In this document: in pieces, positions 1-64,000 of the stretch | How positions within the stretch are numbered: the first letter of the stretch is position 1 | How the letters are laid out: each line of letters opens with the position of its first letter | Assembly: GCA_013151745.1 (NCBI GenBank) | Contig: JAADHS010000012.1 | Coordinates: 4,354-68,353, forward strand | DNA length: 64,000 nt | Direction of reading: 5' to 3' | Source of the DNA: Gammaproteobacteria bacterium | Lineage (GTDB): Bacteria > Pseudomonadota > Gammaproteobacteria > JAADHS01 | Program-made: the position numbers and the translations under genes | The notes under the pieces: generated by a model | What the model saw: only the letters and a program-made list of their open reading frames with translations | Databases searched by the model: none | What the model was told of the DNA's origin: nothing

Positions 1-660
1 ATTGGGGAAAAACTGGTCACGGCGAATCAATACGGTGACCTTGCTACCTAGCCGCTGCCAAACACTACCGAGTTCCAGGCCGATGACTCCCCCTCCAATG
101 ATAACCAGCTTTTTGGGTGCTTCCTTAAATTCAAGTGCTCCGGTAGAGTCAACTATAAGCTCATGGTCAACAGGTGCAAATGCAACATCACGTGGCTTGG
201 AGCCGGTGGCGATAATAATATGATGAGCCTTGAGTGTGGTTTCTGGCGTTGTGTTATCCGAGCGGATGACGTCTACTTTTTGATGGTCTATCAATCGTCC
301 TGTACCATGAAAAAATTCAATTTTATGTTTGATAAAGAGCGCTGAAACCCCACCGGTCAAGGTATTAACAATATCATCTTTACGTTTGAGCATGGTTTTG
401 ATGTTGATGCTGGCTTTGCCAATGGTAATGCCATGAGGGGTGAGTCCGGAAGCGAGTTCATGATATTTTTGTGATGAACTCAGTAATGCCTTGGAAGGGA
501 TGCAACCCACATTGAGACAGGTGCCGCCTGGGGACGCTTTTCCTGATTTATTAACCCATTGATCAATGACTGCTGTTTTCAGGCCGAGTTGTGCACAACG
601 AATCGCTGCGACATAGCCCCCCGGCCCTGCACCGATAACAATGACATCAAACTGTTTCAT
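1..660 (-). CDS. lpdA: Dihydrolipoamide dehydrogenase (E3 component), N-terminal 220 aa; the C-terminus lies beyond the 5' window edge
   Basis: The reverse complement of 600-660 reads ATGAAACAGTTTGATGTCATTGTTATCGGTGCAGGGCCGGGGGGCTAT, i.e. MKQFDVIVIGAGPGGY, a Rossmann FAD motif. Downstream residues GTCLNVGCIPSK give the redox-active disulfide CxxxxC. The gene sits immediately downstream of sucB. Confidence 0.9.
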   Translation of the reverse strand, partial: MKQFDVIVIGAGPGGYVAAIRCAQLGLKTAVIDQWVNKSGKASPGGTCLNVGCIPSKALLSSSQKYHELASGLTPHGITIGKASINIKTMLKRKDDIVNTLTGGVSALFIKHKIEFFHGTGRLIDHQKVDVIRSDNTTPETTLKAHHIIIATGSKPRDVAFAPVDHELIVDSTGALEFKEAPKKLVIIGGGVIGLELGSVWQRLGSKVTVLIRRDQFFPN

Positions 661-669
661 TTTACGCTC

Positions 670-1869
670 CTAGATTTGCAATAACAGGCGAGCCGGGTCT
701 TCTAACATCTCTTTTACAGTAATGAGAAAGTGTACCGCCTCCTTACCATCGACAATGCGATGATCATAAGACAGGGCGAGATACATCATGGGTCTGGCGA
801 CAATTTCACCGTTCTCAACAATGGGCCGGATTTGTGTCTTGTGCATGCCAAGAATACCACTTTGTGGAGGATTAAGAATGGGGGTGGATAGTAAAGAACC
901 AAAAACCCCGCCATTACTGATTGTAAAAGTGCCCCCCGTTAAATCATCAATAGAGAGTTTACCTTCTCGAGCTTTTATCGCGTAATCCGTGATTTGCTGT
1001 TCCAGCTCGGCAAAGGACAGGGCATCGGCATTTCTGACGACGGGAACGACTAAGCCTCGAGGAGAACTTACCGCGATGCTGATATCAAAATAGCCATGAT
1101 AAACAATATCATTGGCGTCTATGGATGCATTGACTACGGGGAATTTTTTGAGGCCTTCGACGACCGCTTTAGTGAAAAAGGACATGAACCCCAGTTTTAT
1201 ACCGTATTCTTTTTCAAATTTATCCTTATAACGACCCCGCATATCCATAACGGGCTGCATATTGACTTCATTAAAAGTAGTCAGCATGGCCGCCGTATTT
1301 TGTGCCTCCTTCAATCTTTCAGCAATACGGGTACGCAGGCGTGTCATCGGTACTCGACGTTCTTCTCGAGAGGCACCCAGTTGTGTGGGTGTGCCGGGTT
1401 GTACCGGCGGTTGTGCTGTAGACGGCGTTTTATTGTGGTTTAATACATCCGCTTTGGTGATGCGTCCATCTTTGCCCGTGCCGACAATATGCTCGGGGTT
1501 GATCCCCTGCTCGTTAACTCGTTTACGCACAGCCGGACTTAATTTAGCATGGGTTGATGATGCTGCAGACGCAACAGTTGCAGTGTGTTCGACGGACACG
1601 GTGGGTCTGGTCGCTTGCAGGCTGGCCTTGGCTTCGCTGTCTATGACGGCAAGCACTTCTTCACTGCCTACTGAAGTGCCATTGGCTTTTTTTATTTCAG
1701 TTAAAACGCCATCTTCCGGGGCGACGATTTCCAGCACAACCTTGTCTGTTTCCAGCTCTACAAGGATCTCATCTCTGAGAACAAATTCACCACTTTGTTT
1801 ATGCCAGCTAATCAGCGTTCCCTCCGTAATAGACTCAGACAAAACGGGGACTTTGACTTCGATCAACAT
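670..1869 (-). CDS. sucB: Dihydrolipoyllysine-residue succinyltransferase (E2 of 2-oxoglutarate dehydrogenase)
   Basis: 399 aa. N-terminal lipoyl domain ([24 protein letters not shown]), Ala/Pro-rich linker, C-terminal catalytic domain (..[13 protein letters not shown]..). Adjacent to sucA. Confidence 0.93.
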
Positions 1870-1890
1870 TGTTGTTCTCCCTTTACAATA

Positions 1891-4728
1891 TTATTTTGAA
1901 TTTATCGACAGTGCCTCTTCAATCAAATGGCGTTGTTGCATGATATGCTTTTTCAAGTAACCCACTGCAGGTGCTGCCGCCGCCGTGCGTCCTGCATAGC
2001 GTAGTTGTTGACCGACCTTGAGTTTATCTCTTATATGGTCTTGAATGAAGCCCCATGCCCCCTGATTTTGTGGTTCTTCCTGGCACCAGACAATGTCCTG
2101 GGCATTACAATATTGGGTCATGATGTCTTTTAATTCAATATCTGGAAATGGATATAATTGTTCAATTCTGACGATTGCGGTATTCAAAACGCCTTGTTTT
2201 TTCTGTTCCTGGAGTAAGTCAAAATAGACTTTACCGCTACAAAAAATGACTTTTTCGATTTCTGAAGGCGCGGTAACGTAGGTATCATCAATGATCAGTT
2301 GAAATGGGTGTGAAACCAGGTCGTCCAGTGTCGAGGTTGAATCTCGATGTCTTAATAAACTCTTGGGCGTCATGACGATCAAGGGTTTTCGATAGGGTCG
2401 CAACATCTGTCGGCGAATAAGATGAAACATTTGGCTGGGTAAGCTGGGTACGAGAACTTGAATATTGTCTTCAGCACAGAGTTGCAGGTATCTTTCCAGT
2501 CTTGCTGATGAGTGCTCTGGGCCTTGGCCATCGAAACCATGCGGCAGATACATCACCAGACTGCTCAGACGATTCCATTTAGAGTGGCCAGAGGATATAA
2601 ACTGGTCAATAACCACTTGAGCACCATTGGCAAAGTCGCCAAATTGAGCTTCCCATATAGTGAGGCATTTAGGGTCTGTCGCACTAAAACCATATTCAAA
2701 GCCCAGTACGGCCTCTTCAGAGAGCAGTGAATCAATGACGGTAAAGCTCGGTTTGCTGTCATTAACATAGCGTAGCGGGACATGGGCTGCCCCCGTTTTT
2801 TGATCATGGAGAACCGCATGACGATGAAAAAAAGTGCCTCTGCCGCTGTCCTGACCCGATAAACGTACAGAATAACCTTCTCTAAGCAGAGTGGCATAGG
2901 CCAGCGTTTCAGCAAAGCCCCAGTCCATCCTGGCCTCTCCGCTGGCCATATTCAGTCGCTCTTCCATAATTCGAGCGACCCTGGGGTGTAGAACGAAGCC
3001 CTCAGGAAGTAAGTTCAGTTGTTTTGCCAAAGTCGATACGACTTGTTGTGATGTTTGTGTATTAACAGCGTAGCGCCAGTGGGTTTCCGCATAGGGTGTC
3101 CAGTCGGTCATTACGGCTCGTGCTGTTGCATTGATGTTGGGTGCGGCGGTTTCACCGTGGTCTAGCAGTGCCCGATATTGTTGTTGCATCTGAGTAATGT
3201 CATCTTGTGTAACAACACCTTCTTTAACCAGATGTTGAGCATAGATATCGGGTACGGTTGCATGCTGTTTAATGATTGAATACATCATGGGTTGCGTTGC
3301 GGAGGGTTCATCTGCTTCACTGTGGCCGTGCCTGCGATAACAGAATAGATCGATGACAACATCTCTGCCAAATTCATTGCGAAAGTCAAAAGCAAGCTGT
3401 GCTGCAAAAAGCACGGCTTCCGGGTTGTCGCCATTGACGTGTAGTACCGGAGCTTGAACCATCCGAGCAACTTCAGTGCAATACGGAGTAGAGCGGGCAT
3501 CCAGATGATTGCTTGTGGTAAATCCGATTTGATTATTAATGATAATATGCAAGGCGCCACCAATGGTAAAGCCGCGTGCTTGAGACATGTTGAAGGTTTC
3601 CATGACGACGCCCTGACCCGCAAAAGCAGCATCGCCATGGATTAATATAGGCATGACTTCGGTGCGTTTTTTATCCTCTCTTCGGTGTTGTCGGGCGCGT
3701 ACAGAACCGGCGACGACAGGGCAGATGATTTCAAGATGTGACGGGTTAAAGGAGAGGGCAAGATGGAGGTCTCCGCCGTCTGTTTTAATGTTTGAAGAGA
3801 AACCTTGATGGTATTTGACATCACCTGAGCCTTCATTGGTACTGGGGTCAAAATGTCCTTCGAACTCTTGGAACAGCGTAGCAGGAGATTTACCCAATAT
3901 ATTGATCAATACGTTTAAACGACCGCGGTGTGCCATGCCCATGACCACTTCTTTTGTCCCGTTTTTTCCTGCGGATTGAAGGAGGTGGTCGAGCAGAGGA
4001 ATCAGGCTTTCACCGCCTTCCAGAGAAAAACGCTTTTGCCCAACATATTTGGTATGCAGGTATTTTTCCAGGCCCGACGCGGCAATAACACGAGATAAAA
4101 TATTGCGTTGTTGCGCCGGGTCAGGTCTCAATTTGGCGCGTGACGACTCAAGGCGTTGCTGGATCCAACGCTTTTGAGTGGTGCTGGAAATATGCATATA
4201 TTCAGCGCCAAGGTGGCCGCAATAGGTTTCTCTTAAATGATGTATGATATCTCGCAAAGTGGCTTGTTCGACGCCAGCCAGTGAGCCTGTATTAAATACC
4301 GTATCCATATCATTTTCGCTCAAACCGTGAGAGGCCGGGATCAGGTCAGGCAAAGGTGGCGATTTTTTGAGTGAAAGAGGGTCGGTTTTTGCTTCCTGGT
4401 GGCCGCGAAAGCGATAAGCATTGATGAGTTGTAACACGGCGACTTGTTTACTCTCAATAGATTCGATGACTTGGTTATAGTCTTGATGCGTTAAAGAACG
4501 AGGTCGGTGACCTTGAAAAACAAATTCATTACGGATAAGGGCATGATCAACGTCAGCAATGGGTGGGTCATTGGGTTTTTTGAACGTGTCAAAATAACTA
4601 CGCCAGTTTTCATCTATGTCGTTGGGGTTTGTTAAATAGTTGGCATACAGCTCTTCAATAAATGCAGCATTACCCGCAAATAAATAGCTACTGTCCAAAA
4701 AGTCTTGCATTCCGTTTTTGTTCTTCAC
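1891..4728 (-). CDS. sucA: 2-oxoglutarate dehydrogenase E1 component
   Basis: 945 aa with the typical SucA N-terminus (DSSYLFAGNAAFIEELY), a TPP-binding region and a transketolase-like C-terminal half. Confidence 0.95.
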   Translation of the reverse strand: MKNKNGMQDFLDSSYLFAGNAAFIEELYANYLTNPNDIDENWRSYFDTFKKPNDPPIADVDHALIRNEFVFQGHRPRSLTHQDYNQVIESIESKQVAVLQLINAYRFRGHQEAKTDPLSLKKSPPLPDLIPASHGLSENDMDTVFNTGSLAGVEQATLRDIIHHLRETYCGHLGAEYMHISSTTQKRWIQQRLESSRAKLRPDPAQQRNILSRVIAASGLEKYLHTKYVGQKRFSLEGGESLIPLLDHLLQSAGKNGTKEVVMGMAHRGRLNVLINILGKSPATLFQEFEGHFDPSTNEGSGDVKYHQGFSSNIKTDGGDLHLALSFNPSHLEIICPVVAGSVRARQHRREDKKRTEVMPILIHGDAAFAGQGVVMETFNMSQARGFTIGGALHIIINNQIGFTTSNHLDARSTPYCTEVARMVQAPVLHVNGDNPEAVLFAAQLAFDFRNEFGRDVVIDLFCYRRHGHSEADEPSATQPMMYSIIKQHATVPDIYAQHLVKEGVVTQDDITQMQQQYRALLDHGETAAPNINATARAVMTDWTPYAETHWRYAVNTQTSQQVVSTLAKQLNLLPEGFVLHPRVARIMEERLNMASGEARMDWGFAETLAYATLLREGYSVRLSGQDSGRGTFFHRHAVLHDQKTGAAHVPLRYVNDSKPSFTVIDSLLSEEAVLGFEYGFSATDPKCLTIWEAQFGDFANGAQVVIDQFISSGHSKWNRLSSLVMYLPHGFDGQGPEHSSARLERYLQLCAEDNIQVLVPSLPSQMFHLIRRQMLRPYRKPLIVMTPKSLLRHRDSTSTLDDLVSHPFQLIIDDTYVTAPSEIEKVIFCSGKVYFDLLQEQKKQGVLNTAIVRIEQLYPFPDIELKDIMTQYCNAQDIVWCQEEPQNQGAWGFIQDHIRDKLKVGQQLRYAGRTAAAAPAVGYLKKHIMQQRHLIEEALSINSK

Positions 4729-4743
4729 TGTAACGACCCTGTT

Positions 4744-6519
4744 TTATAAAGAAGACCAAATTGTGTCAAAATCCCCTGATTCTTCCAGGTTATTTTTGTT
4801 TTGTTCTTTGTTGAGAGAGGTTGTTGTATATTGAAATTGTTTAAACCATTTGTTGGATTGTATGAGCCTTGAAAGCTGGATGAGTGTTTCACCGTTGTTT
4901 TGATGTAATAATACCGTATTTCCTGTATGAAAAAATGAAGACGTCATGATGGTTTCAGGCCTATTTATCGCTTTGATCGTGGGCAGTATTAAAGCATAGC
5001 TGAAGTCTTCTGTTTGTTTGCTTTCCTGTTTTAATTTAATTCGTACCGCTTCTGCTGTTGGTGTTAACACTTCTGCGCCCATAATAACAATAGCGTCTTC
5101 TTTTTTCATCCAGCGAATGATGCATAGCGTGTAATTTTGTGGCTGGTCTGGGGATTCAACAACACAGAGCAAGTCATCGACATTTAATGGCGCATGTTCT
5201 TTTTGCTCCCAGAGTAAGCAGTACCCGCCCGCGCTTTCATCTATTTTTTTGAGCAGATAGCGGTGCGCTGGAGTGCATGTTGTGTCTGGTAAATCCGGAC
5301 TCAAGTCGTCGTTTATTGTTGCTGTAGCTTGTACACGTTGGCCAAAATCCCACAGGGTGTTTTTTTGACCATGGAGAGGGTCAGGTGTTTTTTCTTTTGC
5401 GGAAAAAACAGCAGGGCGTTGCCAGTTGTCATTTTCATTTGAAAAATTGGAGATATAACGATGTATAGAGGATAATCCTATAGTGACTTCAACTGAACTT
5501 GATTTTTTGTGTCGGGGGAATTGGCGTTTTGACAATAGCTCCCAGGAGAGCAGCAAGCGTTTTAATGTCGTTTTTGACAGGGCTCGAGTTGCTTCCTCTT
5601 GCTCGCCAACGTGTAAATGACCAGCCTGGTTGGTAGAAAGCAATGATGATTCCCTTATTTTTTTTATCAATAATGAAGTGTCTAATATTAAACATGGTTC
5701 ATTTTCAAGATCAAGCTGACTATGAAAGCGAGGTGGGTCGTCTTTATAGGGGTTGACAGCGAACAGACCGGAGGCTTGCGTGTCTGCATGTGATTCACTG
5801 AGCTTGCAAAAAGGAGCCCAATATTTAAGTGAATGTTGAATGTTCAGAGTGTCTTCCTGCGAGAGTTGATAAGGGTTGGCCAGCGCAAGAAGGAGTGTCT
5901 GTAAATAGATATTGTCTATCGTTTTTGTTTTGTCTTTGCGAAGATGGCGTGTCGTGACTACGCCAGTATTTAAATTATGGGTCCGCGCGAAAGAATACAG
6001 TGTGTGTAACTCCAGCCATAACAGAGGCGGTGCGGAAGTATATACCAGATATTCATTAGTTAAAATTTGGTGCATATGAAGCAAGGTATGATAGATCGAC
6101 GGTAATAGTAGAGACTTGCTGGTAAATAAGCCGCCATGATTGTGAATGAGATCGATGATGATTTTATAGCCCGTCGTTAATTCTGTTAATATTTCTCTGG
6201 CAAGGTGTGCAACTTTAATATTTTTCATGGAAAGTGTTGCCGAGACGTGGGTATATTTTCCTTGTAAGGACGCGATGATCTCTTCTATGGCAGGGGTTAT
6301 TTTTTGCAGAAAATAAAATCGTTCTTGATTTGGTATAAGGGTGCCATTGGTTTCGCGCAAGGCATGGTAAATATGCCGGCTCAGTTCCCCTATGTGCGCC
6401 CGTGGCAGGTCGTTGTACCATTCATCAATATGCTTGGCCTGAGTGTTAAAATGAGTGGTTTTAGCCGGTTTTTTTTGTTCCGGTACATTGAGCATTAATG
6501 GCTTTCCAGTTGTGGCCAC
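4744..6519 (-). CDS. Large hypothetical protein with a C-terminal PilZ-like motif (possible c-di-GMP receptor)
   Basis: 591 aa ORF ending 15 bp upstream of the sucA start. It contains ..AHRYLLKKIDESAGGYCLLWE.. (DxSxGG, the second PilZ signature) followed by beta-strand-like segments. A canonical RxxxR partner is not clear. No other domain recognised by eye. Confidence 0.45.
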   Translation of the reverse strand: MATTGKPLMLNVPEQKKPAKTTHFNTQAKHIDEWYNDLPRAHIGELSRHIYHALRETNGTLIPNQERFYFLQKITPAIEEIIASLQGKYTHVSATLSMKNIKVAHLAREILTELTTGYKIIIDLIHNHGGLFTSKSLLLPSIYHTLLHMHQILTNEYLVYTSAPPLLWLELHTLYSFARTHNLNTGVVTTRHLRKDKTKTIDNIYLQTLLLALANPYQLSQEDTLNIQHSLKYWAPFCKLSESHADTQASGLFAVNPYKDDPPRFHSQLDLENEPCLILDTSLLIKKIRESSLLSTNQAGHLHVGEQEEATRALSKTTLKRLLLSWELLSKRQFPRHKKSSSVEVTIGLSSIHRYISNFSNENDNWQRPAVFSAKEKTPDPLHGQKNTLWDFGQRVQATATINDDLSPDLPDTTCTPAHRYLLKKIDESAGGYCLLWEQKEHAPLNVDDLLCVVESPDQPQNYTLCIIRWMKKEDAIVIMGAEVLTPTAEAVRIKLKQESKQTEDFSYALILPTIKAINRPETIMTSSFFHTGNTVLLHQNNGETLIQLSRLIQSNKWFKQFQYTTTSLNKEQNKNNLEESGDFDTIWSSL

Positions 6520-6671
6520 TATAAACCTCCGCTGTTTTGACTCTCTGGTTTCTGATAAAATGATGTCTTTGATAAAGGATATAATCGACCAATAAGCGAT
6601 TTTGTTTAAGAAAATCTAAAATATTAGCAAACATTCAAGCCCAGTGCCGATCGCACCGATATGTTTCTATG

Positions 6672-6895
6672 CCCATGGCGTTATGAATTTAGGTGTTAGC
6701 ACGTGCAAATAAGCCTTGGATTCGGTTTTTCCGACTGACGACTGCATGGATACAGGAGATAGCACCCAAAGAACTGGGTATAAATGCTCTACATCGCGGA
6801 TCAACTGCGTTTTCTAGGGTAAAAGTAACTTACCGAGAAAAAACCGAGAATGAGTGCCGGTGGACGTGAAAATGCCTCAATTCATAACGCCATGG
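6672..6895. repeat. Intergenic repeat element copy A (224 bp, 18-bp perfect terminal inverted repeats)
   Basis: CCCATGGCGTTATGAATT at 6672-6689 and its reverse complement AATTCATAACGCCATGGG at 6878-6895. Internal modules recur elsewhere: a TCGGTTTTTCCGA hairpin, CAGGAGATAGCACCCAAAGAACTGG, and GCTCTACATCGCGGATCAACTGCGTTTTCTAGG. Confidence 0.8.
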
Positions 6896-6945
6896 GTTGA
6901 TAGTCGTTTTATGAAATTATTGAACAACGTGGGAGTGATAATAGA

Positions 6946-8649
6946 TTGTTAAGTACAGCTTCCACTTTTCGTTTAGAGCAATCATTGTGTATTGGTTTTA
7001 TAGCCAGTCGCCATTCCTCAAGTAAAATAATCAGCGATATGTTGATTAAGTCGGGGCATCATATAGATATTTTTTTGGGTCTCCAGGAGGCTTTGCCTCA
7101 AGTGACCACGGGGAAGTATGACCTTATATTGATTATGGTCGAAAAAGGGGCAGAGGCTAAACAGTGTGAAGAATTAATTCGTTTTGTTCGTCAGCAAAAA
7201 ACTCCTGAAATATATAGCATACCTTTAGTCGTCATTACCGAATTTGATAGTGCGATGACCCTCGAAAATTTGTTTTTGGCGGGGGCAAGTGATGTCATTA
7301 TTTTACCCATTAGCGAAGCAGAATTACACAATAGGCTACATCAGGTTATTTTTTTAGTTCCTGAATCTATTTTTGAAGGTCGTCGAAGCGAGAAAGAACG
7401 GTTAGAAATTGAAAATATAAACGAGCCGGACAAGTTAACTGAAAAAAATACAAAGCCATCAAGGAAGAGGGGCTGGTATATTATTGTTTTCATAGGGCTA
7501 GTTCTTGGGTTGATTGCTATTATCAATATGGGTCATAACACGCAGGCACCAGAGCGAGAAGACCATTTTGTTCAAGAAACGGTGGTTAAAAAGGAAGTTA
7601 AAGAGGTTGTCAGTCAGCCAGAAATCGTCATTAAACCGGCTGTTGAAGAACCAAAAACAGTGCATAAAACGGCTATTTTAATCTCAACGGTACGCCCTGA
7701 ACTCGGTAGTCTGATTCAAAATAGAGACTTTTCTGGGCGGGTTGTGAGTGAAGAGCAATGGGCTGTTCGCTCAAAAACTTCCGGAAAAATAGCCCGTGTT
7801 TTTGTTGATGTTGGTGAGCGCGTCTCTAAAAAACAGGTGATTGCCGTTCTGGAAAGCAAGAAGGCGGTGACCGAGTTAAAAAATGCCCAGATTAGTTTGA
7901 GAAAAGCAAAGGCCTTTTTGCAGCTTGCGACGGATAAATATGAGACAACGCTTGAACGTTATCGCCAAGGACAAGGTAACAAGCCTCGTTTGCGTGAGGC
8001 TGAAGTGTCTCAACATAATGCAAAAACGGAGCAAAAAATGGCCGAAAAAGCCTACAGGGATGCCCGCATAGCATTGGAAAATACAAGAATTACTGCGAAG
8101 TTTGACGGCGTTATATCTTCGGTGTTTTTTGAAAAAAATAAGATGATAAATAAAAACGATATTTTGTTTAACCTGGAAAAATCGTCAAAAAAAGGGGTAG
8201 AACTCTTTTTAGAAGCAAAACAAAAGCCTGATATTGCTGTAAATAATAGTGTGACCGTATTTACTGACAGGGATGAAAGCGCGTCTCCATCCTGGGATGA
8301 AAAAGTCGTGGCGGTTAGGCCGGTAGTGGATGCATCAGGTGTCACCTCAGCATGGCGAGTTCAATTGACACTGACAAACGATCGTTTGCGTTACGGTCAG
8401 CAAGTGCATGTCAATTTACCCATACTTGAAAAAGAAGAGGTTGTTAAAGTTCATACAAGTAATGTGATAAATAAGAAAACCCAACCGTTCATACCCATAA
8501 ACAATAAGGGTGTGGTTAAATATCAACCTGTTAAACTAGGTTTGCAGATGGGGGATTATGTGGAAATAAAGCAGGGGTTAGTGCTGGATGATGAAATTAT
8601 TGTATCTCCAGAGCTGCTTGACGAAGGGGTGTCAGTGAGAACCCATTGA
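6946..8649 (+). CDS. Degenerate receiver (pseudo-REC) domain, one TM helix, then an HlyD/RND-adaptor-like periplasmic domain
   Basis: 567 aa. N-terminal CheY-like fold in which the phospho-acceptor position is Met (..YDLILIMVE..) and the conserved Lys is lost. A hydrophobic helix (WYIIVFIGLVLGLIAIINMG) follows. The C-terminal region has the biotin-lipoyl-like hairpin (GKIARVFVDVGERVSKKQVIAVLE), a coiled coil and the beta-barrel/MP domain typical of membrane fusion proteins. The start is uncertain: TTG at 6946 or ATG near 7038. Confidence 0.6.
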   Translation: MLSTASTFRLEQSLCIGFIASRHSSSKIISDMLIKSGHHIDIFLGLQEALPQVTTGKYDLILIMVEKGAEAKQCEELIRFVRQQKTPEIYSIPLVVITEFDSAMTLENLFLAGASDVIILPISEAELHNRLHQVIFLVPESIFEGRRSEKERLEIENINEPDKLTEKNTKPSRKRGWYIIVFIGLVLGLIAIINMGHNTQAPEREDHFVQETVVKKEVKEVVSQPEIVIKPAVEEPKTVHKTAILISTVRPELGSLIQNRDFSGRVVSEEQWAVRSKTSGKIARVFVDVGERVSKKQVIAVLESKKAVTELKNAQISLRKAKAFLQLATDKYETTLERYRQGQGNKPRLREAEVSQHNAKTEQKMAEKAYRDARIALENTRITAKFDGVISSVFFEKNKMINKNDILFNLEKSSKKGVELFLEAKQKPDIAVNNSVTVFTDRDESASPSWDEKVVAVRPVVDASGVTSAWRVQLTLTNDRLRYGQQVHVNLPILEKEEVVKVHTSNVINKKTQPFIPINNKGVVKYQPVKLGLQMGDYVEIKQGLVLDDEIIVSPELLDEGVSVRTH

Positions 8650-8749
8650 ACCTAAAAAACTCAGTTGATCCACCTAACTATGCGGGAAAAAGTTTCATCA
8701 CCAATAAGGTGACCATGATTTTCCTCGCTACGTTATTTGAATCAATATC

Positions 8750-8800
8750 TTGCATTCTACATTTGCGTCCAACTGCGTTTTCTAGGTTGAACCTAAAGTT
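8750..8800. repeat. Repeat-family fragment E (CGTCCAACTGCGTTTTCTAGG module)
   Basis: Matches the 3' module of copies A, C and F. Confidence 0.6.
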
Positions 8801-9026
8801 TTACACCGAATCAGCCGAAAACAAATTGAAATCGCATATGAAATTAATGCATGCTCTGACCCGGTGAACTTTTTTTAATGAGGCGTTATTAGCGTATATA
8901 CCTGTCACAGTGGGTGAGCGTATGAGACCGTTTATTCAATTGCATAGGGATGACTATTGGATTCGTTTGTCTTTGCTGTTGGGTTGGGTATGCTTGATTA
9001 AATAACAAGGGAGTTGTTTATAAGCT

Positions 9027-9896
9027 ATGATTCAAGCGCGTGCTTTACGTCTGGTTGACGGAGTTTCAGATCTGATTGCTTTGCCCGAAGTCAGTCTCAA
9101 GGTTAATGAGTTAGTTGATGATCCTACCTCGTCGGCCGCCGATATGGCTCAAGTCATTAGCCTGGATGCGGCTATAACGGCAAAATTGCTGAAAGTTGCT
9201 AACAGTTCTTTTTATCGCTTTCCATCAAAAATTGATACGGTATCCAGAGCGGTGACGATCATTGGAACGAGAGAGCTTAGGTTCTTGGTTTTAGCCAGTT
9301 CCGCTGTGCGTTCATTTGATAAAATAAATAATAACAATATTGATATTGCTTCGTTTTGGCGTCACAGTGTTTATACTGCGGTTGTTGCACGACTGCTTGC
9401 GACTAAATGTAATATATTACATAAAGAACGACTTTTTGTCTGTGGCTTGCTTCACGATGTGGGTCATTTGGTCATGTCGCACCGCATCCCTGATCTTGTG
9501 CAAGTGATGCAATATCGAGCCGAGACGGCCAAAATCCCAAGGTATGAGGCTGAACAGAGTGTCTATGAAGTCGATCATGCCCTCGTTGGGGCCGAGTTAC
9601 TCAAATCATGGGGCTTGCCGGAAAGTTTGCAAGATGCGATTAAATATCACCACGAACCTGAGAAAGCAGCGGATTATATGCTAGAAACTTCAATCGTGCA
9701 TATTGCCAACAGTCTTGGCAAGCTGGGAGAGCTGGGTGGTACCGACTTAAGCCAGTGTCCGATGATCTCACCTGTTGCATGGGAGGTGACGAAGTTATCA
9801 CCAGACATTGTAGAATCTGTCTTGCAGGAGGCGCGAGCACAATTTTTGGAAGCGCTATTGTTATTCTTGCCCGGCGTTGCTGTAGCAGCGAGTTGA
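9027..9896 (+). CDS. HDOD domain signalling protein
   Basis: 289 aa with HD-related output domain motifs (..FRHSVYTAVVARLLA.., ..GLLHDVGHLVM..). Confidence 0.75.
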   Translation: MIQARALRLVDGVSDLIALPEVSLKVNELVDDPTSSAADMAQVISLDAAITAKLLKVANSSFYRFPSKIDTVSRAVTIIGTRELRFLVLASSAVRSFDKINNNNIDIASFWRHSVYTAVVARLLATKCNILHKERLFVCGLLHDVGHLVMSHRIPDLVQVMQYRAETAKIPRYEAEQSVYEVDHALVGAELLKSWGLPESLQDAIKYHHEPEKAADYMLETSIVHIANSLGKLGELGGTDLSQCPMISPVAWEVTKLSPDIVESVLQEARAQFLEALLLFLPGVAVAAS

Positions 9897-9908
9897 TATT
9901 GGAGAAAA

Positions 9909-10337
9909 ATGGTGGCAATACAGTTAGATCGGGTCAGGCTCACTAATTTAAGGTGGTTGATTCGCCAGGAAGGATCGGTAACGCAACTGGCGGCAAAGCT
10001 CACCATTTCACCCATTTACATTTTTAATGTATTAGATGGTCAGTTTACTATTGGTGATGCGCTTGCCCGAAAAATAGAAGGTATTTATGGCTATTCACGT
10101 GGTTGGATGGACGGCAGTAATGATATCAAAATCAACACCGAAACAGTGGTTCCTGTTCTAACGCTTGACCAGGCAAGACAGCCTGCACAAAATGAAGGTG
10201 GCAATGAATTGCTCTCAGATTTCATGAACACTTTCGAGGATGCCGCTGTTGAAAATGGGCTGAATTTAACACCAGAGCAAAAAGAAAAATATTTGTTGGA
10301 TATCGAGAAAAACGTTTCTGACAAAAAGCAAACATAA
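9909..10337 (+). CDS. Small XRE/Cro-like HTH protein
   Basis: 142 aa with a GGAG RBS 5 bp upstream. A helix-turn-helix-like segment (SVTQLAAKLTISPIYIFNVLDGQ..IGDALARKIEGIYG) is followed by an acidic tail. It lies 12 bp after the HDOD gene. Confidence 0.5.
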   Translation: MVAIQLDRVRLTNLRWLIRQEGSVTQLAAKLTISPIYIFNVLDGQFTIGDALARKIEGIYGYSRGWMDGSNDIKINTETVVPVLTLDQARQPAQNEGGNELLSDFMNTFEDAAVENGLNLTPEQKEKYLLDIEKNVSDKKQT

Positions 10338-10338
10338 T

Positions 10339-10563
10339 ATGAATGAAGTCAGGTTCAGATTAAATATTGCTGCACATGAATATGAAGCATACTATGCTGG
10401 CAGAGTAAAAAATGTAGTGGTCACCATGAAAAATGGAAGTCATTTACAGTTCCCTGCGTCTAATCTAAGAGCTTATTCTCGCCATGATGGTGTGCATGGC
10501 GAATTTATCCTGAAGTTTGATGACAATAATAAACTCGTTGATCTGTTGCAGCTAACAGATTGA
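10339..10563 (+). CDS. Small conserved hypothetical protein (possibly DUF2835-like)
   Basis: 74 aa, translationally coupled to the preceding ORF. The family assignment is from memory and is weak. Confidence 0.4.
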   Translation: MNEVRFRLNIAAHEYEAYYAGRVKNVVVTMKNGSHLQFPASNLRAYSRHDGVHGEFILKFDDNNKLVDLLQLTD

Positions 10564-10577
10564 ATTTCCCCCTGGTG

Positions 10578-10602
10578 CATCGTCCAACTGCGTTTTTTAG
10601 GA
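10578..10602. repeat. Repeat-family fragment F between convergent genes
   Basis: CATCGTCCAACTGCGTTTTTTAGG shares the module of copies A, C and E. Confidence 0.6.
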
Positions 10603-11685
10603 TTAAAGACTCAGCATGTTTTTAACAATTTGTTTGGCACCATCAAATGCGTCAGGTTCACAAAATACAGGGTATTTTTGCGTTGTTAATGCAGAAAATT
10701 CTGCTTGAAAATGCCCCTGAAAAAGTTGTTCGCGAGTGATGTTTTGACATAAGCCGTTAATTTTTAACCAAGAAACTAAGAATGACTCTTCTGGCCAATC
10801 GCCACGTTTCACATACAATACCGGTTTTTTATTACAGGCCGCTTCAGTAAAAATGCCATACCCTGGTTTGGTGATCACACAATCCACAGAGCATAGCAAG
10901 TCAAGATAGCTATAGGAGAATTGATCTATAGCGATTAAATCGTCACGTTTACATTCTGTTGTGTCTGGCACCAGCCATACTTGATTAGGGTAACTTGGCC
11001 ATTGATCGAAAGGAATATCGGTTTTGACCCCGCCAAGCGCAACTAGAGTTAACTGAATATTCGTTGCGTTTATCTTTTTTAGTAAATGGTCTTTAACGGA
11101 CTGACCTCGTTGAGCAATGGGGTTAACCTGTATGGCGTTTTCAAGCCAGTTCATTGGCATACAAGGCGTTATTTTGTAAAAACAGTCGGCAGCATTATAA
11201 CTATTTTGTATTTGTTGATAAATGTCGTCTGCAGTGGCGTTGTTTTTACAATAAGAATGAAAAATATCAGCCCAGTTTAGAGAGCACATTGCAATACAGG
11301 GGTAATCGCTATTTTGCGTGGCAAGCAAGGGCAAATAAGCAATATTCGAGATCAGCAAGTCGGGGGATAAGGCGTCAAAAAAAAGGTTACATGCGTGTTT
11401 TTGTTTCTCCCAATGTTGGTGTAAATTTTGATATTGGGCCATGCTTTTTTTAGCTAGAACATCAATGCTTGATGCCATCACCATGCCAAAGTCCCATGAT
11501 CGCTCTATATGCCGACAACCGGGTAGTCGTCGTTTGATGATGGTGGGTGAAATTCCGGAAACAACGGTAATTTCAGCATGGGGAATCAAGCACAGCAGTT
11601 CTTTGATCACCGGTATCGTTTGGGCTAAGTGACCCAGGCCGTGCGCAGAAACAGTAAATACGAAATGGGGTTTGTTCGAGTTCAT
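10603..11685 (-). CDS. Glycosyltransferase-like protein (GT-B/UDP-glycosyltransferase-like, MJ1255-type)
   Basis: 360 aa with an N-terminal SAHGLGH motif and two Rossmann-like halves. No family search was possible. Confidence 0.45.
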   Translation of the reverse strand: MNSNKPHFVFTVSAHGLGHLAQTIPVIKELLCLIPHAEITVVSGISPTIIKRRLPGCRHIERSWDFGMVMASSIDVLAKKSMAQYQNLHQHWEKQKHACNLFFDALSPDLLISNIAYLPLLATQNSDYPCIAMCSLNWADIFHSYCKNNATADDIYQQIQNSYNAADCFYKITPCMPMNWLENAIQVNPIAQRGQSVKDHLLKKINATNIQLTLVALGGVKTDIPFDQWPSYPNQVWLVPDTTECKRDDLIAIDQFSYSYLDLLCSVDCVITKPGYGIFTEAACNKKPVLYVKRGDWPEESFLVSWLKINGLCQNITREQLFQGHFQAEFSALTTQKYPVFCEPDAFDGAKQIVKNMLSL

Positions 11686-11824
11686 ATATCTATCCAGTGT
11701 GTGACGGATATCACATTGAGCACCTGATTAAAATGTAGGGCTAATGTACCATTTTTCGTACTTTTATACTCATCCGGGCTGGCTCTGAGTGCACTTATCC
11801 AGTAAAATAGAGGCTGTATTTTGA

Positions 11825-12295
11825 GTGGAGAATGCTATGCCAATAAATGAAAATAGGGTTCCAGAGCGCCGCATGCGTTCTGTTACAATGGTTCAAAAGC
11901 TGGTTGAAGTCCGCAGCGACATGTTAAGTCTCTATAGTGAATTAGCTGAAAGAAAACCCTATCACGATGTTGGAGACGATTTCCCCGAGGTGTTGGCTGA
12001 TTTTTGTGCCTCATTAATCGATTACACTGCTAATGCCCACTTTCAGCTATATCGGTATTTTGCAGAAAAGAAAGAAAGGCGGCAGCGTATTATTGATGTG
12101 GCGGATAAAATTTATCCGCGTATCGTTGATATTACGCAGAGCATTTTGGATTTTAATGATAAATATGATAGTGATCAACAACGGCAAAATCTATGCGACC
12201 TTGAAAAAGACTTGTCTGTTCTGGGTGAAGCTTTAGCCGAACGTATTGAGCTGGAAGATAACCTCATTGATGTCTTAAGCAGCTCTGGAAAATAA
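11825..12295 (+). CDS. rsd: Rsd/AlgQ-family regulator of sigma D (anti-sigma-70)
   Basis: 156 aa. It aligns by eye to E. coli Rsd: DDFCQSLVDYLSAGHFSIYERI against ADFCASLIDYTANAHFQLYRYF, and LSDIGEALEARFVLEDKLI against LSVLGEALAERIELEDNLI. Confidence 0.75.
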   Translation: MENAMPINENRVPERRMRSVTMVQKLVEVRSDMLSLYSELAERKPYHDVGDDFPEVLADFCASLIDYTANAHFQLYRYFAEKKERRQRIIDVADKIYPRIVDITQSILDFNDKYDSDQQRQNLCDLEKDLSVLGEALAERIELEDNLIDVLSSSGK

Positions 12296-12301
12296 GCTTG
12301 T

Positions 12302-14407
12302 GTGAAAGAACTGACGCATGAACAACTTTACCATCAATGTGACCTCAGTCAGCTTAATGTCAGCTCAACGGACGAGCTGAATACCTTTGATGATATTCTG
12401 GGGCAGGCCAGGGCGCTGCAAGCTATTCAATTTGGTGTTGGTATGCCTCATGACGGCTATAATATCTTTGCTCTGGGTTCTCAGGGTGTGGGTAAAAAGA
12501 CGTTAATTTCTCGTACTCTTCGTCGTGAAAAAAAATCAGTGGCACATCGCACACTGCGAGACTGGTGCTATGTACATAATTTTTTAGTCCCTCATCAACC
12601 CTCAAAACTTTCTTTTCCTTGTGGTCAAGCCCATGTTTTTAAGGCTACCTTCGGTGCTGTAATGAAAGCACTTGATGCTGCGATTCCGGCTTTAGTTAAT
12701 GATGCTGACTATCACGTGCAGGTGAATTCTTTTTTTCAAAAGTTGAGAAAGAAGCATGAAGATTCGTCAGAGGTCAGTCACTATCTTAGTGCAGTAGTCA
12801 ACGATGTATTAAAAAACACCGAAGACTTTGTCAGAGATTACGGCTCGGGTAAAAATGAGTATGAACCATGTCACTTAAAAATTCGCTACCGAGTTAATGT
12901 TATCGTTGAACATGAGGCGCAGTCAGAATTGCCGGTTATTTATGAAGATTATCCGTCTTATCATAATTTGATTGGTTTTTTTGATCAGACCTCGGTGATG
13001 GGTGCGGTTTCTACCGATTTTACTTTGATCCGACCTGGTGCGCTACATCAAGCTAACGGTGGCTATCTGGTTCTTGATGCACTAAATTTATTACAATCTC
13101 CGCACGCCTGGGCGGCGTTAAAGCAGGCTTTGCGAAGTAAGAAAATTCGTATTGAGTCGTTAAATAAAGTGCATAATTTAAGCTGTAATGTTTCTATTGA
13201 CCCAGAAGTGATCCCATTAGACATAAAGATAATATTAATGGGGGAGCGCTCTGTTTATTACTCAATTTATGAAGAAGATAGGGATGTTGCTGAACTATTC
13301 AAAGTGATAGCTGATTGTAACGATACTTTGGCATGGACTGTGGAGAATGAAAAAAATTATATTCAATTAATAGTCAGGCTTATAAGGGACAATAAACTGC
13401 TTCCTTTTTCTATGGCGGCGGTGGGTAGAATAGTCGAAGCAAGTGCGCGGTGTGCCGGTTCCAGTCGTAAACTCTCTGTTCATATGGGTGTGATTCAAGA
13501 TTTATTATTCGAATCGAATTATTGGGCTCAACAAAATAAAAATAAAATCGTCGATAAAAAACATGTGATCGAAGCTTTGGATCAGCAGACCTTTCGCGGT
13601 AACCGGGCAAAAATAGAATATCAAGATGAAATGCTTCATCATGATATTTTAATCGACGTCCGTGGTGAGCGTGTGGGCACCCTGAATGCATTGACTATTG
13701 TAGAGAATGGCGGTATTGGTTTTGGTGTACCTTGTCGCATTACCGGGGTGACTCGTTTAGGCGAGGGAGAAATTATCAATATTGAACGTGAAATCGATAT
13801 GAGTGGTGCTATCCATTCCAAAGGTGTTTCTATATTGAGCGCATTCATCGGTTCCCGGTTTGGACAACAACAATGGTTATCTTTTTCTGCCAGCCTGGTT
13901 TTTGAGCAGCTGTACAATGAAATAGATGGCGACAGTGCCTCTTTGGCTGAGCTTTGTGTCTTATTCTCCTCTTTAGCTCTGACGCCATTCAAGCAAAGTA
14001 TTGCGATAACCGGGTCAGTTAATCAACATGGTGAGGTACAAGTTATTGGCGGTGTAAATCAAAAAATTGAAGGTTTTTTTGATTTATGTCAAGAACGAGG
14101 CTTGACGGGTGAACAAGGCGTTATTATTCCCTGTGCTAATGTGACTGATCTTATGCTGCATGATCACCTGATTGAATCTGTGAAAGCTCGTCAATTTCAT
14201 ATTTATCCGGTGAGTTGTGTTGATGATGCTCTGGAAATACTGAGTGGCCTAGTTAGTGTCGCAATGACCGAAAATGGTGAATACGTACCCGACACCCTTC
14301 ATTATTTGATTCATCAGCGTTTGAAAAAATATACCGAATATCGACATGAACATGGTATAGCAGGAAAACAAAGTGACGCAGATGACACAGATTCGCTTTA
14401 TCCCTGA
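12302..14407 (+). CDS. Lon-like ATP-dependent protease (YcbZ/AsrA-type AAA+ with Lon C-terminal proteolytic domain)
   Basis: 701 aa with a GTG start. Walker A GSQGVGKKT, and a C-terminal Lon protease S16-like region (..ITGSVNQHGEVQVIGGVNQKIEGFFD..). Confidence 0.75.
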   Translation: MKELTHEQLYHQCDLSQLNVSSTDELNTFDDILGQARALQAIQFGVGMPHDGYNIFALGSQGVGKKTLISRTLRREKKSVAHRTLRDWCYVHNFLVPHQPSKLSFPCGQAHVFKATFGAVMKALDAAIPALVNDADYHVQVNSFFQKLRKKHEDSSEVSHYLSAVVNDVLKNTEDFVRDYGSGKNEYEPCHLKIRYRVNVIVEHEAQSELPVIYEDYPSYHNLIGFFDQTSVMGAVSTDFTLIRPGALHQANGGYLVLDALNLLQSPHAWAALKQALRSKKIRIESLNKVHNLSCNVSIDPEVIPLDIKIILMGERSVYYSIYEEDRDVAELFKVIADCNDTLAWTVENEKNYIQLIVRLIRDNKLLPFSMAAVGRIVEASARCAGSSRKLSVHMGVIQDLLFESNYWAQQNKNKIVDKKHVIEALDQQTFRGNRAKIEYQDEMLHHDILIDVRGERVGTLNALTIVENGGIGFGVPCRITGVTRLGEGEIINIEREIDMSGAIHSKGVSILSAFIGSRFGQQQWLSFSASLVFEQLYNEIDGDSASLAELCVLFSSLALTPFKQSIAITGSVNQHGEVQVIGGVNQKIEGFFDLCQERGLTGEQGVIIPCANVTDLMLHDHLIESVKARQFHIYPVSCVDDALEILSGLVSVAMTENGEYVPDTLHYLIHQRLKKYTEYRHEHGIAGKQSDADDTDSLYP

Positions 14408-14419
14408 CAGGTATACAGG

Positions 14420-16630
14420 ATGGTTACAACAGTACAAAAAATACCCGATTTTTTAAAAAATAAAACCATAAGCTGTGAAAATTGGTTCGATACCTTTGAG
14501 GTTGAGTATTCACAAGAAGAGTTAGCTGCGCTTCGCCATGCCTATCATTTATCAGAGAAGTTTTGTTCCGGTATCAGCTCGATAACGGGAGAACCTGCCT
14601 TTCATTATGCCTTGGCAGTGACTGCCATTCTGATTAAAATAAAATTAGATTACCAAACTTTGATCGCTGCCCTTCTTTATGAAACCGCGGTTCATACTGA
14701 GCTCAGTATGAATGACATTCGACAAGGCTGTGGCAAAGATATTGCCAGGTTAGTTGAAGGCGTTGAAAAAATGGATGCGATTCATTTTATACAGATGGAG
14801 CCACAGGAAGCGTTCAACGATGCCGCTCACGCAGAGATGCTTCGTAAAATGTTGCTGGCTATGGTCGAAGATGTACGCGTTGTTCTCGTGAAACTGGCTG
14901 ACCGTGTGCAGTGTATGCGTACCTTGCCTTCAACTTCCGTACCGTATCAAGATTTAGTGGCCAGAGAGACTTTGGATTTGTTTGCGCCATTAGCCAATCG
15001 TTTGGGTATTTGGCAAATGAAATGGGAGCTGGAAGACTTGGCGTTCCGTTATATCAACCCTGATTTGTATAAAAAAATTGCTCGCCTGTTAAATGAAAAA
15101 CGAATTGATCGAGAAAAATATATAGGAAAATTTACGACGATACTAGATAACGAACTTAAAAACCTGGGTCTCGAAGCCAGCGTAACAGGGCGTCCTAAAC
15201 ACATTTATAGTATTTATAAAAAAATGACGCGTAAGGAAGTGGATTATAGTCAAATTTATGATGTCAGGGCGGCCCGGGTTATGGTCAAAGAACTCAAAGA
15301 CTGTTATGCCGTTTTAGGTGTTGTGCATAGTTTATGGCAATATATTCCAGGTGAATTTGATGACTATATTGCGACGCCAAAAGATAATGATTATCGATCT
15401 CTACATACGGCTGTGATGGGTCCGTTCGGGAAAACAGTCGAGGTACAAATTCGTACCTATGATATGCATCAACACTCTGAGTATGGTGTCGCAGCGCACT
15501 GGCAATATAAAGAAGGAGGGCCAAGAGAAGGGCGTTTTGAAGAAAAAATAGCCTGGCTAAGACATCTTTTGGAATGGAAAGATGAAGTGAATGATTTAAG
15601 TGATTTTGTTGAAAAAGTAAAAACCGATGTTTTTGCAGACCGAGTTTATGTTTTTACGCCAAACGGTGATGTTATTGATTTACCTAGTGGTTCGACTCCC
15701 TTGGATTTTGCTTATTATATTCATAGTGAGGTGGGTCATCGTTGTCGGGGAGCTAAAGTAAACGGTCGTATGGTGCCCTTAACCTATACCTTGAAAAATG
15801 GTGAAAAGGTAGACATTCTCACCGTAAAACATGGCGAGCCGAGTCGAGACTGGTTAAACAAGCATTCAGGCTATTTGACTTCGGCAAAAGCACGATCAAA
15901 AGTGAGCCACTGGTTCAAGCAACAAAATATTGAGAAAACAGTGGCCTCTGGGCGGAATGCCATAGAAAAAGAAATGGATCGATTGGGGTTAAATTCATTA
16001 GGCCTTGAGCGACTCAGTAAAGCAATGGATTTGCGTCCTGAGGCACTGTATGCCGCTGTAGGCCGGAATGACATTCGTTTGGGACGGGTTACCCAGGTCG
16101 CAGAAAAATTATTAGGTCGCAGTGAAAAAAAGCAACAAGCTTTGCCCATGCCCCAACGAAAAAGCGCAAAAATACAAGAAAAAACGGATATTCAAATCTG
16201 TGGTGTAGGTCATCTGCTAACCCGAATATCGCGATGCTGTAAACCCGTTCCTGGTGATGAGGTCATTGGTTATATCACCCGAGGAAGAGGTGTTGCCATA
16301 CATCGAACAGATTGCCTTCATGTGTTACGTTATCATTCTACTTCACCAGAGCGACTAATTGAGGTTGGTTGGGGACATGAAAATGAAAAAACTTATCCAG
16401 TCGGCATTGCCGTGACGGCCTATGATCGCTCCGGGTTATTACGGGACATCTCTGCAGTGTTGGCCAATGAAGGTATTAATGTGTTGTCTGTAGACACACA
16501 CTCCATTGCTAAATCACATATGGCGCAAATGAATTTAATTTTAGAGGTCAGCGATTTGGAAAAATTAAGTCGTATTTTAGAAAAAATAACACAGTTACCT
16601 AATGTGGTGAGAGCAAGGCGAAAAAGATAA
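14420..16630 (+). CDS. relA: GTP pyrophosphokinase, (p)ppGpp synthetase I
   Basis: 736 aa. Degenerate HD hydrolase region (LLYETAVHT rather than HD..ED), an intact synthetase domain (RAARVMVKELKDCYAVLG), TGS and C-terminal ACT domains. Confidence 0.9.
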   Translation: MVTTVQKIPDFLKNKTISCENWFDTFEVEYSQEELAALRHAYHLSEKFCSGISSITGEPAFHYALAVTAILIKIKLDYQTLIAALLYETAVHTELSMNDIRQGCGKDIARLVEGVEKMDAIHFIQMEPQEAFNDAAHAEMLRKMLLAMVEDVRVVLVKLADRVQCMRTLPSTSVPYQDLVARETLDLFAPLANRLGIWQMKWELEDLAFRYINPDLYKKIARLLNEKRIDREKYIGKFTTILDNELKNLGLEASVTGRPKHIYSIYKKMTRKEVDYSQIYDVRAARVMVKELKDCYAVLGVVHSLWQYIPGEFDDYIATPKDNDYRSLHTAVMGPFGKTVEVQIRTYDMHQHSEYGVAAHWQYKEGGPREGRFEEKIAWLRHLLEWKDEVNDLSDFVEKVKTDVFADRVYVFTPNGDVIDLPSGSTPLDFAYYIHSEVGHRCRGAKVNGRMVPLTYTLKNGEKVDILTVKHGEPSRDWLNKHSGYLTSAKARSKVSHWFKQQNIEKTVASGRNAIEKEMDRLGLNSLGLERLSKAMDLRPEALYAAVGRNDIRLGRVTQVAEKLLGRSEKKQQALPMPQRKSAKIQEKTDIQICGVGHLLTRISRCCKPVPGDEVIGYITRGRGVAIHRTDCLHVLRYHSTSPERLIEVGWGHENEKTYPVGIAVTAYDRSGLLRDISAVLANEGINVLSVDTHSIAKSHMAQMNLILEVSDLEKLSRILEKITQLPNVVRARRKR

Positions 16631-17265
16631 TGTCAGTTTTTGATCTGAATTGTAAAAAATGTGCTCGGTTGTCTGATTTTCTTGAAAGTTTAAGGCAGGA
16701 CTATCCAGATTACCATAATCTACCGGTTGCTCCTTTTGGGGTCAAGCAGCCCCAATTACTAGTCGTGGGTTTGGCGCCGGGTATGCATGGTGCCAATGCG
16801 ACAGGGCGGCCGTTTACTGGGGATCATGCTGGTATTTTGTTGTATGAAACCTTGTATCAATATGGCTTCAGCATTGCGCCCGTATCTGTTTCGAAAGTGG
16901 ATGGTTTGAAATTAATCCAGTGTTGTATTACTAATGCGGTTAAGTGTTTACCGCCGGAAAATAAACCCACTACACCGGAGATTCACGAGTGTAATCAATT
17001 TTTACGTCATGAAATTAAAGCGATAAAAAAGGGTGCAGTGATTCTTGCCTTGGGTACGATTGCTCATAAGGCAGTACTGCGTGCTTTTGATTGCAAACAA
17101 AGTCAATACAAGTTTGCTCATGGCGCTCAATATCAATTGGACAATAATTTTATTTTGCTCGACTCTTACCATTGTAGTCGTTATAACACGCAAACGAAGC
17201 GTCTGACCACTGACATGTTTCAGCAAATATTTCAGCAAGCGCGAACAATTATTGATGCGTTTTGA
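16630..17265 (+). CDS. Uracil-DNA glycosylase superfamily protein (family 4/5 type)
   Basis: 211 aa with GLAPG..G...G.PFTG and HPS-like motifs. Confidence 0.7.
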   Translation: MSVFDLNCKKCARLSDFLESLRQDYPDYHNLPVAPFGVKQPQLLVVGLAPGMHGANATGRPFTGDHAGILLYETLYQYGFSIAPVSVSKVDGLKLIQCCITNAVKCLPPENKPTTPEIHECNQFLRHEIKAIKKGAVILALGTIAHKAVLRAFDCKQSQYKFAHGAQYQLDNNFILLDSYHCSRYNTQTKRLTTDMFQQIFQQARTIIDAF

Positions 17266-19078
17266 CAGCGCCGCTTTTCTTGGTCAATTGACCACCCGCC
17301 CCGGTATCTATCAAATGCAAGATGCGAAGGGCGATGTTTTGTACGTAGGGAAAGCAAAAAATCTAAAAAAAAGGGTGGGAAGTTATTTTTCGGGCCAGCC
17401 TTTGCCGACTAAAACCATGATGATGGTGAAGCAAATAGTCAATATAGAAGTCATTGTCACTCATACCGAAAGTGAGGCATTATTGCTTGAAAACAACCTG
17501 ATTAAGGAATATAAACCAAAATATAATATCTTGCTGCGAGATGATAAAAGTTTTCCGTATTTGTTTATCTCAACAGAACACGCGTTCCCGCGTTTGAGTT
17601 TTCATCGTGGTGCAAAAAGAAAAAAAGGCCGCTATTTTGGCCCTTACCCGAGTGCGGGTGCGGTCAGAGACAGTTTGCAGCTTTTGCAAAAAGTATTTCC
17701 TGTACGTCAGTGTGAAGATAGTTTTTATCAAAATCGTTCTCGACCTTGTCTCCAATATCAAATAAAACGGTGCGCCGCGCCTTGTGTTGATTTGATTAGC
17801 CAGGAAGCTTACCAGGCGGATGTTAATCATACGATTCTATTTTTAGAAGGAAAAAGTCAGCAGCTTATAGAGCAGCTTATTAAGACCATGAATAGTGCGG
17901 CAGCAGCATTGCGCTATGAAATCGCGGCTCGTTATCGCGATCAAATAGCGCAGTTGCGCCGGGTGTCTGAGAAGCAGTATATCTCTGGAAATGGAGGGGA
18001 TATTGATGTGGTTGCCTGCGTGTCCGAAGGAGGGATGGCCTGCGTTCAGGTCTTTTTTATTCGTAGTGGACGTAATTTGGGTAGTAAGACTTTTTTTCCA
18101 AGGCAGGCTAAAAATGCGACTGCTGGGGATGTACTTGCCGCTTTTTTGCCCCAATACTACCTAGGCAAACCCCCGCCTTCAGAAATTATTATTAACTGTG
18201 TCTTGGCTGATGAAATGCTTTTGTCCGATGTGCTTGGTGAGCAGGCTGGGTATAAGGTTATAGTGAAGTCTAGAGTGCGCAGTGAGCGTGCTCGTTGGTT
18301 GACTATGGCAGCAGACAATGCCAGAGAATCAATTGCAATGCAGCTGACTAGTCGTGCAGGAAGTCAAAAACGACTTGAGGCACTGCAAGAGGTATTAAAG
18401 CTCGACGAATTGCCACAGCGACTGGAATGTTTTGATATCAGCCATACTCAAGGAGAGGAGACGGTGGCCTCGTGTGTGGTTTTTGAAATGGGCGAGCCCT
18501 ATAAAAGTGATTATCGCCGCTTTAATATCAAAAATATTACTCTGGGAGACGATTACGCGGCGATGCGCCAAGCTTTAAAAAGACGTTATCAACGGCTTAA
18601 AGAAGAATCTGCCAAACTGCCTGATATTTTGTTTATTGATGGCGGCAAAGGGCAGCTTAACATTGCAAAAGCGGTTCTTGAGGAAGTGCAATTGAGTGGG
18701 GTAATGTTAATCGGCGTGTCAAAAGGAGAGGGGCGAAAACCCGGCCTAGAAACATTACATATTGAAAGGTTTGAAAGTGGGGTAAAGCTGCCGGCTGATT
18801 CGCCTGCTTTGCATCTTGTGCAGCAGATACGTGATGAAGCGCATCGTTTTGCGATTACGGGTCATCGCCAGCGCCGTGCTAAAATACGGACGACCTCTAC
18901 CCTGGAAGGTGTTCCTGGGTTAGGCCCTAAAAGAAGAAGACTCTTATTGAGCCATTTTGGTGGCCTCCAAGAGGTTATGCGTGCTGGCATCGATGATCTT
19001 GCGGGTGTGCCGGGTATCAGTCGTCAATTGGCACAAAAAATATATGATTTTTTCCACGTAGAGAGGACTGGTTCGTAG
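17252..19078 (+). CDS. uvrC: Excinuclease ABC subunit C
   Basis: 608 aa. GIY-YIG N-terminus (GIYQMQDAKGDVLYVGKAKNLKKR), UvrBC and RNase H-like domains, and a C-terminal HhH. Confidence 0.95.
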   Translation: MMRFDSAAFLGQLTTRPGIYQMQDAKGDVLYVGKAKNLKKRVGSYFSGQPLPTKTMMMVKQIVNIEVIVTHTESEALLLENNLIKEYKPKYNILLRDDKSFPYLFISTEHAFPRLSFHRGAKRKKGRYFGPYPSAGAVRDSLQLLQKVFPVRQCEDSFYQNRSRPCLQYQIKRCAAPCVDLISQEAYQADVNHTILFLEGKSQQLIEQLIKTMNSAAAALRYEIAARYRDQIAQLRRVSEKQYISGNGGDIDVVACVSEGGMACVQVFFIRSGRNLGSKTFFPRQAKNATAGDVLAAFLPQYYLGKPPPSEIIINCVLADEMLLSDVLGEQAGYKVIVKSRVRSERARWLTMAADNARESIAMQLTSRAGSQKRLEALQEVLKLDELPQRLECFDISHTQGEETVASCVVFEMGEPYKSDYRRFNIKNITLGDDYAAMRQALKRRYQRLKEESAKLPDILFIDGGKGQLNIAKAVLEEVQLSGVMLIGVSKGEGRKPGLETLHIERFESGVKLPADSPALHLVQQIRDEAHRFAITGHRQRRAKIRTTSTLEGVPGLGPKRRRLLLSHFGGLQEVMRAGIDDLAGVPGISRQLAQKIYDFFHVERTGS

Positions 19079-19079
19079 C

Positions 19080-19649
19080 ATGTTTACTTTGCCAACAATG
19101 TTAACGTTTGCAAGAATTGGGTTGATTCCTGTTTTTATTGTCGTTTTTTTTCTGCCTTACGAATGGTCACATGTTGCAACTGCGTTAATTTTTGGCTTAG
19201 CCTCCATTACGGACTGGGTTGATGGTTATCTCGCCCGAAAATGGGACCAAACTTCTGCATTTGGCGCTTTTTTAGATCCCGTTGCAGATAAGTTGATGGT
19301 GGCTGTGATCCTGGTTTTATTGGTTCAGGCGAACCCAACGCCTCTGTTGGCCATTCCTGCTGCGGTGATTATTTGTCGAGAAATTGCTGTCTCTGCATTG
19401 CGGGAATGGATGGCTGAAATTGGTGAAAGAACTCAAGTGTCAGTCTCGACAATGGGGAAATACAAAACAACTTTTCAAATGATTGCTTTGTTCATGCTTC
19501 TATATAGTCAGGATATTTTAGGGTTACCGACGAAGGTATTGGGGTTAATTATGCTGTATATTGCTGCAGCGCTCACCTTGTGGTCAATGATTGTCTATAT
19601 GCGTGCAGCATGGCCAATTTTACTGGCGAACAATGAGACTAAAGGCTGA
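19080..19649 (+). CDS. pgsA: CDP-diacylglycerol--glycerol-3-phosphate 3-phosphatidyltransferase
   Basis: 189 aa with the CDP-alcohol phosphatidyltransferase motif DxxDGxxAR (ITDWVDGYLARKW). Confidence 0.9.
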   Translation: MFTLPTMLTFARIGLIPVFIVVFFLPYEWSHVATALIFGLASITDWVDGYLARKWDQTSAFGAFLDPVADKLMVAVILVLLVQANPTPLLAIPAAVIICREIAVSALREWMAEIGERTQVSVSTMGKYKTTFQMIALFMLLYSQDILGLPTKVLGLIMLYIAAALTLWSMIVYMRAAWPILLANNETKG

Positions 19650-19765
19650 AAGTTGTGTAGTTACGTAGATAACTGATTGATTATAAAGAAAGTTTATTCT
19701 ATTGTCATGTTTGCTCTTGACAGATTTTTGTTTGCGATTAGAATACCTACTTCTTGAGAAGTAGT

Positions 19766-19841
<76 letters not shown>

Positions 19842-20035
19842 ATTCTCAAATATGCCTGTGGCGTTTGAGATTTAGGTATTATGTCAATCCTGTTTATTTC
19901 ATGGTAAGGCGAAATGACGAGGTGTAGTAGCCCGCTATGACTAGGGGTTTCAACGCAGCCATAGCATGAAGAGGGCTGTAATTAAATCTAAATCTCAGGT
20001 GCCATGGGCATAGGCTAGTAAATGAGTGGATATCG

Positions 20036-20109
20036 GGCTGGGTGGCAGAGTGGCTATGCAGCGGCCTGCAAAGCCGTGGACGCCGGTTCGATTCCGGCCC
20101 CAGCCTCCA
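20036..20109 (+). tRNA. tRNA-Cys (anticodon GCA)
   Basis: 74 nt: acceptor GGCTGGG/CCCAGCC, anticodon loop CCTGCAAAG, GGTTCGATTCC T-loop, CCA. Confidence 0.9.
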
Positions 20110-20217
20110 ATCACTTGTAGCGTTACCTTGTGTAATTTATCGATTATTGTTTAGGGTTCTTGCTTACGGATAAAAAACAAGCAAGAGGGTCTATTTTTAA
20201 CAGCCATCACCTGCTAT

Positions 20218-20304
20218 GCCCGGGTGGCGAAATTGGTAGACGCAAGGGACTTAAAATCCCTCGGAGGAAACTCCGTGCCGGTTCGATTCCGGCCCCGGGC
20301 ACCA
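20218..20304 (+). tRNA. tRNA-Leu (anticodon TAA), with long variable arm
   Basis: 87 nt: acceptor GCCCGGG/CCCGGGC, anticodon loop ACTTAAAAT, extended variable arm, GGTTCGATTCC, CCA. Confidence 0.9.
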
Positions 20305-20378
20305 ATATTTTTATAGCGCCATTTGTCTTGTCATTCTCTTTCACAGCCTGCTTTGGTAGAGTTGGCCTGCGTCGTTCT

Positions 20379-20789
20379 TTAATAACCCGCTTTGATGTGA
20401 TCTATTGTGATTTGTAAAAATGTACGCCACTGTTGTTCCATGGCAGGTGTGAATTCAGAATCAAGCTCGGTGAATACGGTCATCAAGCTATCAAGCCAAT
20501 AGATATATAAGTGTGGAGCGATATCTAGATTATGCCGGGTGTGACTGTTGCGTATTTTATTGATCGCTTGTTTGGCAACGACATTGTCTTCGGGGAAAAG
20601 TAGAGATAAAGCAAGAGATTGCTCTAGCAAATTGTATTGTTTTTTTAAGTCTGTATTAGCAAATTTAGCAGAAATTTCTGGTGAGCTGGCCATGAGAACC
20701 TCATAAAACCGGGGTAAAAATTCTGATTTAGCAACAACACGGCCGAAACTTTGCTTCAATACGTGATGGTCGGCACCGGTTTCAGTCAT
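20379..20789 (-). CDS. Single-domain globin (bacterial hemoglobin-like)
   Basis: 136 aa. The pattern ..IRNSHTRHNLDIAPHLYIYWLDSLM.. parallels the F/G helix region of Vitreoscilla-type hemoglobins (KHxxxGVxxxHYxxVGxxLL). Confidence 0.5.
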   Translation of the reverse strand: MTETGADHHVLKQSFGRVVAKSEFLPRFYEVLMASSPEISAKFANTDLKKQYNLLEQSLALSLLFPEDNVVAKQAINKIRNSHTRHNLDIAPHLYIYWLDSLMTVFTELDSEFTPAMEQQWRTFLQITIDHIKAGY

Positions 20790-20813
20790 ATTATAGATCC
20801 CTTTAAGTTAATT

Positions 20814-21671
20814 TCAGGCGTTTATTTTTGCTTCGTAACTGGACAGTGTATTTTCAAGTAGTGTTGCCACTGTCATGGGTCCCACCCCGCCAGGTACGGG
20901 CGTGATCCAACCCGCTCGATTCGCCGCGATGGTAAAATCAAGGTCCCCCGTAATTTTACCGGTTTTACGCCTGTTGATTCCAATATCAATAACAGTGGCG
21001 CCGAGTTTTATCCATCTGCTGTTGACGATGTCGGGTTTGCCTACGGCAACCACAAGAATGTCTGCTTGCGCGACGTGTTTTTCAAGGTTTTCAGTGAAGC
21101 GATGGCATGTCGTGACGGTGGCTCCAGCTAACAATAGTTCTAGTAACATTGGACGACCCACATGGTTCGATGCACCAACAATCACTGCATAAGCGCCTTT
21201 TATTCTTGTTTCTGTGTGACGGAGTAAGGTCATTACGCCCGCAGGCGTACATGAGCGTAAAGTAGGCAGCCGTACTGCTAAACGGCCAATGTTATAAGGG
21301 TGGAAGCCGTCTACATCTTTTTTCGGGTGGATAGATTCTATGATTGTTTCGGTATCAATGTGTGTGGGCAAGGGCAATTGTACGAGAATACCGTCGATGG
21401 TTTCATCTTCGTTTAATTGTTCAATCAGCGTGATGAGTTCTTTTTGAGAAATGTCTGGAGAGAGATCTATAGCTTTTGACGCTATTCCCGCAGCAGCGCA
21501 GGCTTTGCGTTTATTGGTGACGTAAATTTCTGACGCGGGGTCGCTGCCGACCAGGAGCACCGCGAGTCCAGGTGCACGTCTTCCTGCTTCTATATGTTCG
21601 TTAACACGCGATTTGATTGTTTCACGTATTCCGAGAGCAATGGTTTTTCCGTCTATAATACGTGCTGTCAT
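20814..21671 (-). CDS. folD: Bifunctional 5,10-methylene-THF dehydrogenase/cyclohydrolase
   Basis: 285 aa with the typical N-terminus (AxIIDGKxIA..) and an NAD(P)-binding core. Confidence 0.92.
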
Positions 21672-21881
21672 GCCGATGTCGAATCGCTACGAATGGAAAG
21701 AAAGCGCGTATTGTAACGATTTCTTGCAAGCGATGCCAAAGTAGTTCAGAAAAACCTTTGAGCTTAGGGATTGTAATAATAATTAGAGGCGTTTGATGTA
21801 GCGAAGAGGATATGCAACCACGTGGAGAAATTGCGTAAATAATGTTAAAATTCAATGTACTTTGTATTGAGGAGCTGGTCT

Positions 21882-23285
21882 GTGTCGGGAAAAACGCTTT
21901 ATGATAAGCTATGGGAAGCTCACGTTGTTCGAGAGAATGAAGAGGATGCTTGCCTTTTATATATAGATCGCCATTTAATTCATGAAGTGACGTCTCCCCA
22001 AGCTTTTGAAGGATTACGCCTGGCCGGGCGCAAGCCCCGGCGGGTTGCGGCGAATCTGGCTATGCCGGATCATAATATACCCACAACGAATCGTTGCCAG
22101 GGCATCATCGATCCCGTTGCACGGTTGCAAGTTGAGACGCTGGATAAAAACTGTGAAGCCTTTGCGATTGAAGAATTTCGTACCGATGATCCACGTCAAG
22201 GTATTGTGCATGTTGTAGGGCCGGAGCAGGGTGCCACTTTGCCGGGTATGACCGTAGTCTGTGGTGATTCCCACACCTCTACCCATGGCGCTTTAGGTGC
22301 CTTAGCACATGGTATTGGGACGTCTGAAGTGGAGCACGTGTTAGCAACGCAGTGCTTGATTCAGAAAAAATCTAAAAATATGTGCATAGAAATTAACGGT
22401 AAACTGGGTGCGGGCGTGTCTGCCAAGGATGTTGTTTTGGCGATCATTGGTGAGATAGGCACTGCCGGTGGCACGGGTTATGCCGTTGAGTTTACCGGTG
22501 ATGTGATCCGTGAACTCTCGATAGAAGGTCGCATGACCGTTTGCAATATGACAATTGAGGCCGGTGCTCGTGCGGGTATGGTCGCTGTTGATGATAAAAC
22601 GATAGAGTATGTCAAGGGTCGGCCTTTTGCGCCCTCTGTAGAGGTATGGCAGCGGGCTGTTGAGGCTTGGCGTGATTTACATAGTGATGATAATGCTCGG
22701 TTTGATAAAGTGGTGCAGATTGATGGGCGCGCTATTCGACCTCAAGTGACATGGGGAACTTCGCCAGAAATGGTTTTATCTGTGGCGGATGTCGTACCCG
22801 ATCCTCAAAAGGAACATGATCCTGTCAAACGGGGGGGGATAGAAAGAGCATTGGCTTATATGGGGTTGACAGCCGGCACCGCGATAACGGACATTGCTAT
22901 CGATGCGGTTTTTATTGGTTCTTGTACAAATTCCCGTATTGAAGATTTACGTCAAGCGGCAGCGGTGATTCGAGGGCGCACCATTGCGTCTCGTGTAAAA
23001 CAGGCTTTGGTGGTGCCGGGTTCGGGTTTGGTAAAACAACAGGCTGAAGCGGAAGGTTTACATGATCTCTTTACTGCGGCCGGGTTTTCATGGCGTGAAC
23101 CGGGTTGCTCGATGTGTCTGGCTATGAATGCTGATCGTTTGCAGCCACAGGAACGCTGTGCATCGACTTCAAATCGAAACTTTGAAGGCCGTCAAGGTCA
23201 AGGAGGGCGAACGCATCTTGTCAGTCCGGCAATGGCTGCTGCGGCTGCGATAGCAGGCCATTTTGTTGATGTGAGCGTAGGGTAA
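21882..23285 (+). CDS. leuC: 3-isopropylmalate dehydratase large subunit
   Basis: Aconitase-family protein. The start is moved to GTG at 21882 (GGAG RBS 7 nt upstream), giving [16 protein letters not shown] like E. coli MAKTLYEKLFDAHVV. Cys ligands CGDSH..GSCTNS..CSMC are present. Confidence 0.92.
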
Positions 23286-23388
23286 AAAATCGGGTGTTTG
23301 AGGTTTTTCTCGGTGGATTAGTTTATTTGACAAAAACACACAACGACCCATTTTTTTTTGATCCTCTCTAACTAAATAAGGAAGCATC

Positions 23389-23967
23389 ATGCGCAAGCCT
23401 ATTCTATTATTATCGGGATTTCTTCTTTTAACACTCTTGATTGCTGCTTGTAGTAATTCGGGGATTCGCAAGGATTCTCCAGCATTGGCATTGGTGGGTA
23501 ATGACGCCTACCTGAAAGTCAATGTCTGGTATGAACATCCCCTGAAAATTCTCTCAACCAACTACCATAAAGGCATTATGTTAAAAGTGGGAGATAAATT
23601 TAAAATCATCGATGTCAGTGGTAAAAAAATAATTTTCAGTGATGAAAATGGCATCGAATACGCCATTATTTACAATCGAGGACATACTCTGGTTAGTATG
23701 GCCGATCTGCTTTCTCGTACCTTTAGCAAAACCAGTGTGCTGGAGCCGGGAGGCGCTTTCTCAAAGTTTTCCGAAATGGAACAGCAAAATATTCGTCAAG
23801 GTAAGGTCGTCATAGGTATGAGTAAAAATGCCGTTGTCATGGCTTTCGGCTACCCGCCTGAGCATCGCACTTCGACCAGAGCAGCGGATGCCTGGACGTA
23901 CTGGCGGAATAGATTTGTTACAAACAATGTCACCTTTGAAGAAGATAGAGTGGTTTCTTTTCGCTGA
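23389..23967 (+). CDS. Lipoprotein of unknown function inserted between leuC and leuD
   Basis: 192 aa with an AAGGAAG RBS. Signal peptide plus lipobox (LLTLLIAAC|SNSG). No recognisable domain. Confidence 0.6.
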   Translation: MRKPILLLSGFLLLTLLIAACSNSGIRKDSPALALVGNDAYLKVNVWYEHPLKILSTNYHKGIMLKVGDKFKIIDVSGKKIIFSDENGIEYAIIYNRGHTLVSMADLLSRTFSKTSVLEPGGAFSKFSEMEQQNIRQGKVVIGMSKNAVVMAFGYPPEHRTSTRAADAWTYWRNRFVTNNVTFEEDRVVSFR

Positions 23968-24181
23968 ACGAGGAACATAAGGCGGTGCATATTCAGGTGT
24001 AAGTAAGTTATAAATTATTAACGAATATGGTATAAAAAACGATACAATCTGGCCTCTTTGAGATAGGTGTGGCATGCTGGGCTATTTTCCTTTTTCTGTG
24101 TCGAAAAAGGCTAGGAAACACCTCCTTGTGAGTGATTTTCAAGTTATTTGAGTGGGAATGTAATATTTTTAGGTGTGATAT

Positions 24182-24832
24182 ATGGACGCTTTTGTAGCAA
24201 TAACAGGCATTGTAATGCCATTAGACCGGCATAATGTTGATACTGATGCCATTATTCCAAAGCAATTTTTAAAATCGATCAAGCGAACCGGGTTTGGTGC
24301 GAATTTGTTTGATGAATGGCGTTATTCAGATCACGGTGAGCCGAGTAAAGACCATAGTCAGCGTCCACTGAATAGAGATTTCATATTGAATCAGGCGCGT
24401 TACCAGGGGGCGACGGTATTATTGGTGCGTAGCAATTTTGGCTGTGGATCGTCACGTGAGCATGCGCCATGGGCTTTGCTGGACTATGGTTTTAAAGTCA
24501 TTGTTGGCTCAAGTTTTGCAGATATTTTCTATAATAACTGTTTTAAAAATGGGATTTTACCCGTTGTGTTGAATGAATCACAGATCGATGACTTGTTTAA
24601 ACAAGTCATCGAAAAAGAGGCTTATGCACTAACAGTAGATCTTGAAAAATGTGTAATTACCGGTCCAAATGGGGCTAATATACCTTTTGAGATTGAAAAA
24701 TTCAGGCGGCATTGTTTACTCAATGGTCTGGACGATATTGCTCTAACCATGGAACACATTTCGGCTATTGACGCTTACGAGCAGCGTCGCCGAAAAGAAA
24801 CACCTTGGTTGTTTGCTGATGACAAGGGATAA
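24182..24832 (+). CDS. leuD: 3-isopropylmalate dehydratase small subunit
   Basis: 216 aa with the characteristic motif ..[13 protein letters not shown].. Confidence 0.92.
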
Positions 24833-24835
24833 AGC

Positions 24836-25924
24836 ATGACCAATAAAATAGCCGTTTTGCCGGGAGATGGCATTGGCCCTGAAATTGTCAGTGAAGCGGT
24901 AAAAGTACTGGATTGTTTACAATCAGAATTTGGTCTGGCTGTTGAAATGGAGAGCGGACTCATAGGGGGGGGCGCTTATGATGAAACAGGTTCCCCTTTT
25001 CCTGACGCAACACGTGATTTAGCACGCGCTGCTGATGCGGTGCTGCTGGGTGCGGTTGGTGGTGTGAAATGGGAGTCGCTTGATATTTCTATACGCCCGG
25101 AAAAAGGGTTATTGGCCATACGCTCGGATCTGGGTTTGTTTGCGAATTTGCGCCCCGCATTATTGTATCCACAGTTGGCTAGCGCTTCGACATTAAAGCC
25201 TGAAGTTGTTGCTGGACTGGATATCATGATTGTGCGAGAACTGACCGGTGGTATTTATTTTGGACAACCCCGTGGGGTACGGACGCTGGATAATGGCGAA
25301 CGCCAGGGATACAACACGCTCATTTATAAAGAATCAGAAATAAGCCGTATTGGTAGAGTGGCTTTTGATATAGCCAGAAAAAGAGGAAAAAAAGTTTGTT
25401 CTGTTGATAAAGCAAATGTTCTAGAGTGTACTGAGTTATGGCGTGAGGTGATGATCGATGTCGCTGAAAGTTATACTGATATAGAGTTGAGTCATATGTA
25501 TGTTGATAATGCGGCCATGCAGTTAGTGCGAGCCCCTAAACAATTTGATGTAGTGGTGACGAGTAACTTGTTTGGTGATATCCTCTCTGATTGTGCTGCT
25601 ATGTTGACAGGCTCCATTGGTATGTTGCCATCCGCTTCCTTAAATGAGGACGGTAAGGGGATGTACGAACCTATTCATGGGTCGGCTCCTGATATTGCAG
25701 GCAGAGGCTTGGCGAACCCGCTAGCAACACTGCTCTCTGTTGCTATGTTGTTACGTTATACCTTAAATGAAGTGCCGTTGGCTGACCAGCTTGAGCAAGC
25801 TGTGAATCAAGTCTTGGATAAAGGGTTAAGAACCCCCGATATCTATACCGATGGCATGAATAAAGTTGGAACAGCTCAAATGGGTGATGCGGTTGTGGAT
25901 GTATTAAGAGAGGCTGCAAAATAA
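24836..25924 (+). CDS. leuB: 3-isopropylmalate dehydrogenase
   Basis: 362 aa with the isocitrate/isopropylmalate DH signature (..NLFGDILSD..). Confidence 0.93.
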
Positions 25925-26949
25925 TGAGTAGATTGTATAATGTTGCGGTTGTTGGGGCAACGGGTGCAGTAGGGGAGGCGATGTTGTCTATTCTCGCTGA
26001 GCGTAATTTCCCTGTTAACAACATCTATCCATTGGCGAGCAGTCGTTCCGCAGGTAAGCGCGTTCAATTTAAAAATAAAAACCTGCTGGTAAAGGATTTG
26101 GCCGAATTTGATTTTTCCCAGGCGCAAATCGCATTATTTTCTGCTGGGGGATCCGTTTCCGCTGAATATGCGCCTAAAGCTGCAGCAGCAGGTTCGGTTG
26201 TGATTGATAATACTTCGCATTTTCGTTATGACGATGATATTCCGTTGATTGTGCCCGAAGTCAATCCTCATGCTTTGCCGAGATATAAAAAACGCAACAT
26301 TATCGCCAATCCCAATTGTTCCACTATACAAATGGTAGTGGCATTAAAACCAATACATGATATTGCGACTATTGAACGCATCAATGTATGTACTTATCAA
26401 GCGGTATCAGGAACAGGTAAAGAAGCGATCGAAGAGTTAGCGGGGCAAACAGCAGCCTTATTGAATGGAAAAGAAATTGAAACCCAAGTTTATCCCAAAC
26501 AAATTGCATTTAATGCTTTGCCTCAAATCGATGTCTTTATGGACAATGGTTATACCAAAGAAGAGATGAAAATGGTGTGGGAGACACAAAAAATATTTGA
26601 AGATAAAAATATCAAGGTGAATCCGACCGCTGTGCGTATTCCCGTTTTTTATGGACATTCAGAAGCTTTACATATTGAAACTAAAGAAAAAATCACGGCG
26701 GAAGCCGCTCGAGAAGCGTTATCAAAAGCGCCTGGGGTGGTGGTTATAGATGAGCAGAAAACAGGGGTTTACCCGACGGCAGTGACTGAGTGTGCGGGTA
26801 AAGATCCGGTGTTTGTTGGTAGAATCAGAAACGATGTTTCACTTTCAAAGGGTTTAGATTTGTGGGTAGTCGCCGATAACGTACGCAAAGGGGCCGCATT
26901 AAACAGCGTCCAAATCGCGGAGTTATTGATTAAAGATGGCTTGGCTTAA
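25924..26949 (+). CDS. asd: Aspartate-semialdehyde dehydrogenase
   Basis: 341 aa: N-terminal GATGAVG Rossmann motif and active-site Cys in ..IANPNCSTIQ.. Confidence 0.93.
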   Translation: MSRLYNVAVVGATGAVGEAMLSILAERNFPVNNIYPLASSRSAGKRVQFKNKNLLVKDLAEFDFSQAQIALFSAGGSVSAEYAPKAAAAGSVVIDNTSHFRYDDDIPLIVPEVNPHALPRYKKRNIIANPNCSTIQMVVALKPIHDIATIERINVCTYQAVSGTGKEAIEELAGQTAALLNGKEIETQVYPKQIAFNALPQIDVFMDNGYTKEEMKMVWETQKIFEDKNIKVNPTAVRIPVFYGHSEALHIETKEKITAEAAREALSKAPGVVVIDEQKTGVYPTAVTECAGKDPVFVGRIRNDVSLSKGLDLWVVADNVRKGAALNSVQIAELLIKDGLA

Positions 26950-27122
26950 ATGTCTGACACTTTATATCTTTGCGCTAAAGAACTGGTTCTGTTATATTTT
27001 TTGTGGTCTGAATAAAAAACAATGCGACAATACTGCAGCAGATTGGACAGACGACTCAGGTATTGGCCTGGGTTGGTCGTTGAAAATGCAGGCATGTTGG
27101 CTCAGGGAGGTGGAAAATAAGC

Positions 27123-30100
27123 GTGCGAGTTCTAAAATCCCTTATAGTAGGAATAGGCTTATTCGTTTTCGGTGTGACGCAAGTCTATGGTTTAGGGTTA
27201 GGTGATATTGAGCTTAACTCCAACTTGAATCAGCCCCTTAAGGCTAAAATTGAGTTGTTTGTCGTTGATCCTGATGAATTGAAACAGCTTGAAGTGAAGT
27301 TGGCCGATAAAACGGCTTATGAAATTTCTGGTGTTGAGCATGTTCCTCTGCTAAATGATCTGATTTTTAAAGTGGTCGCGATCGATGGTAATCAAGTTGT
27401 GATTGAAGTCACGACTGAGTCGCCGGTACGTGAACCGTTCCTGGATTTTATTGTTGAGGCGAATTGGGCAGCGGGGCGCTTGCTGAGAGAGTATACTCTG
27501 CTTCTTGATCCTCCAATCTATGCGCAGGAGCACACGGCTCCCATTGTTGCGGCACAAACAATACAACTGTCTTCAGCAAAATCAGAAACGGCTTCCGCTG
27601 AGACTTCGCAACCTGAATCTGCAACAAGCTCATCTACAGTAACGCAATCTTCTGGCCAATTTACTGGGAATGAATATGGGCCTGTTAAAAATAATGAAAA
27701 TTTGTGGAGTATTGCGGAAAAAATGCGCACGGATGGTTCTACTACCGAACAAGTCATGATGGGCTTGTTTAAAATGAATCCAGACGCTTTTTCTGATAAG
27801 AATATTAATAAATTACAAGCAGGCTATGTTTTACGTGTGCCCGATGCAACTACAATCCAGGCGTTGAGTCACTCGGAAGCGGCGAAGCAGGCTCGGCAGC
27901 ATTATAGTGATTGGTTGACACAACGACGTCTTGCTGCGGTCGCAAGCAATCAGTTACCTGGTAATGGCGCGGGTTTGGCAGCGCGAGCTGAAACCAGCGA
28001 TGCTCAGGTCTCTTCAGCTGGTTCAGATGCACAGCTCCGTCTTGTTAGCCCTGAAGAAGGCCAGGACGGATTATCTGGAGCGGGTAGCGGCGGTTTGTCT
28101 GTTACGGATTTGTCGAGAGTGCAAGCTGCAGAAGCTGACATAGCAGCTCAAGCATTGCAAACACGAATTCAAGAACTGGAGAGTAAATTGTCTCAGAAAG
28201 AGCGTTTACTCACATTGCAAAATGATGCTTTATACGAGTTACAGCAGCAGTTAGGAGGCCAAGGAGATTTAGTAGAAGCCACCGCCACCGAATTTACTGA
28301 TGCTGATGCGGCTAATGACCCGACGACAATACGCTCACCTGGCGAAGTGGTAGCTAACGCCGAGCCTGCTGAATCTACAACAGAAACAATAACAACGCCA
28401 GAAAAGGCGGCAACTTCGGTCGCGGATGTTGAGCCAGAGTCTAGTGTTGTTGTGACGGCACAAGTGGATCCACCATCGACAGTAGCAGAAAATAAGTGGA
28501 TGGATCTATTAGAAAATACCAATGTGTTGTTAATAGGTGGTGCTGTTTTATTGCTGATTGGTGCGCTAATTTGGGGTTGGGTGCGACGCCGACAATTAGT
28601 GGCTGAAGAAGAATTTGATGCCGAGGCGTACGGACTCTTGCCTGGTGAGTTGAAAATGCCAGAGGGTGACGGTGAAGTTGGCATTATGCAAGCTGAAACG
28701 GAACGGCCAGAGTCTGTTTTAAGCGATTCTCGCATTGCGTCAGAAGAAGTTGAAAGTAGTGATATCTTTGCAGAAGATTCGACTGCGGGTATGGATTCTT
28801 TTGAAACGGATGATGTCGAGGTTGATCCTCTTGCCGAAGCTGATGTTTATCTTGCCTATCGTCGTTATGGCCAAGCTGAAAATAGAATTAGAACCGCGCT
28901 GGAACAAGATCCTGAATCAGAACGTCTGCACATGAAGTTGATGGAAATTTATTATAGCTCTGAAAACCAGCTTGCTTTTGAGGCCGAAGCTGAAGCTATT
29001 TTTGCACGACAAGGTGGCGATGAGACAGCCTGGTCACAAATAGTCGAAATGGGTCGTGAATTATGCCCGGATCATCCTCTGTTTGGTGAAACGAAAGCAA
29101 CAGATACGACTGAGTTAGATAACCTCTCTTTAGATGAAGATATTGACCTGGATAGCTTTGACTTAGATCATTCTGGTGCTGATGCGCAGTCTCAGGATGA
29201 TATGTTTGCAATGACGCCAGATGATGTTTCGACTGAAATGCTTGCCGAAGCAGATGATCATTCTGCCCCACTTGACTCACTGCTAGACAGTGAAATTGAA
29301 GATTTGAATGGGGTTGAAGACTTAGCTGTAGATGCGGCCAGTCTTGATGAGATGTCGATTACTGATGAAACTATCGCTGAAACTGACAATGAAATTGCTT
29401 CTTTGCTGGAAGGTTTGGACAGCTTCGGAGAAGAGACCCCTGACTCTCCTGAGAGTAAAAATATTAAGGACAGTCGTGCTACTGATGAGTTACCAGCAGT
29501 GGCGGATCAGATGCAAGACGACGGGTTTGAAAATATTCCTTCCTTTGACAAAGAGGGCGCTCAAGCTGAGAGTCAAGTTAATTCTGAGGCCGAATTGTCA
29601 ACGGATAATGTCGTGGATTTTGATTCATCGGAACTTGCTCATTCTGGTCGAGTGGTGCATGGTGGTGGGCGTGATGATTTACCTTCGGACTTGGACTCGA
29701 GGGCGGCGGATGCTGATCTCGATAGAAAGAATAAAAACGAAGGTTTGAGTAGTGACATTGCGGCACATGCTGAAGATGAAAACGTTGATTTTGTAGCGGG
29801 TCTGGATTTAAGTGGTTTGGGCGGCGATATTACTAGTGACGATTTTTCATCAGAGTCAAAATACTTACAGGATGATAATGAAGATAGCAGCATTGCGGCT
29901 GATATCATTCCAATGCCAGGAGCGGAAGTTGTTGATAGTGTGCCGGAAAATGTGGGTCATGCTGATGTTCGGAGTGGTGACTTGTTTGGTGGTATGGATG
30001 CAATAGGAACGAAGCTTGATTTGGCACGTGCCTATATTGAAATGGAAGATAGAGTTGGTGCGCGTGATATCCTGGAAGAAGTCTTAGAAGAAGGTAGCGA

Positions 30101-30146
30101 CGATCAGAAGCAGGAAGCTGAGACAATTATGCATAATATGAATTAA
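27123..30146 (+). CDS. fimV: FimV/HubP-family pilus assembly and polar-landmark protein
   Basis: 1007 aa with a GTG start. Signal/TM at the N-terminus, a conserved FimV N-terminal region, a LysM motif (..NLWSIAEKM..KLQAGYVLRVPD), a long highly acidic low-complexity middle, a TM segment (LLIGGAVLLLIGALIWGW) and a TPR-like FimV C-terminal motif (..DLARAYIEMEDRVGARDILEEVLEEG..). It lies downstream of asd as in Pseudomonas. Confidence 0.8.
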   Translation: MRVLKSLIVGIGLFVFGVTQVYGLGLGDIELNSNLNQPLKAKIELFVVDPDELKQLEVKLADKTAYEISGVEHVPLLNDLIFKVVAIDGNQVVIEVTTESPVREPFLDFIVEANWAAGRLLREYTLLLDPPIYAQEHTAPIVAAQTIQLSSAKSETASAETSQPESATSSSTVTQSSGQFTGNEYGPVKNNENLWSIAEKMRTDGSTTEQVMMGLFKMNPDAFSDKNINKLQAGYVLRVPDATTIQALSHSEAAKQARQHYSDWLTQRRLAAVASNQLPGNGAGLAARAETSDAQVSSAGSDAQLRLVSPEEGQDGLSGAGSGGLSVTDLSRVQAAEADIAAQALQTRIQELESKLSQKERLLTLQNDALYELQQQLGGQGDLVEATATEFTDADAANDPTTIRSPGEVVANAEPAESTTETITTPEKAATSVADVEPESSVVVTAQVDPPSTVAENKWMDLLENTNVLLIGGAVLLLIGALIWGWVRRRQLVAEEEFDAEAYGLLPGELKMPEGDGEVGIMQAETERPESVLSDSRIASEEVESSDIFAEDSTAGMDSFETDDVEVDPLAEADVYLAYRRYGQAENRIRTALEQDPESERLHMKLMEIYYSSENQLAFEAEAEAIFARQGGDETAWSQIVEMGRELCPDHPLFGETKATDTTELDNLSLDEDIDLDSFDLDHSGADAQSQDDMFAMTPDDVSTEMLAEADDHSAPLDSLLDSEIEDLNGVEDLAVDAASLDEMSITDETIAETDNEIASLLEGLDSFGEETPDSPESKNIKDSRATDELPAVADQMQDDGFENIPSFDKEGAQAESQVNSEAELSTDNVVDFDSSELAHSGRVVHGGGRDDLPSDLDSRAADADLDRKNKNEGLSSDIAAHAEDENVDFVAGLDLSGLGGDITSDDFSSESKYLQDDNEDSSIAADIIPMPGAEVVDSVPENVGHADVRSGDLFGGMDAIGTKLDLARAYIEMEDRVGARDILEEVLEEGSDDQKQEAETIMHNMN

Positions 30147-30169
30147 GGAAGTGTGTACGAAATAACGGA

Positions 30170-30306
30170 TCTATATCCGTGGCGTTATAAATGTAGGTGC
30201 TAGCGCGTGTAGACGCGCTTTAGATCGGTTTTTCCGATTAAGGAAAAGCTGAAGATGAGGTACAGATGTGTGTGAAAAGATCTAAGTTTATAACGCCACG
30301 GGTATA
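30170..30306. repeat. Intergenic repeat element copy B (about 137 bp, terminal inverted repeats)
   Basis: ATATCCGTGGCGTTATAAA at 30173-30191 and TTTATAACGCCACGGGTATAT at 30287-30306. It shares the GGCGTTAT.AAT.TAGGTG.TAGC.CGTG and TCGGTTTTTCCGA modules with copy A. Confidence 0.75.
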
Positions 30307-30385
30307 TCTTAAGGAGGGTGTCCGGGATCGGAGATCATGTAGTCGTCAATCAGAATGAGCCAATACAAAATGGCCAAATTATTCC

Positions 30386-31084
30386 ATGCCTATTTCTGAC
30401 AGGTATCTTGTTCACCCCGTTATTCAGCTTGTTTCTCTAATCATTTTTGCAGGCAGTGTGTCTTTAGGAGACTCTAGAGATATTGTCCTTGCAGTGTTAA
30501 TTGTTTCTTGTCTATATCTTGTGCTGGGATTGTCTTATCTCTCTGGTGTGGGCAAGTTACTGCGTCGAATGAAGTGGTTTTTCATCTCTATTACTATTTT
30601 ATACTTATGGTTTACGCCAGGTGATGCCATTTTTTCAACTGGCCCGTTGTGGTCTATTTGGTTGCCGACCATCCAGGGTCTACAACAAGCACTGCATCGT
30701 GTTACGGCATTGGTTATTATTATTGCAGCGGTCAACTTGCTGTTGAAAACAAATTCTAGAGCGCAGTTATTAGCCGCCATTTATAGTTTAGCATTTCCCT
30801 TTCAGTTTCTAGGTTTATCAAGAGAACGTTTAGCAATCCGTATGAGCTTGGTTCTTGCTTTGGTTGATGAAAGCGCATCACTCATGAAGGAGGTGCGTGA
30901 GCGCGTAAGGCGTGATATCAATAGTAAAGCAGCTTACCTGGGCAAGCTTGCCGGAGCACTTTTTCTGGAGGCGATACAACGCGCTGAAGCGAGTCCATTA
31001 GTTCAGGTTGAAATCGCTTTAGATGATCGACCTCTTTTTTATCAGTGGTTACTGCCATTTTTTTTGCTATTTCTGTTCTGGTAG
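30386..31084 (+). CDS. Polytopic membrane protein, possibly EcfT/CbiQ-like
   Basis: 232 aa with at least five hydrophobic helices and an Arg-rich cytoplasmic loop. The similarity to ECF transporter T components is by eye only. Confidence 0.35.
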   Translation: MPISDRYLVHPVIQLVSLIIFAGSVSLGDSRDIVLAVLIVSCLYLVLGLSYLSGVGKLLRRMKWFFISITILYLWFTPGDAIFSTGPLWSIWLPTIQGLQQALHRVTALVIIIAAVNLLLKTNSRAQLLAAIYSLAFPFQFLGLSRERLAIRMSLVLALVDESASLMKEVRERVRRDINSKAAYLGKLAGALFLEAIQRAEASPLVQVEIALDDRPLFYQWLLPFFLLFLFW

Positions 31085-31472
31085 TGAGTTTTTGATTCGT
31101 GTGAATATGAATATATTTTCTATTGTTCCTTTTGTCATCTAGATGATACTCCTGTATTGATGCCTAAGTTATTCCGTGCACGTTTCCAAGATACTTGTTA
31201 TTCTTGAATTTGTAATATGGAAATAAGGTATAAGAGATATAGTGGCTCAGCAGACAATGCCGAAAAGGTTAAACCTAGAAAATGTAGCTGGATGCGAATG
31301 TACCTCGAGGGCATTTTTTCTAGGGCGCACCCTGAGGGCACTTCTTTCAGGGCGAATAGTGAAAATATTGATTCGAATAACGTAGCGGGGAAAATCGTGA
31401 TACAGCCCAAGGAAGGGCAAATATCGCAAAGCACAGGGATTGCGAAAGCGTACACCTTATTGGTGGTGAGAC

Positions 31473-31571
31473 TTTTTTCCGCATAGTTAGGCGGATCAAG
31501 AGCTTGTATCCAAGAAATCGGGTATCAATGCTCTACATCGTGGATCAACAGCGTTTTTTAGGTTAAATAGG
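31473..31571. repeat. Intergenic repeat element copy C
   Basis: TTTTTTCCGCATAGTTAGGCGGATCAAGAGCTTGTAT is shared with copy D. GGGTATCAATGCTCTACATCGTGGATCAACAGCGTTTTTTAGGTTAAATAGG is shared with copy A. Confidence 0.7.
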
Positions 31572-31640
31572 GAAGTTATTATGTGCCTATTCCTACATGC
31601 TGTGTTTTAATAATTTTAGGTGATGGAGAAGTAGTGTTAC

Positions 31641-32411
31641 ATGGCTAAACTAATAGGCGCCATTATAGGTTTGATGTGGGGCGGTTTGTTGGGGCTGGTG
31701 CTGGGTGTTTTTATTGGGCACGTGGTAGGCCGAGTTCTGATTCACGTACTTCGTGGGGGAGGCCAACATCAAATAAAAGTACAGCATGCCTTTTTTGAAG
31801 CTACATTCGCTGTAATGGGACACTTGGCCAAAGCAGATGGCCGGGTAACAACAGAAGAAATCCAGGTTGCACGCCGTGTGATGCAAAACATGAAACTCGG
31901 TGAAGAAGCAACGCGCCAGGCGATGGCGTTGTTTGCTCAAGGTAAGTCCGCTGATTTTGATCTTGAAGGCGTGTTGTTAGATTTACGTCGAGTTGGCGGA
32001 TTGCGGCATCGCCATCTAATGCAAATATTTATTGAGATTCAGGTGAGTGCGGGTTATGCCGATGGTTCGTTAGGGAGTGCTGAACGGACTGTGCTCCTTA
32101 CGCTTTGCAAAGGCCTGGGTTTCACTGCCGCAGACCTTGAGCGTATCGAATCGAGGGTGAGTGCCGAAATCCATGGTCACCAGGTCGGTGGTGGCCTTTC
32201 TTTGGCCGATGCCTATGCCATACTCAATATTGAAGAAACAGCAATTGATGCTGAAGTTAAACGTGCCTACCGTAGGTTAATGAATCAACATCATCCAGAT
32301 AAGCTTGAGGCTAAGGGCTTGCCGAAAGAAATGATGAAAATTGCCGAAGAAAAAACGCATGAAATTCGAACTGCCTATGAACGAGTTCGTAAGGAAAGAG
32401 GGTTTAAGTAA
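31641..32411 (+). CDS. djlA: Co-chaperone DjlA (TM, TerB-like domain, C-terminal J domain)
   Basis: 256 aa: N-terminal TM helix, and a C-terminal J-domain with HPD (..AYRRLMNQHHPDKLEAKG..). Confidence 0.8.
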   Translation: MAKLIGAIIGLMWGGLLGLVLGVFIGHVVGRVLIHVLRGGGQHQIKVQHAFFEATFAVMGHLAKADGRVTTEEIQVARRVMQNMKLGEEATRQAMALFAQGKSADFDLEGVLLDLRRVGGLRHRHLMQIFIEIQVSAGYADGSLGSAERTVLLTLCKGLGFTAADLERIESRVSAEIHGHQVGGGLSLADAYAILNIEETAIDAEVKRAYRRLMNQHHPDKLEAKGLPKEMMKIAEEKTHEIRTAYERVRKERGFK

Positions 32412-32421
32412 GGGCAGCCTT

Positions 32422-32653
32422 AAAAATTAATTTACATTTATAACTTTCCACTTACTCATTGTAGCTGCCTTGTCTACAGGGATGTTGGCAAGGGGCGCGA
32501 GCATGATGCAGGAGCTAGCACCCAAAGAACCGGACATAAAAGGCGACTCAGGAGACAAAGCCGAGGACGGAAGATTTGTTCGTCAGTTACACGGCCACTG
32601 TTCGCCATTCCTACAATGGCGATTGAAAACCCATAAATGTAAACTAAATTTTT
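32422..32653. repeat. Intergenic repeat element copy G (about 230 bp, roughly 20-bp imperfect terminal inverted repeats)
   Basis: AAAAATTAATTTACATTTAT at 32422-32441 against the reverse complement of ATAAATGTAAACTAAATTTTT at 32633-32653. It has a nested IR CATTGTAGC/CTACAATGG and the internal module CAGGAGCTAGCACCCAAAGAACCGG, shared with copy A at 23 of 25 positions. Confidence 0.65.
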
Positions 32654-32666
32654 ACGGTTACCCTAA

Positions 32667-33119
32667 ATGAAACTTATTTTTATTGTTTTAAGCGCCTTGT
32701 TTTTATTAATTGTCACCGCTTTTGCTTTTCTAGCCTGGCAGTCCAAAACGGTACCCAAGTTGGGTTTGTTAGAGGGTCGTTTGGCACCTTGTAGCCATAC
32801 TCGAAATTGTGTCAACAGCATGATAATAAGTGGTTCATCGGGTATTGAACCTATACGCTTTAAAGGTGAATACGATGATGCCTGGAGTCAAATGAAACAG
32901 GCCATTCATGCTCTGGGCGGCAATATAGAACAGGCAAAGGATGACTATCTCTGGGCTACATTTCGTAGTCCATTATTTTCTTTTGTTGATGATGTCGAAA
33001 TATTAATGGATAGGCAATCTCAATTGTTTAACATACGTTCTGCGTCCAGAGTAGGACATTCTGATTTTTCAGCCAATCAAAAACGAGTTGTGGCGCTGCA
33101 AAAGGCCTTTATAGAATAA
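32667..33119 (+). CDS. DUF1499-family protein
   Basis: 150 aa: N-terminal TM/signal anchor, then a conserved ..LAPCSHTRNCVNS.. region characteristic of DUF1499. Confidence 0.55.
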   Translation: MKLIFIVLSALFLLIVTAFAFLAWQSKTVPKLGLLEGRLAPCSHTRNCVNSMIISGSSGIEPIRFKGEYDDAWSQMKQAIHALGGNIEQAKDDYLWATFRSPLFSFVDDVEILMDRQSQLFNIRSASRVGHSDFSANQKRVVALQKAFIE

Positions 33120-33162
33120 GGGCGTGCATCGTTAAAAATAGGGCGTCCGAATAGCGACCAAT

Positions 33163-33909
33163 ATGATCCAATTGAACAAGCTTAGCGTGATCTATAATCG
33201 CGGTATATTGACGGCGCTGCATCCTACCACGATTGAATTTCGCCGTGGCGAGTTTACCGTTTTATTAGGTACTTCCGGGGCGGGAAAATCGACACTGTTA
33301 CGTAGTCTGAATTTGCTCAATACGCCGACCAGCGGTGAAGTGAGCGTAGCCGGTGTGTGCATCAACAATGCTCGGGCACTCCGTAATCATCGACGCAATA
33401 CCGCCATGATTTTTCAACAGCATCAATTAATGCGTCGGCAAACGGCACTGTATAATGTGCTTGCGGGGCGCCTGGGTTACTACTCTTCACTGCGCAGTTT
33501 GTTGCCTATGCGTGAGGTCGATCGACAATTGGCGTTGCACTGTTTGGAACGGGTGGGTCTGTTAGATAAGGCGCTGGAGCGGGTAGACTGTCTCAGTGGT
33601 GGCCAAATGCAGAGAGTGGGTATCGCTCGTGCTTTGGTGCAACAGCCCAAAGTGTTGCTTGCCGATGAGCCGGTGGCCAGCCTTGATCCGAGCTGCGCGC
33701 ATCAGGTGATGTCATTGTTACAAGGTCTCTGTGCAGAAAAAAATATGACTACCGTGGTGAGTCTTCATCAGGTGGAATTCGCCAAAATTTATGCTCAGCG
33801 TATTGTGGCGTTGGTCGAAGGGCAAGTGATCTTCGATGGTTGTGTTGATGAACTCACTGATGATATTGTCAAAAAAATATACTCGACACCGTTACTCGGG
33901 AGTTATTAA
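33163..33909 (+). CDS. phnC: Phosphonate ABC transporter ATP-binding protein
   Basis: 248 aa: Walker A GTSGAGKST, the ABC signature LSGGQMQRV, and Walker B LLADEP. Confidence 0.85.
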   Translation: MIQLNKLSVIYNRGILTALHPTTIEFRRGEFTVLLGTSGAGKSTLLRSLNLLNTPTSGEVSVAGVCINNARALRNHRRNTAMIFQQHQLMRRQTALYNVLAGRLGYYSSLRSLLPMREVDRQLALHCLERVGLLDKALERVDCLSGGQMQRVGIARALVQQPKVLLADEPVASLDPSCAHQVMSLLQGLCAEKNMTTVVSLHQVEFAKIYAQRIVALVEGQVIFDGCVDELTDDIVKKIYSTPLLGSY

Positions 33910-33910
33910 T

Positions 33911-34753
33911 TTGGTCAACAATATCAAATCTATTTTGTTGTTTTTGGCGATAATCTTATCTTGCTCATTGATGGCAGCCGATAATAATCCGACAACTATA
34001 AAAATAGCGCTGCTCCCCGATGAAGATGCGGCCACCTTGATTAAAAAACATCAGCGTTTCAAAGCCTACCTAACTGAGCACTTGGGGCGGGAAATCGAGT
34101 TATTGGTGACGACCGATTACTCGTCAATGATCGAGGCGATGCGCCATGCTCGTATTGATTTGGGGTATTTTGGTCCGTTAAGCTATGTCATTGCTCGCTC
34201 TCGCAGTAATATCGAGGCTTTCGCTGCTAAAACAAATCATGGCAGCTCGACTTATCAGGCAGTGGTGGTGGGTAGTGTTCGGAGGGGCGTGATGAGCTTA
34301 GATGAAATCAAAGGCGGTGATATGGCCTATGGAGATTTGGCTTCCACTTCGTCCCATCTGATTCCTAAAAAGATGCTGCTGGATGCCAAGTTGCAAGCGG
34401 GTAAGGATTACCAGGCACATTTTCTGGGGGCTCATGATGCGGTGGCGATGGCAGTGCAACGAGGCCATGCCTCGGCGGGTGGTTTATCGAAACCGATATT
34501 TGAAATGTTGCTAGAACGCGGTGTGATCGATGTTAATAAGGTGCGGGTTTTAGCTGTCTCAACGCCCTTTCCACAATACCCGTGGGCAATGCGCAGCGAT
34601 TTGAACCCGGTATTGAAGGCGCGCATCAAAAGGGCTTTTTATCAGCTACAGGATAAAAATATTCTCAAAACGATGAAGGCCGAAGGATTAGTACCGGTGA
34701 GCGATATCGATTATGACATTGTCCGTGAATTAAAATCGGCGTTGGATCTTTGA
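33911..34753 (+). CDS. phnD: Phosphonate ABC transporter substrate-binding protein
   Basis: The start is moved to the in-frame TTG at 33911, immediately after the phnC stop. Signal peptide, then ..IKIALLPDED.. and ..GYFGPLSY.. motifs typical of PhnD/SsuA-like binding proteins. Confidence 0.8.
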   Translation: MVNNIKSILLFLAIILSCSLMAADNNPTTIKIALLPDEDAATLIKKHQRFKAYLTEHLGREIELLVTTDYSSMIEAMRHARIDLGYFGPLSYVIARSRSNIEAFAAKTNHGSSTYQAVVVGSVRRGVMSLDEIKGGDMAYGDLASTSSHLIPKKMLLDAKLQAGKDYQAHFLGAHDAVAMAVQRGHASAGGLSKPIFEMLLERGVIDVNKVRVLAVSTPFPQYPWAMRSDLNPVLKARIKRAFYQLQDKNILKTMKAEGLVPVSDIDYDIVRELKSALDL

Positions 34754-35550
34754 TGTCTGTTTCCTACAATAAAATTCTCCAAAAAGAACGGCTAAAGCGA
34801 CGAAAACTAAGTTTTCAGCTTGTTTTGATCGCGCTGGTTATTGTTGTATGCGCCTATGTTTCGGAATTGTTCGATGGACAAAGACTTATAGCAGGTGTGC
34901 CCAGTCTGTTGCTGATCTTTAGCGAAAGTATCCCACCTGATTTTAGTGATTGGCAGAGCTGGCTTCGTCCACTGTTCGATACTCTGGCAATGAGTATTGC
35001 AGGCACGGCTTTAGCGATGCTGGTGGCTGTCCCATTGGGGGTATTGGCCGCTCGTAATACGACGCCGCATGTACTGGTTTATCAGTTAGTACGAGGCATG
35101 CTTAATTTATTGCGTTCGATACCGGAATTGATCATGGGTATTCTATTTGTTGCGGCAGTGGGTTTTGGTGTGCTGCCAGGGGTATTGGCGCTGGCCTTTC
35201 ACTCTATTGGTATGGTAGGAAAGTTTATCGCAGAAACCATCGAACACGCAGACCCTGGGGTGATCGAGGCCATTCGCGCCACCGGAGCCAGCTCTTTTCA
35301 GGTGATGATTCACGGTGTACTGTCGCAGGTCATTCCACAGATTTGTGATGTGACCCTCTATCGTTGGGAGTATAATTTTCGTGCCTCTACCGTGATGGGT
35401 ATGGTCGGTGCAGGTGGTATTGGTTTTGAACTGATGAGCGCCTTGCGTTTAATGAATTATGATGAAGTTAGTGCTATCTTGCTGCTGATTTTACTATTGG
35501 TGACTCTTGTCGATAGTTTGGGTGCGAGCTTGCGGGAAAAGATGAAATAA
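34750..35550 (+). CDS. phnE: Phosphonate ABC transporter permease
   Basis: 266 aa with an ATGA overlap to phnD, six TM helices and the binding-protein-dependent permease EAA-like motif (..EAIRATGAS..). Confidence 0.85.
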   Translation: MMSVSYNKILQKERLKRRKLSFQLVLIALVIVVCAYVSELFDGQRLIAGVPSLLLIFSESIPPDFSDWQSWLRPLFDTLAMSIAGTALAMLVAVPLGVLAARNTTPHVLVYQLVRGMLNLLRSIPELIMGILFVAAVGFGVLPGVLALAFHSIGMVGKFIAETIEHADPGVIEAIRATGASSFQVMIHGVLSQVIPQICDVTLYRWEYNFRASTVMGMVGAGGIGFELMSALRLMNYDEVSAILLLILLLVTLVDSLGASLREKMK

Positions 35551-35673
35551 TTCGGCATCGTATAACCTGAATTCATAAATTTCCCGGTATTACAAAATTA
35601 CTTGATTCTTTGTAACGATACCTGTGGCGTTTGAAATTTAGCGAGTCGTTACAATTAGTTTATTTACAGCTCC

Positions 35674-35862
35674 TAGGGGCCGTTCTCAATTAACTGGGAG
35701 AGTGCATTTTCTAGGAGTTTTCTGTTCTGACAAGGCAGTTTTTGTGCGCAATGCCAGACATTGTTTTTGTGCGCAATGCCAGACATTGCAAGGAAAAACT
35801 AACGCGGTCAGGGCTGAAAACCACTGAAAAGGAACTTTCCATGTTAATTGAGAACGCCCCCT
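35674..35862. repeat. 189-bp element with 21-bp terminal inverted repeats and an internal 25-bp tandem duplication, in the selD promoter region
   Basis: TAGGGGCCGTTCTCAATTAAC at 35674-35694 against the reverse complement of GTTAATTGAGAACGCCCCCTA at 35842-35862, with 1 mismatch and TA at both outer ends. TTTTTGTGCGCAATGCCAGACATTG is repeated in tandem at 35739-35763 and 35764-35788. Confidence 0.75.
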
Positions 35863-35891
35863 AAGTGTGGCTGAGATAAAAAAATAAGAGT

Positions 35892-36986
35892 ATGCTTAAT
35901 ATGTCACAGGAAGATATCGAAAAAATGGAAATGACAAGCAGCAAAAAAAAATTAGTTTATTTAACCGAATACAGCCATGGTGCGGGCTGTGGCTGCAAGA
36001 TCTCCCCAGCGTTTTTAGAAAAAATACTGCATAGTGAACAACCTGCTCCCGTTTTTCCTAACTTACTTGTAGGCTATGGTCATTGTGATGATGCTGCTGT
36101 GTTTGATCTCGGCGATGGCTCGTCAATGATTAGTACCACTGATTTTTTTATGCCTATAGTCGATGATCCTTTTGAGTTTGGCCAAATCTCGGCCACTAAT
36201 GCCATCAGCGATATTTATGCCATGGGGGGGACCCCTTCAATGGCGATTTCGATTTTCGGTTGGCCGATTAATAAACTGGGGCTGGACATTGCCGCACAAG
36301 TGATCGAAGGTGGACGCCGTGCTTGCCATAATGCGGGTATTCCCCTGGCGGGTGGGCATTCCATTGATACTCCGGAACCTATTTTTGGTTTGGCGGTCAC
36401 CGGGAGAGTGGAAAATCAACATTTAAAACGGAACGACCAGGCACAAGCCGGTTGCCAACTGTTTCTCACTAAACCTTTGGGTATCGGTATCCTCACCACC
36501 GCAGAAAAGAAAAAATTGCTGAAACCAGAGCATGCTCGTTTGGCGCCTGAAACCATGTGTCAGCTCAATAGTATAGGGGTTGCTCTTGCGGCTTTACCAG
36601 GCGTAAAAGCAATGACCGATGTCACCGGTTTTGGTTTGCTGGGTCATTTGCTGGAGATGTGTGAAGGCAGTGCGTTGCAGGCAAAAATTTGTTATGACCG
36701 GATACCCAAATTAGCGGAGATTGAACGCTACTTAGAGTTAGGTTGTTCCCCTGGTGGGGCACAACGTAATTTCGAGAGTTACAGCCATAAACTGGGCGAA
36801 ATGCCGACATTGCAGCAACAAATTTTATGTGATCCACAAACTTCTGGTGGTTTGTTGGTCGCTGTTCGTCCTGATGGTGTGGATGCTTTTTTAGAAGTCA
36901 CCCAAAAACATGCTTTACAGTTGACCTGTATCGGTGAATTCAGTGAACGTAGAGAGCGTGCCGGTTATTATGTCGAGGTGATATAA
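35892..36986 (+). CDS. selD: Selenide, water dikinase (selenophosphate synthetase), Cys-type
   Basis: 364 aa with the HGAGCGCK motif, Cys rather than Sec (no in-frame TGA), and an AIR-synthase-like fold. Confidence 0.9.
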
Positions 36987-36989
36987 AAA

Positions 36990-38096
36990 ATGCCTAAAAC
37001 GCTTCTTCCTCAACGTGATGACTATCGGCAACTGTTTCTGAATGAAACGCCATTGTTAGATGTTCGTGCACCCGTAGAGTATGAGTTAGGTGCCTTTCCT
37101 GTGACGCAAAACGTGCCAATAATTGATAACGATGAACGTCAAGCCATTGGTTTATGTTACAAGCAGAAAGGACAGGAGCATGCCATTGAACTGGGCTATC
37201 AACTCGTTAGTGGTGATCTCAAAGCACAGCGAATCGCAGCCTGGGTTGACTTTGTGCAGCAATATCGCAAAGGGGCTTTGTACTGTTTTCGAGGTGGTAT
37301 GCGTTCTGAAATTACTCAGCGCTGGATTTATGAGCAATCGGGTTTTATTTATCCCCGAATCAAAGGTGGCTACAAAGCCCTGCGCCATTTTCTGCTCAAT
37401 GAGCTGGATGTTTCAATAGCACAGCTTGATTTTACTCTACTTAGTGGGCGCACTGGTGTGGGTAAAACCAACTTGTTATATACGATGACCCGACAGGTTG
37501 ACCTCGAAGGTATCTATCGTCACTGTGGTTCGGCATTTGGCAAAATAGCACAGCAACAACCGAGTCAGATTGATATTGAAAACGAACTTTCTATTATTTT
37601 AATGAAGCATTGTCACTGGCAGCACAGCCATCTTTTATTAGAAGATGAATCTGCTAATATCGGTTCTCGGCGTATTCCTGATGTTTTGCTGGAAAAAATG
37701 GCGATGGCTCCCGTCGTTGTTTTGGAATCATCGCAGGATGATCGAGTTGAACTTATCTACCAAAAATATATTGTCGATTCCTGTCAACAACACCAAGCAC
37801 GGTATGGTATAGAACAAGGTGTTCGGTTATGGGTAGACAATTTAAGCTATGCCTTGTTAAAAATAAAACGTCGTTTAGGCGGTGCACGTTATGCTGATGC
37901 CAAAACTATGCTGGACGTAGCTTTAGCTAAACCATACGAACTCGCTATAGCAGAACACAAAACCTGGATCGCTTTTTTACTCAATGAATACTACGATACT
38001 ATGTATGATTACCAACTAAAAAATAAAGCTGATCGTGTACTGTTTAAAGGCAATAAGCAGGAAGTGAAAGCCTATTTTAAAAAATACGCTTTCTGA
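36990..38096 (+). CDS. mnmH: tRNA 2-selenouridine synthase
   Basis: 368 aa: N-terminal rhodanese domain (..LLDVRAPVEYELG..CFRGGMRS) plus a P-loop (SGRTGVGKT). It lies 3 bp after selD. Confidence 0.85.
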   Translation: MPKTLLPQRDDYRQLFLNETPLLDVRAPVEYELGAFPVTQNVPIIDNDERQAIGLCYKQKGQEHAIELGYQLVSGDLKAQRIAAWVDFVQQYRKGALYCFRGGMRSEITQRWIYEQSGFIYPRIKGGYKALRHFLLNELDVSIAQLDFTLLSGRTGVGKTNLLYTMTRQVDLEGIYRHCGSAFGKIAQQQPSQIDIENELSIILMKHCHWQHSHLLLEDESANIGSRRIPDVLLEKMAMAPVVVLESSQDDRVELIYQKYIVDSCQQHQARYGIEQGVRLWVDNLSYALLKIKRRLGGARYADAKTMLDVALAKPYELAIAEHKTWIAFLLNEYYDTMYDYQLKNKADRVLFKGNKQEVKAYFKKYAF

Positions 38097-38188
38097 AAAC
38101 GCATAGAGTTCAAGTGACCGGGATATTAGAACTTACAAAAGGGGAAAGTTTCAAAAAACGGGTCTGATGTGATTTTGATCATTTTATC

Positions 38189-38563
38189 TTAAAGTCGTTG
38201 TATCATAGCAAGGACGTTCTCCGGGGGACGCCCTATAGCCGCTTTGCCATTGGCAATAACAATGGGACGTTCTATTAATATAGGATTATTGACCATCGTA
38301 TTAACAAGAGCATCCATTGTTAACTCAGGGTCGTCCAGGTTTTCACTCTCGTATACTTTTTCTTTTCTTCGCATTAGGTCTCGAGGATCTTCAATGCCCA
38401 GCAATTTAATAATGTGCTTTAATTCTTTTTTATTCGGTGGTGTTTTCAGGTATTCAATGACCTGAATTTCTGTATCTGAAGCATGTTCTTCAAGCAGTTT
38501 AAGTGTTTGACGGGATTTTGAACACCGCGGATTATGATAAATAATAATGCATCCGTTTTCCAT
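38189..38563 (-). CDS. ArsC/Spx-family protein (YffB-like arsenate reductase family)
   Basis: Start set at ATG 38563 (MENGCIIIYHNPRCSKSRQ..) with a GGAG RBS. The CxxS motif is characteristic of the ArsC/Spx family. Confidence 0.7.
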   Translation of the reverse strand: MENGCIIIYHNPRCSKSRQTLKLLEEHASDTEIQVIEYLKTPPNKKELKHIIKLLGIEDPRDLMRRKEKVYESENLDDPELTMDALVNTMVNNPILIERPIVIANGKAAIGRPPENVLAMIQRL

Positions 38564-38699
38564 AAAATTCTCCAAAATAATTGATCCTAATTATCGTTGA
38601 AAAAGCGACAAAAAGCGAATGATGTTATTGTCCTGTCTAACTCATAACGGGTTGTTTCGTAAGGGTATAAAAAATAAGGTAAATTACATTAGCCTGTCT

Positions 38700-39509
38700 T
38701 TATAACGAATCTTTAGTATGAACAATGATCGCTTTATTGTCTGTTTTTTCACCAAACGAGGGATTATTGTTTCGACGCATTTTCCATTGAAAGTGATAAG
38801 TGCCAGGTTCTGATGGCGCTCGGATGACAAATTTAAATGTTTTGAAGGCGCCGGGTTGAGTTTGCTCTTTTTCTGAAAAATCAATTCTATTGACGAGCCA
38901 GGTTAAATTATGAGGCGGATTGCGCGACATTAAAAAAACGTTGCGATCAGTCCAGGTTTGGTTTCCTGTGTTTTTATAAATGATACTGACTTCATAGTTT
39001 TCGTTCGCCATCATGACTTGATCGATACTTTGTGCGATAAACTCCGAGTCGTAATCATGGCTATAGACAGCGATGCGACGGCCAACTTGAATTTTCGTAT
39101 TGGGGTTACTTTCTCCGAATACTCCTTTGTTGCGATGGGACATTTGCCAGTCAAAATTATAAGTACCCGCTTGTTGAGGGGCGGTGAGTGTGAAGATAAA
39201 ACTAGCAATTTCACCAGGTGAAACGCGGGTGTTTTTCGGAAGGTGGATTCGTTGTTTTCCCCATGTTTTTCTTGATAGCGTAGAGATTGCTTTTAATTCG
39301 TAAGAACCGTCGCTGTTCCAGGTTTGTGTGCTGGTATTTTTGAATTGAATAACCACTTTGAAAGTTTCACCCGGGTTAACAAGATCGGGTACTAACTGAG
39401 AGAGGAACTTGCTTTGTGCCATTGTTGGATGACTGACAAATAACAACATGAGCGTAAAAAGAAAAAACTTTATTTGACTGTGCTGGGTAAAACGAAGAAG
39501 TTTTGGCAT
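38700..39509 (-). CDS. Secreted protein with two tandem beta-rich (Ig-like) repeats of about 120 aa
   Basis: Start set at ATG 39509 (AGGA RBS; MPKLLRF..HPTMAQS signal peptide). Two internally similar halves: GETFKVVIQFKNTSTQTWNSDGSYELK...GTYNFDWQMSHRNKGVFGE, and ENYEVSIIYKNTGNQTWTDRNVFLMS...GTYHFQWKMRRNNNPSFGE. It lies 14 bp downstream of the ATPase gene. Confidence 0.55.
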   Translation of the reverse strand: MPKLLRFTQHSQIKFFLFTLMLLFVSHPTMAQSKFLSQLVPDLVNPGETFKVVIQFKNTSTQTWNSDGSYELKAISTLSRKTWGKQRIHLPKNTRVSPGEIASFIFTLTAPQQAGTYNFDWQMSHRNKGVFGESNPNTKIQVGRRIAVYSHDYDSEFIAQSIDQVMMANENYEVSIIYKNTGNQTWTDRNVFLMSRNPPHNLTWLVNRIDFSEKEQTQPGAFKTFKFVIRAPSEPGTYHFQWKMRRNNNPSFGEKTDNKAIIVHTKDSL

Positions 39510-39523
39510 TATTTTATCCTGAC

Positions 39524-41899
39524 TTATTTTGAGCATACGGCTCTAATCGCTAAAATATCAGTATGGCCTTGAATAACTTTTGCTACGCCATCTTGACGGA
39601 GTGTCCGCATGCCTTCCTGTAAACACGTAGCCACGAGCTGACTAACGGTTGCCTTGGTAAAAATGTCGTGTTTCACTGCATCGGTGCCTATGAGTAATTC
39701 ATGGACTCCAATACGGCCTCGATAACCACTATCGTCACATGTTTTGCAGCCTGTTTTTTTATATAATGTAAATTGTTGCTCATCGTTACTGTATTTTTCT
39801 GTCCACTCAGCTCGTGTTTGTTTATAAATTGTATTGATGCTGTCTTTATCTTTTAGGTCTTTAACATACTCAGTACAATACTCTTTCACTAGATTTTTGA
39901 TTTCTTCTTCGTCAGGTGTATAGGCTTCTTTACAGTCTTTGCAGAGTCGTTTGGCTAATCGTTGTGCCAATATACCCAGCAAGGCATCGGCGAAATTAAA
40001 AGGATCCATACCCATATCCAATAATCGAACAATACTTTCCGGTGCACTATTGGTATGCAATGTGGAAAAAACTAAATGACCGGTTAACGAAGCTTCTACA
40101 CCAGTTGCAACGGTTTCTTGATCCCGCATTTCACCCACCATAATGACATCTGGGTCGGCGCGAAGAAAGGCACGCATTGCATTGGCAAAAGTGAGATCTA
40201 TTTTTGGATTGACTTGCATTTGACGTAGTCCTTTTTGAGTAATCTCAACCGGATCTTCAGCCGTCCATATTTTTCGTTCAGGTGTATTAATGTGACCCAG
40301 TACAGAGTGCAGGGAGGTGGTTTTACCTGAGCCGGTAGGTCCACAGACTAGAAACAATCCATAGGGTTTGGATATCGCTGTTTTCAGTAAAGCCAGGTTA
40401 TGTTCGCTTACGCCCAAGTCATCCAGCGGAATAGGTATGCCACCTGCCAAAATACGCATTACCACATCTTCCTGCCCATTAACAGTGGGCAAGATCGCGA
40501 TACGCAGTTCTAGCTTGCCTCCATTGGGTTTTTTAAATTCTATTTTGCCATCTTGAGGGCGTCGTTTTTCTGAAATATCAAGGCGTGCCAGTATTTTGAT
40601 ACGAGAAATAAGTGCGTTTTTATATTGTGCCGGCACTTCATGATATTTTACCAAAGTACCATCACGACGAAATCGTACCATTACCTTACCTTTGCCTGGG
40701 GAGGGTTCTATGTGGATATCCGAGGCATCAAAGGCTTGTGCATCAATAATAATTTTGTTGAGTAGCTTAACAACGGCATTATCGGCTAAATCGTCTTCAC
40801 TCGTATCTTCTTCATCTTCGGAGGAAAAGGCTTCTAATTCTATGCCGCTATCATCCATGATATCATCAAGAGACTCATCGTTTGCTTCATTACCGGCATA
40901 GTACAGAGAAATAGCTTTACTTATGTCTTCTGCCGTTGCCATCACGGGTTCGACATATTTATTGGTATGAAAACGGAGCTCATCCAGAGCTTCCCAGTCC
41001 ATCGGGTTTTCCAATGCAACTATAAGCTTGTCTTTGTGCAACAAAACGGGAAGAACGGTGTGTTGGTTTGCGATGTTGTAGGGAACGGTTTTAATTTCTT
41101 CACCACCGATATCAATTTTTTCTAACTGAACAAAAGGAATGCCGAGTTTTTTTGCTAAACTTTGTTGAATTTCAGCGGTGGTGACTAAACCTTTTTCAAT
41201 TAAAATTTCGCCAAGAGGAACGCCTGTTTTATTTTTTTGTTCTTCTAATGCCTCATCAATGAGTTCTTGTTCAACCAGTTTTTCGCCAACTAAAATTTCC
41301 CCCAGCTTCATATGAGGCAGTGATTTTTGACGGTTTAGTGCGATAAGCAGATCTTCGGTGTTGGTGATGGCCTTTGATGCTAATATTTCATTGATCTCTG
41401 CTTGTTTTTTTTCTTCGGCAGTCAGTGGTGTTTCGCTTGTACTGTCCGCATCGGAGGTCTTTAATGTTAGACGTTCATTGCCGACCTGGCATTGTTGAAT
41501 TGATTCTAATGGGATAAAGGAGTGTTGATATTTGTTTTGCATGAATTTGGGGTAGAGATAGACCCCTATGTCATCTAATCTGTAGCCTACCGTATCGCCA
41601 TCCAGTATGGAGTCATCATGAAAAACTAACTTGAATTCTTCAGGGGTTAATCCTTTGTTTATAGGCTTTGGTGTGGGTAGGTGAAGCATCTGGATGGCTG
41701 ATATTGGAATTTTAATGGGTGCAGGTTTGCCTTTGAGCACCAGAACTACGAATTTTTTTTGTTGCTCGAATGCGGATAATTTGCCATTAATATTGGTACC
41801 ATTGCGCAGTGACACAATAACCAATTCTCCCGGTTGGACTACCGAGCTGGGGTTACTTTCGCACGTAGGGGGTGTGGGTAAAATTGACTCTTGTTCCAT
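39524..41899 (-). CDS. GspE/PilB-family secretion/pilus ATPase with MshEN-type tandem c-di-GMP-binding motifs and a roughly 190-aa N-terminal extension
   Basis: 791 aa. Walker A GPTGSGKTT, Walker B/Asp box (..VIMVGEMRD..), His box (GHLVFSTLHTN), C-terminal tetracysteine CxxC...CxxC (CKDCKEAY..CKTCDDSGY). N-terminal T2SSE_N region with two 24-aa motifs, KLGEILVGEKLVEQELIDEALEEQ and PLGEILIEKGLVTTAEIQQSLAKK, which resemble the MshEN c-di-GMP-binding motif as remembered. Residues 1 to about 190 are unassigned. Confidence 0.8.
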   Translation of the reverse strand: MEQESILPTPPTCESNPSSVVQPGELVIVSLRNGTNINGKLSAFEQQKKFVVLVLKGKPAPIKIPISAIQMLHLPTPKPINKGLTPEEFKLVFHDDSILDGDTVGYRLDDIGVYLYPKFMQNKYQHSFIPLESIQQCQVGNERLTLKTSDADSTSETPLTAEEKKQAEINEILASKAITNTEDLLIALNRQKSLPHMKLGEILVGEKLVEQELIDEALEEQKNKTGVPLGEILIEKGLVTTAEIQQSLAKKLGIPFVQLEKIDIGGEEIKTVPYNIANQHTVLPVLLHKDKLIVALENPMDWEALDELRFHTNKYVEPVMATAEDISKAISLYYAGNEANDESLDDIMDDSGIELEAFSSEDEEDTSEDDLADNAVVKLLNKIIIDAQAFDASDIHIEPSPGKGKVMVRFRRDGTLVKYHEVPAQYKNALISRIKILARLDISEKRRPQDGKIEFKKPNGGKLELRIAILPTVNGQEDVVMRILAGGIPIPLDDLGVSEHNLALLKTAISKPYGLFLVCGPTGSGKTTSLHSVLGHINTPERKIWTAEDPVEITQKGLRQMQVNPKIDLTFANAMRAFLRADPDVIMVGEMRDQETVATGVEASLTGHLVFSTLHTNSAPESIVRLLDMGMDPFNFADALLGILAQRLAKRLCKDCKEAYTPDEEEIKNLVKEYCTEYVKDLKDKDSINTIYKQTRAEWTEKYSNDEQQFTLYKKTGCKTCDDSGYRGRIGVHELLIGTDAVKHDIFTKATVSQLVATCLQEGMRTLRQDGVAKVIQGHTDILAIRAVCSK

Positions 41900-42293
41900 T
41901 GTCTTTGTGAATTGCTTCCGTGTCAGTTATTACATGTCAGTTCCTTATTATCGACATTCATGGTGTTAGACTTGAGTTCTCTAGTTCCCATTGCTCGCAA
42001 GGACGCGGAAAGATTGCGTAGTAGATTGTTTTCACAATAAAAATTGCGAGTAAGAGGAATAACTGTGTCTATTTGTTAGCGAATACCATGGTACCCCCTT
42101 GAGGGTGTACTAGGTTAAAGGGGCTCACTTACGAGCGGCAAAAACAGGTGGCAGATAAGATTATGTCAAAAAGAAGGGGGGAGATTAATTGATAACTGGA
42201 AATATATTCCGATTAAATTTTTTTATAATTTAAATGGTTAGGTGAATATAACCTTTAAAAAATAGTGCTTTCATTGAAAAGCTGTCTAGTTTA

Positions 42294-43793
42294 GTGCCCA
42301 GCCAGGTAACAAGGAATGATAACGCTGTGACAAATGCGGAACAACGCAGACAATTTATAAAAGAGCTAGGCTTATTGCTGCCTTTTGACGCTTTGTTGAC
42401 TGAGGTAGAAGAAATGCGTCCATATGAATGCGATGGACTGTCGGTCTATCGTCGTTTACCGATGGCTGTGGCTTTGCCCGATCAAGTTGAGCAGGTGCAG
42501 GCGATTATGCGTCTTTGTCATGAATATAAAGTGCCGGTTGTGGCTCGTGGCGCGGGAACGGGCTTGTCTGGAGGTGCTTTGCCGTTGGAGAATGGTTTGT
42601 TGTTGAGCCTGGCCAAATTTAACCGCATCCTTAATATTGACCCCGCTAATGCCCAGGCCACTGTTGAACCGGGTGTGCGTAACCTGGCCATCACTGAGGC
42701 GGCGAAACCGTATAATCTTTATTATGCTCCCGATCCTTCTTCTCAGATCGCCTGTACTATTGGTGGCAATGTCGCGGAAAACTCCGGTGGGGTGCACTGT
42801 CTCAAATATGGTTTAACGGTGCACAATGTGTTGCAGGTGAAAATCATTACCATCGAAGGAGAATTGATGACCCTGGGGAGCGAAACTCTGGACAGTCCGG
42901 GTTATGATTTGCTGGCGTTGATCACCGGTTCTGAAGGCATGTTGGGCATTTTTATTGAGATTATTGTCAAGCTGCTGCCTATTCCAGAACGGGCGCAGGT
43001 CGTACTGGCCGCTTTTGATGATGTTGAAAAAGCGGGTGAAGCGGTGGGGGCCATCATTGCTGAAGGCATTATTCCCGCCGGTTTGGAAATGATGGATAAG
43101 CTGGCTATTCAGGCCGCGGAAGATTTTGTTCACGCCGGTTACCCGCGTGATGCCGCCGCTATTTTACTTTGTGAGCTGGATGGTAGTAACGCCGAAGTTT
43201 CAGAACAAATTATGACGGTGCGCGATGTGCTTAAAAAACAAGGGGCGACCGAGGTACGCACAGCTAAAGATGAGGCGGAACGACAGAGGTTCTGGAAGGG
43301 ACGTAAGTCCGCCTTTCCTGCCGTGGGTCGCCTCGCTCCTGATTATTACTGCATGGACGGTACCATTCCTCGTTATCAACTACCTATCGTATTAAAACGT
43401 ATAAACGACCTCTCTGCTGAGTATGGTTTACCTGTAGCTAATGTGTTTCATGCCGGTGACGGCAATTTGCACCCGTTGATTTTATATGATGCCAACAAAC
43501 CAGGTGAGCTGGAAAAAACCGAAGCGTTCGGCAGTAAAATTTTAGAATTTTGTGTTGCAGTGGGGGGTACGATTACTGGCGAGCATGGCGTTGGTATGGA
43601 GAAAATTGATCAAATGTGTGTGCAGTTTCAGAGTGCTGAACTGAGCCAATTTCACGCCGTTAAGGAAGCCTTTGACCCAGAGCGATTGCTCAACCCCGGT
43701 AAAGCGGTTCCCACCTTGCAACGTTGTGCTGAATTTGGTGCGATGCATGTACATCACGGTCAGTTAAAATACCCTGAACTAGAGCGTTTTTAA
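42294..43793 (+). CDS. glcD: Glycolate oxidase FAD-linked subunit
   Basis: 499 aa with the FAD-binding PCMH domain (..VVARGAGTGLSGGALP..) and the motif PYECDGLS near the N-terminus as in E. coli GlcD. The start is uncertain, somewhere in 42294-42340. Confidence 0.85.
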   Translation: MPSQVTRNDNAVTNAEQRRQFIKELGLLLPFDALLTEVEEMRPYECDGLSVYRRLPMAVALPDQVEQVQAIMRLCHEYKVPVVARGAGTGLSGGALPLENGLLLSLAKFNRILNIDPANAQATVEPGVRNLAITEAAKPYNLYYAPDPSSQIACTIGGNVAENSGGVHCLKYGLTVHNVLQVKIITIEGELMTLGSETLDSPGYDLLALITGSEGMLGIFIEIIVKLLPIPERAQVVLAAFDDVEKAGEAVGAIIAEGIIPAGLEMMDKLAIQAAEDFVHAGYPRDAAAILLCELDGSNAEVSEQIMTVRDVLKKQGATEVRTAKDEAERQRFWKGRKSAFPAVGRLAPDYYCMDGTIPRYQLPIVLKRINDLSAEYGLPVANVFHAGDGNLHPLILYDANKPGELEKTEAFGSKILEFCVAVGGTITGEHGVGMEKIDQMCVQFQSAELSQFHAVKEAFDPERLLNPGKAVPTLQRCAEFGAMHVHHGQLKYPELERF

Positions 43794-43795
43794 GG

Positions 43796-44893
43796 GTGAT
43801 TTTGCAGATTAAAAACCAGTGTATCAGCGAGCAACTACAAAGCCAGGTACTGCGTGCTATTGATGAGCAGATGTCGCTCAACATTGTCGCGGGTAACAGC
43901 AAGCGCTTTCTGGGTCGTTCGGTTCAGGCAAAGTGTCGTGTTCTGGATATCAGCGCACACTGCGGCATCATTGAATATAACCCTTGCGAGCTGGTGCTTA
44001 CTGCCCGTGCCGGTACACCGCTGAAAGAAGTTGAAAAAATATTGGCGGAAAATGGACAAATGTTGCCTTTTGAACCCCCCCACTTTGCGGGTGGAGCGAC
44101 CTTGGGAGGGGCGATAGCCAGTGGCCTTTCCGGGCCACGCCGTCCTTATGCGGGTTCTGCCCGAGACTTGGTGTTGGGTTGTAAATTGCTCAATGGCCGG
44201 GGGGAAATCCTTCGCTTTGGGGGGCAGGTGATGAAAAATGTCGCGGGCTATGATGTTTCCCGGTTGATGGTCGGAGCCTATGGCACCTTGGGCGTACTGC
44301 TGGAAATCAGTCTCAAAGTTCTGCCTCGACCTGTCGTGTCTACGACCTATTGTCACGAATGTAAGCCCGAGGCGGCGATTCGTTTTATGAACGATTTGCT
44401 GCGACGGGCGCTGCCAGTGGATGGTGCTTGTTATTACAAAGGCCAATGTTATGTTCGTATTTCTGGTAGTCAACAGGCCGTGACTACCGCCAGCAATGAC
44501 ATTCCGGGCGAAGCACTGAGTTACCAATCACATTTTTGGCAGAATTTACGTGACCACCAGCTTTCATTTTTTCAGACCAATACGTCACTTTGGCGCATCA
44601 GTTGCAAGCCCGCCACAGCGCCCATCAAAATAAAAGGTATTGCAGCAGTCAATGACTGGTTGCTTGACTGGGGTGGTGCTCAGCGTTGGTTGGTCGGTGA
44701 CATTGAAGCAGGTCGGGTTCGTGATCCTGTTTTAAGCCAAGGGGGGCATACCACTTGCTTTCGTGGCATTAAAAATAATGTTGATGTTTTTCAGCCCTTG
44801 TCACAGCCTATGTTGACATTGCAACAGCGTCTCAAAAAAAGTTTTGATCCCCTGGGTCTTTTTAACCCTGGCCGGATGTATGCAGCGCTATAG
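43796..44893 (+). CDS. glcE: Glycolate oxidase FAD-binding subunit
   Basis: 365 aa FAD-binding PCMH-type protein, directly after glcD. Confidence 0.8.
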   Translation: MILQIKNQCISEQLQSQVLRAIDEQMSLNIVAGNSKRFLGRSVQAKCRVLDISAHCGIIEYNPCELVLTARAGTPLKEVEKILAENGQMLPFEPPHFAGGATLGGAIASGLSGPRRPYAGSARDLVLGCKLLNGRGEILRFGGQVMKNVAGYDVSRLMVGAYGTLGVLLEISLKVLPRPVVSTTYCHECKPEAAIRFMNDLLRRALPVDGACYYKGQCYVRISGSQQAVTTASNDIPGEALSYQSHFWQNLRDHQLSFFQTNTSLWRISCKPATAPIKIKGIAAVNDWLLDWGGAQRWLVGDIEAGRVRDPVLSQGGHTTCFRGIKNNVDVFQPLSQPMLTLQQRLKKSFDPLGLFNPGRMYAAL

Positions 44894-44908
44894 GATCAAA
44901 TATTTATT

Positions 44909-46141
44909 ATGCAAACGGTTATTGATTCGGCGTTAAAAAAACGGAAAAATAGTGCCGAAATAGCTGAGGCAGAGACGATTTTACGCGCCTGTGTGCATTG
45001 CGGTTTTTGTATCGCCACCTGTCCCACTTACCAGATTTTGGGCGATGAACTGGACAGTCCACGGGGACGTATCTATCTCATCAAGAGTCTATTGGAGGGA
45101 AAGGAGGCAACGGAGAAGACACGTCTGCACCTTGATCGATGTCTCACTTGCCGTTCGTGCGAAACTACCTGTCCCTCCGGTGTACGCTACAATCGCTTGA
45201 TTGAGGTGGGTCGCACGCTGATTGAAGAGCAGGTTCCTCGTCCTTTTTTCGATCGCCTTAAACGCAAGTTATTGCTCAAGTGGTTACCTGATAGGCGCAA
45301 GATAGGCCGTCTTATTAAAACAGGGCAATGGCTCAGGCCACTGTTGCCTGAGGCGATTAAAATTAAATTGCCTGGTAAAACAAGCCCACTCAGACCCCGT
45401 CCTACTACTCAGCACGCTCGCCGTATGTTAGTGCTGGAAGGGTGTGTACAGCCCCACACGACACCTAATACCAATGCCGTGACAGCCAGAGTACTCGACC
45501 GGTTGGGTATTTTGTTGCTTAGCGCCGCACAGGCCGGTTGCTGCGGTGCGATTAATCAGCACCTTGCCGATGCAGAAAAGGCTAAACAACGCATGCGTGC
45601 TAATATTGATGCTTGGTGGCCTTATATAGAAGAAAAGATTGAAGCTATCGTGTTCACCGCCAGTGGTTGTGGTCTTATGGTGAAAGAATATGGTGAAGTG
45701 TTAAAATATGATTCTGCCTACGCTGAAAAAGCGCGTAAGGTCAGTGCTCTGGCTAAAGACATCAGCGAAATTTTGGCGAATGAAATATTTAGCTGTGCTT
45801 TATCCGAACCCGGGGTACCATTGGGGAAGGGGATTAAAGTAGCCTACCATGCTGCCTGCACCTTGCAACACGGGCAAAAAATTTCCGGAGTCGTCGAAAA
45901 ACTACTGAAACATTATGGTTATACCCTCACGCCTGTAGCTGATGGCCATCTTTGTTGCGGCGCAGCCGGAACCTATAGCCTGTTGCAACCGGTGTTATCG
46001 CAACAATTGCTTCAACAAAAGGTGGGACATCTGGTGGAAGGCGCGCCAGATATTATTGTCACCGCCAATGTGGGTTGTCAGTTGCATTTGGCGGAAAAAA
46101 GTAAAATACCGGTAAAACATTGGGTTGAATTGTTAGATTGA
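44909..46141 (+). CDS. glcF: Glycolate oxidase iron-sulfur subunit
   Basis: 410 aa: two 4Fe-4S CxxCxxCxxxCP motifs (CVHCGFCIATCP, CLTCRSCETTCP) and C-terminal CCG domains. Confidence 0.85.
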   Translation: MQTVIDSALKKRKNSAEIAEAETILRACVHCGFCIATCPTYQILGDELDSPRGRIYLIKSLLEGKEATEKTRLHLDRCLTCRSCETTCPSGVRYNRLIEVGRTLIEEQVPRPFFDRLKRKLLLKWLPDRRKIGRLIKTGQWLRPLLPEAIKIKLPGKTSPLRPRPTTQHARRMLVLEGCVQPHTTPNTNAVTARVLDRLGILLLSAAQAGCCGAINQHLADAEKAKQRMRANIDAWWPYIEEKIEAIVFTASGCGLMVKEYGEVLKYDSAYAEKARKVSALAKDISEILANEIFSCALSEPGVPLGKGIKVAYHAACTLQHGQKISGVVEKLLKHYGYTLTPVADGHLCCGAAGTYSLLQPVLSQQLLQQKVGHLVEGAPDIIVTANVGCQLHLAEKSKIPVKHWVELLD

Positions 46142-46160
46142 ATATTATTAAGGAACAAGT

Positions 46161-47348
46161 ATGACTATAAAATCATTTCATCCTCCTCAACGTACCTTGA
46201 TGGGACCTGGGCCGTCTGATGTTAATCCCCGTGTTTTGGAGGCGATGTCACGCCCCACAATCGGCCATCTGGATCCCGTTTTTGTGGGTATGATGGACGA
46301 AGTGAAGACACTGCTTAAATACGCCTTTCAAACAAAAAATGAGTTAACCATGCCGGTTTCTGCTCCAGGTTCTGCCGGAATGGAAACGTGCTTCGCTAAT
46401 TTGGTAGAGCTGGGTGACAAGGTTATTGTCTGCCAAAACGGCGTATTCGGTGGTCGTATGAAAGAAAATGTCGAGCGCTGTGGTGGCATCGCTGTCATGG
46501 TGGAAGATGCCTGGGGTGAAGCGGTTAACCCACAAAAGCTGGAAGAGGCGTTGCAAGCCAACAGCGATGCGAAAATTGTCGCCTTCGTTCATGCTGAAAC
46601 GTCTACCGGCGCTCAGTCTGACGTGAAAATTCTGGTCGAAATGGCTCATAAGCACGACTGTCTGACTATCGTGGATGCGGTGACCTCGCTGGGTGGTACT
46701 CCGGTACGAGTCGATGAATGGCAGATTGATGCTATTTACTCCGGTACGCAAAAATGTCTCTCCTGTACGCCAGGGCTTTCTCCTGTGAGCTTCAGCGAGC
46801 GAGCGCTGGATAAAGTTCGAAATCGCAGTAGCAAAGTACAAAGCTGGTTCCTCGATCTAAATTTAGTGATGGGATATTGGGGGGGGGAAGGCAAGCGTGC
46901 GTATCACCACACCGCACCGATCAACGCCCTCTACGGTTTGCATGAATCGCTGGTGATTTTGCAAGAAGAGGGGCTGGACAATGCCTGGGCTCGCCACGCT
47001 AAACACCATCAAGCATTACGTGCGGGTTTGGAAGCGATGGGGTTGAGTTTTATTGTGGATGAAGCGTCGCGCCTACCTCAGCTCAATGCCGTCTCTATTC
47101 CTGAAGGCATTGATGATGCTACCGTACGAGCTACGTTGCTGAGGGATTATTCACTGGAGATCGGTGCTGGGCTGGGTGTCATGGCCGGTAAAGTGTGGCG
47201 TATCGGTCTGATGGGATATGCCTGTAATGCCCGCAATGTTCTCACCTGTTTGGGTGCGTTGGACGACGTACTGAGTCGTCACAATGCAGCGATTGAGCGT
47301 GGTGTGGCTGTCGCTTCTGCTCAAACGGTGTTGGCAGCCAAAGCATAG
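46161..47348 (+). CDS. Class V aminotransferase (serine--glyoxylate / alanine--glyoxylate aminotransferase type)
   Basis: 395 aa with AGXT-like N-terminal motifs (LMGPGPSDV, ..SGTQKCLS..). The PLP lysine is in the SGTQK context. Confidence 0.8.
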   Translation: MTIKSFHPPQRTLMGPGPSDVNPRVLEAMSRPTIGHLDPVFVGMMDEVKTLLKYAFQTKNELTMPVSAPGSAGMETCFANLVELGDKVIVCQNGVFGGRMKENVERCGGIAVMVEDAWGEAVNPQKLEEALQANSDAKIVAFVHAETSTGAQSDVKILVEMAHKHDCLTIVDAVTSLGGTPVRVDEWQIDAIYSGTQKCLSCTPGLSPVSFSERALDKVRNRSSKVQSWFLDLNLVMGYWGGEGKRAYHHTAPINALYGLHESLVILQEEGLDNAWARHAKHHQALRAGLEAMGLSFIVDEASRLPQLNAVSIPEGIDDATVRATLLRDYSLEIGAGLGVMAGKVWRIGLMGYACNARNVLTCLGALDDVLSRHNAAIERGVAVASAQTVLAAKA

Positions 47349-47358
47349 CGTAAGGAAT

Positions 47359-47388
47359 GGAACCCGCAGTGGATCCACTGCGGGTTCC
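47359..47388. terminator. Bidirectional rho-independent terminator between convergent genes
   Basis: Perfect 13-bp stem GGAACCCGCAGTG / CACTGCGGGTTCC with a GATC loop, then GTTTATT on the plus strand. It lies 11 bp after the aminotransferase stop and 5 bp from the minus-strand gene stop. Confidence 0.6.
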
Positions 47389-47392
47389 AGGT

Positions 47393-47704
47393 TTATTCAG
47401 GTGTTTCGATATAGTTTTCGTCATCCGTTTCATTTTCGCCAGACCAGCCCGCCGTCTTGGCTTTATCGAATGCCGCACCGTGGATTCGAGTGTGACGTTC
47501 TCTTAATTCTTTAGGTAAGCGACTCACTAAACAAGCATATTTGCCCCATTCAGCATTGACTTCTTGAAGTAATGCGTCAAGACGGCCTAGATTCCAACCG
47601 GTACAATCTTTTGTTTCAGGGAGAAGATCAAATACCCATGCATCTCTAATGATTTTTCCAATCGAGGTCATTCCTCCCCAGTCTTCGTTGTTTAAATCCG
47701 ACAT
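47393..47704 (-). CDS. Small acidic hypothetical protein
   Basis: 103 aa ORF convergent with the glc operon. No domain recognised. Confidence 0.45.
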   Translation of the reverse strand: MSDLNNEDWGGMTSIGKIIRDAWVFDLLPETKDCTGWNLGRLDALLQEVNAEWGKYACLVSRLPKELRERHTRIHGAAFDKAKTAGWSGENETDDENYIETPE

Positions 47705-48061
47705 AAGTCTTTGCTCTGTTCATCGTTTATCTCTCATGGAAGGGATTGAGTAGTGTAAAAACTTCCCTATCATGATAACGATGAGTAGGGAAACTTTTAA
47801 TCTTTGGCATTGACTGCTTGAGCTATATTATACAGCTTCAGTTAGAAGTGTCAGGTCAAGTCGAAACTAACTCAAAGCCTAACTTAAGAAAAGTTAAAAT
47901 TTCTTTTATTATGTATGGTTTCAGAACTGTACACAACTTCAGCTTAACTTGCCTTGTTTGAGGCTGGACAGATCAATACATAATGTCTAGATTAATGATG
48001 GCGCTGTGTGATGAATTCGTGGTCAAATAGACCCATTAAATCATAAAATAAAAAGAAGCAA

Positions 48062-50251
48062 ATGATGGAAAAAGAGCTTGATTTTTCAGATGATGTTGCC
48101 GTTGAGCGGCTTACCGGGGTGATTGAGCGCATTGCTTTTCACAATGATGAAAATGGATTTTCTGTTCTTAAGGTCAAGCTTCTCACTCAGGACGAGGCGG
48201 TTACGGTGATTGGTGCGGTGGCGTTAGCCCGATGTGGAGATCATATCGAAGCCTCGGGATCATGGATCAATAATAAAGTTCATGGTATACAGCTTAAAGC
48301 GGATCAGATTCGTATTGTTCCCCCCGCAACCCTGGAAGGCGTGGAGCGTTATCTCTGTTCGGGCATGATTCCTGGTGTGGGCGAGCATTTTGCCAATTTG
48401 TTGATTCGTGCCTTTGGTGCAGATGTGTTTGACGTGATAGAAAATCAGCCCAAACGCTTGGCTGAAGTGCAGGGTATCGGGCCTAAGCGTGCTAAACAAA
48501 TAATAGGCTCATGGGATGAACAGCGTGCTGCACGTGATGTTATGGTGTTTTTGCAGAGTCATGGTATCGGGCCGGCGCGTGCCGTTCGTATTTATAAAAC
48601 CTATGGTGACCAGGCAATGGAACGGATTATGGAAAATCCTTATCGCTTGGCGCTGGATATTCATGGGGTGGGTTTTAAAATTGCAGATCAACTGGCCTTA
48701 AGTTTAGGGCTTCCGGAAGAATCGGTTATGCGAGCCAGAGCGGGGGTGATACATCAGCTCAAACAACTTGCTTTACGAGGACATTGTGCGGCTCATCAAA
48801 ATTCGCTTGTCGAAGATATCGTTAAGCTGCTCAACATCTCTGCAAAAAAAATTGAAGAGGCGATAGCACTGGAGGTTCATTCTGGCTTGTTAGTTAAAGA
48901 GGCGCTTCCAGAAGGGAATCTGTTTTTTTTATCCACTTACCATGCAGCAGAAAAAGGTATTGCAGACAAATTATTAAAACTGGCTCAAGGCGAACCTTCG
49001 TGGGTTGATTTAGAGTTGGCAGTAGAATTGACAAAAGTTGAAAAGCTAACCGGGCTGGTTTTATCTTCTTCGCAAACCTTGGCCGTAGAAACAGTTTTAA
49101 GCACAAAAGTATCTATCATTACAGGGGGGCCCGGTGTCGGAAAAACAACGGTTGTGAACAGTATCATAAAATTGGTGCGAGCGCATGGCACACGAGTTTG
49201 TTTGTGCGCCCCCACGGGTCGAGCTGCCAAACGATTATCTGAGACCACGGGTTTAGAGGCCAAAACGGTGCATCGCCTACTTGAGTTCGACCCGCATAGC
49301 AAGGGTTTTAAACTAGGCCAGCACCAGCCTCTTGAAACGGATTTGGTGGTGGTGGATGAAGCGTCTATGGTTGATCTTGAATTAATGTACGCTTTGGTTG
49401 CCGCTATTCCAAAAAATGCAGCGTTGTTGTTGATTGGTGACCAGGATCAACTGCCTTCTGTTGGGCCAGGGGCTATTTTGGCAGACATTATTCAGTCCCA
49501 GCGTTTCCCCACGGTTTGTTTAAGAGAAATTTTCAGGCAAGCCAAAACGTCCAATATTATTGTTAATGCACATCGCATTAATCAAGGAGAGATGTTATTA
49601 GAGCCTGAGGCGGGTGCGCCGTTAGACGATTTTTATTTTATTGCTTGCCAGACCCCCGAGCAAATTCACGACAAACTCCTGGCGGTAGTGACTAAACGTA
49701 TTCCTGAACGCTTTGGGTTTCATCCCATTCAGGATGTGCAGGTTCTGACGCCGATGAATAAAGGTGGGTTGGGTACGCGCTCACTTAACGTTGAGCTACA
49801 AAAAAAACTGAATCAAAATAAAGGGCCCGTGATTTCACGGCAAGGTATGAATTATGCGCTGGGTGATAAGGTCATTCAAACGGTAAATAACTATGACAAG
49901 GCTGTTTTTAATGGCGACATTGGCTTTATAGATTATGTTAATGCTGCAGATCGTATTTTAAGTGTTAATTTCGACGGCCAATGTGTTGAGTACCCCGCGG
50001 CGGATCTGGCAGAACTTACGCTCGCTTATGCGACCACGATACATAAATCACAAGGTTCGGAATACCCGGCCGTTGTGGTTTTGTTATCTACGCAGCACTA
50101 TACCTTGTTAGAGCGTAATTTATTATATACTGCGGTAACAAGAGGCAAGAAGCTGGTGGTGGTCATCGCTCAGCCACGGGCACTGGCATTGGCGATAGGG
50201 AACGTCAGGGTGTCGTCGCGAGTCACCCGCTTGGCTGAGCGCTTAAAATGA
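48062..50251 (+). CDS. recD2: RecD2-like SF1B ATP-dependent DNA helicase
   Basis: 729 aa: N-terminal HhH region, Walker A GGPGVGKTT, helicase motifs (..VVVDEASMVD.., ..LIGDQDQLPSVG.., ..TIHKSQGSE..), and a C-terminal SH3-like domain. Confidence 0.85.
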   Translation: MMEKELDFSDDVAVERLTGVIERIAFHNDENGFSVLKVKLLTQDEAVTVIGAVALARCGDHIEASGSWINNKVHGIQLKADQIRIVPPATLEGVERYLCSGMIPGVGEHFANLLIRAFGADVFDVIENQPKRLAEVQGIGPKRAKQIIGSWDEQRAARDVMVFLQSHGIGPARAVRIYKTYGDQAMERIMENPYRLALDIHGVGFKIADQLALSLGLPEESVMRARAGVIHQLKQLALRGHCAAHQNSLVEDIVKLLNISAKKIEEAIALEVHSGLLVKEALPEGNLFFLSTYHAAEKGIADKLLKLAQGEPSWVDLELAVELTKVEKLTGLVLSSSQTLAVETVLSTKVSIITGGPGVGKTTVVNSIIKLVRAHGTRVCLCAPTGRAAKRLSETTGLEAKTVHRLLEFDPHSKGFKLGQHQPLETDLVVVDEASMVDLELMYALVAAIPKNAALLLIGDQDQLPSVGPGAILADIIQSQRFPTVCLREIFRQAKTSNIIVNAHRINQGEMLLEPEAGAPLDDFYFIACQTPEQIHDKLLAVVTKRIPERFGFHPIQDVQVLTPMNKGGLGTRSLNVELQKKLNQNKGPVISRQGMNYALGDKVIQTVNNYDKAVFNGDIGFIDYVNAADRILSVNFDGQCVEYPAADLAELTLAYATTIHKSQGSEYPAVVVLLSTQHYTLLERNLLYTAVTRGKKLVVVIAQPRALALAIGNVRVSSRVTRLAERLK

Positions 50252-50802
50252 TTCTGACGTTTGAAATAAACTCCGAAGGTTGGTTGGACGGGGTGATGCG
50301 CATTCTATCGCCTAATTGTGATGAGCGACCGACAGGCCAGATAATAAGTTTATTAGTGGTTCATGGCATCAGTTTGCCGAGTGGCGAGTTTGGTGGCCCC
50401 GGGATAGAGGCACTGTTTACCAATAATATGGATATCAGTATGCATCCTGAATTTAAAGAACTTGCGGGTCTTCAGGTTTCTGCGCATCTTTTAATTCGTC
50501 GTGATGGGCAAATCATTCAATTTGTGCCCTTTACGAAGCGTGCCTGGCATGCGGGAAAATCCAATTTTGGTGGCCGAGCGTGTTGTAACGACTTTTCCAT
50601 TGGTGTTGAATTAGAAGGTGTAGATGATAGACCCTATGATGATCGACAGTATTCGATTTTGGTGGAGGTGATCAAAGCTTTGCAGAAAAGTTACCCGGAG
50701 ATATTAACCGATCGTATTGTGGGTCATTGTGATATTGCACCAGGACGTAAAACTGATCCAGGTGAAGCGTTTGACTGGTTGCGTTTAAAGTCTAATATTT
50801 AA
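50248..50802 (+). CDS. ampD: 1,6-anhydro-N-acetylmuramyl-L-alanine amidase
   Basis: 184 aa with the amidase_2 fold, Zn ligands H..H..D (..VVHGISLP.., ..HCDIAPGRKTDPG..). ATGA overlap with recD2. Confidence 0.88.
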   Translation: MILTFEINSEGWLDGVMRILSPNCDERPTGQIISLLVVHGISLPSGEFGGPGIEALFTNNMDISMHPEFKELAGLQVSAHLLIRRDGQIIQFVPFTKRAWHAGKSNFGGRACCNDFSIGVELEGVDDRPYDDRQYSILVEVIKALQKSYPEILTDRIVGHCDIAPGRKTDPGEAFDWLRLKSNI

Positions 50803-50825
50803 ACCCAGAGATAAGGAAGCATCAT

Positions 50826-51695
50826 ATGAGTTTCATTATTATTCTTGTTGCTATAGTAATAGAACGGTTTTGGACAGGTCGACAACGCTTGTGTGAAATG
50901 GATTTATTTGGCCGATATTATTTGGCCGTACGGCAACAATTTGGCGAATCGGAAACCTATGACGGTGCGGTTGGTGTGTTTTGCTTACTGTTACCTCTTA
51001 TGATTTTTATTGGCCTGCTACAACAAATTTTAAGTTTTGATAGCGTGTATCTGGTTTCTCTATTTTTTGGGGTCGTGATCCTATTGCTGTGTATGGGCAA
51101 TAATAATCTGGATCATCAGCTACAGCGTTATTTACTGGCGAGTGAAAAGAAAGATGAAAATGAATTATTTGAAGTTTCGGCAGAAATTTTAAAGGATGCG
51201 GTGCCCGTTGATGAAGCCGAGCGGGAATACAAATTAATACGAACCGTTCTGGCTCATGCCAATGATGGGTTGATGGCGATGTTATTTTGGTTTTTTATAT
51301 TAGGCCCGATGGGTGCTGTGCTTTATCGTTGTACCTATGTCGTGAAGCAGTATTGTGAGCGAGAAAAAGATACGAGTGATTTTTCCCAAAGCATACAGGT
51401 ATTATATGGCGTGTTGTCGTGGTTGCCAGCAAGAATAACGGCCTATTTTTACGGATTTTCAGGGGATTATTCTGCGTCAATCAGAAATAGAAACCAGGAG
51501 CGTCGGGTGGATCCTGGGGAATGGATGAATAACAATGAGCGTATTATGGTTGGTAGTGGGCTGGGCGCATTACACCTGGATGAAGCCGGATCATCGTTTC
51601 CTCACGACGCCGTTGATAAGACACGTAAACTGATTAATCGCGCGACGATCATTTTTTTATCAGGTATCGCGATACTGACTTTTTTTGGATTTTAA
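50826..51695 (+). CDS. ampE: AmpE-family membrane protein
   Basis: 289 aa with an N-terminus IVIERFW like E. coli AmpE LIFERLF, and multiple TM helices. It follows ampD. Confidence 0.75.
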   Translation: MSFIIILVAIVIERFWTGRQRLCEMDLFGRYYLAVRQQFGESETYDGAVGVFCLLLPLMIFIGLLQQILSFDSVYLVSLFFGVVILLLCMGNNNLDHQLQRYLLASEKKDENELFEVSAEILKDAVPVDEAEREYKLIRTVLAHANDGLMAMLFWFFILGPMGAVLYRCTYVVKQYCEREKDTSDFSQSIQVLYGVLSWLPARITAYFYGFSGDYSASIRNRNQERRVDPGEWMNNNERIMVGSGLGALHLDEAGSSFPHDAVDKTRKLINRATIIFLSGIAILTFFGF

Positions 51696-51790
51696 AGATG
51701 CCACGGAGCTAGCCCCGTGGCGATTGAGATTTGAAGCCTGATTGCATTTACAGTTGCGTTGAACATCTTCGAAATAATCGACAACTACGA

Positions 51791-53884
51791 TTATTTTTTC
51801 TTGGCCGCGGCGTTACGTTCTTGAACTTCCTTGATCACTTCATCGGCAACATTTTTAGGGCAAGCGATGTAGTGTGAGAACTCCATAGAAAACTGACCTC
51901 GTCCAGAAGTCATGGTGCGCAGGTCGCCGATGTAACCAAACATTTCACTCAATGGGCAGTCGGCTTTGATGCGTACACCTGTTACCCCTGATTCTTGTGA
52001 TTTGATCATGCCACGGCGGCGATTTAAGTCGCCGATGACATCACCGACATGATCCTCAGGAGTGAAGACATCGACTTTCATAATGGGTTCAAGGATTTGT
52101 GGCCCTGCTTTGGGAATAGACTGACGATATGCTGCTCTTGCTGCAATTTCGAAAGCGACTGCTGACGAATCTACGGCGTGGAATGCGCCATCCGTTAGGG
52201 TGACGCTAAAATCCAGACAAGGAAAGCCTGCTAAAACGCCGACATCCAGGCTATTTTTAAAGCCTTTTTCTACGGCGGGCCAGAACTCTCTAGGTACGTT
52301 ACCGCCGGTGACCTTGGATGCAAATTGAAAGCCACTGCCCGGTTCACCGGGTTCGATAGTGAAATCGATTTTTGCAAATTGACCTGAACCTCCCGATTGT
52401 TTTTTATGGGTATAGCTGTCTTCGATGCGCTGGGTGATCGTTTCGCGATAAGCGACCTGGGGTTTACCGACTTCAACGTCAACACCGTGTGTACGGCGTA
52501 AAATATCGACTTTGATGTCCAAGTGAAGTTCACCCATTCCTTTCAAAATGGTTTCGCCGCTGTCTTGATCTGTCTCAACGCGGAATGAAGGGTCTTCCTG
52601 GATCATTTTACCCAAGGCAATGCCCATTTTTTCTGATCCCCCTTTATCTTTAGGGGCAACAGCCATAGAGATAACGGGATCAGGGAAAACCATAGGTTCA
52701 AGCGTTGCCGGTTGTTTTAGGTCACATAAAGTATGTCCCGTTTGCACATTTTTCATGCCGAGTACAGCAATAATGTCGCCGGCCTGAGCGGAATCCAGTT
52801 CTTCACGAGAATCGGCGTGCATTTCAACAATTCGGCCGATACGTTCTGTTTTTCCGGTGAATGTGTTGAGCAGGGTCATGCCTTTTTCCAGACGGCCAGA
52901 ATAAATGCGTAAGAAAGTGAGTGCGCCGTAGCGATCATCCATGATTTTGAAGGCCAATGCTCGAAGGGGCTTGTCTGGATCAACAATTGCAAATTCACCC
53001 GTTTCTTCACCTTCTAGATTAACCTCAGGTTGGGGTTTAACTTCGGTGGGGTTTGGTAAATAATCAACAACAGCATTCAATATATTTTGTACGCCTTTAT
53101 TTTTGAAAGAGGAGCCACAAAAAGTTGGGAAGAAATCCAGAGCGATTGTTCCTTTACGGATGCATCGTTGTAAATCTTCAATGGATGGTTCTTCACCATC
53201 CAGATATTTTCCCATCAGGTCGTCATCTTGCTCTAATGCCGTTTCGACCATTTTTTCGCGCCATTCAGCCGTTTTTTCAGCTAAATCTTCAGGGATATCG
53301 CCAATAGTATATTGAGTTGGGTCGCCAGAATCATCCCAGACCCATGCTTTGCGAGTTAACAAATCAACGACACCCGTGAATGCATCTTCGACACCGATAG
53401 GGAGTGTCATTACGAGTGCGTTAGCACCCAAAACTTTTTCGACTTGATCGACAACGCGATAAAAATCAGCACCCATGCGATCCATTTTGTTGACATAGAT
53501 AATACGAGCTACTTCTGAGTCATTGGCATAGCGCCAGTTTGTTTCTGACTGAGGTTCTACACCGCCCGAAGCACAAAATACACCCACACCACCATCAAGA
53601 ACCTTAAGCGAGCGATAAACTTCAATAGTGAAGTCAACGTGACCCGGAGTATCAATAATGTTGAAACGGTGATTATCCCAGAAACAGGTGGTTGCTGCCG
53701 ATTGGATAGTAATACCACGTTCTTGTTCCTGTTCCATGAAATCGGTTGTTGCCGCACCATCGTGGACTTCACCGAGCTTGTGAATTTTACCGGTGAGTTT
53801 GAGAAAGCGTTCTGTGGTCGTTGTTTTACCTGCATCAACGTGGGCGAAGATACCAATATTCCTGTAGAGAGTGAGATCTGTCAT
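51791..53884 (-). CDS. Elongation factor G paralog (EF-G2-like; not in a str operon)
   Basis: 697 aa: G1 [10 protein letters not shown]3 DTPGHVDF, and all five EF-G domains. The flanks are ampE and a small Zn-ribbon gene, not rpsG/tuf. Confidence 0.9.
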
Positions 53885-54094
53885 TTTTTTACTCTAAGTG
53901 TTGGGCGTGTGTTAGGGTGACGGATGCGACGCCAAGCTTAATGCCTTGCGCGTTCGTTCAGCTCCGAAAAAGGACGTTATTTTAACCTGAAATTCATTTA
54001 AAAACAGAAAAATAGACGCTATTAGAGTATAAAAATATATACATAATAAATGAAGTGATTGTATCTTTTTGTTTTTAAATGAATTTTTTAGTTT

Positions 54095-54280
54095 TTAAAC
54101 TGCTTTTGTTTTGACTTTCCCACATCGTTGGCAAGCCGTGCGGGTCATCAATTTGCCTTGTTTGACATCGAACTGTGGTTTGTTTTCAATCTGCCACTTG
54201 TGAAAACCGCTTCGACATAAGGTTGATCCTTTATGCTTTTCACTGGGTTTGCGCTTTTTAAAGGGGATAATCTCAGCCAT
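54095..54280 (-). CDS. Small Cys-rich (zinc-ribbon-like) hypothetical protein
   Basis: 61 aa with an AAGGAA RBS. C..H and CxRCGK motifs. Very basic. Confidence 0.45.
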   Translation of the reverse strand: MAEIIPFKKRKPSEKHKGSTLCRSGFHKWQIENKPQFDVKQGKLMTRTACQRCGKVKTKAV

Positions 54281-54334
54281 TCTATAAATTCCTTACGGTT
54301 TCAGTTTTTCTCAGAATACCAAACTGATTAACCT

Positions 54335-54520
54335 AAAAACGTAGTTGATTCACGATGTAGAGTATTTACGTCTGGTTTTATTTTTATAAGTAGTTGATTT
54401 TTATATCTATGTGGGAAAATTGTGATCACCTTGTTGGTGCTTGAAATTTTCCCGCATAGTTAGGCGGATCAAAAGCTTGTATTATACATTGTGGATCAAC
54501 TGTATTTTTTAGATTTAATC
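54335..54520. repeat. Intergenic repeat element copy D (about 185 bp, imperfect terminal inverted repeats)
   Basis: AAAAACGTAGTTGATTCACGATGTAGAG at 54335-54362 against the reverse complement of TACATTGTGGATCAACTGTATTTTTT at 54485-54510. The internal module TTTTCCCGCATAGTTAGGCGGATCAAAAGCTTGTAT is shared with copy C. Confidence 0.7.
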
Positions 54521-54751
54521 CTATCTGTCTGATTTTACAGTTATTGTAAGCGAACAGGTTAAGTTATTTCATAAATTGTCCGACTATATAGCCATAGCGT
54601 TATGATTAGGTGCGACTCTATATTCTGTACATCTACGACATCATGTGCTACTTTTTCTTTATGAGCTAATGTTTATTTGTCTTAACTCTGAACAAGACTT
54701 AAGCTAAAAAATGAGGGGTTGCAGGTTTGAATTTCCCTCAAAGGAGCCAAA

Positions 54752-54949
54752 ATGACTGATTTGATTAAAAGGCTTTTTAGAGTACATGTTAACAGCGAAG
54801 ATGCCCGAGTGCGTGCCGCAATAAAACGCTCAGGTGCAAGAGTGGTGGGCAGAGGTACTGTCGTAATTGATCCAGATAAAGTGAGAAACAGTAAAAAGTT
54901 TCGAGACAATGCCAAATTAGCCCAAAATTTAGTGAAAAAAGCATCGTAA
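54752..54949 (+). CDS. Small basic hypothetical protein
   Basis: 65 aa with an AGGAG RBS 6 nt upstream. Lys/Arg-rich. No recognisable domain. Confidence 0.4.
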   Translation: MTDLIKRLFRVHVNSEDARVRAAIKRSGARVVGRGTVVIDPDKVRNSKKFRDNAKLAQNLVKKAS

Positions 54950-54973
54950 GAAAAGCATGTACTAAACTTTTTT

Positions 54974-55747
54974 GTGTTCCTTTTATTAACTCTTTCAATT
55001 CTTGTTAGCGGCTTCATTGTTTGCAACAAAAACCCTCATTATTATTTTAGGCTTCATCGTTATCACGGGCAGCACTTATACCTAAGAAGTGCCTATCTTG
55101 GTGTAATATCTTTATTATTATTCTCAATGACTGCTCTCCTGTGCAAGCAATTTTTCCCTTCGAGCACGGGGATCAATTTTGTCTCTGTAATGGAGTCTTT
55201 TTTAGACGATGTGTTTACAAAAAATGACGAAAATTTAACATTATACTCATGGATGATTATTCTCTCCGTTGGAACTATTTTAACGGCCTATCTGTGGTGC
55301 TTTTTGACATGGCTTAGGCTGGGCTTCGGTTATAAATCCAGAGAAAGCGCAAAAGCAAATATTATGTATGATTTACTAAAAGACAGTCCGTTGGATAAAC
55401 TGTTATTCATGGCCAGTATTGATGAAGCTCCGGTACTTTTGACGTTACAGTCAAGAAAAGTTTATGTGGGATACATCACTTCTCTTGGTGAACCTAATGA
55501 AACTGAAGGCATGGATCAGGAAATAACCATAATCCCTCAAGTAAGTGGGTATAGAATGGAAGAAACATTAGAAGTGGCGTTTAATACTCAATACAATAAT
55601 CACGATGTAAAAGTAGATCTGGTGATTCGGCAAGAACAAATACTCTCCGCCACATTATTCGATTATTCAGCTTATAGCACATTGAATCCACCTGCTGAGG
55701 AAACTCCTATTCAACAAAAGTTGGACTTAGGATCTGTAAATAAATAA
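54974..55747 (+). CDS. Hypothetical membrane protein in an AT-rich segment
   Basis: 257 aa by the GTG start, with no clear RBS, so the start is uncertain. Three hydrophobic helices, then a C-terminal soluble region of about 140 aa. Codon usage is visibly AT-skewed relative to its neighbours. Confidence 0.4.
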   Translation: MFLLLTLSILVSGFIVCNKNPHYYFRLHRYHGQHLYLRSAYLGVISLLLFSMTALLCKQFFPSSTGINFVSVMESFLDDVFTKNDENLTLYSWMIILSVGTILTAYLWCFLTWLRLGFGYKSRESAKANIMYDLLKDSPLDKLLFMASIDEAPVLLTLQSRKVYVGYITSLGEPNETEGMDQEITIIPQVSGYRMEETLEVAFNTQYNNHDVKVDLVIRQEQILSATLFDYSAYSTLNPPAEETPIQQKLDLGSVNK

Positions 55748-55898
55748 CCTGGCATTTAAACCTTAATCTCTACGGGTATAGTATTCCGTCTCCGGTATTG
55801 CTCAAAGAATGACATACAACGAGTATGTTCACTTTGAGACGAATACCAGGTTATTTATTGACCGCCTCTTAGGTTCACCGTAAATTGAGTTATACATT

Positions 55899-56393
55899 AT
55901 GAATAAAAAAAACGCTGAGCGGCGTGATACCAAAGCGGTTGCGATATTAATGCAGATCTGGCGGTGGACTCATTTATTGCCGGGAGGTAAATGGCTGTTT
56001 AGTAAAATATTAGGTTGGGTTGTGCCTTATACTGGAACGATGGGTGCAAAAGTACTTGCGTTGGAACCCGGTTATGCCAAAGTGGAGCTTAACGAGTGTC
56101 GGCGAGTGCGCAATCATCTGCGATCTGTTCATGCGATTGCTTTGATTAATTTAGGTGAATTAAGTAGTGCATTGGCGATGTTTTCAATTTTGCCTAAAGA
56201 TGTGCGTGGTATCGTCCGGCATATGTCTGTAGATTTCAATAAAAAAGCACGGGGTCGTTTGACAACGGAAAGCTGGGTTGAGATGCCTGAAAACTTTGAT
56301 AAAACCTTGGTTGTGACCGCGAGTATTGTTGATGAAGAAGGGGATTGGGTTGCTGAAGTTCACGTTGATTGGCAATTAGAGCAATTGTCATGA
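55899..56393 (+). CDS. DUF4442/YiiD_C-like hotdog-fold protein (thioesterase-like)
   Basis: 164 aa. The family assignment is from memory of the YiiD C-terminal domain and is moderate. Confidence 0.45.
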   Translation: MNKKNAERRDTKAVAILMQIWRWTHLLPGGKWLFSKILGWVVPYTGTMGAKVLALEPGYAKVELNECRRVRNHLRSVHAIALINLGELSSALAMFSILPKDVRGIVRHMSVDFNKKARGRLTTESWVEMPENFDKTLVVTASIVDEEGDWVAEVHVDWQLEQLS

Positions 56394-57370
56394 AACCGGG
56401 TACCACCCTTCTAAAACAGTTGGCTATCAATCTGCCTGTTATCGGTGGGCCGATGTACCCTTGTAGTAATCCAGAATTAGTCGCTGCGGTTTCTTCAGCG
56501 GGCGGGATGGGCGTTGTGCAGCCCGTTTCGCTGACTTATGTTTATCGTTATGAGTTTCGGGCAGGCTTACGTTATATCCGTTCTTTAACGGACAAACCCA
56601 TTGGCATGAACGCGTTGATTGAGCAATCCTCTCGGCGTTACCGTGAGACCATGGTGCGTTGGATTGATATTGCGTTAGAAGAAAATATCCGTTTTTTTAT
56701 TACTTCATTAGGTAAGCCCGACTGGGTGGTGAAGCGTGTTCATGCTGCAGGCGGTTGTGTTTATCACGATGTGACTGAAAAAAAATGGGCGCAAAAAGCT
56801 TTGGACTGTGGTGTTGATGGTTTAGTTGCCGTCAATAATCAAGCCGGAGGACATGCTGGTGATTTAACGCCTGAAGCTTTACTTGCAGATCTCATCGATG
56901 TGGGTCTACCTGTCGTCTGTGCGGGTGGCGTCAGTGATGGGGCGGGGTTTATGGCTGCATTGAAATCGGGTTACGCGGGTGTGCAAATGGGGACACGTTT
57001 TATTGCAAGTACGGAATGTAGAGCCAGTGATGCGTATAAAGCCGCCGTTGTTAAGGCGAGTATAAAAGATATTGTATTAAGCGAGCGAATAACTGGTGTT
57101 CCTGTTTCTTTGATTCGTACGCGCTATGTAAAACAAACGGGTACTCGCGCAGGGTTGATAGCAAAATGGATGCTCAAAGGGCAAAAAACAAAACATCTAA
57201 TGCGGACAATTTACGCGCTGTTGGCAATGTATAAACTGAAAAAATCTAATCATGCCAAGGAGACATCCAGTGAGTTATGGCAAGCAGGAAAAAGTGTTGC
57301 GAGCATCACCAGAGTCGAGTCGGTGGCGACCATAATGGCACGTTTAGAAAAAGCCTATGCGCAGTTGTAA
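56390..57370 (+). CDS. Nitronate monooxygenase / NAD(P)H-dependent flavin oxidoreductase (NMO family)
   Basis: Start moved to ATG 56390 (ATGA overlap). ..LPVIGGPMYPCSNPELVAAVSSAGGMGVV.. and ..GGVSDGAGFMAALKSGYAGVQMGTRF.. are typical of the 2-nitropropane dioxygenase/FabK TIM-barrel family. Confidence 0.8.
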   Translation: MKPGTTLLKQLAINLPVIGGPMYPCSNPELVAAVSSAGGMGVVQPVSLTYVYRYEFRAGLRYIRSLTDKPIGMNALIEQSSRRYRETMVRWIDIALEENIRFFITSLGKPDWVVKRVHAAGGCVYHDVTEKKWAQKALDCGVDGLVAVNNQAGGHAGDLTPEALLADLIDVGLPVVCAGGVSDGAGFMAALKSGYAGVQMGTRFIASTECRASDAYKAAVVKASIKDIVLSERITGVPVSLIRTRYVKQTGTRAGLIAKWMLKGQKTKHLMRTIYALLAMYKLKKSNHAKETSSELWQAGKSVASITRVESVATIMARLEKAYAQL

Positions 57371-57376
57371 TGTTTT

Positions 57377-59554
57377 ATGGTTTGTTGCGACTATTTAACT
57401 TTGAAAATGAGCAAGGATCGAAAAATGAGAAGCAAAATAGTATTAATAAGTGTCATAATTTTGCTGGTATTGAGTTATTTTTTCCTTGATCTTGGGCAAT
57501 ACTTTAGTCTTGATTATTTTAAATCGCAACAAGCGGCGATCAATTTCTATTACAATCAGCATCCGTTGACCACCGCAGCGCTGTTCTTTGCGGCCTATGT
57601 CGCTGTTGCTGGGCTTTCACTGCCTGGTGCGGCCATCATGACGATCGCCGCCGGCGCTATTTTTGGTGTTTTATTAGGTACGCTCATTGTCTCGTTTGCC
57701 TCTGCCATAGGGGCGACCATCGCTTTTCTTGCTTCGCGTTATTTGCTGAGAGATGCGATCCAGCAGCGGTTTGGTGATAAGTTGAAAACGATAAACGAAG
57801 GCATAAAAAAAGATGGTGCCTTTTATCTTTTCACGCTGCGTCTTGTGCCTGTTTTCCCTTTTTTTGTTATCAATTTGTTGATGGGCTTAACACCGATACG
57901 AACGCTTACGTATTACATTTTTAGCCAAGCAGGTATGTTGGCAGGGACGATTGTCTATGTTAATGCCGGGACACAAATTGCCAAGATCAACTCACTGAGT
58001 GGTATTTTATCACCTGCTTTAATTGCCTCATTTATTTTACTTGGTATTTTTCCCTTTATTGCGAAGAAAATAATTGCTACGATTAAATCGAGAGCCGTTT
58101 TAAAGAACTATCCTAAGCCAAAAAAGTTTGATTGTAATCTGGTCGTAATTGGTGGCGGTTCGGCAGGTTTAGTGACCGCTTATATCGCTGCTGCCATTAA
58201 AGCCAAGGTGACGCTGATAGAGAAACATAAAATGGGGGGCGACTGTTTAAATACCGGTTGCGTGCCTTCCAAAGCCTTAATCCGTTCAGCTAAATTTATT
58301 GCACAGCAAAAACGTGCCAGCGAATGGGGTATTAAATCGGCAACGGCTGAGTTTGATTTTGCAGAGATTATGGAGCGGGTGCAACGGGTGATTAAAACCA
58401 TTGAACCTCATGATTCGGTGGAACGTTATACTCGCCTCGGTGTCAATGTAATGGAAGGTGAAGCCATGATTACCTCGCCTTATACGGTGGAGGTAAATGG
58501 GCATATTCTCACTACTCGCAATATTGTTATTGCAACTGGTGCGCGTCCGTTTGTACCGCCCTTGCCGGGCATAGAAGATGTAGAGTATTTGACTTCAGAT
58601 ACGGTCTGGAATCTACGTAAACTACCTAAGCGATTAGTTGTATTAGGCGGTGGCCCCATTGGTAGCGAGTTGGCGCAGAGCTTTGCTCGTTTAGGTAGTC
58701 AGGTTATTCAAGTCGAACGGGGCTCCCGGATTATGGGGCGCGAAGATCCTGATGTTTCTGAAAGCGTGATGCAGCGCTTCAAGGCAGAAGGTATCGATGT
58801 GCGTATTCACCATAATGCCAAAGAATTTTGTATTGACAATGGAGAAAAAATCTTGATCTGTGAGCATGAAGGTGAAACGGTACGTATACCGTTTGATCAG
58901 ATTTTAATTGCGCTGGGACGGATTGCCAACACCCGTGGTTTTGGGCTTGAAAAGTTGGGTATTACCCTCAATCGCACGGTTGAGGTTAACGAACTGCAGC
59001 AAACCAACTTCCCCAATATTTACGCCGCAGGAGATGTGGCTGGCCCCTATCAATTTACCCATGTAGCAGCACATCAAGCCTGGTATGCTGCGGTCAATGC
59101 GTTATTTAGTGGATTTAAGTCATTCAAGGTTGATTATCGTGTTATTCCCTGGGCTACTTTTACCGACCCTGAAGTAGCGCGTGTCGGGCTTAATGAAACG
59201 GAGGCGAAAGAAAAAGGCATTGCCTATGAACTGACCACTTATGGGATTGATGACCTGGATAGAGCGATTGCTGACGGAGAGGCTCATGGCATGATTAAAA
59301 TTCTTACCGTGCCAGGTAAAGATAAAATTCTTGGTGTCACGATTGTGGGCGAACATTCAGGAGACCTTATCGTAGAATATGTTACCGCAATGAAATACGG
59401 ATTGGGATTAAACAAAATCCTCGGTACCATTCATATTTATCCGACTATGGCTGAGGCCAATAAATATGTGGCGGGAAACTGGAAGCGGGCGCATGCTCCA
59501 CAGCGTTTATTAGCGTGGGTTGAGCGTTTTCATACCTGGAGGCGTGGTGCATGA
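57377..59554 (+). CDS. Fusion protein: TVP38/TMEM64 (DedA-like) membrane domain plus class I pyridine nucleotide-disulfide oxidoreductase (mercuric reductase / Lpd-like)
   Basis: 725 aa. N-terminal polytopic DedA-like region (..GLSLPGAAIMTIAAGAIFG..). C-terminal FAD motif GGGSAGLVTA, redox-active CLNTGCVPSK, an NAD(P) motif GGGPIGSE, and a dimerisation domain. Confidence 0.8.
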   Translation: MVCCDYLTLKMSKDRKMRSKIVLISVIILLVLSYFFLDLGQYFSLDYFKSQQAAINFYYNQHPLTTAALFFAAYVAVAGLSLPGAAIMTIAAGAIFGVLLGTLIVSFASAIGATIAFLASRYLLRDAIQQRFGDKLKTINEGIKKDGAFYLFTLRLVPVFPFFVINLLMGLTPIRTLTYYIFSQAGMLAGTIVYVNAGTQIAKINSLSGILSPALIASFILLGIFPFIAKKIIATIKSRAVLKNYPKPKKFDCNLVVIGGGSAGLVTAYIAAAIKAKVTLIEKHKMGGDCLNTGCVPSKALIRSAKFIAQQKRASEWGIKSATAEFDFAEIMERVQRVIKTIEPHDSVERYTRLGVNVMEGEAMITSPYTVEVNGHILTTRNIVIATGARPFVPPLPGIEDVEYLTSDTVWNLRKLPKRLVVLGGGPIGSELAQSFARLGSQVIQVERGSRIMGREDPDVSESVMQRFKAEGIDVRIHHNAKEFCIDNGEKILICEHEGETVRIPFDQILIALGRIANTRGFGLEKLGITLNRTVEVNELQQTNFPNIYAAGDVAGPYQFTHVAAHQAWYAAVNALFSGFKSFKVDYRVIPWATFTDPEVARVGLNETEAKEKGIAYELTTYGIDDLDRAIADGEAHGMIKILTVPGKDKILGVTIVGEHSGDLIVEYVTAMKYGLGLNKILGTIHIYPTMAEANKYVAGNWKRAHAPQRLLAWVERFHTWRRGA

Positions 59555-60345
59555 AAAATATTCTTTTTATTTTTGTTTTATGGATGGCAGGTTTACCGGC
59601 ACAGGCAGAAAGTTTTAATCACGCGCCCTGGGATGCGTTGCTTAAAAAATATGTGGTTTCAATCGAGCAAGGCGTCGCAACACAGGTTGACTATGATGGT
59701 TTTCTGGGTGACCGATTTCAGCTTAAAGTGTATTTGAGTACACTACAAGCTGTGCCTGAATCTACATTCGAAGCTTGGTCTAAAGCGGAGCAGCTTGCCT
59801 TCTTGATTAATGCCTACAATGCCTGGACGGTGGAGCTGATATTAGCTCGATACCCGGACCTTGAATCGATTAAAGATCTGGGTTCTTGGTTAACATCACC
59901 GTGGGCAAAAAGTTTTATTCCGTTACTGGGTGAGACTCGTTCACTGGATGAGCTTGAACACGAAATGATTCGCGCGGAAGGGCAGTATGAGGAGCCGCGC
60001 ATTCACTTTGCTGTCAACTGTGCGAGCATAGGATGTCCGGCCTTAGCGCGTTCGGCTTACACAGGTCAACACTTAAATGATCAGCTTGAGGACGCAACGC
60101 GACTGTTTTTGAGTGATCGTAGCCGTAATCGATTAACAGGAAACACGTTGAATGTATCTAAAATATTTGATTGGTACCGTGAAGATTTTGAGCGGGGCTG
60201 GGGAGGGTATAAAACCCTGCCACAGTTTTTTTCCAATTACAGTAAAGCGCTTGGCCTGAGCGAGCGTGATATACAGCGCCTGAAATCCGGGGATATCGGC
60301 ATCGATTTTCTTGATTATGATTGGCGTCTTAATCGCAAACCATAA
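59551..60345 (+). CDS. DUF547 domain protein (secreted)
   Basis: 264 aa with a signal peptide and ..AFLINAYNAWTVELIL.. from the DUF547 core. ATGA overlap with the upstream oxidoreductase. Confidence 0.7.
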   Translation: MKNILFIFVLWMAGLPAQAESFNHAPWDALLKKYVVSIEQGVATQVDYDGFLGDRFQLKVYLSTLQAVPESTFEAWSKAEQLAFLINAYNAWTVELILARYPDLESIKDLGSWLTSPWAKSFIPLLGETRSLDELEHEMIRAEGQYEEPRIHFAVNCASIGCPALARSAYTGQHLNDQLEDATRLFLSDRSRNRLTGNTLNVSKIFDWYREDFERGWGGYKTLPQFFSNYSKALGLSERDIQRLKSGDIGIDFLDYDWRLNRKP

Positions 60346-60414
60346 CGTGAGGCCGCTGTGTAAAACGCCAGGGTTTCTCCGGGTTTTGTTCGTATTTTTC
60401 TGGTAACGGTATGC

Positions 60415-60975
60415 TTACTCCGCTTTCCATTTGATATTACAGCCGACGCTGGGGATTTGATCTGTTGATGGCATTTTTCCTGCCAAGAGGGCATCTAACG
60501 CTGCTCGCATATCTTTACCTGTAATGGGTAGTTCGGGTGCCGGTCGGCTAGGTCTATTGGGTCGGGTTTCATCAAATTGTCCACGATAAACCAGTTTTTT
60601 GTCTCCGTCAAAAAGAAAAAAATCAGGTGTGCAAGCGGCTTGATACGCTTTGGCGACCTCTTGACTTTCATCAAAAAGATAAGGAAAAGGGTAAGCCTCG
60701 TCTTTCATTTTTTCAAAGCTGTCGGCAGGGTAGTTGTCTGTATCATTGCTGTTAATCGCGACCACAGCAAGCCCCTTAGGCTTGTAGTCAGTCGCCAGCT
60801 CTTTCAATGCCTCACGCAGATGGATAACATAAGGGCAGTGATTGCATATAAACATGACCAGCAATGCGGGGGTCTTAAAATCATTAAGGCTCACGACGCC
60901 CCCCTTGGCCTCTGGCAGGGTGAAATCAGGTGCGGGCGTCCCTAAATCGAGCATCGTGGATGGGGTTAGTGACAT
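60415..60975 (-). CDS. Thioredoxin-fold thiol-disulfide oxidoreductase
   Basis: 186 aa with a CNHC (CxxC) motif in ..LLVMFICNHCPYV.. Confidence 0.65.
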   Translation of the reverse strand: MSLTPSTMLDLGTPAPDFTLPEAKGGVVSLNDFKTPALLVMFICNHCPYVIHLREALKELATDYKPKGLAVVAINSNDTDNYPADSFEKMKDEAYPFPYLFDESQEVAKAYQAACTPDFFLFDGDKKLVYRGQFDETRPNRPSRPAPELPITGKDMRAALDALLAGKMPSTDQIPSVGCNIKWKAE

Positions 60976-61120
60976 GATAATACTCCAAGTGTTGATATTA
61001 TGATCATATATTCTACAATCAGATTGTATTTTATAAAACCATGAAAAAGATAATTAACCTGCAAGGGGTAAGATTGCGGTTTCTGTTGCCGAATCTACCC
61101 GGTGGTGACCGCGCTTATTC

Positions 61121-61966
61121 TTAAGGCAAGCCTGCCCCAGGCGCTGATACTTCGATGATTTCGATGCGACCCGATTGCAAGGCTTTGGCTTGTGCCGGGT
61201 CGTCCGTTTCAGAAGAGAGAATAAATAGAGTCTGGCGGTCAGCGCCCCCTAGCATACAGGCATAGGGGACGCCAATCGGGCGAATGCGTGCTAATACCGT
61301 ACCACCCAAGGCCACCCGGATCACTTCTTTCGTTTTTGGGCTGGCGACCCAAATTGCGCCTTCTGCATCCAGACAAATACCATCGGGCGAAGCATCGCCC
61401 AATTCAGCCCACACACTGGCATCAGACAATAAACCCTCGTTGCTAATGCGAAATGCGGTTAAGCGTGAAGCAAAGGTTTCTGCGACGATCAATGTTTTTT
61501 GATCGGGCGTCATGATCATACCATTTGCAAAAATCAATCCGTCAGCCACGGCCCGGGTCTGACCGGATGGTTCGATCATCGCGAGCTTTCCGGGTGCGGG
61601 GGCGGCACCACGATGTAAGTCATAGCCAAAATTGCCAACGTAAGCTCGTCCGGCGTGGTCTACCAGCAAATCATTGCAATGGAAGTCGGCAATATCAGAT
61701 AAATCGGCGTGACACACTAATTTTTCATTTTCCAGGCGATAGACTTTACGCTGGCTCATGCCAACGACCAGTAAGGTGCCGTCAGGTAACCAGCCCAGTC
61801 CGCCCGGTAAATCTTCTGTCTCTAATATACATTGTGCCTTGCCCTCCAGGTCAACGCTGATGATTTTACGCGCATGTTGATCCGTAAACCATAACCGGTT
61901 TTCGCGCCAGCGCGGTGCTTCGGGAAAAGCAAGGCCGGACAACAAGACTTGGGGTTCACTGTTCAT
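61121..61966 (-). CDS. SMP-30/gluconolactonase/LRE-family protein
   Basis: 281 aa with beta-propeller motifs (..EAPRWRENRLWFTD.., ..GNFGYD.., ..PDGICLD..). Confidence 0.75.
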   Translation of the reverse strand: MNSEPQVLLSGLAFPEAPRWRENRLWFTDQHARKIISVDLEGKAQCILETEDLPGGLGWLPDGTLLVVGMSQRKVYRLENEKLVCHADLSDIADFHCNDLLVDHAGRAYVGNFGYDLHRGAAPAPGKLAMIEPSGQTRAVADGLIFANGMIMTPDQKTLIVAETFASRLTAFRISNEGLLSDASVWAELGDASPDGICLDAEGAIWVASPKTKEVIRVALGGTVLARIRPIGVPYACMLGGADRQTLFILSSETDDPAQAKALQSGRIEIIEVSAPGAGLP

Positions 61967-62504
61967 CGTGTTTTATTCCTTTCAAAGCTTGGCTTGATTT
62001 TATATTATTGGCGATGGTTCGTACTATTTGCTCTATGGGTTGATCAATATCGAGTACAAGTTCATCAGCCAATTCTAAAATATCAATTTGACTTTGCAAT
62101 AAACTCATCGCCATAAAGTGATTCTGCCGTGCCATTAAGCGGTTTTTTAACAAGGTTACCTCGCCCATTAGGAAAACGAAGCGAACGCGTTGTGGGTCTA
62201 AGCAGAGTTGTTGGCGATAAATTTTTTGCAATGCAGAGCAGGCGAGTATCGCCGACGTTTCTAGTTCCAACGTTTTTTTTACTTCACCTTGTAGTTGTTG
62301 CAGCCAGGGTTGTCTATCTTTGTCATTCAAGGCCTCGCCACGCTGCATCTTTGCGACGTTACTAGAGGGGTGGTAATCGTCACCTTCAATGAAACGCCAG
62401 CCTAGATGATGAGCCAAACGTTTCCCCACTGTAGATTTTCCAGAACCCGAGACACCGCAAACAACTAAAACCTGGCTCTGGGTTTCATGTAAATCGTGTG
62501 TCAT
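61956..62504 (-). CDS. gntK: Gluconokinase
   Basis: 182 aa with P-loop GVSGSGKST and ..RFIEGDDYHP.. typical of GntK/IdnK. Confidence 0.85.
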   Translation of the reverse strand: MTHDLHETQSQVLVVCGVSGSGKSTVGKRLAHHLGWRFIEGDDYHPSSNVAKMQRGEALNDKDRQPWLQQLQGEVKKTLELETSAILACSALQKIYRQQLCLDPQRVRFVFLMGEVTLLKNRLMARQNHFMAMSLLQSQIDILELADELVLDIDQPIEQIVRTIANNIKSSQALKGIKHDEQ

Positions 62505-63985
62505 GGCGAATATTTAGAGTTAAATTCAAGTACATGATAACCCCATGCCGGTAAATCAAAAAATAAGCCGTCAGTAGTTGAAATATCAAGGGTTTCAGTT
62601 TTTGTGCCGAGCAGATCGATAAACTGTATCGTTTCATCCGTTATTTCAGGGTCAGGTAATATAATTCGGCATTGTCCCTGATGCACGGCGTAATTAACGA
62701 CGATTAATAAACTGGCGTGATGGCTCGTTTGCCATCGATAAGCCAGAAAGTTATCGCAGCTCGGGTTTCCCTCCCAGGCTGGTGTGCAGGCCAATAATTG
62801 CCATTGTCCATTGCGGAGGACTTCACTTTTTAACAGCGCAAGCAATGGTTGATAAAATAGATTTGCAATGGGGTCGACAGGCTCGTTTGGACTCCGGCAT
62901 AAGTGAATCGAAGTATGAATTTTCTTGCCTTCCAGTTGCCCTTCATGAAAGAAACGCATGCCCGGTGCTAAATAAGTAATGATGGCGGCGGCCTGGTGAG
63001 CGGCCGGTGGCATAAAGGTTGCCGCTGCACGGGGTTCATCATGGTTTTCTAAAAAACGCGTTAATCCATTTTGATAGGATACGTCGGCCAGAAAATGTTG
63101 GCGTACGGAAGTGGCGTGTTGATCGCGCAGCCGGTCATATAGCCTTTTATCATAAGCATAATCAAAACCCTGCTGCTGCATTGTCCATTCCATATCCCAG
63201 TAGACTTCGGCTAAAAATACAAACTCTGGAAACTGAGCGCGTACCGCAGCAATCGCCGAGGGCCAAAAAGCCTCTATAGTTAAGCCCCAGGTTCTCTGAA
63301 AAACTTCGGGTAAAACCAGCATTGCCATGTCGCAGCGTAAGCCGTCGCATAAGGTCGCAATGTGTTGTAATTCCGCTTGCATGGCAGCTTGTAGTGCTGG
63401 GTTAGAATAATCGAGCTGTACCGTATCCGGCCAACCCGAAAAATAGGGGTCTCGGCCATAAGCAAAAACTTGCTGACCCGAGTGGGTCTCTAACGCAATA
63501 TAGTTCTGTGGTTCATTATCTAATTCGCTGCGGGTACGGCGTATATAAAATTCTGGATTTTGTTTTACCCAGGGGTGATCTAAAGCCGTATGATTAGGTA
63601 CAAAATCCAGCATTAAACGCATGCCGCGTGCATTTAAGCGGCGGCGCAATGCCTGTAACGCCGTATCGCCACCCAGTCGAGCATCAACTTGGTAATGCGT
63701 AATCGCGAAACAGGAACCGGATATATCCTCTGTTACTAAGTCAGGTAAACAGGCACGGAAGCCTGCTTGCCAGGCAGGTTCAGTACGGGAAACGTGCTGA
63801 CCTGCCAGACCCGTTTGCCAAACCCCCAGCAGCCAAATCCATTCAAATCCTTGCTCGGCCAGCGTATCCAGTTCTGCATCACTCCAGTCATTGAGTTGAG
63901 CTGAATCTGTCAATGGGTAATGTCTAATCCGGGTATTAATTTGATAAAGCGTTGGGTAACGACTAGACGCCATGATCATCCCCAT
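62501..63985 (-). CDS. Alpha-amylase-family glycoside hydrolase (GH13-like)
   Basis: 494 aa with GH13 region I (LDFVPNHTA) and an acid/base region (..GLRCDMA..). The start may be a few codons inside the annotated ORF. Confidence 0.7.
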   Translation of the reverse strand: MGMIMASSRYPTLYQINTRIRHYPLTDSAQLNDWSDAELDTLAEQGFEWIWLLGVWQTGLAGQHVSRTEPAWQAGFRACLPDLVTEDISGSCFAITHYQVDARLGGDTALQALRRRLNARGMRLMLDFVPNHTALDHPWVKQNPEFYIRRTRSELDNEPQNYIALETHSGQQVFAYGRDPYFSGWPDTVQLDYSNPALQAAMQAELQHIATLCDGLRCDMAMLVLPEVFQRTWGLTIEAFWPSAIAAVRAQFPEFVFLAEVYWDMEWTMQQQGFDYAYDKRLYDRLRDQHATSVRQHFLADVSYQNGLTRFLENHDEPRAAATFMPPAAHQAAAIITYLAPGMRFFHEGQLEGKKIHTSIHLCRSPNEPVDPIANLFYQPLLALLKSEVLRNGQWQLLACTPAWEGNPSCDNFLAYRWQTSHHASLLIVVNYAVHQGQCRIILPDPEITDETIQFIDLLGTKTETLDISTTDGLFFDLPAWGYHVLEFNSKYSP

Positions 63986-64000
63986 TATTGACCAAAGATT

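Follow-up and report, generated by a model that had tools for sequence, protein, structure and literature searches.

Two divergently transcribed genes lie beside the sucAB-lpd operon in the 64-kb window (the whole stretch of DNA that was analysed), one with a PilZ-like motif and the other joining a receiver-like domain to a periplasmic adaptor. Do they form one signalling unit wrapped around a metabolic operon, as the first-pass annotation proposed, or are they separate genes that have come to be neighbors? We consider it likely that they have separate identities, a FimW receptor and a reduced MacA-type receiver-adaptor, with a divergent promoter region common to both in a single gammaproteobacterial clade. 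We base this reading on protein identities, conserved residues, folds, synteny and selection.

The FimW homologue

The minus-strand gene at 4744..6519 (GTG start) encodes a 591-aa protein that, judged by its sequence, falls within FimW, a known family of c-di-GMP receptors. FimW, which promotes type IV pilus assembly in P. aeruginosa following contact with a surface, is PA4958, described as a c-di-GMP effector for these pili (PMC10335732, PMC10212136, PMC12564702). Precomputed Pfam assignments for P0001, which is identical to the window protein, are FimW_N (PF27104) and FimW_C (PF27125), and the two domains are common to all 120 homologues listed. The Pseudomonas protein P0094 matches with E 2.8e-44 at 100% coverage and ~26% identity; its locus has the synteny motAB-HDOD-rhodanese-psd-FimW-serB of PA4953-4960, which defines it as the orthologue. 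In the AlphaFold2 model (pLDDT 84.9, pTM 0.85), residues ~28-237 form a helical domain at the N-terminus; a middle region follows, and then a beta-rich, PilZ-like domain at the C-terminus (~320-570). No solved structure matches the protein by sequence. Both this gene and its divergent neighbor are called identically in four related contigs. We also considered the protein as a novel PilZ-like fusion at the 5' end of sucAB, which is how it was first described, and reject this given FimW_N, FimW_C and the full-length homology to the PA4958 orthologue.

The DxSxGG signature that had been noticed in the C-terminal third is genuine and conserved, and it is accompanied by RxxxR. The stretch KKIDESAGGYCLLW spans residues 424-437, and homologue alignment identifies DESAGG within it (residues 427-432; 5224..5241, minus strand) as the D/NxSxGG half of the PilZ signature. 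S429, G431 and G432 are invariant in 52 FimW homologues, and N or D at position 427 is nearly invariant in the close ones. The same alignment places the first half of the PilZ-type c-di-GMP signature, RxxxR (R332-Q-F-P-R336), at 5512..5526 (minus strand), with R332 and R336 invariant in 52 homologues. This upstream motif had gone unmentioned in the first-pass annotation.

Alignment and pLDDT define a variable insertion of ~60 residues between the two motifs (358-418; 5266..5448, minus strand), which is partly disordered (pLDDT <50 at residues 371-414) and ranges from 43 to 92 residues across homologues. With the insertion excised, family members match the Pfam PilZ model, the homologue P0059 best of all and above threshold (23.7 bits; GA 22.5); the window protein stays below that model, intact or with the insertion removed. 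Its best Foldseek matches are c-di-GMP-bound BcsA and MotI, neither of them significant (E 0.0095 or worse). From the alignment, the C-terminal domain is a predicted PilZ-type barrel that is split by the variable insertion and keeps the c-di-GMP-binding residues.

By homology to P. aeruginosa FimW, the protein most likely binds c-di-GMP and promotes polar type IV pilus assembly. The window also encodes FimV and an MshEN-type (MshEN-T2SSE) pilus/secretion ATPase. No FimX-like gene occurs within the 64 kb, and the pilus role is thus an extrapolation from a protein that is 26% identical.

The receiver-adaptor and its missing pump

The plus-strand gene at 6946..8649 (TTG start) encodes a protein of 567 aa, resolved by TIGR01730, profile searches, AlphaFold2 and Foldseek into a pseudo-receiver, a TM helix and a MacA-type periplasmic adaptor. 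Its N-terminus is a receiver fold that is not phosphorylatable on Asp. This Asp-less domain, delimited by Pfam, homologues and the model, covers residues 12-136 (6979..7353, plus strand). It scores 20.1 bits against Response_reg, below the GA of 30.2. It matches the receiver repeats of a giant protein in L007 (36% identity, E 1.8e-20); in P0150, a related giant, the equivalent repeats reach 255.6 bits against Response_reg. The AlphaFold2 model of the window domain has the (beta-alpha)5 topology at pLDDT 83-95. This receiver homology and the model back the CheY-like N-terminus of the first-pass annotation, which was also right that the acceptor Asp has become Met and that the conserved Lys is lost: CheY D12/D13/D57/T87/K109 correspond to A20/S21/M64/T98/L120. 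Compared with L001, dN/dS is 0.11 in the receiver, the most constrained part of the protein, 0.20 in the adaptor and 0.75 in the linker; the first two values point to purifying selection on both folded domains and indicate that the 567-aa protein is maintained and still works.

A single TM helix at about residues 177-196 (7471..7536, plus strand), recognized from hydropathy (maximum 2.49 at residue 178) and sequence, follows the positively charged stretch KPSRKRG; from the positive-inside rule we infer an N-in, C-out orientation. Then comes the periplasmic adaptor (7678..8646, plus strand), with lipoyl halves, an alpha-hairpin (H305-340 and H346-378), a beta-barrel and a membrane-proximal domain. 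It scores 143.2 bits against TIGR01730 (cut-off 94.9), the hairpin, barrel and membrane-proximal parts are visible in the model of the whole protein (pLDDT 82.3), and Foldseek aligns it with AcrA, MexA and MacA over ~340 columns (E 1e-22 to 1e-25), all in agreement with the earlier reading of one TM helix followed by a complete adaptor module. A profile of the adaptor family matches TriAB (E 2.8e-76) and MacA (E 2.8e-45), and also CheY/RpfC/PleD receivers (E 1e-13 to 1e-20).

Adaptors with a signalling domain had been thought unusual, a view that does not survive the family search, since dozens of protein clusters share the architecture. Exhaustive phmmer searching gave ~60 long receiver(s)-adaptor fusions among the best 150 cluster representatives, and all nine fusions tested pass both the Response_reg and the HlyD Pfam models. 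Some have one canonical receiver at the N-terminus and others two to six tandem Asp-less receivers; the catalytic-residue classes are DDDTK, EDSTK (in arrays) and, in the window, ASMTL. We found no papers in the literature describing receiver-MacA-MacB systems. The 567-aa protein is a reduced member of this widespread, undescribed family of MacA-type adaptors with receivers. The role of the receivers in this family is most likely to gate a trans-envelope ABC export machine, or to localise it, from the cytoplasmic side. The window lineage retains one receiver, with all of its phospho-chemistry lost except the Thr, and this pseudo-receiver would act as a protein-binding module and not as a phospho-switch.

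The observation that no pump or outer-membrane-factor gene adjoins the adaptor extends to the entire window, in which there are no RND, MFS, MacB-type or outer-membrane-factor genes; its sole ABC ATPase (33163-33909) is part of a phosphonate-type importer. At about 20 of 23 related loci, a split MacB (an ATPase plus a MacB_PCD/FtsX permease) lies directly downstream of the receiver-adaptor gene, which in almost all relatives is the first gene of an operon with this pump. The two halves in L007 match the MacB model NF007826 with E 1.8e-80 and 3.2e-70, and L091 carries an outer-membrane factor as well. The first-pass annotation had allowed that a pump partner of known function in relatives would count against its reading; the presence of a split MacB at these loci does so in part. 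The split MacB of the relatives marks the architecture as that of a pump adaptor and the orphan state in the window as secondary loss. L005 has a 44%-identical orthologue, P0124, followed directly by the HDOD gene with no cis pump; the cis pump is lost both in the window lineage and in this relative. The adaptor might now serve a MacB-type pump encoded elsewhere, or might act as a pump-independent envelope scaffold.

Neighbourhood of the pair and alternative readings

The divergent intergenic region (6520..6945) measures 426 bp and the HDOD start lies 377 bp after the adaptor stop; these distances had been given as 425 and 400 bp, and the 15 bp reported between the FimW stop and sucA was exact. 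The region holds a MITE-like dispersed repeat of ~225 bp (6672-6896), whose inverted terminal arms are 36 nt long (repeat search: families D1-D4, pair I5), and has no match to an Rfam family. Its first 150 bp, beside FimW, are ~98% identical to L001, with the repeat part more substituted. The adaptor-HDOD spacer (8650..9026) is the site of the split MacB genes in relatives. Repeat copies and alignment with L001 and L005 show a repeat insertion in it (~8650-8790) and then a conserved leader (~8791-9026), and tblastn found no ABC remnants there, nor any of the pump genes in the window as a whole. The HDOD-domain protein that follows (289 aa; 9027..9896, plus strand; Pfam HDOD E 5e-63) adjoins the receiver-adaptor gene in six lineages (the window clade with L001-L004, L005, L007, L087, L092 and L106). 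HDOD, which had been counted among the c-di-GMP parts, is not established as one; the domain is associated with signalling in general, and the proposed local cluster of c-di-GMP parts around a metabolic operon comes down to FimW plus synteny.

On the other side of FimW, open reading frames and the Pfam content of the syntenic contigs identify sucA (1891-4728) and sucB (670-1869), together at 670..4728 on the minus strand, with lpd next and running off the window end; L001-L004 have E1, E2 and E3 in the same order. In the gap from the FimW stop to the GTG start of sucA (4729..4743, minus strand), AGGG provides a ribosome-binding site and no hairpin resembles a terminator. At 15 bp the two genes are close enough for co-transcription, as had been suggested; the FimW gene is probably read through into sucAB-lpd. 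Elsewhere the gap is 80 bp (L007 and L090), ~42 bp (L111) or 611 bp (L016). A FimX-like (REC-GGDEF-EAL) gene lies within 10 kb of FimW in 68 of 80 loci, and the FimW gene of the window clade has left this usual fimX/epmB neighborhood for its place before sucAB-lpd. sucA is near FimW at three of the 80 genome loci, plus two loci from metagenome assemblies, and is absent near the other 77; only one small clade has FimW next to sucA. In our view FimW came to lie before sucAB by an accident of synteny, which has regulatory consequences and is not a biochemical coupling. The arrangement of FimW, receiver-adaptor and sucA is kept while sucA diverges to 61-67% identity, and such persistence is compatible with a functional link that our main reading plays down.

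Such a link could mean that co-transcription ties c-di-GMP/surface signalling to expression of 2-oxoglutarate dehydrogenase, or that the enzyme complex is a target of FimW. Only synteny, in at least four lineages, suggests a functional link among FimW, the adaptor and sucAB. FimW and sucA are on the same strand, 15-80 bp apart in four of five lineages, the window gap is free of a terminator, and the arrangement has outlasted the divergence of sucA. We nevertheless regard a functional adjacency as unlikely, because the 611-bp gap in L016 means that sucA can have its own promoter, a promoter-like site lies within the 3' end of the window FimW gene (5109-5081), and most genome loci have no sucA nearby. 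No function of FimW or PilZ is known to touch the TCA cycle.

About as improbable, in our view, is an integrated c-di-GMP module. In it FimW would dock, dependent on c-di-GMP, on the adaptor's Asp-less receiver(s), HDOD would be the third member, and FimW would in this way control a trans-envelope export or pilus-related machine; in this clade the pseudo-receiver adaptor would replace FimX, itself an Asp-less receiver protein, beside FimW. FimW and the receiver-adaptor form a divergent pair in at least four lineages (the window clade, L007/L090, L016 and L111), between which FimW identity is only 32-34%; the other FimW loci commonly have the FimX-like gene nearby, the receiver of one FimX-like protein (L089) has Ala at the acceptor position, HDOD is linked to the adaptor genes, and the pseudo-receiver is under the strongest constraint. 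But FimW is missing from the surroundings of ~15 receiver-adaptor-MacB loci, as is the adaptor from those of ~75 FimW loci, the window receiver resembles FimX receivers only by their common fold, and conserved divergent pairs are often mere inherited clade synteny. Decay is a third reading, with the adaptor gene a remnant that lost its function after MacB deletion and the degenerate receiver part of the process. The absence of pump genes from the window would fit, as would a receiver lacking four of five catalytic residues, more than any relative, and mobile repeats at the site that holds the pump genes in relatives. We find this very improbable, since the frame is intact in the window as well as in the contigs of P0122 and P0123, which were assembled separately, receiver and adaptor evolve under much lower dN/dS than the linker, and the pump-less layout is common to the 44%-identical orthologue and has thus been kept long without a cis pump. 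We keep to two genes of separate identity with a common promoter region.

Comparison with known systems

The window protein shares with P. aeruginosa FimW both FimW domains, length class, full-length homology and RxxxR plus D/NxSxGG, and FimV is encoded in this genome too. It differs in its low identity to the Pseudomonas orthologue and in its setting: its gene does not adjoin a fimX-like gene, has sucAB downstream and is transcribed divergently from a receiver-adaptor gene, an arrangement of one clade only. Like canonical PilZ domains (PF07238; YcgR, MotI, the BcsA C-terminus), it has RxxxR...D/NxSxxG in a beta-rich C-terminal domain, and BcsA and MotI are its top structural neighbors; unlike them, the FimW family has its motifs parted by 43-92 residues, and the window protein scores nothing on the Pfam model even minus the insertion.

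The receiver of the 567-aa protein resembles other pseudo-receivers (e.g. RitR and the FimX N-terminus) in that another residue takes the place of the acceptor Asp and the Thr of the T/Y pair is still present. In a survey of Asp-less receivers the pocket Lys is usually kept (PMC4395418), whereas the window receiver is also without the Lys (L120) and both acidic residues, and in place of DNA binding or an enzyme it has a periplasmic adaptor as its output.

MacA has a short cytoplasmic tail, and YknX of YknXYZ and DevB of DevBCA are adaptors that work with a split ATPase and permease. With MacA of MacAB-TolC (and YknX and DevB) the 567-aa protein shares the N-terminal TM anchor and the four-part periplasmic adaptor; MacA is among the best profile matches of its family, and the partner in relatives is a split MacB, with the genes arranged adaptor-ATPase-permease. 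In place of a short tail, the window protein has a folded receiver of ~150 residues, and its gene is without a pump or outer-membrane factor nearby. Alg44 of alginate secretion, with a cytoplasmic PilZ domain, a TM and an adaptor-like periplasmic domain (PMC12564702), provides a precedent for a cytoplasmic second-messenger or signalling domain joined via one TM to a membrane-fusion-type periplasmic domain. The likeness is one of architecture, with PilZ in Alg44 where the window protein has a receiver, and the partner of Alg44 is the Alg8 polymerase and not an ABC pump.

Receiver–adaptor fusions and their pumps

The divergent pair consists of a FimW-family gene (591 aa; 4744..6519, minus strand) and a receiver–adaptor gene (567 aa; 6946..8649, plus strand), separated by a spacer of 426 bp; both open reading frames lie where the first-pass annotation had placed them, and the same gene calls are found on four related contigs. 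The arrangement is genuine and had been described correctly. The 567-aa protein had been read as a pseudo-receiver joined through a single transmembrane helix to a complete membrane-fusion adaptor, and this reading is confirmed in each of its parts. The N-terminus scores 20.1 bits against Pfam Response_reg (PF00072), below the gathering score of 30.2, and matches receiver structures weakly; its receiver fold was recognized through related repeats, a family profile and a structural model. The domain shares 36% identity (E 1.8e-20) with the receiver repeats of a giant relative at locus L007, and Response_reg matches the equivalent repeats of P0150, a related giant, with 255.6 bits. The profile of the receiver–adaptor family matches CheY, RpfC and PleD with E values of 1e-13 to 1e-20, and AlphaFold2 gives a CheY-like (beta-alpha)5 topology, with five strand-helix units at residues 15-136 (pLDDT 83-95). 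The CheY residues D12, D13, D57, T87 and K109 correspond to A20, S21, M64, T98 and L120, so that only T98 is kept; because the acceptor Asp, the acidic pair and the Lys are all lost, this is an aspartate-less pseudo-receiver. A hydrophobic helix follows at 177-196, after KPSRKRG. The adaptor module passes TIGR01730 (RND_mfp), matched over residues 250-555, at 143.2 bits against a cut-off of 94.9. The AlphaFold2 model (pLDDT 82.3) contains the lipoyl domain, a two-helix hairpin (305-340, 346-378), the barrel and the membrane-proximal domain, and Foldseek aligns it with AcrA, MexA and MacA (about 340 columns; E 1e-22 to 1e-25).

A word-indexed homologue search with the receiver–adaptor alignment was dominated by ordinary adaptors and recovered no receiver fusions; these came instead from a metagenome scan and an exhaustive phmmer search of 1.84 billion cluster representatives, of which the best 150 were considered. 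About 60 of these 150 are 600-1572 aa long, with the adaptor C-terminal and extra matched stretches upstream, and all nine of the long representatives scanned pass both the Response_reg and the HlyD-type Pfam models, two of them adding a C-terminal rhodanese domain. The architecture is a family and not a one-off. Its members fall into classes according to the residues at the five CheY positions. Some 35 clusters have one canonical receiver (D,D,D,T,K). A second class has two to six tandem receivers with Ser as acceptor (E,D,S,T,K) and includes the giants that adjoin FimW genes at L007 (1554 aa) and L016 (1388 aa). The window clade forms the third (A,S/N,M,T,L), and P0124, a 44%-identical orthologue, is intermediate (A,D,T,T,K). 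We found no description of receiver–adaptor fusions in the searchable literature, including a Chem Rev review of tripartite pumps, which says of the cytoplasmic domains of ABC/MFS-type adaptors only that they are large and that little is known of them (PMC8277102).

It is relatives, not the window, that contain the most striking objects: giant multi-pseudo-receiver adaptors with a split MacB. The giants at L007 (4731-9395), L016 (5531-9697) and L090 (731-5350), all on the minus strand and 1388-1554 aa in length, run from one degenerate receiver through four or five near-identical tandem Ser-acceptor receivers and a transmembrane helix into a MacA-type adaptor, with the split MacB next. Ser occupies the phospho-site in every tandem repeat of these three proteins. 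Receiver-receiver-adaptor proteins with an extra C-terminal rhodanese (P0166 and P0180; L093, 1760-4747) also occur; at L093, the one locus of this kind examined, no pump gene is adjacent.

At L007 and L016 the giant gene is followed directly by genes for an ABC ATPase and a permease (226 aa and 434 aa; 224 aa and 419 aa, respectively), and the L007 pair matches the two halves of MacB (NF007826) with E values of 1.8e-80 and 3.2e-70. The same order of adaptor, ATPase and MacB_PCD/FtsX permease recurs at L086, L087, L090, L091, L092, L095-L104, L106-L108 and L113. That a pump partners the adaptor in related genomes, with a known function, had been named as a point that would count against the first-pass account of an unusual orphan; pump partners do exist, since a split MacB lies directly downstream of the receiver–adaptor gene at about 20 of the 23 loci that were informative and lie outside the window clade (L093, with the rhodanese fusion, L109 and L110 are without one), and the window gene itself is pump-less. 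By tblastn, 8650-9026 contains no pump-gene remnants and no part of the 64 kb encodes a MacB-type permease, and domain scans of the window open reading frames examined gave no RND, MFS or outer-membrane-factor (TolC/OEP) gene, which bears out the earlier observation that no pump or outer-membrane factor is adjacent. The ABC ATPase at 33163 was considered as a pump candidate and rejected, being part of a phosphonate-type importer. Outer-membrane factors are often encoded elsewhere in known tripartite systems; among relatives with annotated neighbours, OEP genes stand beside the operon only at L091. Because the pump is present in relatives and missing after the adaptor in both the window and L005, the contig that carries P0124, the orphan state of the adaptor is real and secondary, and loss of the cis pump predates the split of the window and P0124 lineages.

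We compared the window with the 88%-identical orthologue on the related contig L001. dN/dS is 0.11 for the receiver, 0.20 for the adaptor module, 0.75 for the cytoplasmic linker and 0.57 for the transmembrane helix; the corresponding values for FimW, HDOD and sucA are 0.12, 0.08 and 0.04. Purifying selection acts on both folded domains, and no part of the protein is more constrained than the dead receiver; this argues against decay and for a binding role of the pseudo-receiver. We reject a pseudogene on these ratios and on the conservation of the gene. This half of the finding exemplifies an architecture that is common yet undescribed, in a degenerate form without a pump.

The adaptor stop is followed after 377 bp by an HDOD gene (9027..9896, plus strand; Pfam HDOD E 5e-63). 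HDOD adjoins the receiver–adaptor gene in the window clade, at L005 (where it is directly next, as in the window), L007, L087, L092 and L106, and is absent beside it at L096-L100 and L108, loci with long flanks; the association recurs in the sub-branch closest to the window. To our knowledge HDOD is not an established c-di-GMP component. Upstream of it, a non-coding stretch at 8791-9026 keeps long identical runs even in L005, despite an identity of only 44% in the neighbouring adaptor protein; perhaps it is a conserved leader or promoter, and no Rfam family matches it. A search of both intergenic regions for a riboswitch, of the c-di-GMP class or any other, gave no Rfam match at E up to 1 across 4400-9400. 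A 142-aa open reading frame (9909-10337) begins 12 bp after HDOD, with a very weak HTH_3 match (E 0.14) and no other family match; it is 94% conserved in relatives, where a DUF2835 gene comes next.

The FimW homologue and its neighbourhood

A database protein (P0001) identical over its whole length to the 591-aa protein carries the precomputed Pfam domains PF27104 and PF27125, as do all 120 homologues listed for it; these are newer Pfam families, whose names FimW_N and FimW_C we took from the gene tables of related contigs. A homologue cluster from Pseudomonas granadensis/fluorescens (P0094) matches with E 2.8e-44 and 100% coverage, in the gene order motA/motB - HDOD - rhodanese - psd - FimW - serB - ... 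- parC. We take this order to be the PA4953-PA4964 neighbourhood of P. aeruginosa PAO1. [quoted passage not shown] By sequence, then, the 591-aa protein belongs to the already named FimW family, and this half of the finding is a known family in an unusual place.

Scanning one genome per species with a 13-sequence FimW alignment gave 80 loci. Within 10 kb of FimW there is a FimX-like REC-GGDEF-EAL gene at 68 of the 80, epmB at 73 and efp at 66. Across Gammaproteobacteria (L008-L085), epmB/efp lie on one flank and the FimX-like gene, often then DUF1015 and parC, on the other. Neither a FimX-like gene nor epmB is present in the window; the FimX/epmB neighbourhood is a typical feature of FimW, not a defining one. 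HDOD and rhodanese neighbours, the Pseudomonas type, were rejected as general FimW context, occurring at 0 and 2 of the 80 loci, respectively. The window also encodes a FimV homologue (27123-30146), after leuC-leuD-leuB-asd, and a 791-aa MshEN-T2SSE ATPase (39524-41899, minus strand). The MshEN domain is a c-di-GMP-binding module in other proteins.

The combination of sucA, receiver–adaptor and HDOD near FimW occurs among the 80 loci only at L006 (the window clade), L007 and L016, and two further FimW–sucA cases (L090, L111) lie outside that scan. In the window the FimW stop is 15 bp from the GTG start of sucA; this gap contains an AGGG ribosome-binding site and no terminator-like hairpin, and there is a promoter-like site within the FimW 3' end. 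The gap is 80 bp at L007 and L090, about 42 bp at L111 and 611 bp at L016. Co-transcription of FimW with sucA is plausible in the window and is not a fixed feature.

The spacer between the divergent genes holds a copy of a dispersed, MITE-like intergenic repeat of about 225 bp with 36-nt inverted terminal arms (repeat A), found at 6672-6896, 8632-8800, 10581-10606, 30172-30306, 31362-31572, 32505-32540 and 54447-54532. The repeat copies differ between the window and contig L001, which is 88-95% identical to it. Immediately past the adaptor stop the window carries about 140 bp of inserted sequence with no counterpart in L001, and L001 carries a separate insertion, about 195 bp long, ahead of the HDOD start. 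Just upstream of an AIR-synthase-related gene, a 25-bp sequence is perfectly duplicated in tandem (GTTTTTGTGCGCAATGCCAGACATT x2, 35738-35787, within 35674-35863), with a 38-nt inverted repeat on its flanks. A tRNA T-arm-like sequence, GCCGGTTCGATTCCGGCC, occurs twice, at 20082-20111 and 20277-20306 (195 bp apart), presumably in two adjacent tRNA genes. At 11825-16630 an Rsd/AlgQ anti-sigma-70 homologue, a LonB/LonC-like AAA protease (701 aa) and a RelA/SpoT-family gene stand in a row on one strand, an order kept in L001-L004.

Cytoplasmic receivers and a proposed control of export

In the adaptor family, we propose, the most likely task of the cytoplasmic receivers is to govern how a MacAB-type export machine is assembled, how active it is or where it sits; canonical receivers would do so by being phosphorylated, Asp-less ones by binding proteins. 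The window adaptor would most likely still bridge the envelope, with a pump encoded elsewhere or alone. A bolder reading makes the Asp-less receivers docking sites for FimW, and perhaps for the linked HDOD protein, so that c-di-GMP would directly switch a trans-envelope ABC export machine or an envelope scaffold that has outlived its pump; in the window clade the adaptor would replace FimX as the partner of FimW, and transcription would link this module to 2-oxoglutarate dehydrogenase. What makes docking attractive is that the usual neighbour of FimW, FimX, has an N-terminal receiver as well, with Ala at the acceptor position in the one FimX-like protein checked. Docking of FimW or HDOD on the pseudo-receivers is a proposal drawn from synteny only and seems to us improbable, and we hold the full reading, with its switch and metabolic tie, to be unlikely as well.

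Control of the export machine through its adaptor, the reading we prefer, would be a post-translational, (pseudo-)two-component control of an efflux or secretion machine and, if true, would add a level of regulation to the transcriptional control known to date. The receiver–adaptor–MacB operons matter more than FimW: they form a sizeable family, some with up to six tandem Asp-less receivers. The window adaptor is a natural 'minimal' version, with one dead receiver and no cis pump and still selected, and offers a test of the adaptor alone.

The predicted c-di-GMP site of FimW

FimW has so far been known from a single organism; the window locus and the 80 related loci make it widespread in sulfur-oxidising and other Gammaproteobacteria, with an invariant c-di-GMP signature and fimX as the usual partner gene, and exceptions like the window clade can hint at alternative partners. 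The motif KKIDESAGGYCLLW lies at residues 424-437 of the 591-aa protein. R332 and R336 (KRQFPRH) and S429, G431 and G432 (DESAGG) are invariant in a 52-homologue alignment that reaches down to 21% identity, and D427 is also present in the window homologue. The AlphaFold2 model (pLDDT 84.9, pTM 0.85) has a disordered insertion (residues 371-414) within the site. The window homologue has no match to Pfam PilZ, intact or with the insertion excised; with it excised, three of seven family members match, at 23.7, 19.2 and 15.9 bits (gathering score 22.5, exceeded only by the first). In a Foldseek search of the PDB with the model, the top ranks went to c-di-GMP-bound BcsA (E 9.5e-3) and MotI (E 0.08), neither of them significant, and PDB sequence searches with the homologue and the family profile gave chance matches only. 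The first-pass description of this protein as PilZ-like was therefore right in substance, with the Arg, Ser and Gly residues of RxxxR and DxSxGG invariant, but the family was already named. By homology, the protein is predicted most likely to bind c-di-GMP through a split PilZ site and to promote pilus assembly. Compared with the canonical PilZ domain (PF07238), it has the same RxxxR ... D/NxSxxG signature, whereas a variable insertion of 43-92 residues places the two halves about 90 residues from each other.

Follow-up and report, generated by a model that had tools for sequence, protein, structure and literature searches.

The short intergenic repeats clustered in the 64-kb stretch of gammaproteobacterial DNA analysed here (64,000 nucleotides of contig JAADHS010000012.1, hereafter the window) are, at a probability of roughly 0.8, MITEs of at least two families, of which one, type 2, matches the ends of one clade of IS1380 insertion sequences. 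The first-pass annotation had described them as a single mosaic family, MITE- or REP-like. Instead, at least two families were distinguished by their ends and target duplications (5-bp WTNAW in type 2, TATA/TA in type 1), together with two singleton inverted-repeat elements. The MITE-like, non-autonomous character proposed at that stage was borne out by size, terminal inverted repeats and target duplications. Bacterial MITEs are poorly catalogued, and for many of them the parent transposase is not known; what is new here is one MITE family, widespread and apparently undescribed before, that is tied to a defined and very abundant IS1380 clade with a clear WTNAW target.

Type 2 owns modules (iv) and (v) of the five shared sequence modules recognised in the first pass, module (v) being its terminal inverted repeat, CCTARAAAACGCAGTTG (CCTARAAAACGCAGTTGATCC...). 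Three complete copies and two solo ends are present in the window. The profile by which the type-2 copies were recovered was built solely from copies in other organisms, and the solo ends at 10583-10601 and 6801-6818 were recovered by end-only profiles at about 2e-4. The type-2 features are the following.

8651-8786, minus strand (the better-folding strand): complete type-2 MITE E, 136 bp; foreign-copy profile, E=3.6e-18.
8646-8650 and 8787-8791: target duplication of E, TTGAA, exact.
31274-31562, plus strand: complete type-2 MITE C, 289 bp; foreign-copy profile, E=8.9e-12.
31269-31273 and 31563-31567: target duplication of C, TTAAA, exact.
54332-54513, plus strand: complete type-2 MITE D, 182 bp; foreign-copy profile, E=9.2e-9.
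6753-6818, plus strand: type-2 half-element (the right half) lying within the loop of type-1 copy A; 80% over 71 nt to C, end profile E=2e-4.
10581-10601, plus strand: solo type-2 terminal repeat F; end-only profile, E=1.7e-4.

The left duplication of E includes the TGA stop codon of ORF 6946-8649, an RND-adaptor gene. In C, four collinear blocks match E and reverse-orientation matches run along the whole element; its extra internal segments lie at about 31303-31361, where an imperfect direct repeat is found, and at about 31400-31452. The flanks of D, ATTAA and TTTAA, agree at 4 of 5 positions, and its ends are degenerate, the right one reading TAGA in place of TAGG. The nested half-element in A, whose start overlaps module (iii), has its terminal repeat at 6801-6818 and the flank GTAAA. 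The flank of F is ATTAA (10602-10606), and the minus-strand ORF 10603-11685 has its stop codon inside it. As for the coordinates given in the first pass, the boundaries of E, C and D were not correct: the 8750-8800 segment called E is merely the right end of an element that, with inverted matches at 8642-8751, extends over 8651-8786, and the 31473-31571 segment called C is the right third of the 289-bp element.

Type 1 owns modules (i) and (ii), and its ends read CCCATGGCG... (CCCATGGCGTTATRAAT..TAGGTG). The type-1 features and the remaining inverted-repeat elements are given below.

6672-6896, plus strand: type-1 copy A, an outer shell with modules (i) and (ii); 18-bp perfect terminal repeats CCCATGGCGTTATGAATT at 6672-6689 and 6879-6896.
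30176-30302, plus strand: type-1 copy B, 127 bp; TATA at 30172-30175 and TATA at 30303-30306, match to A.
19854-20009, plus strand: type-1-related element T, 156 bp, missed in the first pass; fills most of the spacer between tRNA-Gly and tRNA-Cys.
32422-32653, no strand assigned: separate inverted-repeat element G; ends AAAAATTAATTTACATTTAT, TA flanks.
35674-35863, no strand assigned: separate inverted-repeat element of 190 bp, also missed; 38-nt arms 84% complementary, TA flanks.
35618-35641: type-1-like end fragment just upstream of the 190-bp element, not noted before.
51711-51734, plus strand: fragment resembling the type-1 terminal repeat AGCCCCGTGGCGATTGAGATTTGA; a weak match at 75% to the reference copy, with a small palindrome before it.
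About 54594-54615: type-1-like end fragment, not noted before.

The terminal repeats of T are GCCTGTGGCGTTTGAGATTTAGGT and an inverted partner ending in GCCATGGGC. B lies 30 bp past the stop codon of a FimV/HubP-family gene. Six copies of type 1 are known, three in the window and three in a related MAG, and the family was seen in this lineage only; four of the six are flanked by TATA on both sides, a constant palindrome that could belong to the element instead of being a duplication. G shares module (iii) alone with A, and no second copy of G was seen. The 190-bp element holds a perfect 25-bp tandem duplication at 35738-35787 and has a folding z of about -9 to -11 on both strands. Judged by flanks alone, the TA or TATA borders of type 1, G and the 190-bp element are compatible with a MITE derived from IS630/Tc1-mariner, and a TA-duplicating IS630/Tc1-type partner for type 1 is a guess made from these flanks. 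Complete copies in the window measure 127-289 bp, those elsewhere 48-502 bp, and their internal ORFs are short and inconsistent. Nesting, truncation and internal duplication are all present among the window elements.

By direct reading and by self-comparison of the window, all five modules were found where the first-pass annotation had placed them, with similarities far beyond chance. A 6753-6823 matches C 31497-31567 (80% over 71 nt, E=1.7e-14), A 6673-6741 matches B 30177-30244 (77% over 69 nt, E=9e-10), A 6749-6784 matches G 32505-32540 (86% over 36 nt) and C 31474-31509 matches D 54447-54482 (94% over 36 nt). The ORF map also confirmed that every copy is intergenic, lying between ORFs or tRNA genes. 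As read from the sequence, the mosaic appearance has three sources: module (iii) and a right-hand type-2 half-element occupy the loop of type-1 copy A; C resembles E but has additional segments inside, among them the one with the imperfect direct repeat; and some truncated ends are solitary. A single large duplicated segment was considered and ruled out, since the copies occupy nine separate positions between genes and their flanks are unrelated.

In order to follow type 2 beyond the window, its end was scanned as a 21-nt degenerate pattern in one genome per species, for which about nine chance matches were estimated. At least 110 loci were obtained. Among the matches listed, 27 loci fall in one Legionella MAG, 16 in a gammaproteobacterial MAG, 14 in a Thiothrix MAG, 6 in a Chromatiaceae MAG and 10 in Verrucomicrobiota/Opitutaceae; further hosts among them include Thiotrichaceae (Thiotrichales), Methylococcales, Moraxellaceae and Coxiellaceae, and the isolate genomes of Legionella yabuuchiae and Methylocucumis oryzae are also represented. 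The family spans several gammaproteobacterial orders and Verrucomicrobiota. Isolated matches in Paenibacillus, Clostridia and Brocadiaceae may be chance hits; the sources of the isolated matches in other phyla are MAGs, in which contamination may play a part. At least 120 further loci were found in metagenomes, and none in the viral contigs scanned. When plasmids were searched with a window copy and with six foreign copies joined end to end, nothing matched at the level of the element; one Legionella adelaidensis replicon matched at an end only, and no transposase lies near that match. Confinement to the window had been named in the first-pass annotation as what would speak against a dispersed family; module (v) is clearly not so confined and is present in many foreign genomes.

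When left and right ends were paired among the at least 110 loci listed, 57 complete elements resulted; they span 48-502 bp, and their lengths cluster at about 163 and 175 bp. Ends paired at distances of 2.7 kb (L077) and 6.4 kb (L057) were rejected as single elements. An exact 5-bp direct duplication borders 30 of the 57, nearly always ATTAT, TTTAA, TTAAA, TTGAA or TTCAA, and the bases just outside the terminal ...TAGG are almost always TTNAA or ATNAT. In one Legionella MAG, near-identical 175-bp copies bear ATTAT and TTTAA flanks alike, which argues that the five flanking bases are a target duplication and not part of a longer terminal repeat. From their sequence, the WTNAW duplications appear to be the mark of a transposase whose cut, staggered by 5 bp, falls on a palindromic WTNAW target. 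Type 2 therefore combines the features by which a MITE is recognised: it is short and without a transposase gene, it has terminal inverted repeats and a target duplication, and it occurs as dispersed copies. Within the 64 kb alone, five type-2 and three type-1 copies or ends occupy separate intergenic sites.

No full-length element was found among the at least 110 genome loci listed, where no end pair lay more than 502 bp apart; unpaired ends there had no transposase-like ORF beside them, no recurrent transposase cluster was seen, and a tblastn search of the genome loci with ISEcp1 was negative. A protein search seeded with ISEcp1 returned only relatives 83-100% identical to it. In a metagenome, a 1620-bp element with the same right end was found (L194, 1475-3094), flanked by TTTAC and TTTAC. 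Its decayed ORFs match, collinearly, the IS1380 family transposase model NF033539 (model positions 57-164 and 226-417) and PF13701. When the repaired L194 protein was used as the query, abundant intact homologues of 513-520 aa with PF13701 were obtained, and all 8000 scored candidates had E<=1e-20; many are encoded on contigs of 1.7-2 kb, as expected of multicopy insertion sequences.

The DNA encoding seven such proteins yielded elements of 1679-1695 bp, in eight full copies (L233 and L235-L241). Their left end, IRL, is CCTARATTMMTCAGTT (CCTARATTMMTCAGTTRA), about 62 bp before the start codon, and their right end, IRR, is CCTAAAAAMCGCAGTT (CCTAAAAAMCGCAGTTRR...CCTGCC), about 74 bp after the stop codon. 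The IRR is the MITE end. Exact 5-bp duplications border six of the eight full copies (ATAAA, TTGAA, TTTAC twice, ATCAA and ATAAT). Furthermore, in a Geobacter MAG (L001), a decayed transposase N-terminus is found immediately inside a type-2 repeat. Since elements of 1620-1695 bp with PF13701/NF033539 share its ends and 5-bp duplications, type 2 is assigned, on sequence grounds, to the IS1380-family MITEs. This agrees with the general description of the IS1380 family in ISfinder, according to which the ends begin with CC and the duplication measures 4-5 bp; those of type 2 begin with CC and measure 5 bp, respectively.

However close at the ends, the full-length elements recovered are cousins of the true parent, because, beyond its first 17-20 nt, the MITE sequence shows no relationship to the subterminal DNA of those elements. 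In addition, both MITE ends resemble the partner IRR, rather than one resembling IRL and the other IRR. An IS1380 partner with matching ends was found in metagenomes of other organisms, and no transposase of this clade in the DNA of this organism that was examined, namely the 64-kb window, or in the loci of its related MAG (48 kb). We infer that type 2 is mobilised in trans. A DDE transposase of the partner clade, encoded elsewhere, would bind both ends, and the bound element would be excised or copied and then inserted at a palindromic WTNAW site, where a 5-bp staggered cut would give rise to the 5-bp target duplication. The link to IS1380 is of help in genome annotation, as such elements break assemblies and seed spurious ORFs.

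Among known systems, the nearest are the IS1380 members ISEcp1 and IS1247. The ends begin CCTAGA or CCTAAA as in ISEcp1, whose IRL and IRR, read from plasmid pC15-1a, are CCTAGATTCTACGT and CCTAAATTCCACGT, and the partners have PF13701/NF033539 and 5-bp duplications; ISEcp1 also makes 5-bp duplications. They differ in that the window elements are without a transposase and that the 513-520-aa proteins of the partner clade are only about 25% identical to ISEcp1 (25% between the ISEcp1 transposase and clade member P0141, E=7e-13). The partner clade also has a marked preference for palindromic WTNAW targets, which to our knowledge has not been described for IS1380.

The eukaryotic transposon piggyBac duplicates the palindromic target TTAA, and its ends begin with CCCTAGAAAG. 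In type 2, by comparison, the target is TTNAA or ATNAT, the ends begin with CCTAGAAAA (CCTAGAAA), and the duplication is 5 bp long and not 4 bp. IS1380 transposases serve as the prokaryotic outgroup of piggyBac (PMC10813416). On this comparison, the partner clade, with its TTNAA/ATNAT target and CCTAGAAA ends, may be a bacterial counterpart of the TTAA/CCCTAGAAAG system of piggyBac; the short resemblance of the ends could be a coincidence. If the former is true, the link between the two superfamilies would become experimentally tractable.

The unexpected part of these results, and the feature most worth following, is a strand-specific hairpin. An alignment was made of 31 distinct 163-nt type-2 copies from other genomes and metagenomes (86% mean column identity), in which there is a conserved difference between the two arms. 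RNAalifold folded them into one long hairpin of 63 pairs with the apex TCACC-loop-GGTGA. Changes on both sides were found at 33 of the 63 pairs, as against 15.7 +/- 2.0 in shuffled alignments, none of the 500 shuffles reaching 33, and standard pairs occupy 97.2% of the cells, as against 35-47% when the partners are slid by 1-3 columns. The preferred strand has 303 G·U cells, its complement 18; when each pair is counted once, 26 pairs have G·U in two or more sequences, compared with 4 that have A·C (p=6e-5). The mean RNA MFE is -89.3 against -58.4 kcal/mol, the preferred strand folding more stably in every one of the 31 copies. The Legionella 175-nt subfamily has the same strand asymmetry in a weaker form, and the type-2 stem measures about 75 bp, kept by compensatory changes and by G·U pairs on one strand only. 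The asymmetry is also seen in the window, for both types.

31271-31566 (C), preferred strand plus: RNA MFE -99.6 kcal/mol, other strand -76.5 kcal/mol.
54333-54514 (D), preferred strand plus: -67.0 kcal/mol, other strand -40.7 kcal/mol.
E, preferred strand minus: -46.8 kcal/mol, other strand -35.2 kcal/mol.
B (type 1), preferred strand plus: -58.2 kcal/mol, other strand -43.7 kcal/mol.
T (type 1), preferred strand plus: -61.1 kcal/mol, other strand -45.4 kcal/mol.

Such a pattern fits selection on a single-stranded form, RNA or DNA, and we read the modelled hairpin as a real extra constraint, since a DDE cut-and-paste mechanism does not require conservation of this kind. The suggestion of the first-pass annotation that the elements might be structured RNAs, or both these and transposons, gains support from the RNAalifold covariation in the 31 foreign copies. 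It is possible, though less likely than not, that type 2, besides being mobile, is selected on one strand as a non-coding RNA with a structure of its own, or as a hairpin of single-stranded DNA that has a function; it might then be processed into a small RNA, serve as a target of RNase or supply a fold on which its own propagation depends. This can hold together with the MITE explanation.

Several observations weigh against such a role. With respect to neighbouring genes the preferred strand has no orientation bias (5' neighbour 12 same and 12 opposite, 3' neighbour 12 same and 18 opposite), and it does not follow local GC skew either (positive in 7 of 24 cases, p=0.06). Co-transcription with host genes thus fails to explain the strand preference, which, being independent of both, is intrinsic to the element. 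Inside the elements nothing convincing was found by way of a promoter, and promoter and terminator scans gave hints at the consensus level only. In Rfam, only three tRNAs reach the gathering score in the window, and permissive scans of E and of one foreign copy gave chance-level matches only. With DNA energy parameters the asymmetry is alike (-43.5 against -27.3 kcal/mol), so that RNA and single-stranded DNA are indistinguishable here. The copies are related, and the covariation counts are therefore not independent events; moreover, template switching in quasi-palindromes can yield double changes without selection, yet it would not yield the G·U bias. The broader proposition that type 2 is a mobile structured-RNA gene, or a transposon needing a strand-specific hairpin of single-stranded DNA or RNA, spread across phyla by one IS1380 clade, seems somewhat unlikely. 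If the hairpin does reflect an RNA or single-stranded DNA intermediate, it would bear on the regulation or the movement of IS1380/piggyBac-type elements and of their MITEs.

A further explanation is that the copies are regulatory sequences domesticated by the host, terminators or mRNA-stabilising hairpins at gene ends, which persist through their function. Many copies do abut stop codons, E and F among them, and B follows the FimV-family gene at the short distance given above; the type-2 apex hairpin, followed by a T-rich run, also raised a terminator-like flag on both strands of E. However, these terminator matches are consensus matches, the apex stem is short and poor in G+C, and the orientation of the copies relative to their neighbours is random. 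The association with stop codons is more simply explained by the target, whose core, T-N-A, is itself a stop codon (TAA or TGA) when N is A or G. Of 343 type-2 ends drawn from all the loci fetched, 19 are met by a converging ORF (100 aa or longer) whose stop codon falls exactly on duplication positions 2-4, and each other offset has 0-7. As the target duplication would regenerate the stop codon at this core, insertions exactly at gene ends would be tolerated, or harmless. Domestication of this kind is therefore improbable as the explanation of the cluster.

REP and BIME sequences are short palindromes (20-40 nt) headed by a conserved GTAG-type motif; they lack terminal repeats and duplications and are accompanied by a RAYT gene. 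That the window elements are of this kind, moved by a RAYT (IS200/IS605-like HUH) enzyme, is already contradicted and highly improbable: they are intergenic and palindromic, and the CTACATCG / CGATGTAG motif of the window copies recalls the GTAG of REPs, but this motif is unconserved in the wider type-2 family, the elements measure 130-290 bp with terminal inverted repeats and 5-bp duplications, both absent from REPs, and the ends match those of DDE-transposase insertion sequences of the IS1380 family. The REP-like half of the first-pass description was thus abandoned.

The preferred reading, MITEs of at least two families, places type 2 beside Correia/NEMIS of Neisseria, ERIC/IRU of enterobacteria and QMITE1 and QMITE2 of Coxiella, which are likewise small, non-coding, bounded by terminal inverted repeats, intergenic and multicopy, and form a long hairpin. 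None of these has any sequence relationship to type 2. Correia elements duplicate TA. QMITE1 is flanked by direct repeats of 2-3 nt and QMITE2 by direct repeats of 7-11 nt (PMC5896051), and in this respect the 5-bp WTNAW duplication of type 2 is unlike all three. Some such hairpin-forming MITEs yield small RNAs (PMC5896051, PMC10969869). From a related host group, the sulfur-oxidising Gammaproteobacteria, whose genomes are rich in MITEs, those of the giant sulfur bacterium Ca. Thiomargarita nelsonii were compared by description and not by sequence: the MITE of the dsrA intron has TATA-type ends, as type 1 here, and that of hupL has 10-bp direct repeats and 19-bp inverted repeats (PMC4853749). 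In the literature searched, no paper was found that links a MITE to IS1380 or contains the type-2 terminal sequence, and no description of the type-2 family was found in that on the MITEs of sulfur bacteria, Legionella, Coxiella and Geobacter.

The window carries tRNA-Gly, tRNA-Cys and tRNA-Leu and the FimV/HubP-family gene; exact-protein look-ups of two of its proteins returned no record. Contig CAYQVF010000005.1, from a MAG named uncultured Chromatiaceae bacterium (locus L009), is 94.9% identical to window positions 1-6857, which makes the organism behind the window closely related to that of the MAG. ERIC-like repeats of an Enterobacterales genome, hinted at by the glyW-cysT-leuZ-type tRNA cluster, were considered and rejected, given the FimV/HubP-family gene and the 6.9 kb of 94.9% identity to the Chromatiaceae MAG. 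In this MAG, A is present at the same locus, at least in its first 186 bp, where L009 ends. Its left 85 bp are 87% identical between the two, compared with 94.9% for the surroundings, so A is more diverged than the DNA around it, and from the sequence it appears to predate the split from this 95%-identical relative. The type-2 copies of the window are about 70-91% alike over their alignable parts, and their ends, like the 4/5 duplication of D, are degenerate. Given the low likeness of the copies and the sharing of A with the relative, the first-pass notion of an actively proliferating family is unsupported for this genome. The elements look like old residents, decaying intergenic MITE copies, and the biology of the window looks ordinary. 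Copies within the Legionella MAG and within the CAXMRQ gammaproteobacterial MAG are far more alike than those of the window.

Larger copies of the type-2 family (IS1380-derived MITEs), 210-370 bp long, occur among the fetched loci, in L023, L030, L047, L049 and L088, which belong to gammaproteobacterial and Thiothrix MAGs. These variants contain inserted sub-modules, e.g. ATGCAGGAGCAATT... and CCTACATGGACGTAGG, which resemble module (iii) of the window (GCAGGAGCTAGCACCC), the short intergenic sequence common to its elements A and G. It therefore seems that the type-2 family as a whole grows by modules, and that the window is not peculiar in this respect.

In the window and in all fetched loci, a converging gene next to a type-2 element often had its stop codon within the target duplication. 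For the 343 ends of all fetched loci, 19 stop codons were located exactly at duplication positions 2-4, versus 0-7 at each other offset. Two examples come from the window:

8646-8650, target duplication containing the TGA stop of ORF 6946-8649
10602-10606, type-2 flank containing the TAA stop of ORF 10603-11685

A separate feature was observed between two convergent ORFs:

47358-47389, perfect 32-nt palindrome TGGAACCCGCAGTGGATCCACTGCGGGTTCCA, between ORFs 46161-47348 and 47393-47704

Compared by eye, either half of this palindrome agrees with the terminal repeat of type 2 at some 16 of 20 positions (77% in the repeat search). The resemblance may be due to chance; otherwise the palindrome may act as a bidirectional terminator or represent a domesticated mini-element with its ends joined end to end.

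Two of the full-length IS1380-clade elements, L238 and L241, were not flanked by a direct duplication. The flanks of L238, cggTTCAA and TTGAAccg, are mutual reverse complements; those of L241 differ (TTCAA and ATAAT), as would be expected if copies had recombined with each other.

Full-length copies were often hosted or adjoined by other mobile elements, at the following sites:

L194, 3049-3513
L233, 3216-4124
L234, 7-1320
L235, 1-1556

The neighbours included a truncated IS110-type gene, an ISL3 transposase, another DDE transposase, and Tn3 transposase fragments with a MazE/PemK pair.

When the clinical transposase of ISEcp1, a classic IS1380 member, was used in a protein search, the 120 best matches were all 83-100% identical. 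Many of these originated from environmental metagenomes (JGI, ENA, Logan), and the names of two pointed to MAGs of Labilibaculum and ANME-2; elements like ISEcp1 therefore appear to be widespread beyond clinical enterobacteria.

Two other structured elements were found in the window:

19854-20009, type-1 MITE-like element of 156 bp, between tRNA-Gly (19766-19841) and tRNA-Cys (20036-20109)
35674-35863, 190-bp inverted-repeat element with 38-nt arms and TA flanks, unrelated to the MITE families

The former occupies most of the 194-bp tRNA spacer. Its better-folding strand (MFE of -61 versus -45 kcal/mol for the other) would be included in transcription of the tRNA cluster. The latter contains a perfect 25-bp tandem duplication (35738-35787), and both of its strands fold very stably (z of about -9 to -11).

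Follow-up and report, generated by a model that had tools for sequence, protein, structure and literature searches.

The 190-bp palindromic element that lies upstream of selD in the window, the 64-kb stretch of DNA analysed here, is very probably a MITE whose ends are served by an insertion sequence (IS) of the IS5 family, one resembling the IS427 group, and not a native selD operator. A preliminary description of this DNA had offered the choice between a MITE and an operator. The MITE half of that proposal is the one that survives, since the element belongs to a dispersed family, has conserved ends flanked by TA and is absent from relatives, while the operator half does not.

The element and its surroundings

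On one side of the element is a phnCDE-like ABC transporter and on the other selD-mnmH, and the element occupies the spacer that separates them. The features of the locus are listed here in order of position.

34750..35550, + strand: phnE-type ABC permease, last gene of a phnC-D-E-like transporter (TIGR01097, 299 bits)
35624..35642, + strand: lone remnant GTGGCGTTTGAAATTTAGC, resembling the end of a second MITE family; 31 nt separate it from the element downstream
35674..35863, no strand: the element, read here as a MITE, including the flanking TAs (190 bp; 186 bp without the TAs), aligned to the OFTM336 copies L067 and L061
35674..35675, no strand: left TA, preceded by C (C-TA) and presumed to be a 2-bp target duplication
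35676..35694, + strand: left terminal inverted repeat GGGGCCGTTCTCAATTAAC; its first 18 nt equal the reverse-complemented right end of the ISs L116, L115 and L118
35738..35787, + strand: exact 25-bp tandem duplication at the hairpin tip, 2 copies, 100% identical
35843..35861, - strand: right terminal inverted repeat, GGGGGCGTTCTCAATTAAC on the minus strand, which is the family consensus
35848-35853: -35-like TTGAGA facing selD, inside the right arm, read from the sequence itself
35862..35863, no strand: right TA; the flank reads TA-A, and the inferred target is CTAA
35931..36986, + strand: selD from its probable start at 35931 (NF002098, 547 bits; start taken from homologues)
36990..38096, + strand: mnmH (selU), tRNA 2-selenouridine synthase (NF008751, 460 bits)

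Together with its TA, the left arm reads TAGGGGCCGTTCTCAATTAAC (35674-35694) and is the reverse complement, with one mismatch, of 35843-35863. The 21-bp terminal inverted repeats with a single mismatch and the TA at both ends (35674-75 and 35862-63) that had been reported from the sequence were thus confirmed, although the right arm had been placed at 35842-35862 and the length given as 189 bp, where the actual values are 35843-35863 and 190 bp. Likewise, the internal duplication of the 25-bp unit GTTTTTGTGCGCAATGCCAGACATT is indeed an exact tandem repeat, but it occupies 35738-35787 and not 35739-35788. At 84% complementarity the inverted arms can be followed to 38 nt, and comparing the left half of the element with the reverse-complemented right half over the full length gives 73% identity. 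Folded as RNA, the region forms one long hairpin of -98.8 kcal/mol, compared to -59.3 +/- 4.6 kcal/mol for shuffled sequences (z = -8.6). No open reading frame of at least 50 amino acids was found within the 190 bp. When the 19-mer core of the arms was allowed up to three mismatches, the only matches in the 64-kb window were at the two arm sites, with 0.01 expected by chance and two or more matches in 0 of 100 shuffles. The window therefore shows a single copy of the element, which counts against the MITE explanation, and a tblastn search with the parent transposase found no transposase homologue in the 64 kb. A likeness of the ends to attC sites and IHF sites was judged by eye and is partial at best.

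The distance from the element to selD depends on which start codon is used. The ATG of the longest selD reading frame is at 35892, 28 nt past the element and close to the 30 bp of the preliminary description; however, the start that is kept in SelD homologues, ATGACAAGC, is at 35931, 67 nt downstream of the element, and is probably the true one. The homologues are about 352 amino acids long and the NCBI call on the source contig gives 351. The window belongs to a gammaproteobacterial MAG; its SelD is identical to NOY70924.1, and its UvrC to NOY70908.1. The binding protein of the adjoining transporter scored 150 bits against the model 'putative selenate ABC transporter substrate-binding protein', below the cut-off of 250. 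The spacer also carries the end-like remnant of a second MITE family, whose end motif matches six times in the window against 0.06 expected, and the presence of this remnant in the same spacer suggests that small mobile elements have turned the spacer over repeatedly.

Absence of the element from orthologous selD loci

The selD loci of relatives were found by homology search, as exact look-ups of the 364-aa and 351-aa versions of SelD matched nothing. Within the species, the contig of a second sample (L102, Logan SRR25425417) starts inside the element and holds its right-hand 58 bp in the same place. The sister species, whose assemblies include GCA_964421045.1, GCA_006243105.1 and GCA_006243245.1, is represented by four assemblies (L103, L104, L119, L120), in which the flanking genes are 92-93% identical to those of the window and follow the same order, namely DUF1499, phnC, phnD, phnE, selD, mnmH and arsC. 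In all four the spacer is 273 bp long and identical, and contains neither the element nor its ends. More distant relatives, with SelD proteins 81-84% identical, have spacers of 61-78 bp that also do not hold the element. The absence of the element from both the sister species and the distant relatives refutes its interpretation as a selD operator. By the comparison that the preliminary description itself had put forward, the sequence is not native regulatory DNA: orthologous loci do not have it and other copies exist elsewhere.

An exact empty site at this locus, with 35676-35863 removed, would read ...CAGCTCCTAAGTGTGG... The sister-species spacer aligns with that of the window over only its first 9 and last 33 nt, and is too diverged for the exact empty site to be reconstructed, though the absence of the element is clear. 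The comparison of empty sites that had been proposed thus yielded the absence in relatives but no exact empty site. The accessions of these related assemblies were also looked for in the literature, with no result.

Copies of the same subfamily and the origin of the 25-bp duplication

A BLAST comparison of the element with the collected loci revealed four copies of its subfamily in the Nitrospirota MAG OFTM336, on three contigs and with different flanks. Two of these are full length (L067 7182-7346, 165 bp; L061 7235-7397, 163 bp) and show 77% identity to the window copy across the whole length of the latter when the 25-bp duplication is counted as a gap. The other two are partial: one (L098) retains the left 90 bp at 91% identity and one (L022) is cut at the edge of its locus. 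A weaker match to the right arm was seen in a Nitrospira assembly (L090), and when metagenomes were scanned with a 28-mer specific to the subfamily, one truncated copy of 58 bp was recovered.

The duplication appears as a gap of 25 columns in all four other aligned copies, and it is likewise missing from the truncated metagenome copy. As the other copies do not have it, the duplication arose in the window copy alone, in a family whose unit measures about 165 bp, and the earlier idea of a duplicated half-site falls away; such a half-site would have no counterpart in the other full-length copies. Replication slippage at the tip of the hairpin is most simply the source of the duplication. The three full-length copies have the hairpin in common, but covariation among them was seen at 2 of 62 pairs with a covariation term of +1.23, giving no support for selection on the structure.

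The presence of one non-autonomous subfamily in a gammaproteobacterium and in Nitrospirota MAGs is mildly unusual. Taking the binning as given, it would imply that the subfamily crossed from one phylum to another and was then mobilised by IS5-type transposases resident in the new host.

A dispersed family inserted at TA

We scanned one genome per species for exact occurrences of the 19-bp end, GGGGSCGTTCTCAATTAAC, and found it at 101 loci in 17 assemblies. Three marine symbionts of the group Ca. Thiosymbion account for 41, 11 and 10 loci and a Granulosicoccaceae MAG for 12; several gammaproteobacterial MAGs, Sansalvadorimonas and a Shewanella MAG also have it. The end occurs as well in three assemblies of Nitrospirota and in a MAG of the Chloroflexota (Ardenticatenaceae). 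Many of the Thiosymbion ends lie 50-75 bp from the end of a contig, as is expected where a repeat breaks assemblies. An inverted partner was found in 25 loci as well as in the window, and the elements so delimited are 51-371 bp long with several unrelated interiors. No matches were found in viral contigs (IMG/VR) scanned with the end 19-mer or a spanning 31-mer; in plasmids, blastn with the 31-mer found nothing beyond 19/20 matches to an H-NS gene, of the kind expected by chance, and the whole element as query gave none.

The flanks of these elements describe the target site. TA precedes 87 of the 101 ends, and the base before this TA is C (in about 80%) or T. After the TA on the right the next base is mostly G, with A in three elements, so that the context reads YTA|...|TAR and is chiefly CTAG. 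Complementarity between positions -3 and +3 is not constant: L067 and the window have CTAA, L011 and L069 have TTAG, and these mismatched pairs indicate that the two positions stem from the target and not from the element. We also considered, and rejected, a 4-bp duplication of CTAG or YTAR. In the three elements flanked by TAA on the right, the left end retains its five G (GGGGC in the window), which fits a 2-bp duplication of TA better than one of 4 bp. We therefore infer that the flanking TA, which is its own reverse complement, is a 2-bp target duplication.

In Sansalvadorimonas all three copies are flanked by CCA...TGG, a symmetric change that is unlike the prediction from target duplication. 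The joined flanks of the 25 paired elements were searched for in all fetched loci, and no sequence spanned a junction. Many of the Thiosymbion flanks are repeats themselves.

The parent insertion sequence

The family was connected to complete ISs through related elements. One 265-bp member (L034) matches MITEs on Halomonas and Magnetococcus replicons that have the related ends GGGCCTGTTGACGTTTCA in CTAG contexts, and this end in turn matches annotated ISs of the IS5 family. Among these is an 856-bp IS on an Aeromonas caviae plasmid, flanked as gCTA|GGGG...CCCC|TAGg and encoding a 249-aa transposase with DUF4096 and DDE_Tnp_1 domains. When this transposase was compared with all loci by tblastn, it matched positions 3048-3197 of L029 on the minus strand, corresponding to its last 50 residues. 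In L029 these residues run out 16 nt within an exact copy of the MITE end, at 3032, and an IS66 has destroyed what else there was of the element.

Homologues of the L029 fragment led to complete ISs. One of these, at L116 282-1112, is 831 bp long and reads ccCTA|GGGAGCGTTCTCAATTAAC...CTTAATTGAGAACGGCCCC|TAGc; the same IS is present in L115 and a relative of it in L118. The reverse complement of the right end in L116 is GGGGCCGTTCTCAATTAAG, of which 18 nt are identical to the left arm in the window, including the GGGGCC variant. The ends of the ISs in L116, L115 and L118 differ from MITE ends by 0-2 nt, apart from the left end in L118, which differs more. In L116 two reading frames, of 122 aa (DUF4096) and 113 aa (DDE_Tnp_1), are joined at a slippery run of eight A, and the fused 250-aa protein scored 304 bits against the NCBIfam model NF033580, 'IS5 family transposase' (cut-off 110). 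Plasmid relatives from Pseudomonas veronii and Marinobacter (L121, L122) are 72-74% identical and 829-833 bp long, start with GGGGGCGTTCTCA or GGGAACGTTCTCA and are flanked by CTA...TAG.

Judged by these ends and the transposases found with them, the parent is an IS of the IS5 family, not of the IS630/Tc1-mariner type. Its assignment as IS427-group-like comes from comparing size, reading-frame layout and 2-bp repeats with published descriptions, and not with IS427 itself. What counts against parentage is that the likeness between the MITE and the autonomous ISs is confined to the 18-19-bp ends, with unrelated interiors. We also inspected the reading frames inward of unpaired ends at about 24 loci. 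Those seen were genes without relation to the family, frames that are spurious products of high GC content, an IS1595-type IS (L095) and the IS66 of L029. In L095 the IS1595-type IS is inserted into a family MITE.

Taken together, these comparisons suggest the following origin. A non-coding foldback element of about 165 bp would have gained its private 25-bp tandem duplication, and its 19-bp ends would act as the binding and cleavage sites for an IS5-family DDE transposase. The enzyme would be supplied in trans by an IS of about 830 bp with the same ends, and insertion would take place at the TA within a YTAR site, here CTAA, with duplication of the TA. The element is probably a tolerated passenger and not a regulator specific to selD.

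Alternative explanations

The preliminary description had assigned the element to MITEs of the Tc1/mariner/IS630 type, which would be mobilised by an IS630-family (DDE_3) transposase. The TA at both ends and the preference for CTAG targets agree with this reading, as IS630 too duplicates TA within CTAG (Tenzen and Ohtsubo 1991, as cited in PMC2170065), and the pneumococcal RUP provides a precedent for a MITE derived from IS630 (PMC2229807). However, TA and CTAG do not discriminate between the two families, since elements of the IS427 group also give 2-bp repeats, and every transposase associated with these ends belongs to the IS5 family with DDE_Tnp_1 (L029, L115, L116, L118, L121, L122), whereas no IS630-type gene adjoins any of the 101 ends and no IS630-type element with these ends was found. 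The IS630 assignment is thus very improbable. Even less probable is a reading as native regulatory DNA, in which the long palindrome would serve selD-mnmH as operator or promoter and the 25-bp repeat would be a doubled half-site. The position directly upstream of selD, the strong dyad symmetry and the TTGAGA that faces selD would suit such a role, yet among orthologous selD loci the sequence is limited to the same species, the same sequence occurs at unrelated loci of the Nitrospirota MAG, the 25-bp repeat is missing in other copies and no promoter is predicted on the selD strand.

A long hairpin outside genes is also what would be expected of a REPIN, a doublet of REP sequences served by a RAYT transposase of the IS200/IS605-like type, or of some other structured RNA gene, and the family does have a short palindromic form of 33 bp. 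Against this, the 19-bp arm is not self-complementary, and the ends, which have TA next to them in a YTAR setting, agree in sequence with those of ISs that encode a DDE-type transposase. A search of the window with Rfam 15 at gathering scores returned three tRNAs only, and at E <= 1 the region 35450-36000 gave chance-level snoRNA matches, none of which overlapped the element. We regard this explanation as highly implausible, to the same degree as the operator.

The remaining alternative accepts that the element is a MITE and proposes that it has been co-opted, with the hairpin acting as an RNase III site, a stabiliser or a partial terminator, or with the right end providing the -35 of a hybrid promoter, so that the expression of selD-mnmH has become dependent on it. 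Several observations are compatible with this: the hairpin is very stable, the neighbouring genes are 61-78 bp apart in relatives so that co-transcription is plausible, the element is present in two samples of the species, and Correia/NEMIS elements offer a precedent for both RNase III processing and promoter effects (PMC2229807). Conversely, the TTGAGA has no -10 at a usable distance, no terminator is predicted, the covariation described above is unsupportive, and the IS427-group IS that was tested in Paracoccus drove no transcription of the gene downstream. Co-option is therefore unlikely, though not to the extent of the explanations above. The same low probability applies to the proposal that the MITE, fixed in this species between a putative selenium-related transporter and selD-mnmH, now sets the level of selD-mnmH expression through its hairpin or its TTGAGA, or uncouples that expression from the transporter genes.

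Possible effect on selD-mnmH

In the region 35450-36000 neither a sigma-70-like promoter on the selD strand nor an intrinsic terminator was predicted, and reading the sequence 16-18 nt downstream of TTGAGA revealed no acceptable -10. In closer relatives the order of transporter, selD and mnmH is kept with very short spacers, making co-transcription plausible. Read-through from the transporter genes would then produce an RNA hairpin of about 80 bp, which might affect processing or polarity, and by analogy with Correia/NEMIS elements (PMC2229807) this hairpin could be a substrate for RNase III.

Relation to known elements

Other MITEs derived from IS5-family elements have been described, some of them with tandem repeats in the interior. 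The present family appears to be undescribed in literature searches that were aimed at other subjects. The ISs of the IS427 group, such as IS1248, ISPpa2 and ISPaes1, are 832-865 bp long, have two overlapping frameshifted reading frames and generate 2-bp direct repeats (PMC3281130). The ISs described here (L116, L115, L118, L121, L122) resemble them in their length of 829-833 bp, in 18-19-bp inverted ends that start with GGG, in two reading frames with a frameshift at a run of A, in an NF033580 transposase and in CTA...TAG flanks. The element in the window differs in being non-coding, and has only the ends in common with the ISs.

Parallels to this arrangement are the IS5-family MITEs of P. 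gingivalis (BrickBuilt and MITE239/293/464/700) and the ATR element of Neisseria, whose ends match those of resident IS5-family ISs while their interiors are unrelated (PMC4596501). BrickBuilt and the 464 element contain internal tandem direct repeats as well (PMC4596501); however, the BrickBuilt repeats are a minisatellite that varies across copies, compared to the single private duplication seen here, and the end sequence, GAGACCTTTGCA, is different from GGGGGCGTTCTCAATTAAC. Correia/NEMIS of Neisseria, ERIC and RUP are similar in form, as intergenic foldbacks of 100-200 bp with inverted ends and TA termini, and when transcribed they give long stem-loops capable of influencing the genes beside them (PMC2229807). 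None of them has sequence similarity to the element in the window, and RUP is attributed to IS630-Spn1 (PMC2229807), whereas we attribute our element to an IS5-family IS. IS630/Tc1-mariner elements (IS630, ISY100) share insertion at TA with duplication of the TA, with IS630 preferring CTAG (PMC2170065), but their transposases are of the DDE_3 type with HTH domains, as opposed to DUF4096 and DDE_Tnp_1.

For annotation, these results mean that the element should be masked as a MITE and not recorded as a regulatory site of selD. They also mean that TA flanks alone are no signature of Tc1/mariner/IS630 elements in bacteria, as IS5 elements of the IS427 type look alike. Should the insertion alter the expression of selD-mnmH, it would be one more case of a MITE rewiring an operon. 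As the family is abundant and often found at contig ends in Ca. Thiosymbion, Granulosicoccaceae and Nitrospirota, a consensus would aid both assembly and annotation. That an end sequence is common to several phyla is mildly unusual.

The selD gene group and its upstream spacer

The gene order in which selD and mnmH follow the genes of an ABC transporter is kept in no fewer than three related lineages, where the spacers measure 61-273 bp, and the group is a candidate operon for selenium uptake and utilisation. The binding protein of the transporter matches TIGR04553, 'putative selenate ABC transporter substrate-binding protein', at 150 bits, which is under the 250-bit cut-off. The group occupies the following positions of the window:

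33163-35550, phnC/D/E-like ABC transporter genes
35931-38096, selD-mnmH

The longest selD open reading frame starts at 35892; we favour the start at 35931, which agrees both with the conserved ATGACAAGC start and with how long the homologues are (about 352 aa; the NCBI call is 351 aa). In the sister species, where the selD MITE (the 190-bp foldback element upstream of selD) is absent, the phnE-selD spacer is 273 bp long (L119 2734-3006) and identical in the four assemblies (L119, L103, L104, L120). This spacer can be aligned with that of the window at both ends only, yet the flanking genes are 92-93% identical. Replacement of the spacer has taken place in the window lineage, the sister lineage or both.

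Other repeats in the window

The window also carries a second MITE-like family, and its members are:

6672-6896, foldback MITE-like element of 225 bp, end GTGGCGTTATRAATKTAGG
30172-30306, foldback MITE-like element of 135 bp, end GTGGCGTTATRAATKTAGG
19858-19876, solo end variant GTGGCGTTTGARATTTAG, between tRNA-Gly and tRNA-Cys
35624-35642, solo end variant GTGGCGTTTGARATTTAG, in the phnE-selD spacer, 31 nt ahead of the MITE

The end common to the 225- and 135-bp elements differs from that of the selD MITE, to which it bears a loose resemblance (GGCGTT...AAT.TA), and its pattern is matched 6 times within the 64-kb window against 0.06 expected. The solo copies look like remnants of older insertions. 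A segment of 33-48 nt within the 225-bp element (6776-6823) recurs at 31520-31567 and 54336-54368 with 88-90% identity, and is a third small repeat family of the window. Two further inverted repeats are present:

53990-54086, 25-nt arms at 92%, 47 nt apart, just past the EF-G gene start
55736-55862, 21-nt arms at 90%, 85 nt apart

Variants and nesting of the selD MITE family in other assemblies

Copies of the selD MITE family in a Sansalvadorimonas MAG (L024, L053, L055) are flanked by CCA...TGG in 3 of 3 cases, not by CTA...TAG. In L053 the two sides are altered symmetrically, a pattern that TA target duplication does not predict. Related MITEs were found at two further loci:

L112 2402-2670, Halomonas sp. 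PA16-9
L111 2468-2674, Ca. Magnetococcus massalia plasmid

Their ends are GGGCCTGTTGACGTTTCA or GGCTCTGTTGACATTTCA, within CTAG/CTAA contexts, and their interiors are partly like that of the 265-bp family member L034, indicating that interiors are common to different end variants. Mini forms of about 33 bp occur in six loci (L003, L012, L021, L048, L084, L090); in these one family end is followed directly by (C)GCCCCCTA, the whole folding as a small hairpin, and they may have arisen by internal deletion or been left behind by excision.

Two loci are cases of nested mobile elements: an IS1595-family (ISXO2-like) IS of about 742 bp sits 20 nt inside a MITE copy (L095 6614-7355), and the IS5-type parent in L029 is truncated by an IS66-family element (L029 3196-4136). 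Many MITE copies of Ca. Thiosymbion have flanks that are themselves repeats, 85-95% identical between loci (for example L042, L050, L086, L017, L018); these MITEs lie within another repeat family or belong to a larger composite repeat.

Follow-up and report, generated by a model that had tools for sequence, protein, structure and literature searches.

Motors of the PilB/MshE type are the entry point for c-di-GMP control of pilus extension and surface attachment. In Vibrio cholerae MshE, an MshEN_N module made of two 24-residue motifs is followed by MshEN_C and T2SSE, and c-di-GMP binding by MshEN rests mainly on hydrophobic and glycine residues (PMC5013675). A 2016 catalogue of MshEN architectures gives GAF-, REC- and (MshEN)2-4-T2SSE arrangements, and a beta-barrel variant is absent from it. 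Thermus PilF has its own N-terminal extension of extra MshEN-type modules. Extension ATPases are generally specific to their own machine, TfpB of Acinetobacter baylyi is an additional extension motor working together with the canonical PilB, and the presence of more than one extension ATPase in some bacteria is still to be explained (PMC11656802).

We analyzed an ATPase gene and its downstream neighbor within a 64-kb stretch of DNA, hereafter the window (Table 1). The ATPase is a member of a DUF6982-MshEN-T2SSE subfamily of the PilB/MshE class. It shares the MshEN_N, MshEN_C, T2SSE order with V. cholerae MshE, and some of its relatives, like MshE, have an MSHA-like cluster nearby. However, it is about 220 aa longer, with tandem N-terminal barrels and the remnant of an extra MshEN_N module, its Zn element is enlarged, and its gene lies outside any msh operon. 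With PilB (3jc8 and 5tsg) and PilF (6f8l) it has the N1/N2/CTD organization in common, and the two MshEN_N modules found in most family members recall the PilF extension. In contrast to PilB and PilF, the window ATPase has no adjacent pilC or pilD, and its extension starts with a beta-barrel domain that they lack.

Table 1. Features of the ATPase-FW locus (window coordinates)
Feature	Position	Strand	Basis
ATPase ORF, 791 aa	39524..41899	-	ORF list and Pfam
Two tandem small beta-barrels (Sm/SH3-like, predicted), residues ~20-140	41480..41842	-	DUF6982 region of relatives
Linker and putative MshEN_N remnant, residues 141-197	41309..41479	-	Family alignment, predicted model
MshEN_N four-helix c-di-GMP-binding module (predicted), residues 198-251	41147..41308	-	NF053729
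MshEN_C/T2SSE_N1 subdomain, residues 252-337	40889..41146	-	Pfam MshEN PF05157
N2 and C-terminal ATPase domains, residues 373-782	39554..40783	-	Pfam T2SSE and motifs
Tetracysteine element CKDC...CKTC, residues 653-721, with family-specific ~32-aa insertion	39737..39943	-	CxxC spacing
Intergenic spacer, 14 nt, gtcAGGAtaaaata	39510..39523	-	Shine-Dalgarno-like AGGA
Secreted or periplasmic FW protein, 269 aa	38700..39509	-	Signal peptide ~1-31, FW ~32-143 and ~152-265
Gap of 394 bp separating the divergent ATPase and glcD genes, presumed promoter region	41900..42293		Sequence

Catalytic core and family assignment

Pfam T2SSE matched the C-terminal half of the ATPase with 388.7 bits (E = 2.7e-116; cut-off, 24.9). 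The Walker A motif (GPTGSGKT, residues 520 to 527), the Walker B motif (DPDVIMVGE, residues 582 to 590), and the His box (TGHLVFSTLHT, residues 606 to 616) are nearly invariant across 58 aligned relatives. Two cysteine pairs, CKDC (residues 653 to 656) and CKTC (residues 718 to 721), are spaced by 61 aa. Of the family members, 124 showed this pattern, mostly with a spacing of 60 to 61 aa, which is wider than in E. coli GspE (29 aa) or HofB (26 aa). An earlier sequence-only reading of this DNA had credited the protein with the full catalytic hallmarks of assembly ATPases, and all of these elements, the tetracysteine included, could indeed be located. Judged by its motifs, the ATPase is a PilB/GspE-superfamily protein with an intact catalytic apparatus; it is predicted to be catalytically competent and of the hexameric type, and would assemble into hexamers.

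Its best NCBIfam model was the PilB equivalog (TIGR02538), which it matched in two stretches with 539.4 bits, under the cut-off of 675.65. It also scored under the cut-offs for GspE (TIGR02533, 488.9 versus 630.25 bits) and TfpB (NF053534, 435.6 versus 850 bits). The closest solved structures by sequence were all type IV pilus extension ATPases, namely, Thermus PilF (6f8l, E = 4e-131) and PilB of Myxococcus (3jc8) and Geobacter (5tsg), with E values of the PilB/PilF matches ranging from 1e-121 to 4e-131.

The predicted c-di-GMP-binding module

Pfam MshEN (PF05157) covered residues 252 to 337 with 70.8 bits (E = 1e-19; cut-off, 23.1), and the NCBIfam model "c-di-GMP_motif, MshE-related" (NF053729) covered residues 198 to 250 with 56.9 bits (cut-off, 38). 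Both this score and the positions of the motifs (residues 198 to 221 and 228 to 251) uphold the earlier proposal of two MshEN-like 24-residue motifs; the likeness to the consensus proved partial when we checked the motifs against the strict and relaxed published patterns (PMC5013675). Motif 2 fits the relaxed pattern, and motif 1 departs from it solely at position 10, which is a lysine where the pattern has G/A/S, with a glycine sitting two residues before. Neither motif fits the strict consensus: position 1 is K in motif 1 and P in motif 2 instead of R, and position 24 of motif 2 is K in place of Q. The motifs thus end in K/P/K where V. cholerae MshE has R/R/Q, and unlike in MshE they are separated by a spacer of six residues and not five. 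The ligand-contacting Gly, Leu, and Gln positions are kept throughout the family (G200, L203, L218, and Q221 show no variation among 128 members), while R225, conserved across the family, is a threonine in the window's ATPase. Because of the deviations from the strict consensus, the six-residue spacer, and the R225-to-T exchange, we put forward c-di-GMP binding by this ATPase as a prediction.

The N-terminal extension

Residues upstream of the MshEN_N module had been proposed to form a novel extension. This does not hold: the region is common to a large subfamily, and Pfam already assigns it to DUF6982 (PF22478) in relatives. Three of these (P0031, P0037, and P0047), about 50% identical to the window protein, reached 27 to 36 bits against a cut-off of 24.5, with a match spanning the equivalent of residues ~20 to 150. 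The window ATPase itself gave no match to the DUF6982 model at E ≤ 1, but its N terminus is homologous to that of the DUF6982 relatives by phmmer and alignment. When the N-terminal 193 aa served as the query, a word-indexed search returned no matches, whereas an exhaustive phmmer search retrieved 30 cluster representatives only, matching at the N terminus every time. Most of these proteins are ~770 to 840 aa long; those below this range are likely to be fragments. A literature search on DUF6982 found nothing in the collection covered.

The extension is confidently predicted to begin with two tandem Sm/SH3-like beta-barrels. The Sm-like fold is often ring-forming and binds RNA or peptides. The segments NGTNING (residues 33 to 39) and DDSILDG (residues 95 to 101) lie where the sequence-only reading had placed them, and its view that they are not canonical PilZ motifs agrees with the model. 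A PilZ domain (RxxxR and (D/N)xSxxG motifs, PilZ fold) was considered for the N terminus and ruled out, the modeled barrels being Sm/SH3-like.

Between the barrels and the MshEN_N module, residues 141 to 197 consist of a low-complexity linker and then EINEILASKAITNTEDLLIALNRQKS, which represents the second pair of helices from an upstream MshEN_N module. The alignment shows the whole module, RIGExLV...Q-x5-PLGEYL...Q, at this place in most relatives, and in the window's clade the linker stands for the first half of it. The predicted model is helical here, with a low pLDDT of 54 to 73. Read from the alignment, this segment holds a decayed extra MshEN_N module.

The FW protein and the gene pair

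The downstream ORF was listed as 38700..39536(-). The gene junction reads ...AVCSK TAA gtcAGGAtaaaata ATG CCA..., and because of this sequence and of the 14-nt spacer with its AGGA, the start most likely lies at 39509. Pfam N_BRCA1_IG (PF16158) matched the protein in two stretches, above the gathering score (E = 3.4e-18), and identity between its two halves is 34% (E = 6e-21). The N terminus resembles a Sec signal in which basic residues lead into the hydrophobic segment FFLFTLMLLFV and then TMA/QS. The protein is thus a signal peptide followed by two NBR1-type FW (Ig-like) beta-sandwich domains, as Pfam and the matching fold indicate. This agrees with the earlier description of a secreted neighbor, 14 bp away, built of two homologous beta-rich repeats. 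The bacterial FW (four-tryptophan) proteins described alongside NBR1/ILRUN are cytoplasmic XRE-FW fusions; in contrast, the window protein has a signal peptide and tandem FW domains only.

A terminator scan between the two genes found none, and the genes are probably cotranscribed. Nevertheless, the "two-gene module" of the sequence-only reading is valid in the closest clade only. An FW neighbor occurs at 5 of ~87 distinct loci (L011, L004, L012, L006/7, and L001), and the gene is absent from the fetched flanks of the remaining ~80, that is, beside more than 90% of family members. In the five species-level loci the pair is kept with differing flanking genes, and the FW proteins are orthologous (37 to 39% identity), those of L001 and L006 having three domains each. 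The tight 14-nt coupling is seen in the window and in L004, whereas in L001 the pair is parted by four opposite-strand genes. An FW protein as a family-wide partner can be ruled out on these counts. The FW protein would be a periplasmic or secreted accessory restricted to this clade, probably with a role in binding or adhesion, rather than a core partner for the family at large.

Surroundings of the pair in the window

By Pfam, no PilC/GspF, pilin, secretin, or PilMNOP was detected in 48 of the 50 long ORFs, both target genes included. The short ORFs 9909-10337 and 11825-12295 were also scanned, and only 11825-12295 was assigned. No prepilin peptidase was found within the 64-kb window, a prepilin-motif regular expression gave no match in it, and a six-frame phmmer search of it with E. 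coli Gsp/Hof proteins matched the ATPase alone. These results corroborate the claim that no pilus or secretion genes lie nearby. A FimV_N-domain protein was identified by Pfam 8.5 kb away (27123..30146), downstream of asd, the usual position of a FimV gene. This homologue suggests that the organism makes type IV pili (T4P). In the divergent region upstream of the ATPase gene, a promoter scan gave only weak matches, not clearly in excess of chance, and counts from both the promoter and the terminator scans were about those of shuffled controls.

Distribution and gene contexts of the subfamily

The subfamily is large and well conserved: its ~800-aa members are 44 to 80% identical and occur in Gamma- and Betaproteobacteria, with 44 to 46% identity over ~790 aa between the two classes. 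It is widespread among environmental bacteria of these classes, and hosts include metagenome-assembled genomes (MAGs) labeled Chromatiaceae, Gallionella, Methylophilaceae/Methylotenera, Methylobacter, and Pseudohongiella/SAR86. We surveyed ~87 distinct loci with flanks of ±10 kb. Solitary encoding, with housekeeping genes around, is the norm in nearly all contexts, and no platform, pilin, or secretin gene was found within 10 kb at most loci. The window's ATPase had been called an orphan; the term is apt for its 64-kb surroundings, but they are nothing special within the family.

Clustering of neighbor genes over the ~87 loci recovered lineage-specific housekeeping synteny, and the only pilus-related neighbors were MSHA-like clusters. 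At 11 loci, all from Pseudohongiella/SAR86-type MAGs, the secretin of such a cluster lies 1 to 5 kb downstream. In the five loci whose flank reaches far enough, the cluster has its own MshE-like ATPase, followed in two of them by a GspF-like gene. Since the cluster possesses this ATPase, the family member would be additional to that motor and not its replacement; the two are only 35% identical, which, set against the 44 to 46% identity between classes, argues for a distinct paralogue under strong constraint. Together, the secretin, the ATPase, and the GspF-like gene make a type IV pilus link possible. However, this neighborhood is limited to one lineage, with unrelated genes in between, and may be inherited synteny only.

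Pseudohongiella-type synteny comprises genes the size of a ribosomal operon's (by size only, without annotation), an aminotransferase, and EamA, and Gallionella synteny comprises xseA, an ArnT-like gene, and DegT. In L002 and L009, nadC precedes the ATPase gene and has the same orientation; the two are immediate neighbors in L002, and a single gene lies between them in L009.

Possible roles of the ATPase

The reading that we tentatively favor, as plausible rather than probable, is that the ATPase is supernumerary and acts in trans, as an extension-type motor or regulator that responds to c-di-GMP. The analysis establishes which domains are present, that the motifs are intact, how broad the family is, its gene contexts, and the folds. 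On this footing, a protein composed of two Sm/SH3-like barrels, one or two MshEN_N modules, MshEN_C, and T2SSE domains with an enlarged Zn-finger element would act on a T4aP or MSHA-like machine whose genes lie elsewhere in the genome, outside any operon with the ATPase gene. The barrels could represent an added protein-interaction or regulatory module. By analogy, the closest precedent would be A. baylyi TfpB beside PilB, which is also an extra, phylogenetically distinct PilB-class ATPase and may be functionally comparable; the window ATPase is nonetheless not its orthologue, given its TfpB score, and has another N-terminal architecture. Because most loci lack platform, pilin, and secretin genes within 10 kb, the link to a pilus machine is inferred indirectly. 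The failure to identify a cognate platform for the family, in the window and at ~87 loci, counts against it, as does the general specificity of extension ATPases for their own machine.

The main idea of the sequence-only reading, a stand-alone c-di-GMP-responsive ATPase that needs no platform, serving as a signaling or regulatory protein or as a motor for another substrate with the Sm-like barrels as output or input, seems doubtful to us. Its solitary place among housekeeping genes, its scores under all three equivalog cut-offs, and features found in no canonical motor (DUF6982 barrels, extra MshEN_N, and the 32-aa Zn-element insertion) speak for it, as does Myxococcus PilB, which is reported to act as a signaling protein in EPS regulation (PMC5544727). 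Yet every catalytic and N1/N2 feature of extension motors is kept, the MshEN_C/T2SSE_N1 subdomain is well conserved, and one lineage has the gene close to an MSHA-like cluster. The homologue of this subdomain contacts platform-associated proteins in T2SS and T4P, and we know of no PilB-class ATPase that works without a platform, which likewise counts against this alternative. That DUF6982-MshEN-T2SSE proteins might form a platform-free, c-di-GMP-gated hexameric class, with barrels giving a new substrate or output and an FW link in the window's clade, is improbable. The PilB model as best match, FimV in the window, and the nadC-downstream site of L002 and L009, which recalls ppdD-hofB-hofC of E. 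coli K-12, would all suit a displaced pilB or mshE acting as sole extension ATPase of a motorless pil or msh cluster elsewhere. We regard this as quite improbable, however, since the PilB score is 539 versus 676 bits, the ~220 extra residues and the Zn-element insertion are conserved family-wide, and the MSHA-like clusters near five loci own a MshE-like ATPase. It is very unlikely that the two genes form a system of their own, with the ATPase energizing, for example, export, surface assembly, or turnover of the FW protein: the 14-nt spacing in two loci and the retention of the pair in five contexts are set against its absence elsewhere in the family, the four opposite-strand genes in L001, the ordinary Sec signal peptide of the FW protein, and the fact that its export is beyond a cytoplasmic ATPase lacking a partner in the membrane.

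The window locus itself adds little beyond the family: its FW partner is confined to a narrow lineage, and the gene pair is a variant within a known ATPase type, not a new kind of system. The subfamily matters because it is widespread, strongly conserved, and almost always solitary, and combines one or two c-di-GMP modules with an uncharacterized beta-barrel domain. The identity of its partner would reveal new motor regulation or cooperation or, alternatively, a pilus-independent use of the ATPase fold. One host, Collimonas rhizosphaerae H4R21 (L074), is cultured, which makes experiments feasible.

ATPase domains and relationship to known motors

The sequence-only reading had placed two ORFs on the minus strand, and both were found at their positions. 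The larger encodes a PilB/GspE-superfamily protein (window ATPase) in which the following catalytic hallmarks described by that reading were present: Walker A and B, the His box and the tetracysteine; these motifs are almost invariant across 58 aligned relatives. The best solved relatives by sequence were Thermus PilF (E 3.6e-131), Myxococcus PilB, and Geobacter PilB. The window ATPase scored below the NCBIfam equivalog cut-offs for PilB (539 bits; cut-off 676), GspE (489; 630), and TfpB (436; 850). Members of its family from Gamma- and Betaproteobacteria are 44 to 46% identical to it over ~790 aa, whereas identity drops to 35% for a canonical MshE-like ATPase whose gene lies a few kilobases from that of a family member. 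Judged by sequence, these proteins form a distinct paralogous subfamily of the extension-ATPase branch and are under strong constraint. The family's two CxxC pairs lie 60 to 61 aa apart, a gap that in E. coli amounts to 29 aa (GspE) or 26 aa (HofB), and the ~32-aa insertion between them in the Zn-binding element is an additional family signature. Conserved EYC and W positions were seen in this insertion.

Positions of features in the window and in the window ATPase
Feature	Position	Strand	Remark
ATPase gene	39524..41899	-	ORF call, 791 aa
Downstream ORF (FW gene), as called	38700..39536	-	ORF call
Upstream MshEN_N module lacking first helix pair	41309-41479	-	
c-di-GMP motif 1	residues 198-221		
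c-di-GMP motif 2	residues 228-251		
MshEN	residues 252-337		Pfam
T2SSE	residues 373-782		Pfam, E 2.7e-116
Walker A	residues 520-527		GPTGSGKT
Walker B	residues 582-590		DPDVIMVGE
His box	residues 606-616		TGHLVFSTLHT
Cys pairs	residues 653-656 and 718-721		CKDC and CKTC
CxxC pairs with ~32-aa insertion	39737-39943	-	family-wide
FimV_N protein gene	27123..30146	+	1007 aa, E 1.2e-36
SelD-like AIR-synthase-family gene, then 368-aa ORF; ArsC-family gene	35892-38575		
HDOD-domain protein gene	9027-9896		
ORF, 591 aa	4744-6519	-	no Pfam family at E<=1e-5
ORF, 360 aa	10603-11685	-	no Pfam family at E<=1e-5
ORF, 136 aa	20379-20789	-	no Pfam family at E<=1e-5
ORF, 192 aa	23389-23967	+	no Pfam family at E<=1e-5
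Low-G+C stretch	38001-40000		0.387, spans FW gene region
Low-G+C stretch	54001-56000		0.364
ORFs in second low-G+C stretch	54682-55029 and 54974-55747		no Pfam family

The N-terminal extension and the family architecture

The N-terminal ~190 aa, read before as a novel and unassigned extension, are not orphan sequence. In a full-length search, more than 120 proteins of ~785 to 830 aa aligned with 48 to 80% identity and 97 to 100% query coverage, and Pfam assigned DUF6982 (PF22478) in several of them to the stretch corresponding to residues ~20 to 150; in the window ATPase itself, this domain was below Pfam detection. An exhaustive phmmer search with residues 1 to 193 against 1.8 billion representatives gave only 30 hits, always matching at the N terminus and mostly in proteins of ~770 to 840 aa, the shorter ones probably being fragments. 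NGTNING and DDSILDG correspond to conserved hairpin positions (G34 and G39; D95 and G101) of two barrels, each with the consensus LxDGxxxxGxLxxF, which resembles the Sm1 motif.

Most relatives carry an extra complete MshEN_N module after the barrels, as in the relative P0031 (RIGEMLVEDHLISEEQMDDVLSTQ-DEKRN-TPLGEFLKTKAIVTTKELEKALEKQ). In the window's clade, this module is reduced to its second half (residues 166 to 193, EINEILASKAITNTEDLLIALNRQKS) and is preceded by a low-complexity linker. Since the first helix pair was lost there, the number of potential c-di-GMP sites varies within the family. The barrels and the full or half-surviving extra module point to a predicted family architecture of tandem Sm/SH3-like barrels followed by (MshEN_N)1-2, MshEN_C, and T2SSE. 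Two consecutive MshEN_N modules were also observed in the relative P0037 and at locus L049 (9860-12355; NF053729, 87.8 bits, two stretches).

The claim of an undescribed architecture stood insofar as we found no literature on the family and the 2016 MshEN architecture catalogue does not include it, but the N-terminal domain is already a Pfam DUF. A PilB/MshE-class ATPase with MshEN and the domain family of the neighboring protein are likewise known. The novelty lies in recognizing these proteins as one broad and coherent subfamily, usually solitary and combining tandem Sm-like barrels, a variable number of c-di-GMP modules, and an enlarged Zn element.

The putative c-di-GMP-binding motifs

The published MshEN motif, RLGxx(L/V/I)(L/V/I)xxG(L/V/I)(L/V/I)xxxxLxxxLxxQ, occurs in two copies with a 5-residue linker, and the same authors used the relaxed search pattern [RKPN]hGxxhhxx[GAS]hhxxxxhxxxhxx[QNKRYWST] (PMC5013675). 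The MshEN motifs of the sequence-only reading were upheld in their positions and by the NCBIfam model for the MshE-related c-di-GMP motif (56.9 bits, cut-off 38, residues 198 to 250), but both deviate from the strict consensus, with K and P for R at position 1. In motif 2, position 24 is K in place of Q, and the spacer has 6 residues instead of the published 5. Motif 2 matches the relaxed pattern, while motif 1 departs from it at position 10 only (K for G/A/S, with a Gly two residues before). Among 128 family members, G200, L203, L218, and Q221 are invariant and G230, L233, and L248 almost so. Because MshEN binds c-di-GMP chiefly through hydrophobic and Gly residues (PMC5013675), binding by the window ATPase is plausible; Arg9 and Gln32 changes lower binding at most ~fivefold (PMC5013675). 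Position 225 is R or K in 124 of the 128 members and T in the window ATPase.

The FW protein, a lineage-specific neighbor

The downstream product had been described as a secreted protein of two homologous repeats, and indeed Pfam detected N_BRCA1_IG (the NBR1 "FW" domain) in two stretches (E 3.4e-18), the halves are 34% identical, and the N terminus resembles a Sec signal peptide. Bacterial FW proteins noted earlier were chiefly XRE-FW fusions (PMC3357945), whereas this one is all-FW and predicted to be secreted. From the junction sequence (...GCC GTA TGC TCA AAA TAA gtcAGGAtaaaata ATG CCA AAA...), the most plausible start of the FW gene is 39509, which gives a 269-aa product and leaves a 14-nt spacer with an AGGA Shine-Dalgarno-like site; a terminator scan found no terminator-like site between the genes.

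FW orthologues downstream of relatives' ATPases are 37 to 39% identical, and those of L001 and L006 have three domains rather than two. The orthologues follow at the same 14-nt spacing in L011 and L004, at 148 bp in L006/L007, at about 400 bp in L012, and at about 5 kb, beyond four inserted opposite-strand genes, in L001. A word-indexed search with the FW protein gave only five other homologues, each at least 74% identical. An orthologue beside the ATPase is confined to the closest clade and absent from all other examined loci. Co-transcription is probably real in that clade, yet the FW gene is a lineage-specific addition. The proposed two-gene module thus survives as a pairing there but not elsewhere in the family.

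Genomic contexts and possible roles

Of the 50 long ORFs in the window, 48 were scanned with Pfam, both target genes among them, and showed metabolic and housekeeping content: sucAB-type dehydrogenase genes, relA, uvrC, leuCD/leuB-type genes, asd, glcDEF-type genes, an ArsC-family gene, and fusA. The reported absence of platform, pilin, and secretin genes was confirmed across the 64 kb: these scans turned up neither PilC/GspF nor any pilin, secretin, or PilMNOP gene; when E. coli Gsp/Hof proteins served as queries in a six-frame phmmer search, the ATPase alone was matched; and no prepilin motif was present. The sole other pilus-related gene encodes a FimV_N protein and lies directly downstream of the leuCD/leuB-type genes and asd, the usual position for FimV, a hub protein associated with type IV pili. 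Its presence suggests that the host makes type IV pili, the machinery probably being encoded elsewhere in the organism.

We sampled 10 metagenomic and 80 species-representative genome loci. By their labels, the hosts comprised Gammaproteobacteria (Chromatiaceae MAGs, Tenderia, Acidiferrobacteraceae, Pseudohongiella, SAR86, Glaciecola, Methylobacter) and Betaproteobacteria (Gallionella, Methylophilaceae, Methylotenera, Nitrosomonadales, and the cultured Collimonas rhizosphaerae H4R21); the copy in L011, a Chromatiaceae MAG, is 97% identical to the window ATPase over the N-terminal 260 aa. Carriers of the family with complete or near-complete genomes include C. rhizosphaerae H4R21, the Pseudohongiella chromosomes OZ244193.1, OZ245763.1, and OX638378.1, and the MAG with contig CAYQVF010000005.1 (97% identity over those 260 aa). 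The family ATPase was nearly always solitary, amid lineage-specific housekeeping synteny. At 11 loci from Pseudohongiella/SAR86-type MAGs, a secretin gene lay 1 to 5 kb downstream (MshL model 237.8 bits, cut-off 250), in MSHA-like clusters that included, though not at every locus, an AAA_22 ATPase of the MshM/ExeA type and a TPR protein. Five of these (L043, L045, L049, L051, and L054; about 13 to 20.8 kb) visibly encode a canonical MshE-like ATPase of 571 to 573 aa with its own MshE-type c-di-GMP motif, and a GspF-like gene was visible in two loci; in the remaining secretin loci (L025, L036, L038, L040, L041, and L061), the fetched flank ends before either gene, and in the other three of the five it stops short of the GspF-like gene. 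Where the cluster carries its own MshE-like ATPase, the family member is additional to that motor. Because unrelated genes intervene (PQQ dehydrogenase, DHDPS, and a GST-like gene), the proximity may reflect inherited synteny and not an operon.

As the best-supported reading, we tentatively propose that the family ATPase is an extension-type motor or regulator, supernumerary and responsive to c-di-GMP, which would work in trans on a T4P/MSHA-like machine whose genes lie elsewhere; the barrels would be an added interaction or regulatory module. The PilB and TfpB pair of A. baylyi offers a precedent (PMC11656802). The analysis shows which domains and folds are there, that the motifs are intact, how broad the family is, and in what gene contexts it occurs; we infer ligand binding and the oligomeric state, as well as the partners and the role of the FW protein. 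A signaling ATPase working independently of any platform would suit the solitary genes, but we consider it rather unlikely.

That the window ATPase is simply the displaced sole pilB or mshE is improbable, given the members that accompany a cluster with its own motor. The idea draws on nadC, which precedes the family ATPase gene on the same strand, immediately in L002 (9064-12436) and separated by a single gene in L009 (7686-12400), just as it precedes ppdD-hofB-hofC in E. coli K-12 (L092, 113000-118500); by analogy, this neighborhood hints at a trace of an ancestral pilB locus. A dedicated ATPase-FW system, which the pairing in the closest clade would favor, is very improbable with the FW gene missing from the other loci. 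L002/L003 (1-217) and L009 (1098-1394) encode single-domain PilZ proteins (91 to 98 aa), with the family ATPase gene lying ~9 kb downstream, a linkage that is probably coincidental.

Other features of the window

The ArsC-family gene adjoins the FW gene on the opposite strand, and in L002, L003, and L009, too, the ATPase has an ArsC gene ~4 kb away. The product of the SelD-like gene contains GAGCGCK; the 368-aa ORF after it had no Pfam match at E<=1e-5. Near the four tabulated ORFs of 136 to 591 aa are genes for the HDOD-domain protein, an Rsd/AlgQ-family protein, a LonB-like protease, and a RelA/SpoT-family protein. The two low-G+C stretches, in a window averaging ~0.45, may be recently acquired segments.
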